Origin: Cyanophora paradoxa CCMP329 | Taxonomy: Eukaryota > Plantae > Glaucophyta | Length of the DNA stretch: 64,000 nucleotides | Assembly (NCBI GenBank): GCA_004431415.1 | Contig: QPMI01000096.1 | Coordinates: 140,114-204,113 of the forward strand | Direction: 5' to 3' | Shown here: piece after piece, positions 1-64,000 of the stretch | How positions within the stretch are numbered: the first letter of the stretch is position 1 | How the letters are laid out: every line of letters starts with the position of its first letter | Position numbers and translations under genes: made by a program | The notes under the pieces: generated by a model | What the model was told of the DNA's origin: nothing | The model's database searches: none | The model's input: the letters and a program-made list of their open reading frames with translations, nothing else

Positions 1-3000
1 AGTACTAACGTTCGCTTCGTCTGACCAAAGCTTTCTACATACGTACAGGTCCTGTACGCGGCCCCCCTGGCCAGCTACCCGCTCGGCCAGCGCCCCGCGG
101 GGCACCGCCTCGCCCTCGTCATCAAGATGAAGACCACCGAGGCGCCCCCCTTTCGATCTCTTTGGAACTATAGCTACGACTTTAACGCTCTCTTACGAAC
201 TATCGCTACGTCTCTTACGCTCTTTCTGTCGCCCGCGCAGGAGTACGCGTACTGCGAGCTGGACTTGGACGCTTCCCGCTGCAACTTCATCCTCCCCCTC
301 GCCTCGGTCCGAGAATTCGAAGTCCCTCCATCTCGCCTAGGCCTCCTGCAGCTGCCTGATCGGCTCTACATCTCTTATTTGACGCGTTGCGGTTGCGGTT
401 GCAGGTCTTGGGCGACGCGAAGCCGACGGACTTCTCGTACACGTCCTTCGCCCCGTGGCCGGCGCGGGACCCGGACGCCCGGTTCCCCCCGGCGGACCTC
501 GGCGCGTTCGAGGCGAGCTGGCCGTGGTCCGAGGCGGCGTTCGGCGAGGCGGGGAGCATGCTCGGCGCGGCCGCCGCGAGCGCCCTCCGCCCGCCGGCGG
601 ACTGCCTCGGGTCCAGCTGCCTCTCTTTCGCTCCGCAGGTGAACAAGGCCTCGCCGAAAACCGCAAAATGAATATCGATGGGTCGGGCTGTTATCGCTGA
701 TATCGATTGTGACCGGCCCCGCAGCGCTGGAGCGCCTACGCGTTTTCCGCGTGCTCCGCGGCCCAGTTCGGCCCCGTCCGGGCGTGGCCGGCGTCCGCCG
801 GCCTCTGCACCGGCGCCGCCCCATACGACTTCGCGGCGAAGGCGGCGTCCTTCGAGTACGATTTCCGCCATTTCCACGCCGCCTACGAGCGCCTCTTCTA
901 CGACACGGTGCGTCTTTCCCAATTCAAACTTCTTCCTGGCAATATATAAACCATGCGTTGACGTGCACGTGCACGCGCCGTCCGAACTGATTCGAACCAC
1001 TTCGTCGGCACCAGACCTCCGGCTTGCTGAGCGGGGGCGCGCGAGAGAGCTACGAGGCCGGGGGCATGCTTGGCAGCCTCTTCTTGTCCCGCCCAAACGT
1101 GAGCGAATTGAGAGCCCTCTCCTTTGGTATGGCTCTGAGCGGAAGCGGCCCGCACGCGCAGCCCGTCGGGAGCAACCTAAACGAGGACGAGCACCGGAAA
1201 CGGCATTTCCGCGTACAGGTAGTCTTTGATTTGTGAATCCCTTCAGCCATCTATAGATTACCGATGCGAGAACGCTAAATTTTCCGAGCCAAGTCATAGT
1301 ATCTTGATCTTGCATCCTCCGATGCGAGAATCCTTCCGTGCCGAGCCAAGATATGATCTGAACCGACGCCGTCGCGATCGCAGGCCGAGCTGGTGAGGTA
1401 CGAGGATCTCGCGGCGGCTGGCGGCAGTAGCGGCGCGGGGGGCCTCGCCGCGGGGAGCACCTACTTTTTATCTGGAACCAACTGCCTGGACTGTGCGCTA
1501 TTTGATCCGCTTCGAATTCGAATATTCTCCTTGCTTGCACTCTCTCGCGACGCCTGTACCTTCATCTTCATTTTACTTTGTGTCGCTCAGTTCACGATGC
1601 GGACCCGGAGCCCTCGTCGGCGACCTTCGAGGGCAATGAGACGCTGGCCGACGTCCGGCGCGCCTACGGCAGCCTTGGACCATTCGCGGGTCTTCTCGTC
1701 CAAGACGCCCGGGTCCGATGGGCATTAATTCAATGTTCTCTTACAGATTCGATTTAATTTACCTGCTTCTTCGAGCAGTTCGTGCCGTTCTGGGCGCGCG
1801 GGGTCGCCTTCTTCGGCAGCTTCGTCGGGTTCAACTCGACGCCGGGCGGCGCCCCCGCGGTCTTCCCCCTCCTGAAGGCCTGCTCGCTCTCCGCGGGCGT
1901 CGCCCTTCTGAAATTCGACCTCGACGCCCTCGCCCCCGCCGGGCACTCGGCCTCCGCGGGATCCGTCTACCCATCCGTCCCCTGGCCCAGGACCGACGGC
2001 GTGTTCTTCGCGGATGCCTTCCCGCCCGGCGCCTCCCTGCAGGCGGTCCGCGCGGACGGGCGGGTGGCGGAGGGCGGCCCGCTCCTCTACCACGCCTTAG
2101 TCCGAGTGCCGTTCTTCCCGACGGGCCCGTGCCCCGACGCGCTCGTCTGGGGCATGTGCCCGGGCCTTCCCATCGTCCACGTTACCGCCGTGCGCAAATC
2201 GCTTCGAACTTATTTCGTTACAAATGCTGACGCTCGCGATCGTGCCCATTATCTAGGCCCTGACGTGGGAGGTCGACCCGTCCTCGTTCACGGACGAGCC
2301 GGTGGGCGCGCGCGCCTTCCGCGCGTCCTTCGCCGCGCCGGCCTCCTACCGCACGGGCGTCGCGGTCCACTCGGCCCCGCGCATTCTCCGCACCGACGCC
2401 ATCCCTCTGGCCGACCACTGGATCGTGCGCCACTCCATTGATGACGAGCTCCGTCGCGTTTTGGGAGCAGCGAAGTTCTCATCCGCTCCTCTCTTTAGGT
2501 CCAGAACGAGCGCCACCTCCACTCGGGTCCCGGATACGGAGTGCGCCCTCCATTTTAGTTTGCCTCTACCCTTGCATTCGACTAGGGTTGAATCTCGCGA
2601 CTGGGCAGTACCTGGAGGGCCGCCTTGTGGACCCGCCGAACGGGCGATACGCCTTCTACGTCACCGGCGATCGGGTCGTCCGCCTGGCCAAGCCGGACAG
2701 CTACCGGAGCGGCATCGCAGGCGCCGTGGACGGCGAGGTGCGGATCTACGGGTCGGACGGCTGGACGGGATCGCGGAGCGAGTGGACGAGCGTGGCGGCC
2801 GCTGTGTACAAGGACGGAGCCCTCTTTGTCGTGCAGGAGGCGCGCGCGCCCCACCGCTTGTTTTCGTTGACTGCGATGCGATACCCTTAATCTCGGCGCC
2901 TGCAGGTCCACACTGCGTCGAACACGCGCGTGTTCACCTTCGCGTCGAGGACCCTGCCGAGGCCGCGCTACTCCCCGTCGAAGCGGATGGGGCGGCAGAG

Positions 3001-6000
3001 CGAGCGGGCCCCGGGGTCCCGCCTCCTCCGCCTCCAGAGCGTCAACGGCGCCTCCTTCGACGCCGCGAGCGTCGGGCTCAGCGTCATCGTTCCAACTTTC
3101 CCGGCCAACATCATTAGGTGTTTCATCATTCATTTCTTTTCATTAGTGTTCATCTAACGGGCTCTTTTCTTTTGATTTGCAGTGCAACGGTCGTGGACGA
3201 TTACTCTTCCAGTTCGGCGGCCGGCACGAGCCTCAATCTTACCGTCCCCTTTGTCGAACTACCATGGGTACGCATGCATGAGTTCCTTCTTTTTTGTGTC
3301 GAAGGATCGATATCGCTGAATTCGAATGCGAACCCTATTGCAGATCGTGTTCGTTGTCGCCGAACCGGTGACAATTATTAAGCTGCACACGCGGTGCCCG
3401 CCCGGGTTCCGCTGGAACCACGAGGTGCGCGCGGTTCGGCGACCTCGGTCGGCTTACATACAACACGCTCGCTCTCACACTATTCTCTGCGCCGTGGCGA
3501 CTGTCAGGCCGCCGTGTTCAACGGGTCGACTGCTGAAGTGGACCTCTGCATCCCTCTTCCCGCCGGTGCGCCCCAGGCCTAGGCCCCCGCACAAGCACGG
3601 ATCTATGATGGAACGCTCACTTTGCGAAAACTTGAAAACTCGCGAGCAGGGCGCGCGTCGGCAAAGGCAGGGCTGCTTCTCGACGAGGATGCCGACATGT
3701 GCGCCCGCCGCGGCCGCGCGCTCTCACCGGCTCAGCATTTCATCGAACTTTTCCGTGTCCTCGCAGCTGCACCCCGGGCTACTACAGCCCCCCGGGCTCG
3801 ACTGCGTGCCTCCCGTGCCCTAAAGGCACGGGATCGAACAACGGATCGGGCTCGTGCTATGGTTCGGCCGCCGGCGCCGTTCTTAAGCTCTTCTCTGGCG
3901 GCGTGCGCTCAATCGCGACCGCCTCGACAGACTGCCCGCAGCACACGTACTCGACGGAGGACGGAATGCCGTGCACGCGCTGCCCCGACAACCGCTTCAC
4001 GACCACGTCCCGATGGATCTTTGGTGAGGGCCGCTTTTCGAATCCATACTCCGCATATGCATTCTCACGTCCACCCCGTCAGATTGCATGCCCTGCATCG
4101 CCGGCAGTTTCCTCGCGCAGCCTGGGTCATCTACCTGCATGTCCTGCCCGTCGAACCAGGTCGGAATTCAACTAACTTTCATGATGTCGAACGGGCCGGG
4201 CTTTCGAATGTCGGATTCTGATTTCTTGTGCAGTTCTCATTGGAAGGCGCCCTTGGCCGATGTGAATTCTGTGCGCTTAGCTTGTCGCCGACTTCTCGTT
4301 TGCGGATACGACGTTTCCTGATCTATACTGCTCGTCCGCAGGCCCGTCCGGGGCGTACCCGAACCTAGCGCAGACGATGTGCGTCCCCTGCGCGGCGGGC
4401 TACTTCCAACCAGAGAGCTTCCGGCCCTGCGCGCCGTCCGTCAATTCACGCGCTTTGCTCTCTTAGCTTTCCGGCGCTCAAGCCGGTCTGCAGGTGTCCT
4501 CCGGGCCAGTTTTCTCTGGAGGGGACCTTTGGGCTCTGCTCCGACTGCCCCGCGGTAATTTCTATACAGCTGGGAGCTCGATCGAGCAATCTGACTTCGT
4601 GTGATTGCGGCACCAGGGCCAGGTGCCTACGGCGGGGCAGGACGGCTGCGAGGCGTGCCGCCCCGGTTCGGGCGCGGCCGACGGCGAGTGCGTGGCGTGC
4701 ACGACCGACCACGCGTCGCCGACGGGCAGCCCCTGCACCAAGTGCCCGGCGGGGGAGATCAGCCTGCCGGACCGCAAGCAATGCGTGAAGTGCAGCCCCG
4801 GGACGCACGAAAAGACGGAAGGGGAGGTGCGCGTTCCCTCGAGCTCGAATATGCCATCATTTTATTTGATTGTTACTTGCACCCGCCCAATACTCTCGCG
4901 CCGTGCAGTGCGCGTCGTGCCCGTTGAACTTCGTCGCGCCGTTCGAGGGCGCCGTCAACTGCACGCCGTGCGCGGCAGGAGAGGTGGCCTCTATGGACGG
5001 CAGGCTCTGCTTCCAGTGTCCGCCAGGTGCAGAAGACCGTCGGGCTTTGTATACGTAGCCAATCTCATCCGCGAGGATAACACCTGCTCTTTCAGGGACG
5101 TATCGGTCGGAGAGCATGCTGACTTGCGAGTCCGTCCCCGCGGACTCCATCGCACAGGCGGGCTCGTCCTCGCCGTCCCGCTGCCCGGAGGGGACCGTCC
5201 CCAACAGCGCCCGCACCGAGTGCAACCCGTGCCCCAAGGTGCCCTCCGAGCGCGATGCACGTCGGCCTCGAGCTGTTGTCTTTGCCTTACGAGGCGCTGC
5301 AGGGGACGTACGAACTGAACAAGGAGTGCCTTCGGTGCGAGCTCAACAGCGTCGCGGCGGATCCCGGGCGGACGGCCTGCGTGCCCTGCCCCGCTGGGCA
5401 CGTCTCGACCGCCGACTTCCAGACATGCGTGCCCTGTCCGGTGCGCATCATGTCCCGCATCATATCCCGCAGTGCGGCAAGTTCTCCGGGCGAATTATAA
5501 TGACCGGCATGCAGGGTGGCACATACAAAGGCGATGGGGACACCACCTGCGTCCCAGTTCCCGACAACAGGTGATTTAAATTGGTGTTGTTCGCAACAAT
5601 GAATCGAACCTTTTGTCTGCGCGTGCACAGCGTCGCTTCCCCGGGCTCTGCCACTTACAAGAACTGCACGGCGGGCTACGTCGCGAATCTGGCGAGGACG
5701 AGCTGCGTCGCGTGCCGCAAGGTCCGCAAATCAGATCACATTCACATCAGAACACATTGGCGTGACCGAGACGCCCGCGGCCGCCCAGGGCTCGTACCAC
5801 GCCAACGGCAGCTGCGAGCTGTGCCCGCTGCACCACGTGGCGCCCCAGGACGCAGCGACCTCCTGCGTCCCGTGCGGCCCAGGCTTCGTAGCCTCGCCGG
5901 ACCTCCAGACCTGCCTGCCGTGCGGTGTCGGTCCGCATTTCGCTCTGCTGCGAGCCCCATTCTCGGCGTATCACTTCGAGATTAAATCGAATAGTGCTTC

Positions 6001-9000
6001 TGGGGAGTTGACGTTCGAATTTGAACGATATATCCTTAATGGGTTTTGTGGTTTTGGGCAGGGACGTACCGGTCCGACGAGAACGCAACGTGCGAGCCCG
6101 CCCCGCCCCGCGCGGTCTCGGGCGGCGCCGCCGCCGCCTGGACGCCGTGCCTGCCGGGCCACGTGCCGAACCAAGTCAAGTCCGAGTGCCAGCCCTGCCC
6201 CACCGGCTCCTACCAGGTCGGCCCTAGATTTTATTGCTTTCACGTTCGTTTCGCCAACTGAACGTGACGGGCGCGACAGGTCGACGATCGCTGCGCACTC
6301 TGCCCGCTGAACACGCGCGCGTCGGCGCCCGCCAGCGTCAGCTGCGCTGAGTGCCCGGACGGGACGGTCTCCGCCCTCGACGGAGCGTCCTGCACACGGT
6401 AAATACATCTATAAGAGACAATGCATGTGGCCGCGCCGACGCCGGCGATATTCAACTAAATTAATATCGTACAACGGCACATATACAGGTGCCCTGTCGG
6501 AACGTACCGCAGCGGAAACATGACGCACTGCACGGCGGTCCCGGCGCGCTCTGCGGCCGGCGAGGGGAGCGCCGCGTACGAGACGTGCGACCCCGGCTTT
6601 GTACCGAACGCAGCCAGGAGCTTCTGCGAGCCCTGCCCCGCCGGTTCGGATGGATCCTCGCATTCGGAAATCACGCTGGGGGCCAGCGTGACGTCCCCAC
6701 AGGCACGTACCAAGCCGAGGACGCGTGCACGGTCTGCCCCTCTAACACGATTGCGAGCGCGCCCGGCAATTGGCAGTGCGAGAAGTGCGGCGATGGCTTT
6801 GCCGCCGCGATCGACAGCCAGTCTTGCATCCGTGCGCCCATTTGTTTTGCTCACGTTTGAGTGCCAGTTGCGATCGTTCTCGGCGCCTCGCAGCGTGCCA
6901 GGGCGGGTACTACCGGTACGAACCGATGCTGGAGTGCATGCCGGTGCCGGACGGCGCGGCTGCGCTCCCGGCCTCGGGGAACTACACGGCCTGCGTGCCG
7001 GGCGAGGCGCCGAACGCGGAGCTCACGTCGTGCCGGGCGTGCCCCAAGGGAACGGGCGAGTTCGGCTGGCGGTGCAGGGACTGCGCGGGCAACACGTACG
7101 CGCCCGAAGCCGGCACCGCGCAGTGCCTCGCGTGGTGCGTCCCACTGGGCCACGATCTGGCCCCTCTAGATCGTGCAGCTTATTTTCAAACGCGCGCGCA
7201 GTCCTCCCGGCCAGGTAGCGTCGTCAGACCACCAGACGTGCTCCCCTTGCCGTGCGTTGCGGCGTATAGCTTCAGTCGCCGACATCGACACCGATTATCT
7301 TTAATGCTTTCATTTGAATTTGCAGCCACCGGATCGTCCCGCTCCGTCAACATGTCCGCCTGCCAAGTAGTGCGCCCATTCTTCGAATTCGCCATTAAGT
7401 TTACCAAAAGCAGAATAAGACGTCGAGCGTTGACCTTCCCTGCAGTGCCCCTTCGGGACCTTCGCCAGCGCTCCGGGCAGGGCGCGCTGCGACGACTGGT
7501 GCGCTCGAGCTTGAGCTTGCTTCCTCCAACTGCGCCGCGATGCCCTCCGGGGCCGTACAACGGTTAATTAAAATCCCGCGGGCGCAGCCCGCGCGGAACG
7601 GAGTCGAAGAGGGACCGTTCCGGCTGCTCGCTGTGCAAGGCGGGGGTGCGCGAGAGGAACGGAACGTGCCTCCCCTGCGAAGACGGATCCGTCAGCAAGG
7701 TGCCTATAAATAACACTTGCGATTGGCTGTTGGATTTATTCGTGGTCGGCTCTCATGTTGTAATAGGTACCGGGCTCCACGGAGTGTACCCCCTGCCCGG
7801 ACGGGCACTACTCCCTTTCCGACCAGTGCGGTTTCTGCCCTTCTAGATCGCTCGCCAGCTGCGGCCTCATTTCCCGCTCCTCAGCGCGCGTTGCGAACCG
7901 TGCCCCGCTGGCACGATCAAGCCTCGGACCATGAATGTCTGCGTACCCTGCGCTCCGGTGCCCACCATTGGTTTTCGAATGTATTTCTTTCGAAAGTTTT
8001 CGAATTCCGCGCTTGGCAGGGAACGTGGGCCCCCGTCGGCACGCCGGACAAGTGCCTCTCCTGCCCGCTCGGCTCGTACTCCTCCGGAGACTCCACCAAA
8101 TGTATTCCTTGCGATAGAGGTACTTCACGAAATATTCCCGTATTTCACACAAGGTCTAATAAGCTAAAAACACGGCTTAATTCAGGCTTTTACATGGCGA
8201 ACGGGACCGACTTCTGCCAGAAGGTGATTATAAATAAACTCAACGCAGCCAGCTGAATAGCTTGCAATCGGGCTCACCCTTTCTGTCTCCGATTCGCAGT
8301 GCCCCGCGAACACGGTGGCTCCGGACGAGGGCGCCGGCGGCGCGTGCGCCCCGTGCCCCGGCGGCTTCACATCGTCGCTGGACCGCCAGATCTGCCGCCC
8401 CTGCCCGCCGGTCCGCCCTCGCCCTCGCGTTGCCCCTGCCCGCCGGCGGCCCCCCGTTTACTTTTTTGTTTAGGGCTACTACCGTCCGTCGGACGGCGGC
8501 GCGGCTCAGTGCCTAAAGTGCGGCGGGGCCGGCGTGTCCCGCTCCGCCGGCGCCGCCTCCTGTGACTCCTGGTGCGGCCGGGCGCCTTGCGGTCGGCGCC
8601 GCGCCGAGGCTTTACTTCTGCGTCGCTGCATCTGACGGCTCCTTTCGCGTTGCAGCCCCCCTGGCCAAGTGCCAAACGAAAACGGCGCCGAGTGCAAGGG
8701 TTCGCCCGTGATCACGCGTCCAACGCGTGTTCAATTCCTTTCGCCGGCCTCTAACGGTCGGCTTCAGCGTGCCCCGATGGCTGGTTCCCCGATCGCGAGA
8801 CCGGGAAGTGCCGCCTCTGCCCGCCCCGCACGACCGCGAAGTCCGGAGGTGCCGCCCTTTTCACTAGGCCTCGTGTCGAAGACAGACTCAAAATACATAC
8901 TTAATAAATTTTTTATTTCATCACACATAAAAGGTTGTGTCGATAGAACTAAATTATTAAGATCGATAAGAATTGACTCACGTAGAAATGGGTATTCATC

Positions 9001-12000
9001 AAGCCAGCGCGCGCGCGTTTGCAGAGGCAGCCTGCGCTCTCTGCCCCGCCGGGCACGTCTCCGACGCGGCGCGGACCGCCTGCCGGCCCTGCCCACCCTC
9101 CCAGTACCTTCCCCTCTCCGGGAACGCCACCCAGTGCTTGACCTGCCCCCGTGCGCACACGCCCTTCCCCGTAGCATCCTCCTTGCAATTGCCATTTCCC
9201 GTCCTCTGACTTGACTCCGCCTTGCAGAAAACTCCGTCTCCTCTTCCCCAGGATCCACCGAGTGCGCCAAGTGCGGCGACGGCTCCGTGGTCCGTCCCCG
9301 AGCTCGATCCGGCCGCCGCAGCTGATTTTGCTCCGACTGATATTGTCGTATCAGTCCGACGAGTCCGGCACCTCGTGCGTCGCCTGCGCCAAAGGTGCGC
9401 TTAACATCAAAGAAGAATAAGTCAAGAAAGGCCGTTATATAATTAACGTTCGCTGATGGCTGTGATAAAATGTTAGGGACGGCCCGGAACTCCACCCAGG
9501 ACCGCTGCATGCCCTGGTGCGGCCTTGCTCTTCTCCAAGAACCTAATCGTGCAGATCAGTTCTTGAGCTGAGCTCCCGTATACGTATGCGCAGCCCGTCC
9601 GGCTTCTACGCGCCCTCGGAGGCCTCCACCTCCTGCCTCGCCTGCCAGGCCACGCAGCTGTGGCGAGTTCGAGCCTCGCTCTCACGCAAACCACGAGCTT
9701 TAATGTAAACATGATTCTGAATCGAACCGCAGCCCCGTGGCGACGGCGGAGCCGGTGGAGGTCGTCGACTTCCGCGCGATCGTCGCGCAGAGCATCTCGC
9801 GGGCTTTCGGCCTGAGCCCGCCCGGCTCGAGCTCGAGTTCGGGATCGACCGCGGCCGCGGCCCGAGTCCGCGGCCGTCGCCTCCTGCAGGAGCAGCAGAC
9901 CGGCTTCCTCGCGCGACTGACGGGGACCGACGCGGGCGTCTCGTACCTCACCGAGTCGGTCACCCTCGACACGAACAGCGCCAACGTCACGCGCGCGGTG
10001 CCGCTGTCTCCATCCTCCCTCTCTCCCTCTCCTCTGAATCCTCGCCCGTGGCCAGGAGATCAAGAGCGAGGAGACGGCCGCGGGCCGCCTCTACGCCGCC
10101 CTCGCCCTCCTCGCCGCCGCCGTCGGCCTCCTCCTCGCCCTCGCCGGCTTCGCCCTCTGCTTCTACGTCAAGGTCCGCAAGCAAGCCTTCTTAAAAGAGC
10201 TTATAAATTATCTGTCGCTACTTAAAAGAGCAAGTCCACTTAAGCAAGTCTATAGCTACTTAAAGAGCTCATCTGTCGACGTCGCTGCATTATATTGTAG
10301 CGCGCGCCTGCGCTGCGGCTCGCTAACGCGCCCCCGGCCCGCGCTCGCTCGCTCGCTCGCTCGCTCGCGCAGCTGTCGTCGCGGTTCACGTCCGAGGCCG
10401 TCATGGCGCAGCGGCGCCTCCGGGTGAGACGTCGGTTCTACATATAAATATAACCAACTCTAGCTAGTTCTTTGATTATTTCGCTCGCCTTTCTGACTTG
10501 CCGTTTTTCGTAGATTCGCAAGCTGGACGTCTTCTACGCGGACGTCATCCGCGGGCAGCGGGCGGCGATCGCCGAGGAGCTGGCGAAGGAGGCGCTGGCG
10601 GAGCGGGCGCCGCTGGTGCCCTCCTCCGACGGGAGCTGCAGCGCCAGCGCCAGCGCCAACGCGAGCGTCTGCGCGTACCCGCACGAGCCGCCGCGGCTGC
10701 CGTCGATCCCGACGTCGACGGCCGATCCCGACAAGGGGCCGACGCCGTCGCCGGAACCGGGCGCGGGTGCGGAGCCGGCGGGGACGGTCCTGGGCGCTGC
10801 CTTCGCACTCGTGGCCGTCGGCCTCGTCGCCGTCGCCGTCGGCTACGCCGTCCTCCAATTCGTGCGCCCGTTTCCCCGTTGGATGTGGGCCCGTCTCGTC
10901 GACTAGCACTGACGGGCCCGGTCGCTCGACTAGGCACTCGCGAACTACAAGGTCATCGAGAGCCTGAACGTGGGGGCGTCCCCCTCGGAGGCGGAGATCC
11001 GCGGCCCCTTCGAGCTCTCCGTTTCCTTCGTCGGCTTCGCCGGTGCGTGCATGCAAAGGCGCCGCAGCTATCCCGGCCTCTCCGCCCCAGTTAATAATTT
11101 TGATCCGCTTCCCGACTCCTCCAGGCCCGTGCGAGGTGCGGCGGCTCAGCGACGCGGCGTCGACGTCGACCGCCCGGAACGCGACGGCGGACGGCGGTGA
11201 GCTTGAGTATATTTGTGCATGCGCGTCGTGGTCCGGGGCTCATAGAGCGCTACTTTGTTTGTCGTTGATTCGGATTCGCATCGTTCGAATTCTTATCGAT
11301 GGAGTCGCAGCGGGTGTGTACATTGCGGTCAGCGGCGTGGCGGTCGCGGTCGACGGCGCCCCGGCACCGACGGCGGAGGCGCGCTACGATGCAGCCCAGC
11401 GGAGCTGCCTGTGCGCTTCCCGGTCGAATCTTAACTAGCTTTAGACGCTTTATTCATTCTCCGTCGTCGACGACGACGACGGCGCCGCAGGGTGACGTGG
11501 CGCTGCGACGACTGCCGCCTGGCCGCGAGCGAGGCGGCCGTCGACTTCCGCCTCGTCTCCCGCCTCGCCTTCGCCGTCGCGACCAGCTACCTCGCCCGCG
11601 TGCGCTCGACCCGCCTTATAATCTGTAAACCGAAGAGCGATGTTCACGGCTTCTTTCTATGTGGGAGCAGGTGCCGAACTACGCGGCGGTCGAGGGCCTC
11701 GTCTCGCCGAGCGCCGCCGGCCAGTTCACCGTCTTCCGCGGCGTCCGTCCCGTCACGGTTCGAATTCGCCCTCTCCCTCGCGTCCATTCGCCCAATATAT
11801 CAAACACGTGCACATTGTTTCTCGCCCCATCTCTGACTCTTTCTCTCCCTGCAGGTCCCCCTCGCGCTGACGCCCGTCCACTTTGAGGCGAGCTTAGGCT
11901 TAGGCTGTAGCGCCAGAGCCAGCTCTTTAGGGTCGCAATTACCGCAGCGTGAACTGAACGCGCGGGCGCGCGCAGGACTCGCGGGACGGGTTGCCGCGGT

Positions 12001-13758
12001 ACGATGTGGCGCTCCGGCCGGCCGACAACCGCGCCGCCGAGCGCAGCGAGGCCTCCTTCGTGCGCACTGCCCACTTAGCTGCTTAACCTAGCTATCGAGC
12101 TTATATTATATTTAGCTAAAGCTCGTTCTTCCGGCCCGACTGCGCCTTCTGCAGTGCAGCTGACGCCGCGGCCGCCCGCCCCGCCGCGCGAGCGCGCGCA
12201 GGGCCTCTGCTCGATGACGCGGCCGCTCTGGGAGCCCGAGTGCGCCGGCGAGGCCGTCGTCTTCCGCCTCGCGCTGCGCGTCTCGACCACCTTCCTCCGC
12301 GTCTCCCGCGTCGAGCGGGTGAGCCTCGGGCTCGAGCTCGGGCCGGCCGCGGGGCACCCTCTACGTGACATGATATAAAGCCTCAAGCCCCCTGAATCTC
12401 ATGATCACGCGCCCCGCCAGGCGGGGTACCTGGACACGATCGCCGACGTGGCATCCCTCGCCGAGCTCGCCATCCAGGTGACACTCCGAACACAGACGCA
12501 GACACGCGTTCTTTGGATGCGTTCATAAGTCACATATATATGGAAAGATAGATGGAGATGTCGATCATCAAACGCGTTCCTTCAATTTCATATAATCATC
12601 AACTTCAAGCGCTTGCTAGCTTGGGCTCTGGATCTGCTGACCAGGACTTTGCTCACCAGGTGGGGTCGACCCTCGTCCTCGCTTTCTTTCTCGTGGCGCG
12701 CCGCGTCCCGGTCCGCCCCCCCCCCCTCTCCCCCCCGCCCCCCCTCCCTCCCCCCCCCGCCCCCCCCCCCCCCCCCCGCCCTCGCCTGCAGCTTCCGTTT
12801 CCTTTCCTAAAGGGAGAGAGGGCAGGCGTGGAGGCGGTGGCTGGCCAAGGCCGACAAGCTTAAGGACGGCTCTGCGCGAGGCGAATCCGAACGCAAGGCC
12901 AAGGGCCACGGCAAGCGCGGCGAAAGACGGTCGTCGCTGCCGCCGTCGGCGCTCTCGCTGGACTCTGTCACCGTCTTCGAGCTGGGGCCGGCCGCGTCGG
13001 CTTCGCTCGCGACCGCGACGTCGATGTCGACCGGCGAGGGCGAGGGCGGCCGCACCGGCGCCGGTACTACCGGCAGCCTCGGCCTCGCCCCGGCCGCCCG
13101 CGGCCGCCGCCTCCTCTCCGCCGACAGCCTGCTGCCCCCGCGGGCGAGCTCGGGAGCCTCGAATTCCAATCCGGCGTGCATGGCCCCAAGCGCCCCCCGG
13201 CCCCCGTCCCTCCCCCCGCCCGGCCTCTCCAGCCGCCCTCCACACCTCAGCATAGTCATCAAGGACGGCTTTGAGGTGCGGGTACCCCGCCACTGCGAAT
13301 TCGATTCGAGTCCGGCCGGCCGACCGGCGAGTGCGCAGGGCGCGCCCTGGGGGCCCCTTCCGAGGCGGCCGGCGCACGCGTCCCGCAGCGCCCCTTGCTC
13401 CCCTCCCACAGAGCCCCTCGCCGCCGCCCGCGGCCCCCAGTCCCTCTCGCCCCTCTCGAGCTGGCCCCCCGCCAGCCCCTTCACCCACCAGCCCATCCGG
13501 TCCCCTTCGGCCATCGACCTCGGCTCGCGATCGCGCCCCTCCTCTTCAAATCCGACGGGGCCGGACGGGGCGGACCGCCTGTCGGCCGTCACCGGGAGCC
13601 TGCCCCGCGCGCGGTCGCGGTCGGCGGGCTCCGCGGACTCTGCCGCGCTGCGCATGCGGTACGGCCTCGGGATCGGTCCCGGCGCCTCGCTCGGCGTCCC
13701 CTCGCAGCCGCCGCCACCCCCGCGCGGCGGCCGGCCCACCCTGCCGCCGCACGGATAG
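1..13758 (+). CDS. 5'-partial multi-exon Cys-rich surface/membrane protein (many CxxCPxG TNFR/GCC2-GCC3/ephrin-receptor-like repeats, about 3 TM segments, Ser/Pro-rich C-tail)
   Basis: Exons between ~3700 and ~9700 repeatedly encode 'CxxCPAGxYS...CxxC' units (e.g. CTPGYYSPPGSTACLPCPKGT, CELCPLHHVAPQDAATSCVPCGPG). An 'RRLLQ' motif follows at ~9880, then hydrophobic segments at ~10090-10170 (LYAALALLAAAVGLLLALAGFALCFYV), ~10790-10860 and ~12660-12690. The last exon ends at TAG 13756-13758. Short GT/GC..AG introns occur throughout. This may be more than one gene. Confidence 0.65.
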
Positions 13759-14313
13759 ACTGAGAGATCGCTTTCTAGGCCATCTTACTAGTTAGTGCGC
13801 GCTAGCTAGCCTTTCCAATCTAGCTTAAGATTTAGAGATCGCTACCTTAGTCCGCCGCCGCACAAAAAGAACCGAGGCAAAAAAATTTGCAAAATGTTTT
13901 GGACCCTCGGGGGTCCCTGGCACTCCCTGCAGCTGATGAGCCTGCGAGCCGCGGCCTCGGGGACGCGTACGTCCCCGGCCCCCGCGACCGCGGCCCGATC
14001 CGGATCGGATCCGGATCCGGGGGCCGGGCCCGGGCCCCGGGGGCCGGGGCGCCGGCACAACCGTTGAACCGCCGCCGCGGCGCCGCGCGCGGCGCCGCGA
14101 CGCGCGCGCGCTGCAGCCCCGGCCCGCCGCCGCGCACGTGCATACTATGACACGCGCCGCGCGCGCGCGTTCTACTACCGAACTTAGTATATACGTATAC
14201 AGGCTGAGAAATCATACAGCGCGCGCGGCCGCGGAGCCTGCCGCAGTGCGGCCGCCGCCGGGCCGCGGCCGGGCGCCGGCGGAGCGCCGCCGGGCCGGAT
14301 CCCGGACTCCGGC

Positions 14314-14724
14314 CAGGGCTGTCAGCCGGAATATTCCAGCCTGGAACGTTCCCGGAATATTAGAAAATTTTGGGAAAATTTTCGCGTCCCGTTTGCAGGG
14401 GGAAAATTTTAGGAAATTGAATATAGTTTAATGATTATTTTATTCATTTTCATCCCTTTTCTGCGCCCCCTCCCCCCCTTCTGACCCCACCACGGGCCTT
14501 GCATTTCCGTCTCCAAGCTCCAGATGGCTGTATACTGTCTCTCAGAATGCTTGTTGTGATGTTATCTTAGTGCTTCGCAGCTTTGAAAGGGCGTCTGCGG
14601 TGCGCAGCGCACGGTATTGAGAATTTTCCAGGATTTTGTATGGTGGAATATTCCGGGAACGTTCCCGGAATATTCCTCAAAATTTTCTGGTCCATTTTGG
14701 GGGGGTAAAATTTTGACAGCCCTG
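14314..14724. mobile_element. hAT-like non-autonomous DNA transposon (MITE), 411 bp
   Basis: Perfect 11-bp TIRs CAGGGCTGTCA (14314-14324) and TGACAGCCCTG (14714-14724), flanked by an exact 8-bp TSD ACTCCGGC (14306-14313 and 14725-14732). Subterminal GGAATATT/GGAACGTTCCCGGAATATT/AAAATTTT motifs lie near both ends, and the interior is AT-richer. A CAGGG start with an 8-bp TSD is the hAT signature. Confidence 0.88.
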
Positions 14725-15243
14725 ACTCCGGCCCCGGGGCCGGACTCCCGCCGGAGGCCCGGAGCTCGAGGGCCGTCGACTCGGCGTCGAGTCGGCGTCG
14801 AATGGACTCGAATCGGCGTCGAGGCGCCCCAAGTTCCCCCAACTTGCCTCCAACCAGGCTCCAAGCCCCAAAACTCCGCGCCGGGTCGAACTCCAGTACC
14901 TGCGAGTCGACGAGTACTAGTACGTCTGCATGTGCTGCGAGGCGGCAGTTACCTTGACTAGTGTACCCCCACCGTCCCCGGTACGACGTGTTCGCTCTTA
15001 GAGGCCGTGTGGCGCCGCGCGGCTTCCAAGCTCCACCTGGCGGCGGTGTGAGCGCGCGCTGCTGCTCGTTCTCTGCATCCGGATTCTGGAGCAGAGCAGC
15101 TCCATCCATACCGGCGACAGAAGCTCAAGCTCCAGCAGCTGAACGCCCTCCAGACCAGCGCCCGCAGCTGGCCCCGTCACCAGACACCATTAGTCCGGCG
15201 CGTCCAGAATAGCCCACGCAGCGTTGGTAGGCACCGATCAGCG

Positions 15244-25096
<9,853 letters not shown>

Positions 25097-26436
25097 GCTT
25101 AGGCTTCGATCAGGCCTTGACTCGGCTCGGCGGCTGGGCCCCCTGCGGGCTTCAAGGCTGCAGCTCGCGCCCTCGCCTTGCAATTGTATTCCCGGTATAT
25201 ATGTACCCGTTGGCTTCGCGATCGGCTCCTGTCGCGCGGTCCAGGCTTGCAATTGGACTCCATCTAATTCTTTCCATTCAATTTCGGGGGTATCATAGTA
25301 ACGCGACCCCTTTTGCCTTGCGCATGTAAGGTTCCAGACGTTCAGAATTTCTTTGTATCGACATTTTGGGGGGGAGGGGTTTTTCAGAGTTTATCTGCAG
25401 CATTATTTAGTCAGCTAGCCTCGTATTCTATTCCTCAGCGTATGACACCTTCTGTTGCACTGCTCCATTCGGTGATCGTGATGCATAGTAGTTTAGTGCT
25501 TCATGTATATTGCTAGTGGTTCCTTGCATGTTTACTTGAATGCGGACGTCCAGCTGGAAAGTCCGGGCCGGAGACACAGTCGAACGGGAAACTCGACACC
25601 CTAAGCCTCCGCACATGTATCCGGTGATCATGATCATAGTTGACTCCCGGCCTGGCCTCCACTGCGCATGCCGCATCATGATCATGACCTACGCAGTGCT
25701 GCATGCGCAGGGCGGCCCGCTAGCGCTTGGCCCTGCCGCCCGGGGGCCCGGGGGCCGGGCCGGGGGCCGGCCCGGCCCTGGCCCGCGCCCGGGGCCGCGG
25801 GCCGCGGCGCCGGCCGGGGCCCGGGGCCGGGGCCGGGGCCGGGACCCAGGGGCCCGGGCCCGGGGGCCGGGGGCGGCGGGGCCCGACCGGCCTCGACGCC
25901 GCCCGATCGCGAGCCGCCCGACTCGGCTATATCGATCGACTCGTACATGTCGAGCTGCAGCCTGCACAGTACTAGTCACTGAGTCTGCACTGCGGCAGGC
26001 GCCGGCAGCTACCGGTACGTACTGAAATCTTTGAGAATTCGAAAAAGCGCCACTGCAGCTGCACGCGCGCGCGGCTAGTACTAGTGGGTCAGGGGGTAGG
26101 TGGATCAGGAGGGGTACGTATGGAAAGCGCATTCGAATTCGTCAAATTCAACGATTCACAAAAAGCAAAACAATTGCAACTGGAGGCTGCAAGCGTATAG
26201 CTAGTCTTTAAGTGTAGCTAGTTTAAAGACCTGAAGGGGGAGCTAGTGCGGCTAATCTGGCGTTGAAAAGGTTGTGATGATAGTTGGTTGGCCTAGCTAG
26301 GCCTGGCCTGGGCCTGGGCGGCCAGCGCCGCGGCCGACATCGATCACGGCTTGTCTAGATCTGGCGTTGAAAAGGTTACGATAGTTGGTCGGCCTAGCTA
26401 GGCCTAGGCTAGGGGGGCCGCCGCGGCCGATCACGG

Positions 26437-29400
26437 TCAGGCCTTGGAGGGCGTGCCGGCGCCGGCGACGTCGATGGAGAGGCGATCGTGCGAGGCGATG
26501 CCGGAGGCCATAGCCCCGAGGAGCGCCGTCGGCACCAGCGCGTCCTTGGCGCTCGCGTCCTGCTTCTCCACGTAGTTCTGCTCCCCGGCGGCCCCGCCCC
26601 GGCGCGTCAAGTCGCAGTCCAAGGCGGGGCGGATCCGGTGTGCGTCTAGATGGTGGGGCACGGGGCGAGAGGGGTCCGGAGGGGATCTACAGGTCCGGAG
26701 GAGGAGGAGGTGGTGGTGGAGGAGGGAGGGGCGCACGAGGTTGGCCATGGCGGAGGTGTAGTCCGAGTCGTCGTGCTTCCGCAGGCGGTGGCCCTTGGGG
26801 ATGCCCCCCGGCGGCGGGTCCGGGTGCCGCGCCCTCGCCCGCTCCTGCTCCTCGGGGGCGAGCACGGCGAGGGCCAGCGCCGTGTCCGTCGCGTGCAGCA
26901 CGCCGTTCGCGAAGCCGGCGCGCGGCTTGCCCTTCACGACGTGCAGCTCCTTCTCCGCCGGCGTGAGCGCCGCCTGCAGACAGACAGGAAGTCAAGGGCG
27001 CGCCAGAAGCAGAGCGCAGGGGAAGGCCTCGCGAGCGAGCCTTGTAAAGCATAGTTGCGTAGACGGATCCGCCGTAGGAAACGATGGCCCCAAGCTCTGC
27101 GAAGACGGGGCGGGGCGGGGGGCCGGGGCCTCGCTCAGCGGGGCCCAGCCAAGTCAAGTCTGTCCGGGGGAGCGTTCGCCCGCACCGGTGAACGGCTTCA
27201 TCCACGCGACGTTGCGGATCGTCGCGACGACGCGCTTCACCTGCGCCGCGGCCTCGGCTCAGGCGGAGCTTAGAGGGCGGGGCGGTGGGGCCGGGGGCGA
27301 CCTGCAGGGCGTGGATGAGGTACTCGCAGACGGCGTACGTCTCCCGCTCCGTGCCCAGCGAGACGAGGGCCGCCTGCCGCGGAGGCAGAGACCGAGTCAG
27401 AGCAAGGCAAAGCAAAGCAAAGCGGAGGAGCAAGCAAGGACCTCGACGGAGGTGGCGGTGACGTCGAAGGTCTGCTCGACCATAGCCGAGAGGAGCGCCT
27501 CCACGCCCTGCTCCACGTCGTCGCCCCCGCTGGCCCCGGCAGCTCCGGCTCCGCCCTTGCCGGCGCCGTGGTCGTCCGCCTTGTGCCGCGCGACGTCCAT
27601 GTGCCGGATCGTCGCCCCGCCCTACACGGCGCGCTGGCGTCAGGCGGCGCGCGGCGCGTGGGGCGGCGGCCGCTCGCCTTGGCGAAGTAGACCTCGCTCT
27701 TCTGGAGCATGGGGATGGAGACGTTCAGCGGTGGGTTGACACTGCCCTCCTGCGCGCCGGCGACAGGGGTCAGTAAGGCTAGGCCGCGGGATCCGCGGGA
27801 GAGCCCGCGGGACGCGCACAGCCGACTTCTCGCTGCCGGTGCCCGCCCCGACGGCGAGCCCCTCCGCGGTGCTGGGGGAGCGGCTGGGCGGCTGCGGCTG
27901 GCCCAGCGACGTGTCCGAGACAGAGAGTGGGATGCCGCCCCCGCCGGGCGCCGCGACGCCGGTCGTGGACGCCCCGTCGCTCCCGAACGGCACGAAGTCG
28001 GCGCCGAGCTCCGCAGCGGCGCGCTGGAGCCGCTCCGAGTCGACGTCGAGGACGGTGAGGTGCGCCTTTGCGTCTTGTATGCGCTTCGCCGCCAGCAGCG
28101 CCGACTCGTCCTCCAGGCCGACGACGAGGACGCGGCGAGCGGGGCCGCCCGTCGCGACCAGCTCGTCGACCTGCGGCGAGGCGAGGCGGGGGAAGGGAGT
28201 GAGAAGACATTCTCGGATCAAATCGCCCGGATCAAATCTATCTATTTATATCCATCGGGGGGTACCTCGAGGCTCTCGTCGGGGATCTCGCCCGCCATCT
28301 TGATGCCGGCCTTCGCGAGCAGGACCTGTACCCCCCCGGCGGCTCTCAGAGGGAGGGGGCGCAGGCTGGCGCAAGGGCGGCGTGTACCCCCAGGATGTTG
28401 TTGATCAGCACCGAGCCCAGGATCGCGGTCGCTGCGGGGCGGGCGCGGCGTCATGAAGGGTAGGATGAAGGAAGGAAGGAAGGAACGCGGGGACGCGGGC
28501 GGGCGGGGCGCACAGAACTCGGTGCCGAACTCGTCGAACATGAGCTCGATCTTGGCGACGAGGCCGAAGGACATGCCGCCCTGCGGCGCGTACCTGCCGC
28601 GCCCGCCGGCCGGCCGCTCAGCGGGCGAGCGGCTCTCGGAAGGGAGAAGAAGAAGGGCGCACGTGAGCCACATGCCCTTCCAGAAGGCGGGCGGCTGCTT
28701 GAGGGCGAGCCCGACGGGGATGCAGCCGACGGCGCACGCCAGCATGCGCACGATCACGTACACGATCGCGAAGCTGCGCCGGCGCCGTCGTCAGCAGAAG
28801 GGACGGGCGAGGCGACGCGGCGACGCGGAGGGAGGAGGGAGGGAGGGCGCCGCGGGACAGGCTCTTAGAATCCTTAGAAGCCTAACCTAAAGAACCTTCC
28901 AGGCTCTAAAGAACAGCCTAGATTCTTTAGGTTAGGCTATAAGGTTCTTTCTTAAGCGCACAGGAGGGCCTTCGGGTTAGGCTTCTACGGTTCTTCATGA
29001 TTGAGGTTCTTGAGGTTAGGCTCCTAAGGCTATTTTTAGAGCGCACAGGAGGGCCTTGGCGAGGACGCCGGCGTTGATCTTGGCGCCCGAGAGCGTGAAG
29101 AAAGGGACGAAGACGTAGGGCGAGACCTGCGTCGGATCAAATCAGATCAGATCAGATCGGATCGGATCGGATCAGATCGGATCAGAAGGGGGGCGAGACC
29201 TCGCTCAGGAAGGAGAGGAACTTGTTGCGGTTCCCCACCTGCGTGCGGCGGTGCGGCGGGGGCCGTCAGAGCGGCTTAGCGGGGCGGGCAGCCTCTTCTG
29301 AAGGAGCGGGCGGGGCGGTGGGCGGGGCGGGGCTCGGAAGGGAAGAGGGGGGGGGGGGGGGGGCTCGGCGGGCAGAGAGAGGGAGAGAGCGCGCGGGGCG

Positions 29401-31080
29401 AGTTGGAGGGGGGAAGGGAGGGGGGGTACGGGCCTGGTTCGTGGCGACGTAGCCGGCGGTGATGGTGACGAGGAGACCCTCCAGCGAGAGGTCCGCCTTG
29501 AGGAAGCGCAGGCTGGGGGGGAGGAGTCGGCTCAGATCAGATCTGAGCGGGGCGGGGCGGGGCGCTCAGATCAGATCTGAGCGGACCTGAGGTAGTCGGC
29601 GGTCGCGGAGAGCTGCTCGGTGCCCCACCCCAGAAGCAGGATGGCCCAGTGGAAGGGGATCCGCGGGTACCGCGCGTTCAGGTTCAGCCTGCGCTCAGGT
29701 GAGTCGGGGCGGCGCGAGACGGCGAGGGGCGGGGCGGGGCGGGGCGAACAGGACGACGATGAGCTTGCCGACGAGCCAGCCGGCGATGAACGAGGCGACG
29801 ATGTTGATCACGAGGAAGACCATAGCCAGCGGGCTGAAGCCGCCCCCAAGGATCGCCTGCCGCGCGCCCGCTGAGGGAGGCCGGAGGGCCGGGCGGCTGC
29901 GGGGATGGAGGGGGGGTGGGGTACCGTGTTGGCGTAGCTGGAGCTAACGGAGAAGAAGATGAGCGCCAGCATGCAGCTGCCGGCGGCGGCGTCAGGCAGG
30001 GTCGCGTGCGCGCACGATCGACAGGGCGCGTACCCGACGGCGGTGTTTCCCATGACGCAGCTGCGCGGGCGGGAACGGTTCAGCGCCCCTGCGGCGGCGG
30101 CGGCGGAGGAGGAGGCGGCGCTGGTGGGGGCGGGCGGCGGCGCACGAGGTGCTGCACGGCGCAGAGAAGACGGGGCGGAGAAGCGGGGGACGCGTCAGCG
30201 CGCTCGCTCGGAGGGAAAGATAGCTAGGGCGGAGCACGCACAAGGGACCTGCGGAGCGGTCGAGTCAGCGGCGGGCGCGGGAAAGGGGGCCGGGCGGGGG
30301 TCGAACCCTTGGCCTTGATCTCGCGAACAAGGCCGCTGCGGGGCGGGGAGGGCGTTAGGCGGCGGCGCTGGAAGGATGGGAGCCCTTCCGGACGCACAGG
30401 AGGGAGCCCGGGGCGAGCGCGATGGAGACGCAGCCGCAGAGGAGGCCAAGGGAGATGCGCTGCGAGAGCGTCGCGCCCTTCGGCTCGGCGAGAAGCCCCG
30501 CCATCTGGAAGACCGAGACGAAGAGAGCGCCGAAGAGGAGCTGGGCGAGCGAGAAGCCGAGCGTGACGAGCAGGATGGACTTCAGGCTGCTGCGGATCTG
30601 CGGCATGTAGAGCTCCGCGCCGGCGCTCATGCTGATGAACGCCAGGCCTGTCTGCTGGATCATCGCCAGCTGCTTCAGCTTGCTCTTCTCGCCTGCCGCG
30701 CCCCGCTGTTAGGCGGCGAGGCGGCGGCGGCGGGTCGCGGACGGCGGCGCACCCAGCATGCCCACGGCCGACGCGCACATCCCGACGAGCACGTAGCTGC
30801 GCGCGCGCGTGAGCTGGAGTGGTCGCGCGCAGGCGTTCCGGCGGGGCTCACGTGCAGATGGCCGGCAATTTGATTTTCTGCGGGCGGCGCGGGTCGTGAG
30901 CGCACGCGTCGGCGGGCTAGAGAGCGGAAGCGCACCTGTCCATACGGGACGATGCGGGCTGCCGCAAAGCTGCGCGGCAAGCGCGTCGGCGGAAGACGAC
31001 AAGCGATTCGGCGCGCGCCCGCACCACAGGATGCTGAAGGCCAGCGCAACGCCCCAGAACGTGGAGTTATAAGCGATCAT
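26437..31080 (-). CDS. CPA2/Kef-like cation:proton antiporter with C-terminal TrkA-N/RCK-like domain (multi-exon)
   Basis: Many TM exons: 'ALAFSIL..LPAITSYVLVGM', 'GLAFISMSAGAEL', 'SLEGLLVTITAGYVATN', 'VSPYVFVPFFTLSGAKI', 'YVIVRMLACAVG', 'PQGGMSFGLV'. Then a Rossmann-like 'RRVLVVGLE...LTVLDVDSERLQRA' and 'RVVATIRNVAW'. Stop at 26437-26439. The start at ATG 31080 is tentative. Confidence 0.72.
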
Positions 31081-33198
31081 GGCTTTGCCGGATGCAGGAT
31101 GGGATGGTCACGATTCTTGCGGCACGCACGCCGCAGAGCCCTGCTCGGCGAATGAGTCAAAGAGTCGCGACGGGCGCCGACAATGATGCACCTTCTGTAG
31201 AGCCAAATGGGCGGAGTTATGCCACAGAACGCTTGCGAACGCTTGCAAGCGTGTCGCTATCGGCGCGCGGCTCCGGATGAATCGGTGGCGACCACACGTG
31301 CGACTGCTGCACGTGAAGTGGATGTTAGGTCACTGTGCCCGAACGAATGAAGCCAGGCGCCGCGCGCCGGTGGTTGGCGCTCGAAACGCACGATGGATAC
31401 CGCGTGACAGAGCGCCTAGAGCTGCCTGTGCGCTACCTCTAGGACACCGTTCCGCGCTATCTGTAGCTGCGCAGCTGCGTGCGCGCCGCTCGGCTTCGCT
31501 GGCGCTGTACCCGGGGTGAGGGGGGGCCAAGGTCACATGAATTTTCGCGAGCCGGGGCTGGCATGGGCTGTTGGGCGGCGTTGACGCGACCGCTCGCGCG
31601 GGCCGCGCGGCCCGCGCGGCCCGCGGCGCCCCGCGCCCCGCAGCCGGGCGCCGGCGCCGGCCGGGGTGACCGTCGGACGCGACCGCCCGCCGCGGCGCGC
31701 CCGGGCTAGCGCCGCTAGCTCGAGCTCTCTCTGCACGCCGCTGCGCGCATGCCCTCCGGCGTCTCTCCAGTCTCCAGCGCATGCGCATGCGCAGCCGCTC
31801 GAGCTGCGAGCCTCGGAGCTCGGCCGAGCCTTGACTCCCGATCGCGAATTTCGCCCCCGCCGCGTGCTGCCCCTCGAACTTGAATTCGAAATTCGCCCAC
31901 GCCGCCGCGGCCGGCGCCGCCCTCGAACCCGCCCGCGGCCCGCGCCGCCGCCCCTCGAATTTGCCGCCGGGCGAGCCGGAGCAACTTCGAATTCTGGCCC
32001 CGGCACGCCGGGCGCGCGCGGCGCGGCGGGACTGGCCATGGTGCGGCGCCGGCGCCGGCGGCGAGGCTGCGGTGCACGTACGTATACGCGTGGCCCATGG
32101 CCAGTGGCGGCCCGCGCGCCCCGCGGCCCATGGCCACCGGCTGCGATCCCGGCCCGCCCCCAAAGCTCGGCCGGTCGATATCACGAGGGACAGCGCACGT
32201 GCGGGAGCTCGAGCTCGATCGCGAGCGCTGGCCTGGCCGTGCACGTGCACCGGAGAGGCGGGGCCGGGCGGGCCGGGGCGGGCGCGGGTCGGGCTCTCGA
32301 CCGACTCTCGACAGGGCAGAGAGGCGGGGCACGTACGCGTGCACCAGCACCGGCACCGGCGCCGGTTCCGGCGCCGGGTCCGGGATTGCAACTGGGGATT
32401 CCGAAAGTTAACTACCAGGCTATATAGGCTATAGCGAAGTAAGCTTGAACTCATGATGGGCGATGCTGCCCGTCGCGATCGGCGCCATCGCGCTTCCGGG
32501 ACCTGTTGTAAGCTTAAGGGATCTGCCCCCAGGGCTGGCCTGGGCCGCGGCCGCGGCCGAGGGGGCGAGGGCGGGGGGGGCGAGGGGGCGGGGAGGGGAG
32601 GGGGGAGTAGGGGGGAAGGTAGGGGGGATCCGGAAACAGGAAACAGAGATTGGGAGTAGGGGTCCATATATACAGGAGGCCTCCGCACGAGGCTTGCGAT
32701 TGCCCCCCCCCCCCCCCCCCTCCCCCCCCCGGCCTCCTCCCCCTAGGCCTCCCGCTCCGGATCCCTTGCGCCCCGGCCCCCCTCCGCCCCCTCCCCTCCA
32801 CACTCCCACCCCTCTCACACACCCCCCACATGCCTGCCCCACGCGTACTATACGGTATGTGCACTCCGGATGCTCGAAGCTTAATATAAGAGGGTCCTGA
32901 TCAGCCTGGTCATGATCAGATGATCAGATCCATGCATATATATATCTGCGCATGCACGTGCCGCCAGTGCACTCCGGATCTTTGAACTTATAATTAAGAG
33001 AGTCCTCATCAGCCGATACGCGTACGTTGATGTACTGATCATAATTATCGATAGCACAACCGTGTACGCGCGCGCACGGCACCCATGGCCACGTACGCAT
33101 ACGTAAAATTCCGAAGTTCGCCATACCGTAAAGCACATAGCACTTCCATCGCTAATGCTTCTAATCAAAATATCACACATCACCGGAGCTTAATTATA

Positions 33199-36100
33199 TT
33201 AGGTGGCGATCTCGCAGTCCGCAACGAGAGCCTCCTCCTCGAAAACGATATCTTCCGTCTCGATCTCGATCGCGAATTCGAAATCCGGGTTCTGCAGAAG
33301 CACCGGTGAGGCTCGAGCTCGCCGATCGCGAGAGAATTCGAGTGATCATGAGATTCGAGCGGACCTCCAGGGACGCGTCCTCGTCCACTTCGGCCACGTC
33401 CTCGTCCACGCGCCAGGGCAACGTGCGCGGGTCGACTTTCACACTGCCAGAACACAATATAAACATAATAATTAGAGGCGCGGCCTCCTCTAGGAATTCG
33501 AAGTCGCTTACATCTTGTCGACACGAACTTCCCCGTTCGCGTTCGCATTGTAGCACGAGGTGTCGACCGACTCGCTCCGCCAAATTTCCAAAACGCCGAC
33601 CGACTTGTACCCGTGCAGCAGGCACGCCTTGTAGAAATCGGCTCCGACGTCGGATGTGAAGAGGCCTTGATCGCCTGTGCAGTCGGCCTCCTGCGGGCCG
33701 GGCGTGAAGCGCGTCAGACATCGCAAAAACGAACAGGCCCAAGATCGGATAAGCGCGCGGCGGCATGCCTTGAAGCACATCTTGCGGAAATTGCCTGCGC
33801 AGGATCGGTTGGATTCGATGTCAAGATCGATATTAATAAACGACGCCGGCTTCGAGCTCGCATACCCCCCGAGACTGGGACGCCCAGGCTTCCCGCAGAA
33901 CGTGTTGATTCGTCCCATGACCACGAAATTCTGCGAAACTTTAGCCAGAGCCCGCCTCAACCGCGCCTCGCCTGGGAGAAGCACGTCTTGCTGGCATCGG
34001 TTGCCCCGGATGAGGTGACGTTGTAGCAGGAAGCCTTGTTCAGATCGGCGCCGCTTCCCGTCTGCTGGACGCCCATCGACTTGTACCCATTGTTGCTGCA
34101 AGCCTCCCAAAAGTCGTCTCCGACGCCCCTCGTCAGCAGAAACGGCTGGCCGGCGCAATCCGAATCCTGTCCCCAGTGGCAAACGAGATATATGAGTGAT
34201 CATGAGGCAGCATGCGCAGCCAGCAGCTGTGATAACGGGGATGTGAAAAGCGGCGGACCGTGTAGCAGACCGCGTTATTGTTGCCTAAGGTGAAGACGCC
34301 GCGGGCAGGCGTCAGAAGCAAACGCAAGCAGTGCCGCAGCATCAATGTATCGATGCGGACCCTTGAAAACAAACGTCCCGCCAATCTCCAGTTCGTTCGG
34401 CTCCCACGTCACCCTGTACGCGTTAAAGAATATTAATTATAATGAGCAGCGGAGTGGTAAAACAAATGATCATGAAACTGATCCTGAGGGCTCACAAAGT
34501 GTAGAAGCTACTGACGCTGGACTCTCCGTTTTCGCTCACATTGAAGCAGGTGCCCGCGCTGCTTCCATTCTCGCGTTGTACCGCCAACGACATGTAGCCC
34601 TTGGCTTGACAAGCCTTCCAGAAGTCGTTGCCGACACCTTCCGTCTTGAGGACTTGGTGTCCTCGGCAGTTCCGTTCCTGTACATGCACATGTCGCCATC
34701 ATCTGCAAAGTTTGCTTATAATTTCGCCAAGTGCAAGCGGACCGTAAAACAAGTTTTGTTGTATGTGCCTGCGGAGGGCAGCCGAACGGATTGATCGACG
34801 GCGATGTTCAACAGAAACGCGCAACGTTTACACACCGGTCTCCACTTGCGTTCCGCCCACCACGACGGGATCCCAGTTGACGCTGCGCCCGGCCAGCTCT
34901 CAAGCTCTCGACCCCGACTAAAGATATCGATTTCGGGCAGGCTATGTACATGTATACGTATAGCTGGATTGCACTCACGTCACTTTGCTGCTGTAGTTTT
35001 CTTGTCCGTTTGATTGCACTTCGTAGCAAGTCGCCTTCATTACGCCCCTTGACATCCCCGTTTGGACCGCCACGGCACCGTATCCGTTCGCTAGGCAAGT
35101 CTTCCAAAAATCGCCGCCAACGCCCTCGGTCTTCAGCCCCTGGTGTCCTTTGCAGAAGGATTGCTGCGAGCATTGTCAGCTCGAGAGCCGAGTCCTGCGA
35201 AGATCTAGACAAAGGCGGACCTTGAAGCAAACTTTGTTCTCGCTGCCTGCACGAACGATCAATATTAATTTTAATCATGATTGGAGTTGTGAGCAAAGGT
35301 TAGTGTGGAAGAGAGATCCAGATGCAAGGGAGGGAAAAGAGAGGGGTGGGACTAGATGCAAGGGCCGGGAGGGCATTGAGAGGGGTGGGACTACTTGCAA
35401 TTGGGCCTGATATCGATATTAATATATGCGAATAAGTGCAGGGGGCACTACCGTACGCGTAGTACGGAATAATACAGGCACGGGCAGGGCTAGCTATAGG
35501 CCTAGGGGGGATTCGCGGCCGCGCGCGCGCGTGTCGATCCGCTTACCCTTGGACACTTTGATTCCGCCGACCTCAACTGGGTCCCAGGGGAGCCTACCCG
35601 CACGCGGCCGCGAGGCCAATTCGTCAGATCTCAAATCCTATCGGCGGCGGCGTGTACGCTTATAATTATGAACTCACGTTCCCACGGAGCTCGACTCTCC
35701 CTCTGAGTTCACGTTGTAGCAACGGGCTTGGGTATTGTCGTTCGGCCATATATTCTTGACCGCAACGGACTTGTGACCGCCGACAACGCACCTGCGGTCG
35801 GGGCACGCATAATGGGTGATCATGAGATCTCGGAATCGAGAAGCCGCAGATGTATTATATATATATAGATGCCAGCATTCAGGAAAGCAGAGTCCCGTAT
35901 ACGTACGCCTTCCAGAAGTCGTTCCCGACTCCGAACGTTCGTAGACCCTGGGATCCAGTGCAATTCGAACCCTACGTGTAATCTATAAGTAACACAACAA
36001 TCGCAGGTCACAAATATTAAACTGTAAGCTTAGTGCAGAGATTTACCGTGTAGCAGACTTTGTCCAAGCCGCCTGCGGGCTCGTCGCAATTAATTAAAAA

Positions 36101-37387
36101 TTGCAATTGGATGCCTTCGCTTTGACGAGTCAGCGCACGTGCACGTACCCCGCTCAATGGAGACCCCCCCAACTTCTAGCTGGTTCCAGCTGACGCTAAA
36201 CCGCGTTTCAGTCGGGCAACGAGAAAGATTTGTACACTTGCTGAATCAATTTGAGCGTACGTCTTCTGAGCGTCCGTTTCCGAGATCCAAAATCCAGCTG
36301 GCTCCTTTCCAGGGTCGTTTGGCTTGTAAAGATTGAAGCAAGCGGCTTTACTGGGATCTCCTCCCTCCGAACGGACCGCCTCGGACTTGTATTCGCTTGC
36401 CTGACAGCTGATAGTTCGCGATCGCGTCACGCACACCGTATGCAAAGACTCGGCGATCGCGAGCCACGGGAATTTGCTTACGCTCTCCAAAAATTGCTGC
36501 CAACCCCCTTCGTCCACAGACCTTGCTCGCCCGTGCAGTTCAGGTCCTGTCACAGTGTACACGTGCAGTTGCGATTAGATTTTATATATAATAGCAAGAG
36601 ACCGAGACGTCGACAGCCTGGCAGTTCGGAGTCGGGATAACCGAAGATTTACCTTGTAGCAGACTCTACTTTGGGTGCCTGTGCGAAATTCGCCTTACAT
36701 TAATTAAATTGATCTACAAATCCGGAGGTGCCCAAACCATAGTCGACGTCAGGAATGCGGTTCAAATTTTCGCACCCGTGTCGACAATCATCCCGCCGAC
36801 CTTCAGCGGCTCCCAAGGGACTCTGCGCATGCGCCAGTCCGCGGCCACGCGTCAGCTGCAGCCTCTCGCGATCGACGCGTAGAAACAATTGAAATCCAAA
36901 GTAAAGCTGCTCGAATACGTGTACAGAGAATTTTCAGAGCTGTGCTCACGTTTTGCCGGCATCGGTTTCTCCAGATGAGCTCACGTCGAAGCAGGACGCT
37001 TTGCTGGGGTCGCCCGTCTGCTGAACTCCCATCGATTTATACCCGCTGTTCAGACATGCTTTCCAGAAGTCCTCGCCAACGCCGTCCGTCTTCACGCCCT
37101 GGGCGCCCAAACATCCGGCGTTCTGAGATTGGACGGACCCAGAGGACGCATAAGAGGCCCGCGCTCGAGGTGCTGGCAGCGCGCTCAGGCGCAAGCTCAT
37201 GATCAAGGCGCACCTTGAAGCACACCTTGGCGGCGTCACCTGCGCATATGCGTGTGCGTTGCGCCGGGGCGGGGCAGCGTTAGTTCTCTCGTACATAAAG
37301 CGGCTTATCGATCTAGAATTGGCCGCCGCTGAAGCGCACCCCTCAGAACTTCTGTGACCGGCCAACCCACGAGCTTCGTTGTCTCAT
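33199..37387 (-). CDS. Uncharacterised protein of 7 tandem ~100-aa 4-Cys repeats with acidic C-tail (multi-exon)
   Basis: Seven units of consensus W.P..VGG....G...KVC(Y/F)..C.G.QG..T.GVG.DFW.AC...GY.S..V......A.C(Y/F)NV...G, at ~37130, 36540, 35970, 35150, 34680, 34170 and 33690. Intron positions recur between units. The protein ends ...EEEALVADCEIAT* (TAA 33199-33201). The start MRQTKLVGWP at 37387 was chosen for intron-phase compatibility. Confidence 0.75.
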
Positions 37388-37876
37388 TGCCCATCGCTAT
37401 CACACTGTTTGACCGCTGAGCTATGTATGTAACTACAGCCGCTGAGCCTTAAGGCTTCGGATCTGCAGGGCCGATCCCGCGGCTATAGCTAGCGCTGCGC
37501 CGGAAACCGCGCCGCGATACTATGCTAGCACTGCGGCAATTGCACTGCGGCAATGCGACGGTCGGCCGCGGACGCGTAAGCTCGACCGATCTACTACCGG
37601 TAGCTCATGATCAGCGGCGCCGGCTATACCGGTAGGCTACTACGCCGCGACTCGGCGAGTCTACGCGTGGCGGCGTGGGGCCGCTGGGGCGGCGTTACGC
37701 CAGCGTACTACGGTATACAGTACGTAGTACGTACTCGCCGAATCGTGGGCCCGTGGCCCCGAGTCGTCACACGGCGTGGGCGGAGTACGCCACTGTACCG
37801 TAGTACGCGTGGGCCCCGCGCCGGGCCGCGCGGATGAACTGCAGCTGGGTCCTAGAGTCCTTGGCATAGGCTCCTA

Positions 37877-38122
37877 CCGTAGACGACTTAAATACCGCGC
37901 CACATATTACCGCGTTCTAAAATTTCGGCGCCGGTAGGCGCTTTAGCGCGGCACCAAATTAGCGCGTTTTCATCAATTTGGGGTACGGCCCATACAAAAG
38001 TGTTAGCAAATCTGAGCAAAAGACAATTACCGCGCTACCAAATTACCGCGTTATAAAACTTTTGAGCGCGGTAATTTGGTAGCGCAGTAGTTAAGTCAGC
38101 GCGGTATATAAGTCGTCTACGG
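37877..38122. mobile_element. Tc1/mariner (pogo/Tc2-like) MITE, 246 bp
   Basis: 24-bp TIRs CCGTAGACGACTTA(A/T)ATACCGCGC with 1 mismatch, flanked by TA on each side (37875-37876, 38123-38124). Internal ATTACCGCG repeats occur in both orientations, and the interior is AT-rich. Confidence 0.88.
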
Positions 38123-38492
38123 TAGCTACCGCCCAGCCTCAGGGCCTACCGGTATAGGCGCGGGGGCGAGGGGTGCCACCGCCGCGCGCGGCATGCGGCG
38201 GACCGGCCCGTCGAGCTCCGGGGCGGCCGCCGGGATCGCGCCCACCACGCGGGCCCAGTGCGCCCGGATCTCGTCGCGGAGCCCCGGGTCCGGGTCCGCG
38301 CACGCGGCGCTGCGCAGGGGGCCGCGCGTCGGCCACACCCGCGTCTCGGGGTGCGGCGCGAGGTCGGGCTTGAGCCCCTTTTCGATGCCCGGTTTATTTT
38401 CCTTGGCCCGCGCGCGCCCGGGGCGGCGCCGCTTTTATCCCCTGCGCCCGAATAAAGGGCCGCGCCTCGGTTCCGCGCGTCCGACGCCCCGC

Positions 38493-38789
38493 ATGGACGC
38501 GATACGGGAGGCCGCGCACGCTTCGGGGCTCGAGGTCGTCAACTCGAGCGGGGCGATGGCCCGCGATCCGCGGCGGGCGCTCGAGGTCATGCTGGCGGTG
38601 GCGCGCGCGCGCCCCACGGCGATCGTGGCGGCCGAGGTCTCGGGCGGAGCGGCGCTCGTCGCCCACTGCGCGTGCGATGCCCCGAGCGGATCGAGCGGGG
38701 CGACGCGGACGGGGCCCGTCGGCTCGTCGCGCGCGCCCGCCGCGCGGCCGACCCGACCGAGGACCCGCTCGGCATCGAAGAGGGGGTAG
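38493..38789 (+). CDS. Hypothetical viral-type ORF (MDAIREAAHASGLEVVNSSG...), probably frameshifted near 38680
   Basis: ATG at 38493 preceded by AATAAA at 38451. The N-terminus looks globular; a plausible acidic continuation lies in another frame (ORF 38672..38953). Confidence 0.4.
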   Translation: MDAIREAAHASGLEVVNSSGAMARDPRRALEVMLAVARARPTAIVAAEVSGGAALVAHCACDAPSGSSGATRTGPVGSSRAPAARPTRPRTRSASKRG

Positions 38790-38945
38790 TGGAGGAGGAA
38801 GAGGATGCGAAAAATGGGGGAGAGGAGGAGGAGGGGGAGGGGGACCGCGGGGGGGCGGCAAACCCGCCCCCACCCCCCCCGCCCCCGGCCGCAGACGAAC
38901 CCGACGACGCGTGCGCGTGCATCCTTCCGCTCCGCCTCCTCCTCC

Positions 38946-39230
38946 TCAGGTGATGCGTAGGATCCCGTGCCGCGCGCGGATGTCGGCGAGGTACTCGCCG
39001 ATCGCCGAGGCCACGACGGGGCACTCGACGGCGGCGGCGCGCACGACGCTCTCGGCGTACCCCGGCGTCAGCTCCAGGAACGCGCGGCGGTCAAAGTACG
39101 GGATGGGCCGGCCGCGGTAGCAGTTGGGGCACCCGTCGTGCGGCGGGAGGGGCCTCGGCTCCATCCTCGGAGGAACCGGGTAGATGGGCGTCGGGAGGAC
39201 GACGTGGACGGGAGGTGCGTTCGACGCCAT
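38946..39230 (-). CDS. Hypothetical 94-aa intronless protein (CPNC motif)
   Basis: ATG-to-stop ORF with non-shadow amino-acid composition and an AT island ~35 nt upstream. Confidence 0.55.
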   Translation of the reverse strand: MASNAPPVHVVLPTPIYPVPPRMEPRPLPPHDGCPNCYRGRPIPYFDRRAFLELTPGYAESVVRAAAVECPVVASAIGEYLADIRARHGILRIT

Positions 39231-39307
39231 CGCCGAGTCGCCCGGGCGGTCCTCGGACGGGGCGATAAATAGGCGGGCGCCGGCCGGCGCGCCCGTCCGC
39301 GAACCCG

Positions 39308-39595
39308 ATGTCCCTCTTTGCCGCGCCGCCCCCCTTGGGCGGTCCCGAGCCGGATCCCGCGACCCTCGCCGCGATCAAGACGTGCATCACGTGCGTGCAC
39401 TACCTCGCCGACCCCCACCGGGCGCGCGACGGCCTCTGCATGGCCTTTGCGGAGATCAACCCCGTCGACGGACTCCGCCAGACGAGGGCGCGGTGCAGCC
39501 GAGAGAGGCAGCACCTCCTCGGGAGGTGCGGGCCCGACGCGCACCGCTACCGCCCGCGCGGGGCTAGTGCGTCGAGGGGCCGCGCGAGGACGTGA
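39308..39595 (+). CDS. Small Cys-rich protein, CxxCxHY...C..F...NPVDG...R...CGPDA, resembling giant-virus hypothetical proteins
   Basis: Intronless ORF divergent from the 39230 ORF, with GATAAATA between them. The motif pattern is recalled from large-DNA-virus ORFans and was not searched. Confidence 0.55.
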   Translation: MSLFAAPPPLGGPEPDPATLAAIKTCITCVHYLADPHRARDGLCMAFAEINPVDGLRQTRARCSRERQHLLGRCGPDAHRYRPRGASASRGRART

Positions 39596-39938
39596 GGATC
39601 CGGGCGAGGAGATGCACCTTGTGCGCGATTCGTCCGTCCCCGCCCACCCTGCCGCCCACGACGGCCGCCCCGAGGGCGGAGCCCAGCTCCCGGGCGTGCG
39701 GCGGGATCTCCTCGTAGAGCTCCACGAAGCGCCGTCGTACCGCAGGGCACGCGCCGGCGGCGACGAGCAGGTAGGTCTCCGCCCGCGCGAGGTTCTCGTG
39801 CAATAGGTGCTGCTTCTCGCGGATGTAGCCGCACGGCTCGCCGTTTTCGCAGAATCCGCACGAGCGCGCCTGCTTCCAGTCGACGACCCGCCTATCGCAC
39901 CGCATCTTTTCGAAAAGAAAGGGGAACTCGCCTTCCAT
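39564..39938 (-). CDS. Hypothetical 124-aa intronless protein (CGFC..C)
   Basis: ATG-to-stop ORF; TATTAATAAAAA island ~40 nt upstream; 3' end overlaps the convergent ORF. Confidence 0.55.
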   Translation of the reverse strand: MEGEFPFLFEKMRCDRRVVDWKQARSCGFCENGEPCGYIREKQHLLHENLARAETYLLVAAGACPAVRRRFVELYEEIPPHARELGSALGAAVVGGRVGGDGRIAHKVHLLARILTSSRGPSTH

Positions 39939-41552
39939 GCGTACGCGCGCGCGATCCGTGGGGGAGGGGGGCGCATTTTTATTAATACGCGAAACGCCCT
40001 CACCGGGCGCGCCGGGTTCCGACCCTCGGGCCAGCGTCCACGATCCCGGCCTCCATGGAACCCCCCGCGTCGGCGAGGAACCGCCGGATCGCCGTCGGCG
40101 CGCCCCGCGGTGTCGCGGCGGTCGCGTCGGGCCCCCAGCCCGCGACGAGGTCGGACCACAGGAACGGGTAGAGGTCGCCCTCGGTCAGGTCCGCGTCGCC
40201 CGAGGGGTCGCTCGGGATTCCCTCGGGGGGGTACGGGGTTGCGAGGGCCGCCTCTGGCGGCGCCCTTGTGCACCCCGCGGGGGACAGTGCGTAGCAGCTT
40301 CGTCTTCTACAGCCTGCTGGCGTTCCGGCAAGCCCGGGATCATCGCGCCCGCTGGCAGCTAGCGCAATCTCGGGAAAGATCGACAGCCGCGCCTGGCGGG
40401 TCCGGCGCCGATCTGGGCTCGTCCTGGATCGTACGCCGTGCGCGTAAGGACGCCCCGGGCGCGGCGGATCCCCCGCGTGCGCGCAGGTTGCTCTTCGGAC
40501 GCACCATCCAACAGCGCCCGGCAAAGTAGAAGGCGGCAGAGGCGGAGCGAGTAGGACCATTCCTCCCGCCAGATGACGCCGGCCTCTCGATGACCGGCGG
40601 CCGCCGAGGTTCCGCCGCACGGGGGTCCTCCTGTGCGTCTCCTCCGGCGCCGGGACTCTCCTCTCTGCTCCGCTCTCGGGTCCTCGTCCTCCGGCGGCCC
40701 GCGTCTCTCTCCTGCGGGCACCCGGGGCGCCCGCCAGCGGGTCGGCGACGGTGGAGCCTCGCCGCGGCCGCGCTGCGATCGGGGCAGGTGTCTGGCGGCG
40801 GCGGACTGGTTCTCACGCACTGGTGGCGGGAGCTCGAGGAGGAGGAACCGCGGCGCGAGGTGGCGGCTCACCCCTGGCAAACCGCTCCAGCGGCGGCCCC
40901 GCGCGGGTCGCCGTGGCGGAGTTGGGGCGCCGCGCGCCACCCGCAGTCGTCCCCTTTCTCTTTCTCTCGTCCTAGATATAGAAGTAGGAGTAGGCGACGC
41001 GCGCGACGCTACGTTTCTTTCTTTCTCGTCGTCTATCTCTGAGGTTGGGTTCCTTCGCAGATCCTTTCCTGCTTTCGTGACTCCTCGTAGGGATATGCCT
41101 CGTGCATCCTGGAATATAGGCTATTATGTACTGAGGTGTACGTGGGCAGGCTATCGGAAAACGAGAACCCTTGCTCCCCGCAGTACATAGGTCTGTTTTT
41201 TCAGGACCTTTTATGAGGATGGGCCCATGGGCAGCTGTCTTGCTATTCTCTACTTGTTAGTGAGGCAGACTGGTAAACTTCGGTTTTGGGTAGATTCGAC
41301 TTGTCTACTTTCGGAAGGGTCCGGTAGATTGATGTGGTAGTGCCGTCAATATACCGTCATTTTTGCAAAAAAAAAGCCCGAGGGGTCGCTCGGGGTCCCC
41401 CTCCCGGCGGGTCCGCCGGTCGCCCGTAGGGGGTACACCGACGCGACAAGGGTACCCTTCTCTCTTATATTATTATATTATATTATTTAATAGATTTCAA
41501 ATTCAAAACTAAAAAAGTAATAGATTGTATACTGTGGTAGTAGTCTACAAGC

Positions 41553-41807
41553 ATGGTCGGAGACTACCTCTACTACGATCTCCCCAAGGACGGCGAAAAG
41601 TCGCGCAGCTTTGGAAACACGGGGAAGCGCCTCCTCGCGATTCGCAAGCTCAAGCTCTACAACGTCACCCCCGACAAGCCGCTCGACGGCAAGATGCTGG
41701 ACGCCTACGACTACGCCCGCACGATCTCTCGCGTCTTCGGGCGCGCGATGTCCAAGGCCAAGCCGGGCAAGGAGCTCGACGTCCTCCTGGGCGGTTACAT
41801 GTGCTAG
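41553..41807 (+). CDS. Hypothetical 84-aa basic protein (MVGDYLYYDLPKDGEKSRSF...)
   Basis: Clean ORF with strong C/G third-position codon bias, directly downstream of the AT-rich (ATATT)n block. Confidence 0.65.
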   Translation: MVGDYLYYDLPKDGEKSRSFGNTGKRLLAIRKLKLYNVTPDKPLDGKMLDAYDYARTISRVFGRAMSKAKPGKELDVLLGGYMC

Positions 41808-42349
41808 GGGCGAAGCGGCTTTTTCCCCACCCTCTGTTCCCCGCCCATTTTTCTCGCTCGAATTCGATTCACCGCCCTCTATCCGCAAGCCTCGGCGGCC
41901 TCGTCGCGCCGCGCCGGGGGCATCGGGCCGCGGCGCCGTCGCGCCGGACGCGACCGACAAAGGGCCGCACGAGGGCGAGGTAGGCGACGGGCAGGAGGGC
42001 GACCTGGGCCGCGGCGACGGCGAGGTGCGCCCCGCGGGGCCCACGCGGCCTCGTGCAGGCGCGCCCTCCGGATGGCGGCGTCGGCCTCGACGTCCCGGAG
42101 CGCCGCGACGAGGGTGATGGTTCCGTCCCGGGCGCGCGGCGAGGCCGCGGCGGCCGCGCACATCGAGGCGTTGGACGGACGCGGGCACGGGAGCGGCGGG
42201 CCCGACTCGGCGGCGCGTCGGAGCTCGGCGGCGGCGCGCGCGAGGAGCTCGCGGGCGGTGTCGAGTCGGGGCGCCGGGCAGCGTCTACGAGCCGGCCCGC
42301 CGGGCGCGCGCGACGCCGCGCGGCATCCCCCTCGTCCCCGCCTGAGCGC

Positions 42350-42480
42350 CCCTCCTCCGCTTCTTGATCGTGTGGTAGGACGCAAAGTGGTTCTTCGATC
42401 CGCAAACGAAGCAGCAGTTGCCCTGCGCGCGCCGCATCGTCTCCATGAACTTGGGGTCCTCCCACGGGGCGCGCGCGATC
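42350..42480 (-). pseudogene. Zn-knuckle-like fragment (CFVCGSKNHFASYH; Cx2Cx4Hx4H)
   Basis: 'PWEDPKFMETMRRAQGNCCFVCGSKNHFASYH'; no credible N-terminus, since it runs into the antisense of the capsid-like fragment. Confidence 0.5.
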
Positions 42481-42525
42481 CGCGGCGACGGTCGCGAGCG
42501 GGTCCCAGCGCAGGCCGCGCTCCCA

Positions 42526-42705
42526 GGGTCCGCCGAGGCGGTTGCGAACGACAAGGCCAAATACTTCAGCATCAAGCTCACGGCGAAGAACCTCTCGCTG
42601 CTGGTCCAGAAGAACCTCCCGGTCCCGCTCGGCATCCTCATCTTCCGTCCGTTCATCACCCACTACGCCGCGTCGGCGATCATGACGGTCAAGGGCGAGA
42701 CGACC
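42526..42705 (+). pseudogene. Fragment resembling mirusvirus HK97-fold major capsid protein (C-terminal region)
   Basis: GSAEAVANDKAKYFSIKLTAKNLSLLVQKNLPVPLGILIFRPFITHYAASAIMTVKGETT. The 'P.P...LL.RPFI.H...SAIMTV.G..T' pattern is recalled as conserved in mirusvirus MCPs. The codon usage of this patch is distinct from its flanks. Not verified by search. Confidence 0.55.
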
Positions 42706-42922
42706 GCGGAGATGCGGCCCGTCGGCGCCGCCCTCGTGGCGCGCGGCCTGACCGGGTCCGAGGCGATCCGCGCGGCGCGCGACGCGGCCACGCCCGAGGC
42801 GTCCCCCGCGTCGGACCGTCGGAGGGGCGACGATGCGCGCCGCGTACTACGACGCCCGCCTGCGCCCGGGCGACGAGGAGGAGTTTGCGCGTCGCTTCCC
42901 GGGAGACGCGCGCTCCTCCGTT

Positions 42923-43548
42923 TCACGCGTAGTACCCGCGATCGAAGCACGGCGGGCGCGGGACGCGCACGTCGACCATCACGTCGATCATCGGGTACCG
43001 ACGGCGGCGTTCGGGTTGACGATGGCGCGGGCGGCCGCCGGAGTGATGACGCTCGTCCCGAGCCCGTCGTCCTCGGCGAGGCGGGGCGCTTCCCACGCGC
43101 GCGTCCCGGTCGAGGTAGGCGTTGGCCTCGTGCGCCTCGCCCGGGTGGCGGCCCGCCCGTCCGCGCGCGCGCCGCCGCGAGCGAGGCGATCGACCCGGCG
43201 TACGCGGGGGCCGGCGGCTCCAGCCCCGGGTCGCCGGCACCGCGACGCGCACCTCGGACGCGGCCCTGCGCAGGCGCGGCCACAGCGCGAGCGCGGCGAT
43301 CGCCTCGCGCGCCGCGTCGGCCAGGACCGCCTGCGCCTCGTCGCGCGACATCTGCGGGACGCGGAGGCCGCGGTAGCGCCCGCCGTAGGTCTCCGTGTAC
43401 GAAACGTGCTGCTTCGGGTCGTACGTCTTCCCGACCTCGGAGCGGTTCAGCTTCAGGTTCGCCCGCTGCGCGGCCGCCTTCTTCCTCGGAGGGGTCTGCC
43501 AGCACTGGACCTCGACGAATTCCAGGCCGCCGTCGAACTGCGCGTCGC
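42923..43548 (-). pseudogene. 5'-truncated intronless gene fragment (DAQFDGGLEFVEVQCWQTPPRKK...KTYDPKQHVSYTETYGGRYRGLRVPQMS)
   Basis: Protein-like composition from ~43548 down to ~43230. Upstream of 43548 the frame is merely antisense of the Cys/LamG gene. Confidence 0.45.
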
Positions 43549-46500
43549 ACGACGGCGACCCCGAGGTCCCCGCTTGGTACGTCCCCCGCGGATCTTCCCC
43601 GTGCGGGCGCGTCTTCGGGTGCGACGGGCGGTGGGGGTCAGATGCGCGGATCGACCCGGACGGTTCGTGCAGACCCGGCGCGGACTCGCCCGCGTGCACG
43701 CAGTCGGTCCCGTCGCCGCGCCGGGGATGCGCCGCCTCCGACGTGATTCTACCCCCACCCTCCAACGCGACGACGTACGCGCGGTGCGCCGAGGCGTGCG
43801 CGAACCAGCCGATAGACATGTGCGGCGGAGCCTCCTTCGAGTCGGCGACCGGCACCTGCCGCCTCTGGTTGCGCCCTCCGGAGAATTGCACGGCGGAGTG
43901 GACCGCGCCCGCGGACGGCCTCGCCTGGTTCGTCCCGTCGGGGCCGTGCCACCGCCTCGGGTGCGACGGGATCTGGGGGAGCGAGATGCGCTGGGCCTCG
44001 TGCGCCGTCGCCGGCGCAGGCAACTACACCTGCGCGCCGAACGGGTTCTGCCCCCGCCCCCCGCCGACGCCTCGCCCCGGGGGGTGCGACGGCCTCGGCT
44101 CCGAGGTCGACGCGTGCGGGACGTGCGGTGGCCCGTTCGTGGGCGGCCTCCGGTGCGAGGAGGGTCCCGCGCCCCTCGCGCTCGTCCCAGCCGACCTCCC
44201 CGCCGCGTGCGCCGGCTTCTACGACGCGTGCGGCACGTGCAACGGGACCGCGAGCGCGGCCGAGTGCGCCGCCCCCTGCGACGGCGTTCCCGGGAGCGAC
44301 CGGTACTGGGACCGGTGCGGCCGATGCGGCGGCGATGGCGAGACGTGCCGTGGGTGTGACGGCGCCGACGGGGTTGTGGACGCCTGCGGTGTCTGCCGCG
44401 GGGACAACTCGACCTGCGTCGACTGCGCCGGCGTCGCCGGCGGGGGCCGCCGCCTCGACCGGTGCAACGTGTGCGGCGGCGATGGGCGTTCCTGCGAGGG
44501 GTGCGACGGCGTCTTCCTGTCCGGGCGCACCTACGACGCCTACCGCACGTGCGGCGGATCGGAGCGCGAGCGGCGCCTCCTCCCGGACCGCTGCGGCGTG
44601 CGCGGCGGGCGCGGCGACGGATGCACCCCGGAGCTCTTCGACGGGACCGCAACGGTCGCGCTCCCGCCCGGCGGCGGGCCGTGGTCCTTTGCATCCTGGA
44701 TCCGCGCCCTCGGCCCCGGGGTCGCGTTCTCCTCGTCCTGGGAGGACACGGAGCTCGGGTGCCGCCCCGCAGAGGGCTCCGCCTGGGTGCGAATCGACGC
44801 CTCGGGGCGCCTTCGCCTCGAGGGCCCCGCCGGCGCGGCCGACGGGCCCGCCCTCCCGTCCCCCTTTTCCGCGTGGCACCACCTCGTGCTATCGCGCGCC
44901 GCGGACGGATCCCACGCCATCTACGTCAACGGGACGCGCGCCGCGTCGATCGGCGGGGGCCCGGCGAACATCACCCTCCCGGGCCGCGTCGTCGTCGGGG
45001 AGGGCGCGCCGTGCGGCGCCTCGGGGCCCGCCCCGGGCCTGCGGCTCTCCGACGTGCGCCTCTGGCTCGCCGAGGCCGACGACGCGCGCGCCATCGCCGA
45101 GATGACCCTCCCGCCGGGCGCGGCGGGCGCTCTGGCCGCCGCGGCCGCGCCCGTTATGGCGATCGGGGGCGCCCCGCGCTCCGGCGCCCGAACCGAGGGG
45201 GGGTCGAGCTCCGCGGGACGGTGGGCTCCGCCCTCGATGCCCCCATCCTTGCATCGCACGCCGCCCCGCCGGTGACCGCCGAGGACCCCGCCGATCCCGC
45301 GCCAGGGTGCGCCTTTCCCTCCAACGCGTGCGGCCAATGCGCGCCCCACGCGGACCCCGACGACCCGGACGCGTCGTGCCCGCTCGACTGCGATGGCGTA
45401 CCCCTCGGCCCCGCCATCCGCGGACCCTGCGGATCGTGCGAGTGCCCCACCGGGACGGGCCCGATCCCGCCGCCCCCGTGGAAGGCCACGGTCCTCGACC
45501 CGTGCACGGGCGCGACGGTGCGCCCGGAGGACGCCTACGCGTGCATCGACCCCCGCGCGCGAGCCTCCGGCCGCTGCGCACGCTCGCCCTCCCAGCGCCC
45601 GAGGCGGGGCGCGTCGGGGCGGAGCTGTGGTTCGCGGACCCGGATCCCGCGTCGTTCTCCGTCGAGCTCGCCGGCCTCCGCGTCGCCATCACCCCGGCGG
45701 GGGACGGACTGGAGGTGGCCGCGACGGGCGCGCGCCTCGGCCCCGTCCCCGCGCGCGGCGCCTGGGAGCGCCTGGTGCTGGAGGTGGACGCTGGGTCCGG
45801 GGCGGCGCGCGCGGCGGCGGGCCTCCGCATCCCGTCGGAGGCGACCGGGTTCGCGGCGCGGGCGGGCCGCGGCCTCCGGATCGCGGGGCGCGCTTCTCCT
45901 CCGTGCGCGTCACGGAGGGGCGCCCCGCGTTCGAGCTGCCCTCGGGCGAGTCGACGCCCGGCGCGTGGGCCCTATGGCCCATGAACGAGGGTTTCGGGCG
46001 CGAGGTGCACGACGCGACCGACGCGAACCGCACCGTGCCGGCCCCGTACCGCCGCTGGGTCCTCGCCTCCCGGAACGAGACGGCGAACCCGGTCCGGTTC
46101 GACGTCCACCGCCCCTCGTGCAACGGGACCTGGCGCGGCGCCGAGGCGCGCGACGCCTGCGGGACCTGCCTCGGAACCCGTGCGACGGCCGCCGCGTGCC
46201 CCGCCGAGGTGCCGCTCGCGGTGGCGCGCGACGCCCGCTGGATGGGGCCCGCGACGCCGCTGGACGTCGTCCTCCCCGCGGAGAGCACGGCCGAGTGCGC
46301 CTCGCTCCTCCTCTCCAACCGCTCAGAGCGGATCGATCCGACCTTTTTCGGCGCCTCGTACGACCCCCTCGCGCGGACCTGCACCCTCCATCGCCTGGAG
46401 GAGGGGGTCGCGCCCGCGGACCGCGACCTCGCCTCCCTGGAGAGCGAGGTGGGCGCCTCGTTCGTCGCGCGCTCCGCGGCGCGCCTCCCGCCGCCCCTGC

Positions 46501-46993
46501 CGACCTCGCCGCCGGCGCCGAGCCCACCCCGGCACCCTACGACTGCCCCTCCTGGGTCGCCGGCGTGTGCGTCCCCGTCCCGAACGTCGCACCGTCCGCG
46601 GGGTCCCGCCGCGCGGCCGCGCCGGGCGCTACTCGCGCCTCGCCCTCGTCCCCGCGCGCCCGACGCGCGCACCGACGCGTGCGCCGCCGAGGCGCGCCGC
46701 GCCGGCGTTCCGTGGTCCGCCCGCCAGGGCCGCGCCTGCTGGCTCCTCCCCGAGTTTGACCCGGCGTCGGCGGGCGGGTGGGACTACGCGGGCCCCGACG
46801 CCGTCGTCGTCGAGCCGTCCCTCGCCGACCTGACCAACGGGACGCGCCCGCGCCTCGTGGTCTCCGGCTCCGGCACCCTCTCCGCCGCGGTCTACGAGGT
46901 CTCGTTCGGCGACTGCCCCGCGGGCCAGTGCCCGCTGGGCGCCATCCCGTACCTCTGCCACGCGGATTCCGGGACCTGCGTCGCGTCCCGGAA
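43549..46993 (+). pseudogene. Intronless, frameshifted, both-ends-truncated Cys-rich adhesin-like gene: PAN/apple-like, CDG..DxCGVCGGD repeats, LamG/ConA-like
   Basis: Repeated GCDG...DACGVCxGD units (44080-44630). LamG-like 'WSFASWIR...WHHLVLSR...IYVNG...LSDVRLW' and 'ALWPMNEGFG'. PAN-like 'CAEACAN...CGGASF....TCRL'. Protein-like sense switches frame near 45200, 45570, 45890, 46500 and 46650. Confidence 0.7.
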
Positions 46994-47609
46994 GTCTGCG
47001 CACAAACATGTCGAGCTCGCGCCTGAGCGGCGCCTCACCTGTCACAGGCTGTCAGTCCCTCGTGCGGCTGGGGGCCCCGTCACCCGTGTCCTACCAATAA
47101 GAGTACCGTGGGGCCGGAAGGCCTCACCCCTCCTGGAACGGTTCGAATTCGCTGCACAAAACTATCAAGGTGGACGAAATAAAAGACAAAACCACTCAGA
47201 ATTGCCGACCTCCGATCCTACGTTAGGTCGGTAATTACAGATGAACGGATTTAAAAAACCTAGCTGCAGATGTAGCTGCAGAAACGGACTCATCAAAGCC
47301 AGCGTGCTTCAAGGCTTGCCGCTGCTTGAAGTCTGCTTGGAAGAAAATTGTGTCAATATTAATAGAATGCGGCTGCAACTAGAATTTGAAACCGAGCTGG
47401 AGGTACTACATCCGTTGTATAATATACGGATACCTGCATACGCGAAACTAGCTTCTATACAAACGAGGCGAGGCTGTAGCTCGGGCCGAGATCATCGGTG
47501 TCAGAAAACACAACAACAAAAAATGCAAGCGGGAAGCTTTAAGGGCCTAAGTAATCGAAGACGCAAGCTCCCGGAGTCGGGAGGGCCTCCCATCGAGTCG
47601 ATCAATCGA

Positions 47610-50600
47610 TCAGTTGTAGGGGTCGAGGTAGTACCCGCCGGCCTCGCCGTCGCGATCGCAGAGGTTCGAGCTGCAGCTCGAGCCCGGCTGGAACGAGCTG
47701 GTGGAGGCCGCGTGGCGGGGGTACCGCCCCACCGAGAAGCCCGGCGCGCCCGTCGCGGCGCGCACGGCGTCCGCCAGCGGGCCCCAGCGCCGCGGGTCCT
47801 CCGAGGCGGCCGGGCCCAGGGCCGCCAGGAAGCCCTGCGGTCGCGCCGCGGATCAAATCCCGGATCAAATTCGAATTCGATCCGGATCAAATCTCATACC
47901 TGGAGGGCGGCCTCAGCGTCCGTGCGCCAGAGCGACTGGATCCGGTCCTGGATGTGCGCCGCCTGCAACGCCTGCAGCGAAAATCAGGGGGCGGTTGGCG
48001 ACGCCTGCGGCGAAAGTCGGGGGCCGTACCCGGGCACGGCGGATGATGTCGGGGCGCTCCCGCTCGATCCAGTCAATGATGGCTGCGGCGAAGATGAGGG
48101 AGGGGTACGCAAGGAAACTTCCGAAAGTTGGATTCCAAGCGGGGGCGCGCGCACCGAGATGGGGCGGGCGACGGGGTCCAGGGGCTCAGTGGCCGGCGGC
48201 GGGTTCCCCCGCCGGTCCGCCACGTACGAGAGCCACTGAGGGGGAGCTCAGGCGCAGTGCGGGATCGTGGGAGGGCCCGGGCAGGGCGGGGCGGACCTGG
48301 AGGATGGCGGCGACGCCCGAGAGGTCGTCCGGCACCGTCAGGTGCGAGACGCCTGCACGCGGCGGCCGCCGGGCGTCAGTCAGAAAGGAGAGCAGGCTCT
48401 AGCAGATCCAAATCGTGGCCGGGCAGGGCCGGTCCGGGCCGGTCCGGGCGGGGCGGGGCGGGGCGGGGGCGGGGCGGACCGTTGGTGTGCATGACCTTGG
48501 TGCCGCCGATCTGGAGGTTGCTCGTGTAGACCTCCCGCCCCAGCACCTGGCCCCACCCTTAAGCTTCAGAGGCGCGGAGAAGACGAGGGGCCGGGGAGGG
48601 AGGGAGGGCGCCTTGTTTAGGGCCTGGAAGCCGGTGAGGATGATGGGGCCCGTCCCCGTCTTCTGGATCACACGCTGCGGCCTGCGCCTCAGCGAGCGCA
48701 GAGAGGCCTGGCCTAGGGCGGGGCGGACCTGGCCGAGGCGGACGAGGTAGGCCCCGATGCCCACCGTCCGGCTCGTCACGAACCTGTACGCATACGTCGC
48801 GGCCGCGTGAGAGAGGGAGAGAGGGAGGGAGGGCGCGAACTGTTAAGAAGATAGATCTCATCTAATCCATGGCCATCATCTAACCCATGTTTCTTTCTTG
48901 CTCTCTACGCACGTGAGGGTAAAGGTCTCCTCGTAGGCGCGGCTCGTCTCGCCGGCGATGAGGCCCGAGCCCGACAGGTTCTCCACCCCGAGCCCGTCCT
49001 CCGCCCCGATCTGGCGGCGCCGGCGTCAGCGGCGCCGAAAGACGAAGGCCGAATGTTCAGAAGAGGAGCTAGGATCGTGTCAAAGGAGCCGGTGGATAGG
49101 AGATGGATGGTTGGCTGGTCCGGGGAAGGAGGAGGACGGCAGCGCTCGAGCCAAATCCAAACGAGCGCACGATGTCGAGGATGCGGTAGCGGGTCTCGGA
49201 GCCGCCGCCCTCGCAGACGACCGTCACGGGCTCGCAGACCACCGACTTGCCCTTCAGCCGCTCGTGGTCCGCGGGGGTCAGGTACAGGTACCGGTGGCCC
49301 TGAAGGAAGAAGAAGGAGAAGAGGGAGCTTAGAAAAGCTTAGGATGAAAAGAGATGGAGAAGCTTTAGGGCGCGGGACCTTGGCGGGGCAGCCGGGGTCC
49401 ACCCACTCGACCTTGAAGCAGGCCTTGACCTGCGCTCCCGCGCGCCGTCAGCTCCGGAGGAGGAGGGGACGAAGGGGAAGCTTAAGGGATCGGCACAGAG
49501 AGGGGGAGGGGGGGAGGGGGCGCGGAAAGTGGCGGCCTCCTATCGCTCGCTCGCGCTCAGCGGAGCGGGGATCTATCTCAGGGCCTAGGGGGAGGGGGCG
49601 GGCCTCGGCGGCGAGGTGGATGCGGGCGCCCGAGTTATAAGGCTCTATAAGGTTCCAAGGTTCTCTAAGGTTCTCTAAGGTTCTCTATGATGAGGCTCTT
49701 CGGGTTAGGCTTCTAATTATAAGGTTCTTCCTTAAGAAGAAGAAGGGAAAGTTTAAGGGATCGGACCTCGGCGGCGAGGTTGATGCGGGCGCCCGAGTTG
49801 GCGGCGAGGTACACGCGGGGGAGGCCCTCCCGCCGGGCCAGCTCCGACGCCTGCTCAGGTCGGATCGGATCAGATCAGATCAGATCGGATTTGATCGGAT
49901 CGGATCAGATCTGACCTTCTGGAAGAGGGCGTCCTCCTTGGGGCTGAACGAGCCGCTCTGGTGCGTGATGTCGTTCGCGATCAGAATGATCTCCCGGCCC
50001 CTGCGGGGGGTACAGCGATCAGGAGTCGGGGGGGGGAGAAGAGCGGATGAAATGGGGGCGGCGCACCCCTCCTCGGGGTACTCGGGCGTCCAGAGGCGCA
50101 TGCGCCACGCGACCATGCCCACGTCGTTCTTGCCGGGGCCCCTGAGCGCGGAGGAGCGCGGGTTAGACTTCGGCCGGAGAGGGGTACGAGAGGAGAGCGG
50201 GAGGGGGGTACCGGGTCGTCTCCTGGAGGGCGCCGTCGGGCCCAAGGACGAGCTCGGTCGCCTCCATCAGGCGCGCGTTGACCTTCGACTGGGAAACGCT
50301 CAGAAGCTCGAATAGAATAAGGGAGGGCGGGGGGGTACTTTCTTGCGGAAGGAGTAGGAGCGCCAGGCGTCGGCGGCGGCGCGGGCCGGGGCGGCGCGGA
50401 GGCGCTGCTCGGTGTTCGCCTTCCAGCAGTCCGCCAGCGCCTGCGACGGGCGAGGAGAGAGAGAGAGAGAGAGAGAGATTCGTAAGTGAGAGGGGCAGCG
50501 GAGGGCGGGGGGGCGGGGGAGAGAGAGGGCGTCCCCGGCACCTTCTCAAAGAGCGCCGGGAAGTCGTAGACGTAGGAGGTCCCTGCGGGGCGAGGGCGGG

Positions 50601-53600
50601 CTCAGAGGGGGGAGGAGGAATAGAAGGAGGAGGGGGAGCCCGGGACTTATATACAGAGCTTCTAAAAGAGAGCGAGGATCCGGAGCTTGAAGAAATTATC
50701 AGCAGGGGGCGAGGGGGAGGGGAGGGGAAGAGAGGCGGGCGCGCCGTTCTGCTGGGCGGCGATGCGCTTGCGCTCCATCGGGGTGAGGACGGGGTACGGC
50801 TCGTTCGGGTGGAGGCAGCCGGCCCCCGCCTCGGCGCACAGCGGCGTGTACTCAGTCTTCCCCGTCGCCGGGTCCAGCTGCGCGGGGCGAGGGCGGGATG
50901 GCTCAGAGCGAGGAGGAGGAGGAGGATGAGGGGAAGGGGAGGCCGGGGCTTGTACGAGAGAGGGAAAGATTGAGAGAGAGAGAGAGAGGAGCTTAAGAAA
51001 GCTTATGGAAGCAGAGCTCATCGGGAACAACAGAGCTCGCCCGCCCGCCCGCCCGCCCGAGGGCGGCCCCCCGAGGACTCAGGATCAGGACCGCGGCTCG
51101 GAGCGCGGGAGGGCTCTGCCCTTGCAACAACAACAAGGCCCGTCGTCTCATCGGAATCAACGATGCCCGTATATGTAGATGCCCGCCCGAGAGACTTCGC
51201 TCGCCCGCACCTGCTCGCGGTAGCCGTCGACGCAGAAGACAAGGCCGGTCGGGTTGGACGCGCAGACGCGCAGGTGCGTGTTCGTCGAGGCGTGCGGCTG
51301 CACCGCCGCCCGCACCTCCACCCCCGCCACCTTCGAGCGAGGAGGCGATCAGAGGGGAGGGGGGGAGGGGCGCGAGGCCCGGCTCGGCCCGGCTCGGCCC
51401 GGCTTGCCTTGGATTTGACCATGCGGGCGGCGTAGCGGCCGCACATGCGCCGCACGATCGCCAGGAGCGTGTCCCCCGAGATCGGCAGGTCCGGCCGGAT
51501 CTGCGGGGCCCCCGCGGCGATCAGGCCGGGTCCCGTCTGGATCCAGAGATCTACGATGCTGGGCTACCTCTAGGAAGACGTCTTTAGGTCTTTAGACTTT
51601 TAGATATTTAGTTTTTTAGGTACTAATCTCCAATCAGATCAGATCAGATCAGATCAGGTCTGGGCTGACCTCGAGGAAGACGTGGTTCTGGTCGGTGCGC
51701 TTGTAGCGCGCATCGCACCCCGCCGCCTCCAGCGCCTGCGCCCGAAACGCTTCAGCTCAAGGGGATGCCCGAGCGGCCGAGGACGGGAGATCCCTCGCGA
51801 GGCCTTCGAGGGCAGGGGCCGCATCGGCCCGGGCAGTGAGGCTCCCAGCTATTAGCTTCTTCTAGCTTATTCTAGCTTCTTTTGGCTTCTTCTGGCTTCT
51901 TCTAGCTTCTCCTAGCTTCTCTTCCTTCTTTCCTTCCCACTCACCTTGAGGCCCTCAAGGAAGACGTGCTCGGCCTCCGGGATCGAGACCGCCGCGTCCG
52001 TCCGCCCCACGAACAGGCTCGCCTGCAGCCCGCGAGGATTAAGAGGACGAAAAGGAAGAATTGGGGGGGGGGGAGAAGAGAGGGGTACGCGCCTGGCGGA
52101 CGATGGCGCGGACGAAGAAGCGGCGGTCCGCGTCCACGGGGCCGGACCCCTCCTCCCCGCCCGCCGCCGGCTTCCCGGCACCCGCCGCCCCGGCCGCCGC
52201 CGCCGGCTTGGTCGACTGCGCACGGGGCGTGAGTGCAGGGCGGGAGAGGGGTACGAGGAGAACAATGCGAGTGGGGGTACCTTCTCCTCGGCGTAGTAGA
52301 GGTGGATGTGCCTCTCCGCCGTGCTGCACTTCGTGACCGTGAAGTTCGACTGCCGTGAAGTTCAGGGGGTACGGTACACAGCCGGGGGTACGGGTAGGCG
52401 GCCCGGTGGGGGAGAGTACCAGGCGCTTGAGCTCGAGCTCGTAGGAGAAGGCGGGGAGTACGTGGCGCAGGATCGTGTCCTCGCCGTACCCCAGGTTTTC
52501 CCGGAACGTGTAAAAGGCGGGGTACTCCGCCGTCCGCCCCACGATGAACGTCACCTGAGACGGCAGCCTCAGATCAGATCAGATCTGAGATCGAATTCGA
52601 AGAATCGGGCCCGTGCGTGCCATCTTAATGCCTGCGGCGAGGAGGCCGGCCGCGTGGGCCTTGCAGATGCGCGCGAGGTGCTCCACGAAGAACTGCGGCG
52701 AAAACAAATGATGAGAATCTCTAAAAATAGCTCATCGGGGGGTACGTGCGCGCGCGCACCTGCTCGGTGGGGACGGGGCTCGCGGGGGTATCGTAGACGA
52801 TCGCGACGTCCATGACGTTCACGGCCGGGGGGTTCCCCGCCTGGGGCGCCTCCAGCTGCAAACTGGCCCGGTACGCCGCCAGCGTCTGCCGCAAGGGAGG
52901 GAGGGGGGGGATGAACGAAGAAGAGAGGAGGAGCGGAGGGGGGGGGGTACGCACAGCCGGGAGGTCGGCCTCGAGCTGCTCGAAGCTGCGGAAGAGGACG
53001 AGGGCGCCCCTGCGGCGAAAGAGCCGGCGAGACCTCTCACATCTCTCATCTGATCTGATCTGATCCGATCCGATCCGACGCACCGGCGGCGGACGGGGGC
53101 GCGCCCGTGGCCCTTGCGCTCCGCCGCGCCGGCGAACAGGAACGTGAAGTCGACGCGGGACGGCTTCCCCTCCTAAACCGGGGCGGGGTACCGTCAGTTG
53201 TAAGGGGGGGCGAAGTCGGGGGGGGGAAGAGAAACAGGGGGTACCGCGTTGTGGAGGGACACCGCCTCGAGCTCGTACTGCACGTACGTGCGCCGCACGA
53301 ACGACTCCAGCGCCGCCCCCGCGACGTCTTTTTTTTGGGGGGGGGGGGAAGTGAGGGGAAGGAGCCGGGCGAAGGAGGGTACGGCGAACCGGGCTCTGGG
53401 TGGGCGAACATGGGGACGAGGATGTCGTAGATGCCGTAGTTCGCCTGGGCGGGGTTGAAATCAAGTAAGAGAGAAGAAGGTAAAGAAAGAAAGGAGAGTG
53501 ATAAGAGGGCACCTTGACGATGTGCAGGCAGCCGGCGGCGCGGGCCCCCGCGGGGCCCGAGGCCGCAGCCGCCCTCAGCTCCTCCTCCAGCCGCTGCTGC

Positions 53601-56600
53601 GAAAGTCAGATATGATCCGAGAGTCGCATCTGAAAACGGGGCGGGGCCCGCCTGCTTGCGCTGGTCGTTGGTGGGGTTCGCCATCGCAGTGAGGAGCGCC
53701 CGCGCGCGCAGCGCCACTGCCGGTGGCATCGGCGAGGGGGAGGAGGAGGGGTACCGGCGGACGTCTGTCTCGAGGCGATCGCACGCACCTTCCGCGTAGG
53801 GCCGCCCGGCGAACGCAACGAGCTAAGGAAGGCGGGGGGTACATTGAGCTTCGGCCCGACCTCGGCGAGCGAAAAAAACGCGCGGGGGGGGGGGTACCGC
53901 ACCTGGTGGAGGGCGGCGGCGTAGGGCTCGAGGGGCCCGGCGGCCATCTTCTCGAAGGCGGCCGCCAGGAGCTTCAGCTTGCGCGGCAGGCCCGCGTGCG
54001 AACGAAGCAGGTCCACCGCCTTTCCGGGGGGGGGGGGGGGGGGAAGGATCAGGGTTGTCGAAAACACTGGAAAGGCTGTACCCCCCCCGCACCTTGCCGA
54101 GGTCGGCGTGGAACTCGTCCCGCAGGGCCTCGATCGCGTCCTCGTCGGGCTTCCCCTGCGCTATTTTTAGGGCGGGCAAAGGGGGGGTACGGCGGCCTCC
54201 GGACGGACCGAGGAGAAGGGGAGCTCGGAGGCGATGAATTCGCGGAGGAGGGAGCCCAGGGCGGCCGCCTCGCGCCCGGGGAGGCCCCCCGCGTACGCCG
54301 AGCAGAGCTCGGCAAGGGGCTTGGCCTGCGCGGGAGAGAGCTATAGATAAGAGAGAAGCGGGGGCGGCTCGTATGTATGAGGCGTGGGAGGGAACCTGGG
54401 CGGCGAGGGCGTCGCGCTCGGCCTTGGAGGGCAGCGCGGCCGCCGTCGCCTCGAGGAGGTCGCTGAGGGGCCCCACCCGAAGCAGCTCGGGGCGACCCGC
54501 GCCTTCGCCGGCCGCCAGCTCGGCCTCGTAGGCGGCGAGCACCGCCTCGGCGCCGGCCACAAGCGCCGGCGGCACGCGCGATGCGATCACGCTCAGGACC
54601 TGTGCTCGGGTGAGCCGTTCCCATCTTGCGACAGTCGCGCTCAGGCGGGCGGATCCGGACCTCGCGGAACTCGAAGAGGGGGAGGCGGGGGTCCCGCAGG
54701 CGCCCGACGAGCTCGTCCAGAACCTCGGGGCGCCCCTCGTAGCCGGCCATCACCGCCCGCGCCCCCGCCAGCGCCTCCCGCATCCGCTGCTGCGGCTGCC
54801 CCCGCACGCCGGTCATCAACCGCTTTCCCTCCGGCCCCCTCCCCCTCCCCTCCCCTCCCTTCGTTCTCGCACCTTGTCGCCGGTGGAGCGGGGCGGGCGG
54901 GCGGGGGGGAGGGCCCCGCGCCACTCGGCGGCGCGGCGGACGCGGGAGGGGTCGTCCAGCTCCAGCGTCGCGATCAAGTCCCCCGCTTCCAGCACGGAAC
55001 CCTCCACCTGATCCCGGCTCGGATCAGATCAGATCAGGCTCAGGTGATTCGGAGGACCTTTCGGTAGGAGATGCGGCCGGCCTCGGGGGCCACCAGCGGC
55101 ATGTACCTGGCGGGCGAGCAGGCCGGGATCAGATCAGATCGGATCAGATCATATCAGATCATATCACATCAGATCGGATCAGATCAAATCGCACATCTTC
55201 ATGACCTCAATCTCGGCGTAGGGCGCGCCGGCCCCCACGTGCGCCCCGTCCTCCAGCAGGTGCCGCACCAGCTTCCCCGTCATCTGCGAACGAAGCTGCG
55301 GGGGTACAGGATCAGAGTGGAAGGGGGGGGGGGGGGGGGGGATCCGCGGGCCTGGCTGGGGTCGTACTCCTTGGGGAACTGGCAGGTCCTGCCGTCCAGC
55401 AGGAGGCGAAGCCCTCCCACCTCCTCCCGCGCGTACACAACGTGCGACTTGCCTGAAGCGGCGGTGAGACCCGGGGGGTGGGGGGGGGGGAGATGGAGGG
55501 GTACGGAATCTTCCTCACCGTCGAGGAGGACGAGGAGGCCGCCGTCGGAGAGGGGCCGCACCTCCGCCTCCACGGCGGTCTTGTTCGCCATCAGCCGGAA
55601 GCTGCGCATGGGGGGTACCGTTTCATAGGGACCGGCGCGCTCGGGGGTACGGGGGCGAACCAGTGCGGCCCCGTCTGCTGCGCCGAGAAGACGTACTTGA
55701 CGTCATCGTAGATCAGCTCCACGGCCGACGTCACGCCCAGCAGCAGCCTCGAGGGGACCTTCCGGGCACGGCTCGGCGGACGGGTACGGAGAAAGAAGGG
55801 GGGGGTACCTGGCCGCGGGCGAGGGCCTCCCGGACCTCGTCCGCCCGCTGCCCCGCCTGCTTGTGCGCGCGCTGGGGGGTACGTGAGCACAGGCCGGGGA
55901 GGGGGTACATGGCGTTGGGGGAGGGGGGGGGGTACCTGGAGGGCCCCGCAGAGGACGGCGGTCATCGTGTCGGGGCGCTCCGCGCTCACCTTCTCCGCGA
56001 TGAGGCCTGAGGGGGTACCCGGTGAGCGAGGGGCGAGGGGGTACGAAGCAGGGGATGGGGGGGGAGGGGGGGGAGGGAGGGAGGGGGTTTTTACCGTCGA
56101 GCCACTGCGTGTGGAACTGGTTCTCGGCGTAGTTCTTCATCTGCAGCAGCTTGATGAGGTACTCCACCTGGGAGGGGTACCGGCATCATCAGCTCGAGAT
56201 CGAACACCCAAGGGGAGAGGGGGGAAAAGGTTCACCGGGGTACGGATGTCTCCGTGGATGGAGATCTCCTTCAGGGCGCAGACGAGGTTCTTTCGGGCCA
56301 CGTCGCGGGTCTCGCCCCACGCGAACAGGTGCCCGAACTGCAGTCGCGCACGCGCGGGTGAGCGAACTCCACGTTTCAAATTAAAGGGCCCGAACAGGGC
56401 TCGAACCTGCGAGTCGGAGTACTCGTGGATGCCGCCGCGGCCGGAGACGGAGAAGTAGCCCCAGACGGACGTGCTGGAGCGAAAGTTGAGCTCCTGGATC
56501 TGCCCGCTCGTCGGCTGGAAGCCCTGCGAACGAAGTCAGATCAGACGCGCGCGGGGTACGTGCACCCCGGGGTACGCGGACCTCGTCCGGGTTCTCCGCT

Positions 56601-59179
56601 GTCGTCCGGCTTGAGTGAGCGAAGAAGGGGGGCGAACTTAAGTCAAGAATGGGCACCTGTGATGCGGGAGGCGATGACGTGGCCGTGCGGGGGCCGCCGC
56701 CGCTCGCACTGGTCCAGGTCGATCGGCGAGGCGCCCTCCGGGTCCTGCCGGGCGGCTCTTAGGAGGGCGGGGGGGTACACGAAGCTAAGGCCTAGGCCCG
56801 CTCGCCTCGCTGTAGAAGCGGCGGATCATGGGGATGCGGTCAAGGCGGATGCCCATGGCGACGTGCAGCTGGGCCGCCGGCATGTTCACCCCCGAGATCC
56901 ACTCCGTCACCGGGTGCTCCACCTGCGCCGGGGCCCTCGGAAAAGGAAACAAAAGGAAGGAAAAGGAGGGGAAAGGAAGAGGGGTGGGGGGGGGGGGAGG
57001 GGGGGGAGGGCGGGGGTGGGGGGGGCGGGCGGGGGGGTGGGGGGGGGACCTGGAGGCGGGGGTTGAGCTCGAGGAAGTAGAAGCGGCCTGCCTCGTCGTA
57101 GAGGTACTCGACGGTGCCCGCCGAGCAGTAGTTGACGAGCTTTGCGAGCCGCACGGCGGCCTTCTCCATCTGGAGCCAGACCTCGGGCGGCGCCGCCGTC
57201 ACGGGGCCCTCCTCCAGGATCTTCTGGTGCCGCCGCTGCACCGAGCAGTCGCGCCCGTACAGCGCGACCGCGTTCCCGTGCTGGTCCGCCAGCAGCTGGA
57301 CCTAAGAATTCGATCTCATGATCAGATTCGACTCATGATCAGCGGATCGAATTCGGACCTCGAGGTGGCGGGCGTTGGGGCAGAGGCGCATGATGAAGAC
57401 GGGGGAGCCCGGGACCTCGCCCAGCACCGCCCGGAAGGCCGCCGCCACGCCCTCCGGCGACGTCACCTGCGGCGCTTAAGCTTCCCCCGCTCGAAGGTGG
57501 AGGAGGAGGAGGGGGAGGAGAGCGCGGGAGGGGTGGAGGAGACCTTGCGGATGCCCTTGCCGCCGCCGCCCTCGGAGGCCTTGATCATGACGGGGTACCC
57601 GATCCTCTCGCCCACCGCCAGCGCCTCCTCCACCGTCGTCACGCAGGCCTGATTCGAAATTCAAATTCTGATCGAATTTGAATTTGAATTGAGGGCGGAC
57701 CGTGCGGTAGACGTCCTTGGGGATGCCCTCGGTCTTGTAGTCGACGGTGACGCCGGTGCCGGACCAGGCGACGCAGGAGACGTCGGCCGTCTGCGCCAGG
57801 ATCGTCGAGCCGATCTTGTCGCCCAGGTCCCGCATCGCCCGCGGGTTCGGCCCCATGAAGACTACGCCGGTTCGGGTCTCCGCGAGGGTCTCCGGGAGCC
57901 GCGGGTTCTCCGACGCGTGGCCCCAGCCCGGCCACACCGCGTCGCACCCCGTCTGCTCCGCGATGTCCACGATCTGCCGCCCGCCCGCGCGCGCGCGCCC
58001 GAGCTTGAGGACTGGCGAGGAGCCGGTCGCCGGGCCGGGGCGCATGCATATGCGCACGAGCGGAACGTTCGCGTAGTTGTTGTTGTTCGTTCCGCCGGGC
58101 ACGTCGACGACCTCGTCGGCCAGCCTGATGTACTCCGCGTTGACCTGCGCATGCGCACATGCATGCACGGGCGAGCGATCAAATTTGATCCGACTCCGGG
58201 GCGCGACGGAAGCGCCAGTCGCGGCTCTCTGGGGCTCCGGAAGCCAGCGCATGCATATGCGCACCCGCAGATCGTCCGGCGTCGCCATCGCGACGAACTG
58301 TATCGTGCGCTCGTTGCCGAAAGTCTCGTATGCCCAGCGGCGGATGGAGCGGATCGCCTTGCACGCGCCAATGCCGTTGTTAGCGACCAGGATCTTTCGG
58401 ATGACCTTCGTTCCTCCCAGGCGTCTGCAGTAGTCTGCAACTGCGTCCGCAGCGGCCGGCGCCGCGTCGGCCGCCGCGGTGTTCTGTTCGATCGGAGGCT
58501 GCTGCTTGCTCTCCCCGGCCGCCCCGCCATGAACGGCAAGGATGTTCTCTATCAGGCTCGCCTGCGAGCGCGCACGTACGTGAAGTCAGCGCGGCACCGG
58601 TTTGACGGGCGCGTCTTTGAGGGAGCTAAGTACTAGTCGGCTCGAGCTCAGGGACGCGAGTCGGACGTCATTGGCTCAGGGCGCAAAAGAAGGCTAAGTA
58701 GAGGCGCTAGAGCACGCCGGCATGTCAAGTACGCGTATCATCGGCGGGGTTTGGTCGGTTGGCCCGGATCAGGGGCCGGATCACGCCCGGAGGCCGGCGT
58801 AGAACGTCGGAGGCGAGAACCGGCGATATAACTTTTTAATAGACATTGATGGAAGCTTGAGACGTTCTTCGGCACGCGCACGGCAGGCGTACCATGGGGC
58901 TGTCGACGACTCGACGTCCGAAAGCTCAGCTGCAGGAGCAACCGTCGCCCACGCTGCACCACTCGAGCTTCGGTCGCGCAGTCCAGCGTCGGCTCCCGCA
59001 GCTAGCAGCTCCGCGAATCGACGGGTGGCCCTGCTGCGATCCGAGAGCCTGCGAGAGGAGCTCACGGGGTACACGTCTGACGCCGAGAATCGAAGATCAA
59101 CGTCAACGGCTTGCAGAGATATCGATCGCTGTGACGGGGACGTCGGCGTCACCGGGAGGATAAGCCTATAGCTAGGCAT
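47610..59179 (-). CDS. ACC1: Eukaryotic multidomain acetyl-CoA carboxylase (BC-BCCP-central-CT), with most of the C-terminal CT lobe absent
   Basis: [74 protein letters not shown], biotinylation site EVMKM (~55194-55208), [54 protein letters not shown]. The 5' exon starting at ATG 59179 and the exact stop are tentative. Confidence 0.93.
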
Positions 59180-59747
59180 TCGCCGTCGACGTCAACGTCG
59201 AATTCGAAGCTCGAGCTAAGCTTTAATTTTGATGCATGCTCCGCGGCGCGCGCGAATGCGCAGCGGCCGGCGCCTACGTGGGGTCGGTGCCCATGCGCGG
59301 CCATGCGCAGCGCTAGCTGCAGCCCGACGCCGGACGCAGCATGCGCAGTGGCACCGTCGGATCATGATCATCGGATCATGTCGGATCTTACTCGTTCGAC
59401 GATCGATATCGACGTCGGCGTCGGACAGGCTGCAGGCTGGCCGCGCGCGGCGCCCCTATACCGTCACGGTTTCCAAAGGGCTTCGAGCGTGCATTCTCAA
59501 AGAACAAGCTCAAGAACTGAAAGTGTACAAATCTACGCGGGGCATGTACAGGAATAATCTCAAGCGAAGTTCAAGCAATACGTGAGTGCCTAGCAGCACA
59601 ATATTAATGCTCAAGGCTATGCGAATAACCAACATAATCACTGTATATACGTATCTAAATTAAACCGTTACCGTACTACCAGGCCCTCCGGGCCGCATGC
59701 AACGCTAAGCGAACGCGGCAACTCTTCATCCTGGCCTACGACCGCCT

Positions 59748-62700
59748 TCAATTCCGGGAGATGATGTTCTGCTCGATGCAGAAGCGCCGCCGGAGGTTGA
59801 CCTCGCCCCGCGCGCAGGCGACGGCCGCAATCACGACGGGGATGAGGATGAAGTTGATCAGGTGCTGCGCGAGCCTGCGCGAGAGAGATCAGGATGAGAG
59901 AGAGAGGGGGGGGGGGGGCCGAGGGGCGCGGCGGGCACCGGAGGCCGCCGGCGGCGAGGATGACGTAGGCGGCGTAGAGGAGGTAGAGGCACGAGGAGCC
60001 GAGCGCGACGCGCGACGGGAGGTTGAAGGTCGACGCGACGAACGAGAGGTTCGCGAGCGCTGAGAGCTCGTTCCAGAACTGCGGGGGTACCCGTTTGTTT
60101 CGGAAGGGCGGGAGGGGGATGGAGGCAGGGGGGCACGGCTCCGCGGCACCTGCTCGGTCCAGTCCGGCCCGCTGGAATCGGTGACCGGTCCCGAGAAGCC
60201 GAGAATAACAGCCCGCAGCGAGGTGAGGCGCGCGAACTGCGGGCCGGCGGGCGAGCGGTCGTCGGTGAGGATCTAATCGTAGGGGGGTACAGCGCGCCGG
60301 CTCACCTGAGCGATAAGGAAGACGAGGGCGATGATCTTCGACCAGTGGGGGACCAGCACGCGGGGCCGGACCTGGAGCCAGGCAACGTCACGGGGGAGGG
60401 GAAGCTTGAAGGGGGGGGTCAAAGAGGGGGGGTACGACGCACGTATAGAACGACCGATCCCAATAGGAGGATCGCGCTGACGAGCCCGACCTGGAGTGCA
60501 GCAGGTTTATTTTCTGAGCTCGCACGCCGGGGGCACCGGTAGGGGTGCGGGGTACCTCGAAGATCCAGTCCCAGAGGGGGGGTCGACTCGAGTAGGGGTC
60601 GCTCAGCCCCGCGTACAGGTTCCCTATCACGTTCGAGGCGATGTAGACCACGGCCAGGGGTACGCACAAAAACCTCGCCCTGCGGGGGTACAGTGTCGGC
60701 GGGGGCCTCTCGGGGGGGGGGGGGGGGGGGGGTGTACCGGGCCCAGGCGAGGTCCGCGTAGAACGCCTGGAAGCGCGCCTCGAGCTCGGGCGGGTCGAAG
60801 GGGCTGCCCCGCAGGACCCACCTGGCCGCCCGGCGCAGCCAGGGAGGCTTCCGTCGGCGCTCGGCGGCGGTGGGGCCGTCGCCGTTGCCGTCGCCGGCGC
60901 TGTCGCCGGGGCCGGCGGGCGGCTCAGGGGCGCGCTGGGAGGGCGCCTTGGGGTCCGTGGGGGGGTACGGCAAATGCATCGGCCCTATGACTGCGTCGGC
61001 CAGGCCCCCGAAGCCTCCAGTGGAGGGCGGCTTCGCGGCTGGGGTCGGGCTACCCCGCCCGCTCGCCCCGCTGCCCCCCTCCCCGGATATAAGGAGCGGC
61101 GGCAGGGGGTACACGCGCGACTTGCGCTGCGAGCCGGCGGGGGCAGCCGCCGCCGACCCGTCGGGGGCGCCCTGCGGGCGGGCCGACCCCGTGAGCACGC
61201 GGCCCGCCATTCCTAAAGGCGGGGGGGGGGGGGGGGGGGGGGTACCGCGACGTCCAAGGAGGCCCGCGGGGCGTCGCGGTCGAGCCACAGGACGCGCCTG
61301 GCGCTCGCGGCCCCCCCGCTCCGGACCGAAGACCCGTCCGCGCCCGTCGTCTCGCTCCACGCCCCTGCGCGGATTCGAACCGGGGAGGCGTGGAGGGACA
61401 AGGGCAACAATCGCGGCGCGGACCGCCAACAGGGCCGACGGCGGGGGGGGCGGAGGCGCCTTCGTTCGCGAGTTCGGCTATGGCGAGGGCGGCGGCGGCC
61501 GCCTGCGGGCGCGCTGAGAAGAAGGGACGGAGGGGCGGGGGGCGGGAGGGGGGTACCTGCGTGGCCTCCAGGGGGGTACGAGCGGAGCGGGCAGAGGAGA
61601 GGAGGCGGACCGAGGTCCGCCGCACGTGCGCGTGCGCGTGCTCGGGGTACGCCAATTCGTCCTCAGAGGCGCTCGGGGAGCCTGGGATGGGGGGGAGGCG
61701 GAGGACGGGGGGCGGGGCCGGCGACTCGGCCCGGGGCCCGAGGGGCGTGACCGTTATCGGGGAGGGGGCGGCGGGGGGCGAGGCGAGCCCGCCGATGCCG
61801 CCCGTCCCCGGCTGCAGCGCGTGCACGACCAGGACCGACGCGGGCGGGGAGGTCATCGAGAGGGGGGGAGACAGCGTCGTCGAGGAGGCCTCCGAGCGGG
61901 GTACGGGGTTCGCCTGGTCGGCGGGGGCCGCATCCGCCCCCGCCCCCTCGCCCCCGCCGGCCCCGGGCCCGGCCCCGGCCTCGGCGTCGGTCTGGGCTCC
62001 CGCCTCCTGTAGCAGCTGTTCGAAGCCGGCAGCGCCCCGCACCAGCTGCGCGGCGTGATTTCTATGGATCACGCGGAGCGAACGAAGGGCCCGCGAGAAG
62101 CCCAAGGAAAAGGCTCACGTAAAGCTCCTCCCCTGCGCCTCCCGATCAGAAAGAGAAAAAAGAAGAAAAAACAGAAAGGAGGCATTAAAAGGAAGCTCAC
62201 AGAAGAGCTTGCGCTCGTTTCGGTCGCGGAGGTACGACGCGCCGCACGCGAGGAAGCCGCTGCGGCGACAGAAGGCGCGGGTCAGCATGGAGAGGAGGCG
62301 GGGAGCGGGGGAAGGGGAGAGGCGGCGTCGGGCGCCTGATGCCGCAGCTGGCCAGTGAGAGCCAAGAGAGGCCCCCGCGGCCCCCGCCGGCCTCGACGTA
62401 GGCCCCGGGTACGATGTATTCGAGGACCAGGAGGAACGAAATGATGACGGACACGTGGAAACCTGCGGGCGAGTTGGCTCCGTTCTTCGTTCGCCATGGG
62501 CGGGGCCTCGGGCGGCGTACGGAGCCCGAGGTAGGAGCAGGCGAGCCTGCGGGGGCGGGGTTACGCCCCCGCGTGAGATCACACGGGGTGGGATTGGAGG
62601 TGGGGGGCAAAGGGGGTACCAGAGGACGAGAATGGTGGTGAGGAGGAGGTGGGGGTAGTGGCCGACGAGGGCCTCGTACAGGCCGCGCTGCGGTGAGGGG

Positions 62701-63680
62701 TGGGGGTACCGTAATCACGAGGCGAACCGGAACGCCGTGCGGGAAGGCGAGGAGAGCTTAGCTTGAAGGGCGCACCTGCGAGAAGGAGAAGACGAGGAGG
62801 GCGAGGCAGGTTGCGTCCTCGAAGTGGCGGTTGAAGCGCGTGGGGAAGAGCGTGAGCGCGAAGAGGCCGCCCATAGACGCCACCACCAGCGCCAGCTGCG
62901 CCGGCCGGAATCAGAGGGCGGGGCCGGGTGGAAACGGGCGCGGGAGCCCCCCGCGCGCGCCTGAGACGCTCGGTAGAGCAGCGGCGCGCTGCTGAAGAGG
63001 ACGACGATCGAGGCGACGAGGCCCACGCCGCTGGCCCAGCGCGTCGTCTCCACCCGCCTCAGCGCGTTCACCAGCTGCCCCCGCCGCCGCCGCCGCCGTC
63101 AGCGAGCGATCGAGCGGCGCGCGGGGCCCGGGCGCGGCCGCCGGCTCGGCTCGGCTCGGCTCGGCTCGGCTCGGCTCGGCTCACTTTGTAGTGCTCCTCC
63201 AAGTCCACACCCGCATGCATCGCTGGGCCCGCTCGGGACGGCGCAGGAGCTGGAAGCTTCAAGCGCCGCACTGTGGAAGGGCGAGGTGAGGCGGGGCCTC
63301 GGGCGGCGGGGACTTGGGGGCTGCGAACCCGTGAGGGGCCCGCCGGGGCCGCCCCATGAGGAGCCGGAGTTGGCGCCCGCTGGCTCAAGCGCGGAGCCCG
63401 TGGCGGCGCGTCCCGCCGTGAACCGCAGGGAGTACCTGGCGCGTGGATGCAGGGACCCAGTCAGCGGCGCCGCGGCGCCGGCGGGCAGGCTGTGGCCCCG
63501 GCCCGCGGCCGGCCCGCGGCCGGCGCCTGTGGCGCGCGGCCCATTCGGCGCCGAGGCGTACCTTGAGCAGCTCGCAGCGAGCGGGGGCGGGCGGCCGCCC
63601 GAACCCCGCGATCCGCGCGACATTCGGCTAGACGACCGCAAAGCGCCGGCTGTCACGCTCTGGCTCTCGAGCGCGGCCAT
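59748..63680 (-). CDS. Polytopic membrane protein with two multi-TM cassettes separated by a long Pro/Ser-rich loop (adenylyl-cyclase membrane-anchor-like, no catalytic domain seen)
   Basis: Cassette 1 is preceded by 'YSLRF...DLEEHYK' and ends 'SYLRDRNERKLF'. Cassette 2 is preceded by 'FDPPELEARFQAFY' and ends 'VACARGEVNLRRRF'. Multiple hydrophobic exons; stop TGA 59748-59750. Confidence 0.6.
63143..63181. repeat. (CTCGG)n intronic microsatellite
   Basis: About 7 tandem GGCTC units. Confidence 0.85.
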
Positions 63681-64000
63681 TCAAGCGCGACTTTCGTCCT
63701 CCCGCGAGCCTTCGCCGGGCATCACCAGAGAGAGGTCGGCCTTGGCCGAAGAGCGGCCCGCCGCGCGTGCCCCATCAAGTGCGAGGCGGTGTGCGACGCG
63801 TTTGGGTCACGGCGGCCCGCGATTGCTGCACTAGCTAGCGGTTGCTGCTGTTGCTGCTGCTGCGCATGCGCATTCGATCCGGCGCCGGGCCGGGCGCCGG
63901 CTAGCGCGTGCTTGCCCGACAAATGCGCATGCATGCTCTGCTATAGCTAGCGCTGCCTCTGCATCCGAGATGAAAAAAATTAGGACTCGAAACACGAAGG

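What the first reader, a model, noticed from the sequence alone, without database searches (positions are those of the whole stretch)
38150..46995. Intron-free island: candidate endogenous mirusvirus/large DNA virus element in an intron-dense genome
Seen: ~8.8 kb with no recognisable introns, none of the host's intronic microsatellites, small ORFs packed on both strands, and ORFs cut off at both borders (~38155 and ~46993). Established: protist and algal genomes carry endogenised large DNA viruses with compact gene organisation. Inference: together with the capsid-like fragment, this is a decayed viral insertion between a host repeat gene and ACC.
Basis: partly seen in the sequence, partly recalled or inferred. 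Interest (0 to 1): 0.9.

Follow-up and report, generated by a model that had tools for sequence, protein, structure and literature searches.

The report
Chopped mirusvirus remnant in protist chromosome
A block of intron-free DNA in this microbial eukaryote's chromosome carries a 60-residue piece of a herpes-related capsid gene and is likely a young, cut-up leftover of a mirusvirus infection, a kind of viral relic already known from many protists.

Summary
The island is real and chromosomal: independent DNA contigs run unbroken through both borders. A ~60-residue piece at 42511-42711 belongs to a family that folds as an HK97, herpes-like major capsid protein and lies on large-virus contigs with mirusvirus-type genes. 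It is the only capsid match in 64 kb, under a tenth of the gene.

(1) The 13 one-base gaps between 41360 and 47150 are omissions in the window's assembly, so the right half is one 3.4-kb intron-free frame, not decayed ORFs. (2) 40217-41375 is a multi-copy poly(A) retroposon with a 19-bp target-site duplication. (3) Missing microsatellites are weak evidence.

Decay is by truncation, not point mutation. Viral origin of the other ORFs is inferred, not shown: none has a firm homolog, and the long cysteine-rich gene has both protist and viral-contig relatives. Verdict: endogenous mirusvirus-type fragment, new member of a known kind; interest 0.4.

The parts
37877..38122 (.). Multi-copy MITE just outside the left border (terminal inverted repeats, flanked by TA on both sides)
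   Evidence: 27-nt arms 37874-37900 / 38099-38125, 96% complementary; summed DNA depth 2228 and 4458 in this bin against ~60 and ~120 in unique flank
38158..46995 (.). The island: 7.66 kb foreign block plus the inserted retroposon; borders approximate; no terminal repeats or target-site duplication found
   Evidence: Codon periodicity; contigs 38097-40243 and 41346-48412 cross the borders; best flanking direct repeats 6 nt
38158..38434 (-). Frame of unknown function cut at the left border; no ATG seen
   Evidence: GC3 0.90; no Pfam/PHROG/NCBIfam hit
38493..38953 (+). Small ORF of unknown function with a frame change near 38690 (likely the one gap that contigs show in 38097-38885; position inferred)
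   Evidence: no family hit
38946..39230 (-). Intact 94-aa ORFan
   Evidence: no hit
39308..39595 (+). Intact 95-aa Cys-rich ORF; nearest Atlas clusters are viral hypothetical proteins (lead only)
   Evidence: scores 0.89, 0.88, 0.87, all under the tool's 0.9 line; no hit
39564..39938 (-). Intact 124-aa ORFan with Cys pairs
   Evidence: no hit
40000..40216 (-). 3' part of a frame interrupted by the retroposon; it continues in frame into 41395-41470 when the insert is left out
40217..41375 (+). Poly(A)-tailed, multi-copy retroposon without a recognisable protein gene; 19-bp target-site duplication at 40198-40216 and 41376-41394
   Evidence: TSD is the longest exact repeat in the island; DNA contig depth 344-570 against 48-95 for neighbours; variant copies in RNA-labelled runs X15, X17
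41465..41552 (.). AT-rich spacer between divergent frames, likely a viral-type promoter region (inferred)
   Evidence: 28-nt A/T run at 41465
41553..41807 (+). Intact 84-aa ORFan
   Evidence: GC3 0.89; no hit
42348..42476 (-). Zinc-knuckle-like fragment without a start (weak)
   Evidence: zf-CCHC E 0.067; HNH-endonuclease PHROGs E 0.05-0.09
42511..42711 (+). Fragment of a mirusvirus-type HK97 major capsid protein, matching residues ~406-474 of the 686-aa P0002
   Evidence: family fold
42988..43546 (-). Frame of unknown function, no start of its own, back to back with the long plus frame
   Evidence: phrog_34108 E 0.005; low-confidence fold without match
43545..46995 (+). One intron-free frame of ~1150 codons: PAN-like, CDG/CGxCGG cysteine repeats, LamG; no signal peptide or membrane anchor at either end, so likely cut at both ends
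   Evidence: open with X at 5 listed omissions to ~46660, a sixth inferred; LamG E 3.3e-07, PAN E 0.0016; hydropathy; relatives
48250..58560 (-). Intron-rich host acetyl-CoA carboxylase gene, right flank; matches stop at about residue 1800 of 2211

Best explanation
A 7.7-kb intron-free block holding a 60-residue piece of a mirusvirus-type HK97 capsid gene sits in the host chromosome, and it is likely a young, non-functional remnant of one large DNA virus genome, likely pasted in by break repair and cut down by deletions and inversions. Shown: integration, the capsid fragment, truncated frames, the later retroposon insertion. Order of events: viral DNA in and chopped, then the retroposon. It cannot make a particle: about a tenth of one capsid gene is left.
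For: Integration: contig 41346-48412 (7138 nt) crosses the right border in X1 and X10, contigs from 38097 cross the left border, with 0 substitutions in X1 and depths (48, 50) close to flanking contigs (39-59); the same 7138-nt contig in X4 and X14; 14 of 24 listed runs hold 92-93% of the words. Capsid: 2 hits among 1.84 billion proteins, 73% (E 7e-10) and 48% identity; a profile of 64 relatives finds 1 of 1354 six-frame peptides, E 1.3e-09, still E 6e-08 without the two seed hits, while 201 shuffled or reversed controls score below 0 bits. Fold of P0002: pLDDT 79; best viral match sturgeon herpesvirus capsid E 3.7e-10; HK97 capsid Z 14.1, KSHV capsid Z 13.7 over 518 residues, rmsd 5.1. Relatives lie on 30 viral contigs; among 60 neighbouring proteins scanned were TBP, M16 peptidase, trypsin-like proteases, an ARF GTPase and PolB, which PMC10132985 lists as mirusvirus core genes (passages). 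Youth: neutral divergence of the long frame at most about 3.5-5%. Retroposon came later: 19-bp duplication of island sequence, frame rejoins without it.
Against: Only ~200 nt is shown to be viral. Seven small frames have no firm homolog; the one viral lead scores under 0.9. The long gene's 27 relatives match mainly through the cysteine repeats and include protist proteins (Pelomyxa, Thecamonas) as well as unnamed metagenomic ones. No island peptide other than the repeats and the capsid piece matches the 33 loci fetched. Codon choice does not differ from the host. No single contig spans the MITE or the retroposon, so those two links rest on the window's assembly plus the duplications. The DNA runs may all be one strain. 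No reference mirusvirus profile could be run, so 'mirusvirus' rests on fold plus gene context.
Confidence: 0.68

Rival explanations
1. Mixed origin: the capsid piece and perhaps the small left-hand ORFs are viral, but the 3.4-kb cysteine-rich frame is a processed copy or horizontal transfer of a protist surface-protein gene that landed at the same spot.
For: Named relatives of the long gene are protist proteins; a retroposon is active in this genome; codon choice is host-like.
Against: No long paralogous piece appears among the DNA contigs shown at 90% or 95% likeness (tables cut); no poly(A) tail or duplication at its ends; the same repeat occurs in a gene on a viral contig, L031; it abuts the other intron-free frames without a spacer.
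Confidence: 0.15
2. The block is a faithful copy of a viral segment that already held a shuffled capsid piece; the donor could then be a mirusvirus or another large DNA virus that had picked the piece up.
For: The capsid piece is in frame with GC3-rich sequence on both sides (42406-42816); an unchecked earlier AI note describes capsid pieces fused into other genes inside a viral genome (e1-8336993).
Against: Several frames lack starts, and the long gene lacks the signal peptide and anchor that its relatives P0067, P0072 or P0073 carry; this is hard to square with a working viral segment.
Confidence: 0.11
3. The fragment is kept by selection, for example as a template for antiviral small RNAs or as a host-used surface-protein piece.
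For: Frames are open and GC3 is 0.92-0.94.
Against: Genes are cut mid-domain and one is broken by a retroposon; youth alone explains open frames.
Confidence: 0.04
4. Assembly chimera or co-cultured virus or bacterium.
For: The window's assembly does have one-base errors here.
Against: Contigs of four runs cross the right border and two runs cross the left border; a multi-copy retroposon sits inside with a target-site duplication.
Confidence: 0.02

Closest known systems
Endogenous mirusvirus marker fragments in eukaryotic assemblies (Zhao et al., PMC10827195; parts 1-2 of 5 read, supplements searched)
   Same: Short, partial HK97 capsid signal inside a protist-type genome; the paper reports 541 capsid signals in 98 genera, many of them short and decaying
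   Different: Here the piece is only ~60 residues, its nearest relatives are two singleton, unnamed sequences, and the damage is truncation with almost no point decay; clade not placed
Small viral islands of Acanthamoeba (Blais et al., PMC12210455; passages and section 14)
   Same: Intron-poor clusters of viral genes and ORFans, deletion and recombination, colonisation by host transposons
   Different: Donors there are nucleocytoviruses and sites are often subtelomeric; here the marker is mirusvirus-type and the site lies between host genes
Cymbomonas CHeCME elements (PMC10675990, passages) and the Aurantiochytrium integrant AurliV-2 (PMC12606086, search listing only)
   Same: Mirusvirus-related DNA in a host chromosome, retroelements nearby
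   Different: Those are long or complete elements; this is a 7.7-kb scrap with no portal, heliorhodopsin, TBP or polymerase detected
Mirusviricota major capsid protein (Gaia et al., PMC10132985, passages)
   Same: HK97 fold with herpes-like extent; relatives sit among TBP, M16, trypsin-like and Ras-family genes
   Different: P0002 is a short member (686 aa against 900-1200 for most of the 64 relatives); the window holds only residues ~406-474

Membership tests
Mirusviricota-derived sequence | HK97-fold major capsid protein | tested here: met
   Fragment belongs to the P0002 family; family model matches HK97 and herpes capsids. Met for the family; the window holds only a piece.
Mirusviricota-derived sequence | Small tower insertion in the A subdomain, closer to herpesviruses than to phages | tested here: inconclusive
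   495-518 residues align to herpes capsids against ~230-275 to phage capsids, at similar Z; the insertion site itself was not mapped
Mirusviricota-derived sequence | Capsid family found with eukaryote-type core genes (TBP, M16, trypsin-like, Ras-related, PolB) | tested here: met
   In relatives' contigs L001, L005, L013, L016, L025, L026; list from PMC10132985. None of these genes is in the island.
Mirusviricota-derived sequence | Portal, terminase, triplex 1/2, maturation protease | not testable with these tools
   No mirusvirus profiles in the libraries; general scans of island frames found none
Mirusviricota-derived sequence | Placement in a named clade or order | not tested
   No labelled reference capsids were held
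Endogenous viral element | Continuous with host DNA on both sides | tested here: met
   Right: 1.4 kb of host-side DNA on one contig; left: 61 nt, up to a multi-copy MITE
Endogenous viral element | Intron-free, ORFan-rich block unlike host genes | tested here: met
Endogenous viral element | Silencing by methylation or small RNA | not testable with these tools
   Only contigs were available
Complete provirus / giant endogenous viral element | Whole virion and replication modules, terminal repeats | tested here: not met
   7.7 kb, one capsid piece in 64 kb, no terminal repeats
Polinton-like virus / virophage | Terminal inverted repeats, double jelly-roll capsid, packaging ATPase, integrase | tested here: inconclusive
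   No terminal repeats and no such family hit, but no dedicated profiles were run; the capsid found is HK97-type
Non-LTR (SINE-like) retroposon, 40217-41375 | Poly(A) tail, long target-site duplication, multiple copies | tested here: met
   A9 tail, 19-bp duplication; raised depth and variant copies

The most novel reading that the evidence does not exclude
A very recent, single-step capture of several scattered pieces of one GC-rich mirusvirus genome at one chromosome break (like a multi-fragment organelle insertion), marking this culturable host as the host of an unsampled, short-capsid mirusvirus lineage known only from singleton sequences.
Probability: 0.3. Interest if true: 0.62.

Novelty: new member of a known kind. 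Interest (0 to 1): 0.4.

Why it matters
It ties a barely sampled mirusvirus capsid lineage to a sequenced, likely culturable host, and it bears on an open question that PMC12210455 (section 14) calls debatable: whether fragmented viral insertions enter as scraps or are whole proviruses broken down later. Here heavy truncation comes with almost no point decay, which favours early or immediate chopping. It also warns that frameshift 'decay' in such islands can be assembly error. The general phenomenon is already well described, which caps the interest.

Tried and rejected
No whole genome is held for this window, so copy number and sister fragments elsewhere were not searched directly. Expression: no RNA holder listed; RNA-labelled contigs of X15 and X17 cover the retroposon, host exons and 47152-47653 but no long piece of the rest of the island is listed, X18 laid nothing and X20 only 21-26-nt matches; this is no evidence either way. 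Word-based searches missed the capsid piece; full HMMER found it. Capsid profile against PDB sequences: nothing significant. Viral-contig scans with four small ORFs, 0 of 4 found relatives beyond chance and likewise 43235-43546; prokaryote genomes with the 84-aa ORF, none; phage tblastn 0 of 3; Atlas blank for the 84-aa ORF. Single-sequence fold of 43235-43546 was poor (pLDDT 56) and matched nothing. Codon-usage test did not discriminate. Rfam gave only a MITE hairpin below threshold, no tRNA. The idea that the capsid piece is an exon of an intron-rich mirusvirus gene (PMC12768974, passages) was dropped: no other capsid exon lies in the window. A search for break-repair capture of viral fragments in protists returned 5 unrelated papers. 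Earlier findings: none by place, by P0002, by the retroposon or by the first word set.
Full report
Setting. The window is from an intron-dense, GC-rich eukaryote: exon-like runs outside the island have a median of 147 nt, and the right flank is a many-exon acetyl-CoA carboxylase gene (7 of 24 frames scanned hit ACC domains). No genome is held. No call determined the host lineage.

Is the island real? Yes. Fourteen of 24 listed runs, all labelled organism A, hold 92-93% of the sampled words. In X1 and X10 a 7138-nt contig covers 41346-48412, crossing the right border with 1.4 kb beyond it, and contigs starting at 38097 cross the left border by 61 nt. X4 and X14 give the same 7138-nt contig. Their depths (48 and 50 in X1) are close to those of flanking contigs (39-59). 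The tool warns that depth is no copy number; but contigs that run unbranched through the borders argue (inference) against a second near-identical copy or a common empty allele in those runs. Limits: no contig spans the multi-copy MITE at 37877-38122 or the inner repeat, and the runs may be one strain.

Assembly errors, not decay. Between 41360 and 47150 the contigs differ from the window by no substitution and by 13 one-base additions; 12 are listed, all C or G in runs (42029, 42035, 42997, 43082, 43151, 43160, 43233, 45196, 45549, 45884, 46522, 46599). With X at these places the pieces from 43389 join into one frame to ~46660. Five listed additions fall in this gene; one more would return it to the frame that codon periodicity shows for 46660-46995. 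I infer that the unlisted thirteenth lies there; this was not seen. The frame has 1145 codons without a stop, with 257 single changes that would give one, which bounds neutral divergence at about 3.5-5%. It encodes a PAN-like domain, 14 cysteine-repeat motif matches and a LamG domain, without a hydrophobic stretch at either end.

The capsid piece. HMMER over 1.84 billion proteins gave 2 hits for 42538-42714: P0002 (686 aa, 73%, E 7e-10) and P0003 (48%), both singleton, unnamed. P0002 has 65 relatives counting itself; 64 were aligned. Their profile hits 1 of 1354 six-frame peptides of the window (E 1.3e-09); without the two seeds E is 6e-08, and controls score below 0 bits. The piece matches 61 of 64 members at E up to 10, 59 of them at the same place. 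The P0002 model (pLDDT 79) matches herpesvirus and phage capsids. The family lies on 30 viral contigs; 60 of 123 neighbouring ORFs from 10 of these loci were scanned and include TBP next to the capsid gene, M16 peptidase, trypsin-like proteases, ARF, PI3-kinase and PolB, the set given for mirusviruses in PMC10132985 (passages). So the piece is mirusvirus-type by fold and context; no labelled mirusvirus reference was run. It covers residues ~406-474 only, and the match ends at 42711.

The rest. Left of the capsid piece lie small ORFs with short AT-rich spacers. None has a firm homolog. One, 39308-39595, has viral hypothetical clusters as nearest neighbours at 0.87-0.89, a lead only. The long gene's 27 relatives align mainly through the repeats and include protist surface proteins and unnamed metagenomic proteins; one viral contig carries the repeat. 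Codon choice does not separate island and host. Viral origin of this part is therefore inferred from layout and contiguity.

The retroposon. 40217-41375 ends in nine A and is flanked by an exact 19-bp duplication, the longest exact repeat in the island; leaving it out rejoins a minus-strand frame. DNA depth is several times that of its neighbours and RNA-labelled runs hold variant copies, so the family is multi-copy and likely transcribed; whether this copy is cannot be told. It arrived after the block existed.

How it likely arose. No terminal repeat, no target-site duplication above 6 nt and no integrase hit: entry by end-joining repair is the simplest reading (inferred). Start-less frames meet back to back at ~42490 and ~43545, both borders cut genes, and the capsid gene is down to a tenth, while point decay is near nil. 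Either scattered viral pieces were captured together, or a larger insert was quickly cut down; these data cannot tell the two apart. I put 0.68 on a single-virus, chopped, non-functional remnant.

Against what is known. Partial mirusvirus markers are common in eukaryotic assemblies (PMC10827195, parts 1-2 of 5), and small, transposon-invaded viral islands are described in Acanthamoeba (PMC12210455, passages and section 14) and Cymbomonas (PMC10675990, passages). So this is a new member of a known kind. One conditional point: from recalled genome style I guessed a glaucophyte-type host, which no call tested; the supplement of PMC10827195 lists four mirusvirus markers but no capsid for its one glaucophyte assembly, and PMC12344493 (section 9) reports methylated giant-virus regions, mostly nucleocytoviral, in that lineage. 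If the guess is right this piece would be the missing marker. Five literature searches showed no paper on this locus in their listings; without the host's name that is a weak check, and supplements of the other papers were not seen.

Verdict. Observation partly confirmed, interpretation right in its core, wrong on the kind of decay. Interest 0.4.

Noticed in passing
window 47150-48300: The ACC copy seems 3'-truncated: matches end near residue 1800 of 2211 at ~48260, the carboxyl-transferase profile stops at position 197 of 493, four downstream frames match no ACC, and 1.3 kb is too short for ~400 more codons with introns. An RNA-labelled contig differs from it at 48960-48975 and 50102-50111, hinting at another copy.
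   Followed up: partly
window 47152-47653: RNA-labelled contigs of two studies start at 47152 and 47154 where DNA contigs go on: a weak hint of a transcript end 160 nt from the island.
   Followed up: no
window 33000-37300: Seven diverged copies of a ~500-bp unit on the minus strand, each coding a similar small Cys-containing peptide (family D6); GC only 0.52-0.56; four pieces gave no Pfam hit.
   Followed up: partly
window 40217-41375: The retroposon family has no recognisable coding gene yet very high depth and many variants in RNA-labelled runs (up to 12013 in X15).
   Followed up: partly
window 15245-25097: A long plus-strand gene that looks by eye (recalled motifs, not scanned) like a subtilase followed by repeated extracellular domains, Pro/Ser-rich linkers and a membrane anchor.
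   Followed up: no
P0003: This capsid relative aligns for ~500 residues and then runs out of frame, as if an intron were read through.
   Followed up: no
L031 756-15298: A viral contig with a run of large secreted-type proteins, one ending in the same cysteine repeat.
   Followed up: no

Follow-up and report, generated by a model that had tools for sequence, protein, structure and literature searches.

The window analysed here, a 64,000-nucleotide (nt) stretch of Cyanophora paradoxa CCMP329 DNA (contig QPMI01000096.1), contains a viral remnant that extends from about 38.1 to 47.0 kb (38126..46990, both ends being approximate). The remnant is intron-free and gene-dense, is flanked on both sides by intron-rich host genes, and consists of about 7.7 kb of viral DNA (roughly 8 kb) plus one host insert. 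Its left border is a MITE-like, high-copy host repeat (37874..38125) with 27-bp terminal inverted repeats and an inner 33-bp hairpin, whose depth in short-read DNA run X1 is 3755 versus about 60. (Rfam gave a sub-threshold hairpin match alone, at 38021-38098.) The right border is a short multi-copy host repeat (47100..47139), seen in the short-read contig tables; among the matches listed, contigs of the presumed RNA runs X15-X18 begin on this side at 47132-47169. The remnant is joined to the host chromosome, since a single 7138-nt contig, found in runs X1 and X9, spans 41346-48412 at flank-like depth and reaches the 3' part of a host carboxylase gene. Direct and inverted comparison of the two ends against shuffles revealed no terminal inverted repeat or target-site duplication common to them.

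The left arm (38126..39938), as defined by ORF calls and homologue searches, contains small viral ORFs at 38129-38434 (minus), 38493-38789 (plus), about 38535-38915 (minus), 38946-39230 (minus), 39308-39595 (plus) and 39564-39938 (minus), for which no homologues were found. Four small ORFs within this interval have an ATG start behind an A/T-rich box, and such a box, with A/T runs of 6-13, lies upstream of all five ATG-started ORFs of the left arm. Coding-frame scoring places a further strand switch near 38680. To the right, a minus-strand viral ORF (40000..41455, 5' end approximate) is split by a multi-copy, A-tailed, SINE-like insert (40217..41375, plus), which is bordered by a 19-bp target-site duplication at 40198-40216 and 41376-41394. 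The depth of the insert in X1 is 555-1145 versus 50-60, and contigs of the presumed RNA runs X15 and X17 cover it; a retro-element has inserted into the left arm. ORF A (41553..41807, plus), a complete viral ORF of 84 aa, follows behind an A/T-rich spacer.

The middle of the remnant consists of four to six short headless pieces between two arms of 3-4 kb, and no piece of this mosaic has an internal stop. Piece B (41869..42285, minus) is an Ala/Arg-rich ORF that is headless, ends in a stop of its own and contains two assembly gaps; its frame ranks first of six and leads its shadow by 20 nats in each half. Piece C (42285..42500, minus), the zinc-knuckle-like 3' part of a gene, has its own stop at 42285 and is cut on its 5' side between 42463 and 42546. 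Its CX2CX4HX4H motif matches Pfam zf-CCHC at E 0.068, short of the cut-off, and matches to HNH PHROGs are weak (E 0.06-0.11); homologue searches with C gave no true match, just one low-complexity chance match. Piece D, a capsid fragment, is fused in frame to the Ala-rich piece E (42706..42815, plus), which is not capsid. Piece F (42833..42930, plus), a short ORF in another frame that converges on the end of G, is either a separate piece or the shifted continuation of E. Piece G (42923..43547, minus) is headless, about 205 aa long, and has its own stop and five listed assembly gaps inside; homologue searches with it found no match, and its PHROG match is weak (phrog_34108, E 0.0066). Piece H (43548..46990, plus) encodes a headless, intron-free Cys-repeat protein of about 1150 aa with a LamG/ConA domain (Laminin_G_3, E 2.8e-6); a homologue search with H found no match, and the piece fades into host DNA near 46990.

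Piece D (42529..42705, plus) is a stretch of 59 aa from the interior of an HK97-fold major capsid protein; it is cut on both sides and abutted by unrelated sequence on each. It aligns with residues about 415-473 of the Logan protein P0001 (E 1e-9), and it scores 34.9 bits against the HMM of its capsid family (65 proteins of 587-1198 aa), while 500 shuffles reach at most 3.0. A predicted model of the capsid (pLDDT 77) matches those of phage SPO1, HFTV1 and herpesviruses. Relatives that carry the fragment are rare, numbering only two (P0001 and P0002) among 1.84 billion proteins. Several other homologue searches with D gave no match, and the capsid profile likewise matched nothing among PDB sequences. 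Judged by eye, P0002 seems to contain either a frameshift or an intron that was not spliced out. The rest of the capsid gene is absent from the 64-kb window, where D itself is the only match among 1354 frames, and a comparison of 37 capsid loci showed no neighbour in common with the remnant. No terminase, portal, triplex or protease was matched in the remnant by Pfam or PHROG profiles, which are not mirusvirus-specific. The source of the remnant is a large HK97-capsid DNA virus, likely a mirusvirus; we take this label for the capsid piece from the fold, the host and a motif, and no search returned that name. D is the only piece with a firm homologue. The codon style and the lack of introns suggest for B, C, E, F, G and H a viral source in common with D, but host exons have the same codon style as these pieces.

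The patchwork is real. Contigs from three short-read DNA runs (X1, X9 and X12) carry it unbroken across all its junctions. The contigs of X1 and X12 span all of 41380-47200, and those that cross junctions show 0 substitutions relative to the window at a depth of 48-81, the same as in the host flanks and consistent with a single copy. Among the matches listed for the X1 and X12 contigs, which can show presence only, there is no second copy of the mosaic or of its pieces longer than about 40 nt at 88% likeness. What these contigs do correct is the reading frame: 13 one-base gaps within the 5.8 kb from 41380 to 47200 are assembly errors of the window. In particular, the contigs carry one extra base after 42029, 42035, 42997, 43082, 43151, 43160 and 43233 (12 of the 13 gaps are listed), and at least seven of the gaps lie within 41880-43600, where many frame changes are assembly errors. 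These errors are the one point in favour of the idea that misassembly made the mosaic as a whole. Given that contigs of three runs cross every junction without substitutions, and that sampled words of the window are present at 92-93% in 14 DNA runs (one of which may be the source of the window), this idea is rejected for the junctions, its likelihood being negligible.

Because the one-base gaps are assembly errors, the apparent frameshift decay of the remnant is mostly false, and point decay is in fact slight. All 18 viral segments share one codon style with a GC3 of 0.88-1.0, and there is no CpG decay, in that the excess of T/A in CpG context is absent (4% versus 8-10% elsewhere). From this common codon style, the high GC3 and the lack of CpG decay, the pieces appear to be of similar origin and recent; the remnant as a whole, which has taken up a single SINE-like insert, also looks young. 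The earlier proposal that viral DNA was cut and re-joined, rather than eroded by point mutation, is supported: the pieces are stop-free, high in GC3 and free of CpG decay, the capsid gene is cut in the middle of a motif, and the junctions are clustered.

Three junctions had been proposed from the sequence, and each is borne out. At ~42525 a minus-strand zinc-knuckle piece was said to abut a plus-strand capsid piece; the strand switch lies near 42480-42530, and coding-frame scoring gives 42525 as its best point (90% interval 42463-42546); the minus frame of C (42345-42476) leads the plus shadow with which it shares wobble positions by 6.9 nats, and the plus frame of D leads its own by 31.4 nats, although the knuckle match itself is weak. 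(An AG dinucleotide lies at 42525-42526, directly 5' of D, and the 5' edge of D could at most be a native splice acceptor.) The firmest of the three is the turn from capsid into an unrelated Ala-rich frame at ~42705. Here homology stops at a glycine column that hardly varies in the family (G474 of P0001), and 58 of the 60 matched family proteins (65 given) extend a further 189-352 residues past the cut point. At ~43548, where two 5'-truncated genes were thought to be joined back to back, the minus frame of G leads its shadow by 28.2 nats, and an internal repeat (62% over 26 aa, E 1e-8) shows H to be coding from 43572 onwards, although the first Met of H comes only at 43818. The accompanying claim that start codons are lacking holds for the starts of the pieces, but in-frame ATGs do occur inside C, E and F; none of the four in-frame ATGs of the mosaic that were checked has an A/T-rich box, the longest A/T run being 1-2. 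The B/C boundary and the E/F boundary (located at 42810-42834) may be single frameshifts.

The three firm junctions lie within 1047 of 7681 nt (P 0.05) and all five within 1257 nt (P 0.003), in a test that was made after seeing the data and in which the switch near 38680, if it is a junction, would weaken the clustering. Hairpins at the junctions are not significant at C/D (P 0.43), D/E (0.17), B/C (0.46) or E/F (0.10); at G/H the hairpin is weakly significant (P 0.09; 8-bp arm, P 0.03), uncorrected and in one zone of five. Wobble phase is kept at the three firm junctions, for which the expectation is 1/27 by chance and 0.05-0.12 under microhomology, and is lost at B/C and E/F, so that the overall count of three in five is not significant.

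How did this arrangement arise? On balance, we lean towards a remnant of an HK97-capsid virus, likely a mirusvirus, whose middle was probably joined in one complex end-joining event and which is likely inert. The viral DNA would have been broken up in the nucleus either at its capture into a double-strand break or during the repair of one large internal deletion in a longer provirus. End joining would then have linked the two long ends via several short fragments drawn from other parts of the viral genome, as happens in complex NUMTs and NUPTs. PMC6215612 describes complex insertions built from pieces that differ in place of origin and in orientation and that were linked up either prior to capture or in its course. 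A single event is favoured by the crowding of three to five junctions into 1.0-1.3 kb, with a long arm on either side. The opposite orientation of the pieces is not in itself evidence of inversion, because a divergent gene pair that had lost its promoters and both 5' ends by deletion would look identical. Against this reading, no donor or intact relative was found in homologue searches with the pieces. A possible, though less probable, history is one in which a whole provirus lost more than 95% of its length through serial, collinear, end-joined deletions, the strand switches being original gene orientations. All junction types seen here (two divergent, one to three tandem) need no inversion, deletion and truncation have been reported for giant endogenous viruses (PMC12455990; PMC12210455), and in simulations of independent deletions of a 300-kb genome 46-87% of runs leave 4-9 pieces, as fits the remnant. 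However, both end pieces exceed all inner pieces in only 7-22% of simulated runs, inner-piece medians are 0.6-1.4 kb versus 0.1-0.65 kb here, and clustering and two long arms occur together in just 4-8% of runs. In addition, a median of 9-39 deletions would be needed before point decay had left more than a trace.

Other explanations fare worse. It is very improbable that the locus keeps a native, intron-rich mirusvirus layout in which D is a capsid exon and C a nuclease in its intron (a shintron), spliced in cis or in trans. The AG before D, the weak HNH matches of C and the possible unspliced intron of P0002 fit such a layout, and spliceosomal introns that encode HNH nucleases target the capsid genes of mirusviruses (PMC12768974); yet the 3' end of D has no GT, no other capsid exon exists in 64 kb, C is headless and on the opposite strand, G/H is left unexplained, and the available text of that paper reports trans-splicing for terminase, not capsid. 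Slimmer still is the chance that a host transposon captured the fragments. Elements of the Pack-MULE or Helitron type typically carry scraps of genes in either orientation, and both ends of the remnant touch host repeats, but the similarity of the ends is not above that of shuffles (direct and inverted scores of 24 and 23 versus null maxima of 30 and 27), the interior is single-copy, and the kb-long arms are collinear. The sequence-only reading had also speculated that the locus is a host archive of viral fragments, akin to a flamenco-type EVE cluster, that feeds a defence by small or antisense RNAs. Fragments of several genes, the capsid gene among them, do lie close together, and the nearby insert covered by presumed RNA contigs, together with a host gene end, could drive read-through. 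The idea nonetheless has no support and is very unlikely: the locus is an 8-kb, single-copy one between host genes rather than a repeat cluster, its pieces lie on mixed strands, unlike the single-stranded 143 kb TE-EVE hybrid cluster of Aedes (PMC7161354), and the mosaic has no promoter box, long inverted repeat or repeat-spacer structure. No RNA run is named among the runs listed as carrying sampled words of the window, and over 41380-47100 the presumed RNA runs X15-X18 gave no long contig, their matches not exceeding about 40 nt; this has no bearing on expression. A more elaborate version is no easier to credit, namely that a repair-coupled host route cuts incoming mirusvirus DNA into pieces of 100-600 nt and links these up at one chromosomal locus beside an expressed SINE-like element, with read-through products that restrict the virus. 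The products in such a reading would be RNAs (antisense or small) or else a chimeric peptide that includes the capsid fragment, made from the open frame beginning at ATG 42445; if it were true, a protist would possess a heritable memory of viral fragments.

Taken together, and returning to end joining, the remnant is a decayed viral insertion of an ordinary type whose mosaic is unusually fine, and it presumably yields no virus and is tolerated by the host. Endogenous mirusvirus sequences in protists (PMC10827195) likewise show an HK97-type capsid in a eukaryotic assembly. Many of their markers are abnormally short (medians of 100-200 aa) and are read there as decaying genes, whereas the capsid marker here is short by cutting and fusion rather than point mutation, and the Pfam and PHROG profiles matched no further hallmark gene beside it. 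In Acanthamoeba and Euglena, insertions of giant viruses (PMC12210455, PMC12455990) are similarly partial, deleted, recombined and invaded by host mobile elements, and PMC12210455 describes viral insertions as degraded, silenced and invaded by transposons. In contrast to the remnant, they derive from Nucleocytoviricota, are mostly larger and are often present in duplicated copies; the available text of these papers mentions no junctions on a scale of 100-600 nt combined with so little point decay. Complex NUMTs and NUPTs, or numins (PMC6215612), share the adjacency of pieces from different places of a foreign genome, but the donor here is viral rather than organellar, so that the remnant would resemble such an insertion in mechanism without belonging to that class. 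The flamenco-like EVE piRNA cluster of Aedes aegypti also sets viral fragments beside transposon sequence, yet it has small RNAs shown and differs in size and strandedness as noted above (PMC7161354). Mirusvirus shintrons (PMC12768974) share capsid sequence beside a weakly HNH-like ORF and an AG before the capsid piece; the remnant differs in having no donor site or other exons and a headless nested ORF. Our literature search found no paper on the rearrangement of endogenous mirusviruses by non-homologous end joining, and none on small RNAs or siRNA from GEVEs in algae, which does not prove their absence from print.

For this assembly, the lesson is that frameshift "decay" is in large part sequencing error. 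More broadly, the remnant records infection of the host by a barely sampled capsid lineage. It suggests that rearrangement may destroy such insertions before point mutation acts, and it bears on the question of whether viral insertions in protists are accidental captures or decayed proviruses.

The window is eukaryotic in composition and gene structure (GC ~67%, short introns), and within it lies a gene-dense block without introns at ~38.1-47.0 kb, a viral remnant that contains the mosaic of headless gene pieces at 41880-43600. To the right is a multidomain acetyl-CoA carboxylase gene (~47.2-58.5 kb, minus strand), and to the left are further intron-rich genes; these names were assigned by eye from translations. 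In the carboxylase gene, several short introns at 56300-58300 (minus strand) either form palindromes or start with the same 17 nt as the intron next to them, which suggests intron-generating elements. An intron-containing gene of lower GC (0.52-0.56) at 33500-37250 (minus strand) carries a Cys-rich domain seven times, spaced 476-808 nt apart. Host exons at 26400-30700 (minus strand) presumably resemble a cation/proton antiporter joined to an NAD-binding dehydrogenase-like domain, and a subtilisin-like host gene at 15400-23900 (plus strand) continues, by eye, into many repeated Cys-containing beta domains.

The sequence-only reading had seen here a patchwork of fragments switching strand abruptly, and this is confirmed once its frameshifts are discounted. 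Sampled words of 37500-47300 are present at 92-93% in 14 DNA runs. In each of the short-read DNA runs X1 and X9, 41346-48412 lies on one contig of 7138 nt that differs from the window by 13 gaps and by no letter; its depths are 48 and 81, where single contigs of the flanks have 50-59 and 59-100. Runs X1 and X12 give the same picture over 41380-47200, again with zero differing letters. Because the contigs of X1, X9 and X12 continuously span the junctions unchanged at flank depth, misassembly of the junctions is ruled out, and the block is continuous with the host gene. The contig is longer by 13 nt, so all 13 gaps are bases absent from the window: single bases, mostly at G/C runs, missing within 5.8 kb (41380-47200). 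Twelve of the 13 were listed individually, seven of these inside the mosaic. With placeholders at the gaps, pieces B (41869-42285, minus), G (42923-43547, minus) and H (43548-46990, plus) turn into long frames; residual shifts occur in G near 43090 and in H near 46650, at most one of which is the thirteenth, unlisted gap. Any frameshift read from other parts of this assembly should be viewed with suspicion.

The identity of the remnant comes from piece D (42529-42705, plus), which matches two proteins among 1.84 billion, P0001 (686 aa, E 1e-9) and P0002. (After residue 500, P0002 appears by eye to run out of frame right behind a conserved motif, which would fit an intron left unspliced or a frameshift.) A search with P0001 yields a family of 65 proteins. 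The structure model of P0001 (pLDDT 77, pTM 0.76) matches the capsids of phage SPO1, HFTV1 and herpesviruses (best E 2e-6), so P0001 has the HK97 fold; since a large capsid protein of this fold, when seen in a non-animal eukaryote, points to Mirusviricota (PMC10827195), we infer a putative mirusvirus label for the family. With a profile of 62 members, D is the only match among the window's 1354 frames (34.9 bits versus at most 3.0 in 500 shuffles). The match ends at G474 of P0001, a nearly invariant column, and 58 of 60 matched members extend 189-352 residues past this cut.

The other pieces are less distinctive. C (42285-42500, minus) has a zinc-knuckle-like motif, with all family matches below threshold; G has a single weak PHROG match (E 0.0066); and H has a LamG domain plus Cys repeats. 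Residues 1-35 of H recur at residues 81-103, which shows plus-strand coding 250 nt ahead of the first Met. In a clean codon model all nine called segments (two halves of B, C, D, E at 42706-42815 plus, F at 42833-42930 plus, two parts of G, and the start of H) rank first of six frames, with small margins for C, E and the H start (6.9, 5.1 and 3.5 nats); the 16 codons of 42478-42528 stay undecided. In the left arm (38126-39938), each of the five ORFs that open with an ATG is preceded, at a distance of at most 60 nt, by an A/T run of 6-13; the four mosaic ATGs checked have runs of 1-2 (three of nine positions tested lay a few nt off the ATG). An open frame from an ATG (42445-43016, plus) crosses the opposite-strand shadow of C, then D and E; a chimeric peptide is possible, and no promoter box was seen for it. 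Another strand switch (38663-38692), convergent and keeping wobble phase, separates ORF 38493 (plus) from a minus-strand ORF; either the two ORFs overlap natively here, or this is one more junction.

The 18 viral segments all have a GC3 of 0.88-1.0. In CpG context, T or A occupies third positions less often rather than more often, and neither methylation-type decay nor internal stops were found in these segments. A left-arm gene is split by a 1.16-kb multi-copy SINE-like element (40217-41375) that has an A-tail and is flanked by a perfect target duplication of 19 bp; no Rfam match was found for it, its depth is ~10-20x single-copy in DNA runs, and very deep contigs (to ~14000) span it in X15, a run guessed to be RNA. 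The left border (37600-38150) consists of nested palindromic MITE-like repeats (27-bp TIRs, 33-bp hairpin, depth ~60x single-copy), and the right border is a short repeat; end-to-end comparison found no TIR or TSD common to both.

If the promoter region between two divergent genes is lost along with their 5' ends, two back-to-back headless genes result, so orientation alone is no proof of inversion. Serial deletion of a mirusvirus-type genome was simulated from 300 kb to 7-8.5 kb with deletion sizes drawn from three laws (400, 400 and 150 runs); its starting size was assumed after the 275-325-kb circles of PMC10827195. Such a history agrees in piece number (4-9 in 46-87% of runs), but both end pieces are longest in only 7-22% and the inner pieces are larger than those observed; we regard it as a credible but rather unlikely source of the end-joining debris. 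The junctions are clustered relative to uniform placement (P 0.05 for three, 0.003 for five), although these tests, like the simulation, are post hoc and modest. We therefore lean towards two long arms joined through several scraps in one repair event: viral DNA would have been broken, and the arms then linked through small scraps by end joining. Complex NUMTs/NUPTs have the same pattern (PMC6215612). On balance, the mosaic is very likely end-joining debris of a mirusvirus-type genome, and more likely than not from such a single event. No relatives of the other pieces were found in 37 capsid-bearing loci, and neither junction hairpins nor wobble-phase conservation across junctions was significant.

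It is tempting to see instead a native mirusvirus intron layout (the shintron, PMC12768974) with D as capsid exon, since an AG lies directly before D, and faint HNH matches are seen in C; however, a donor site is absent at D's cut, and the window holds no second capsid exon. The speculation that the fragments are an archive for small-RNA defence is very improbable, as the Aedes case is one-stranded and set in a cluster (PMC7161354), and the mosaic is neither. The remnant belongs to an already known kind, the decayed viral insertion; methylation-silenced, degraded insertions are the usual state in protists (PMC12210455, PMC12344493, PMC12455990). A defence archive, if shown, would matter much.
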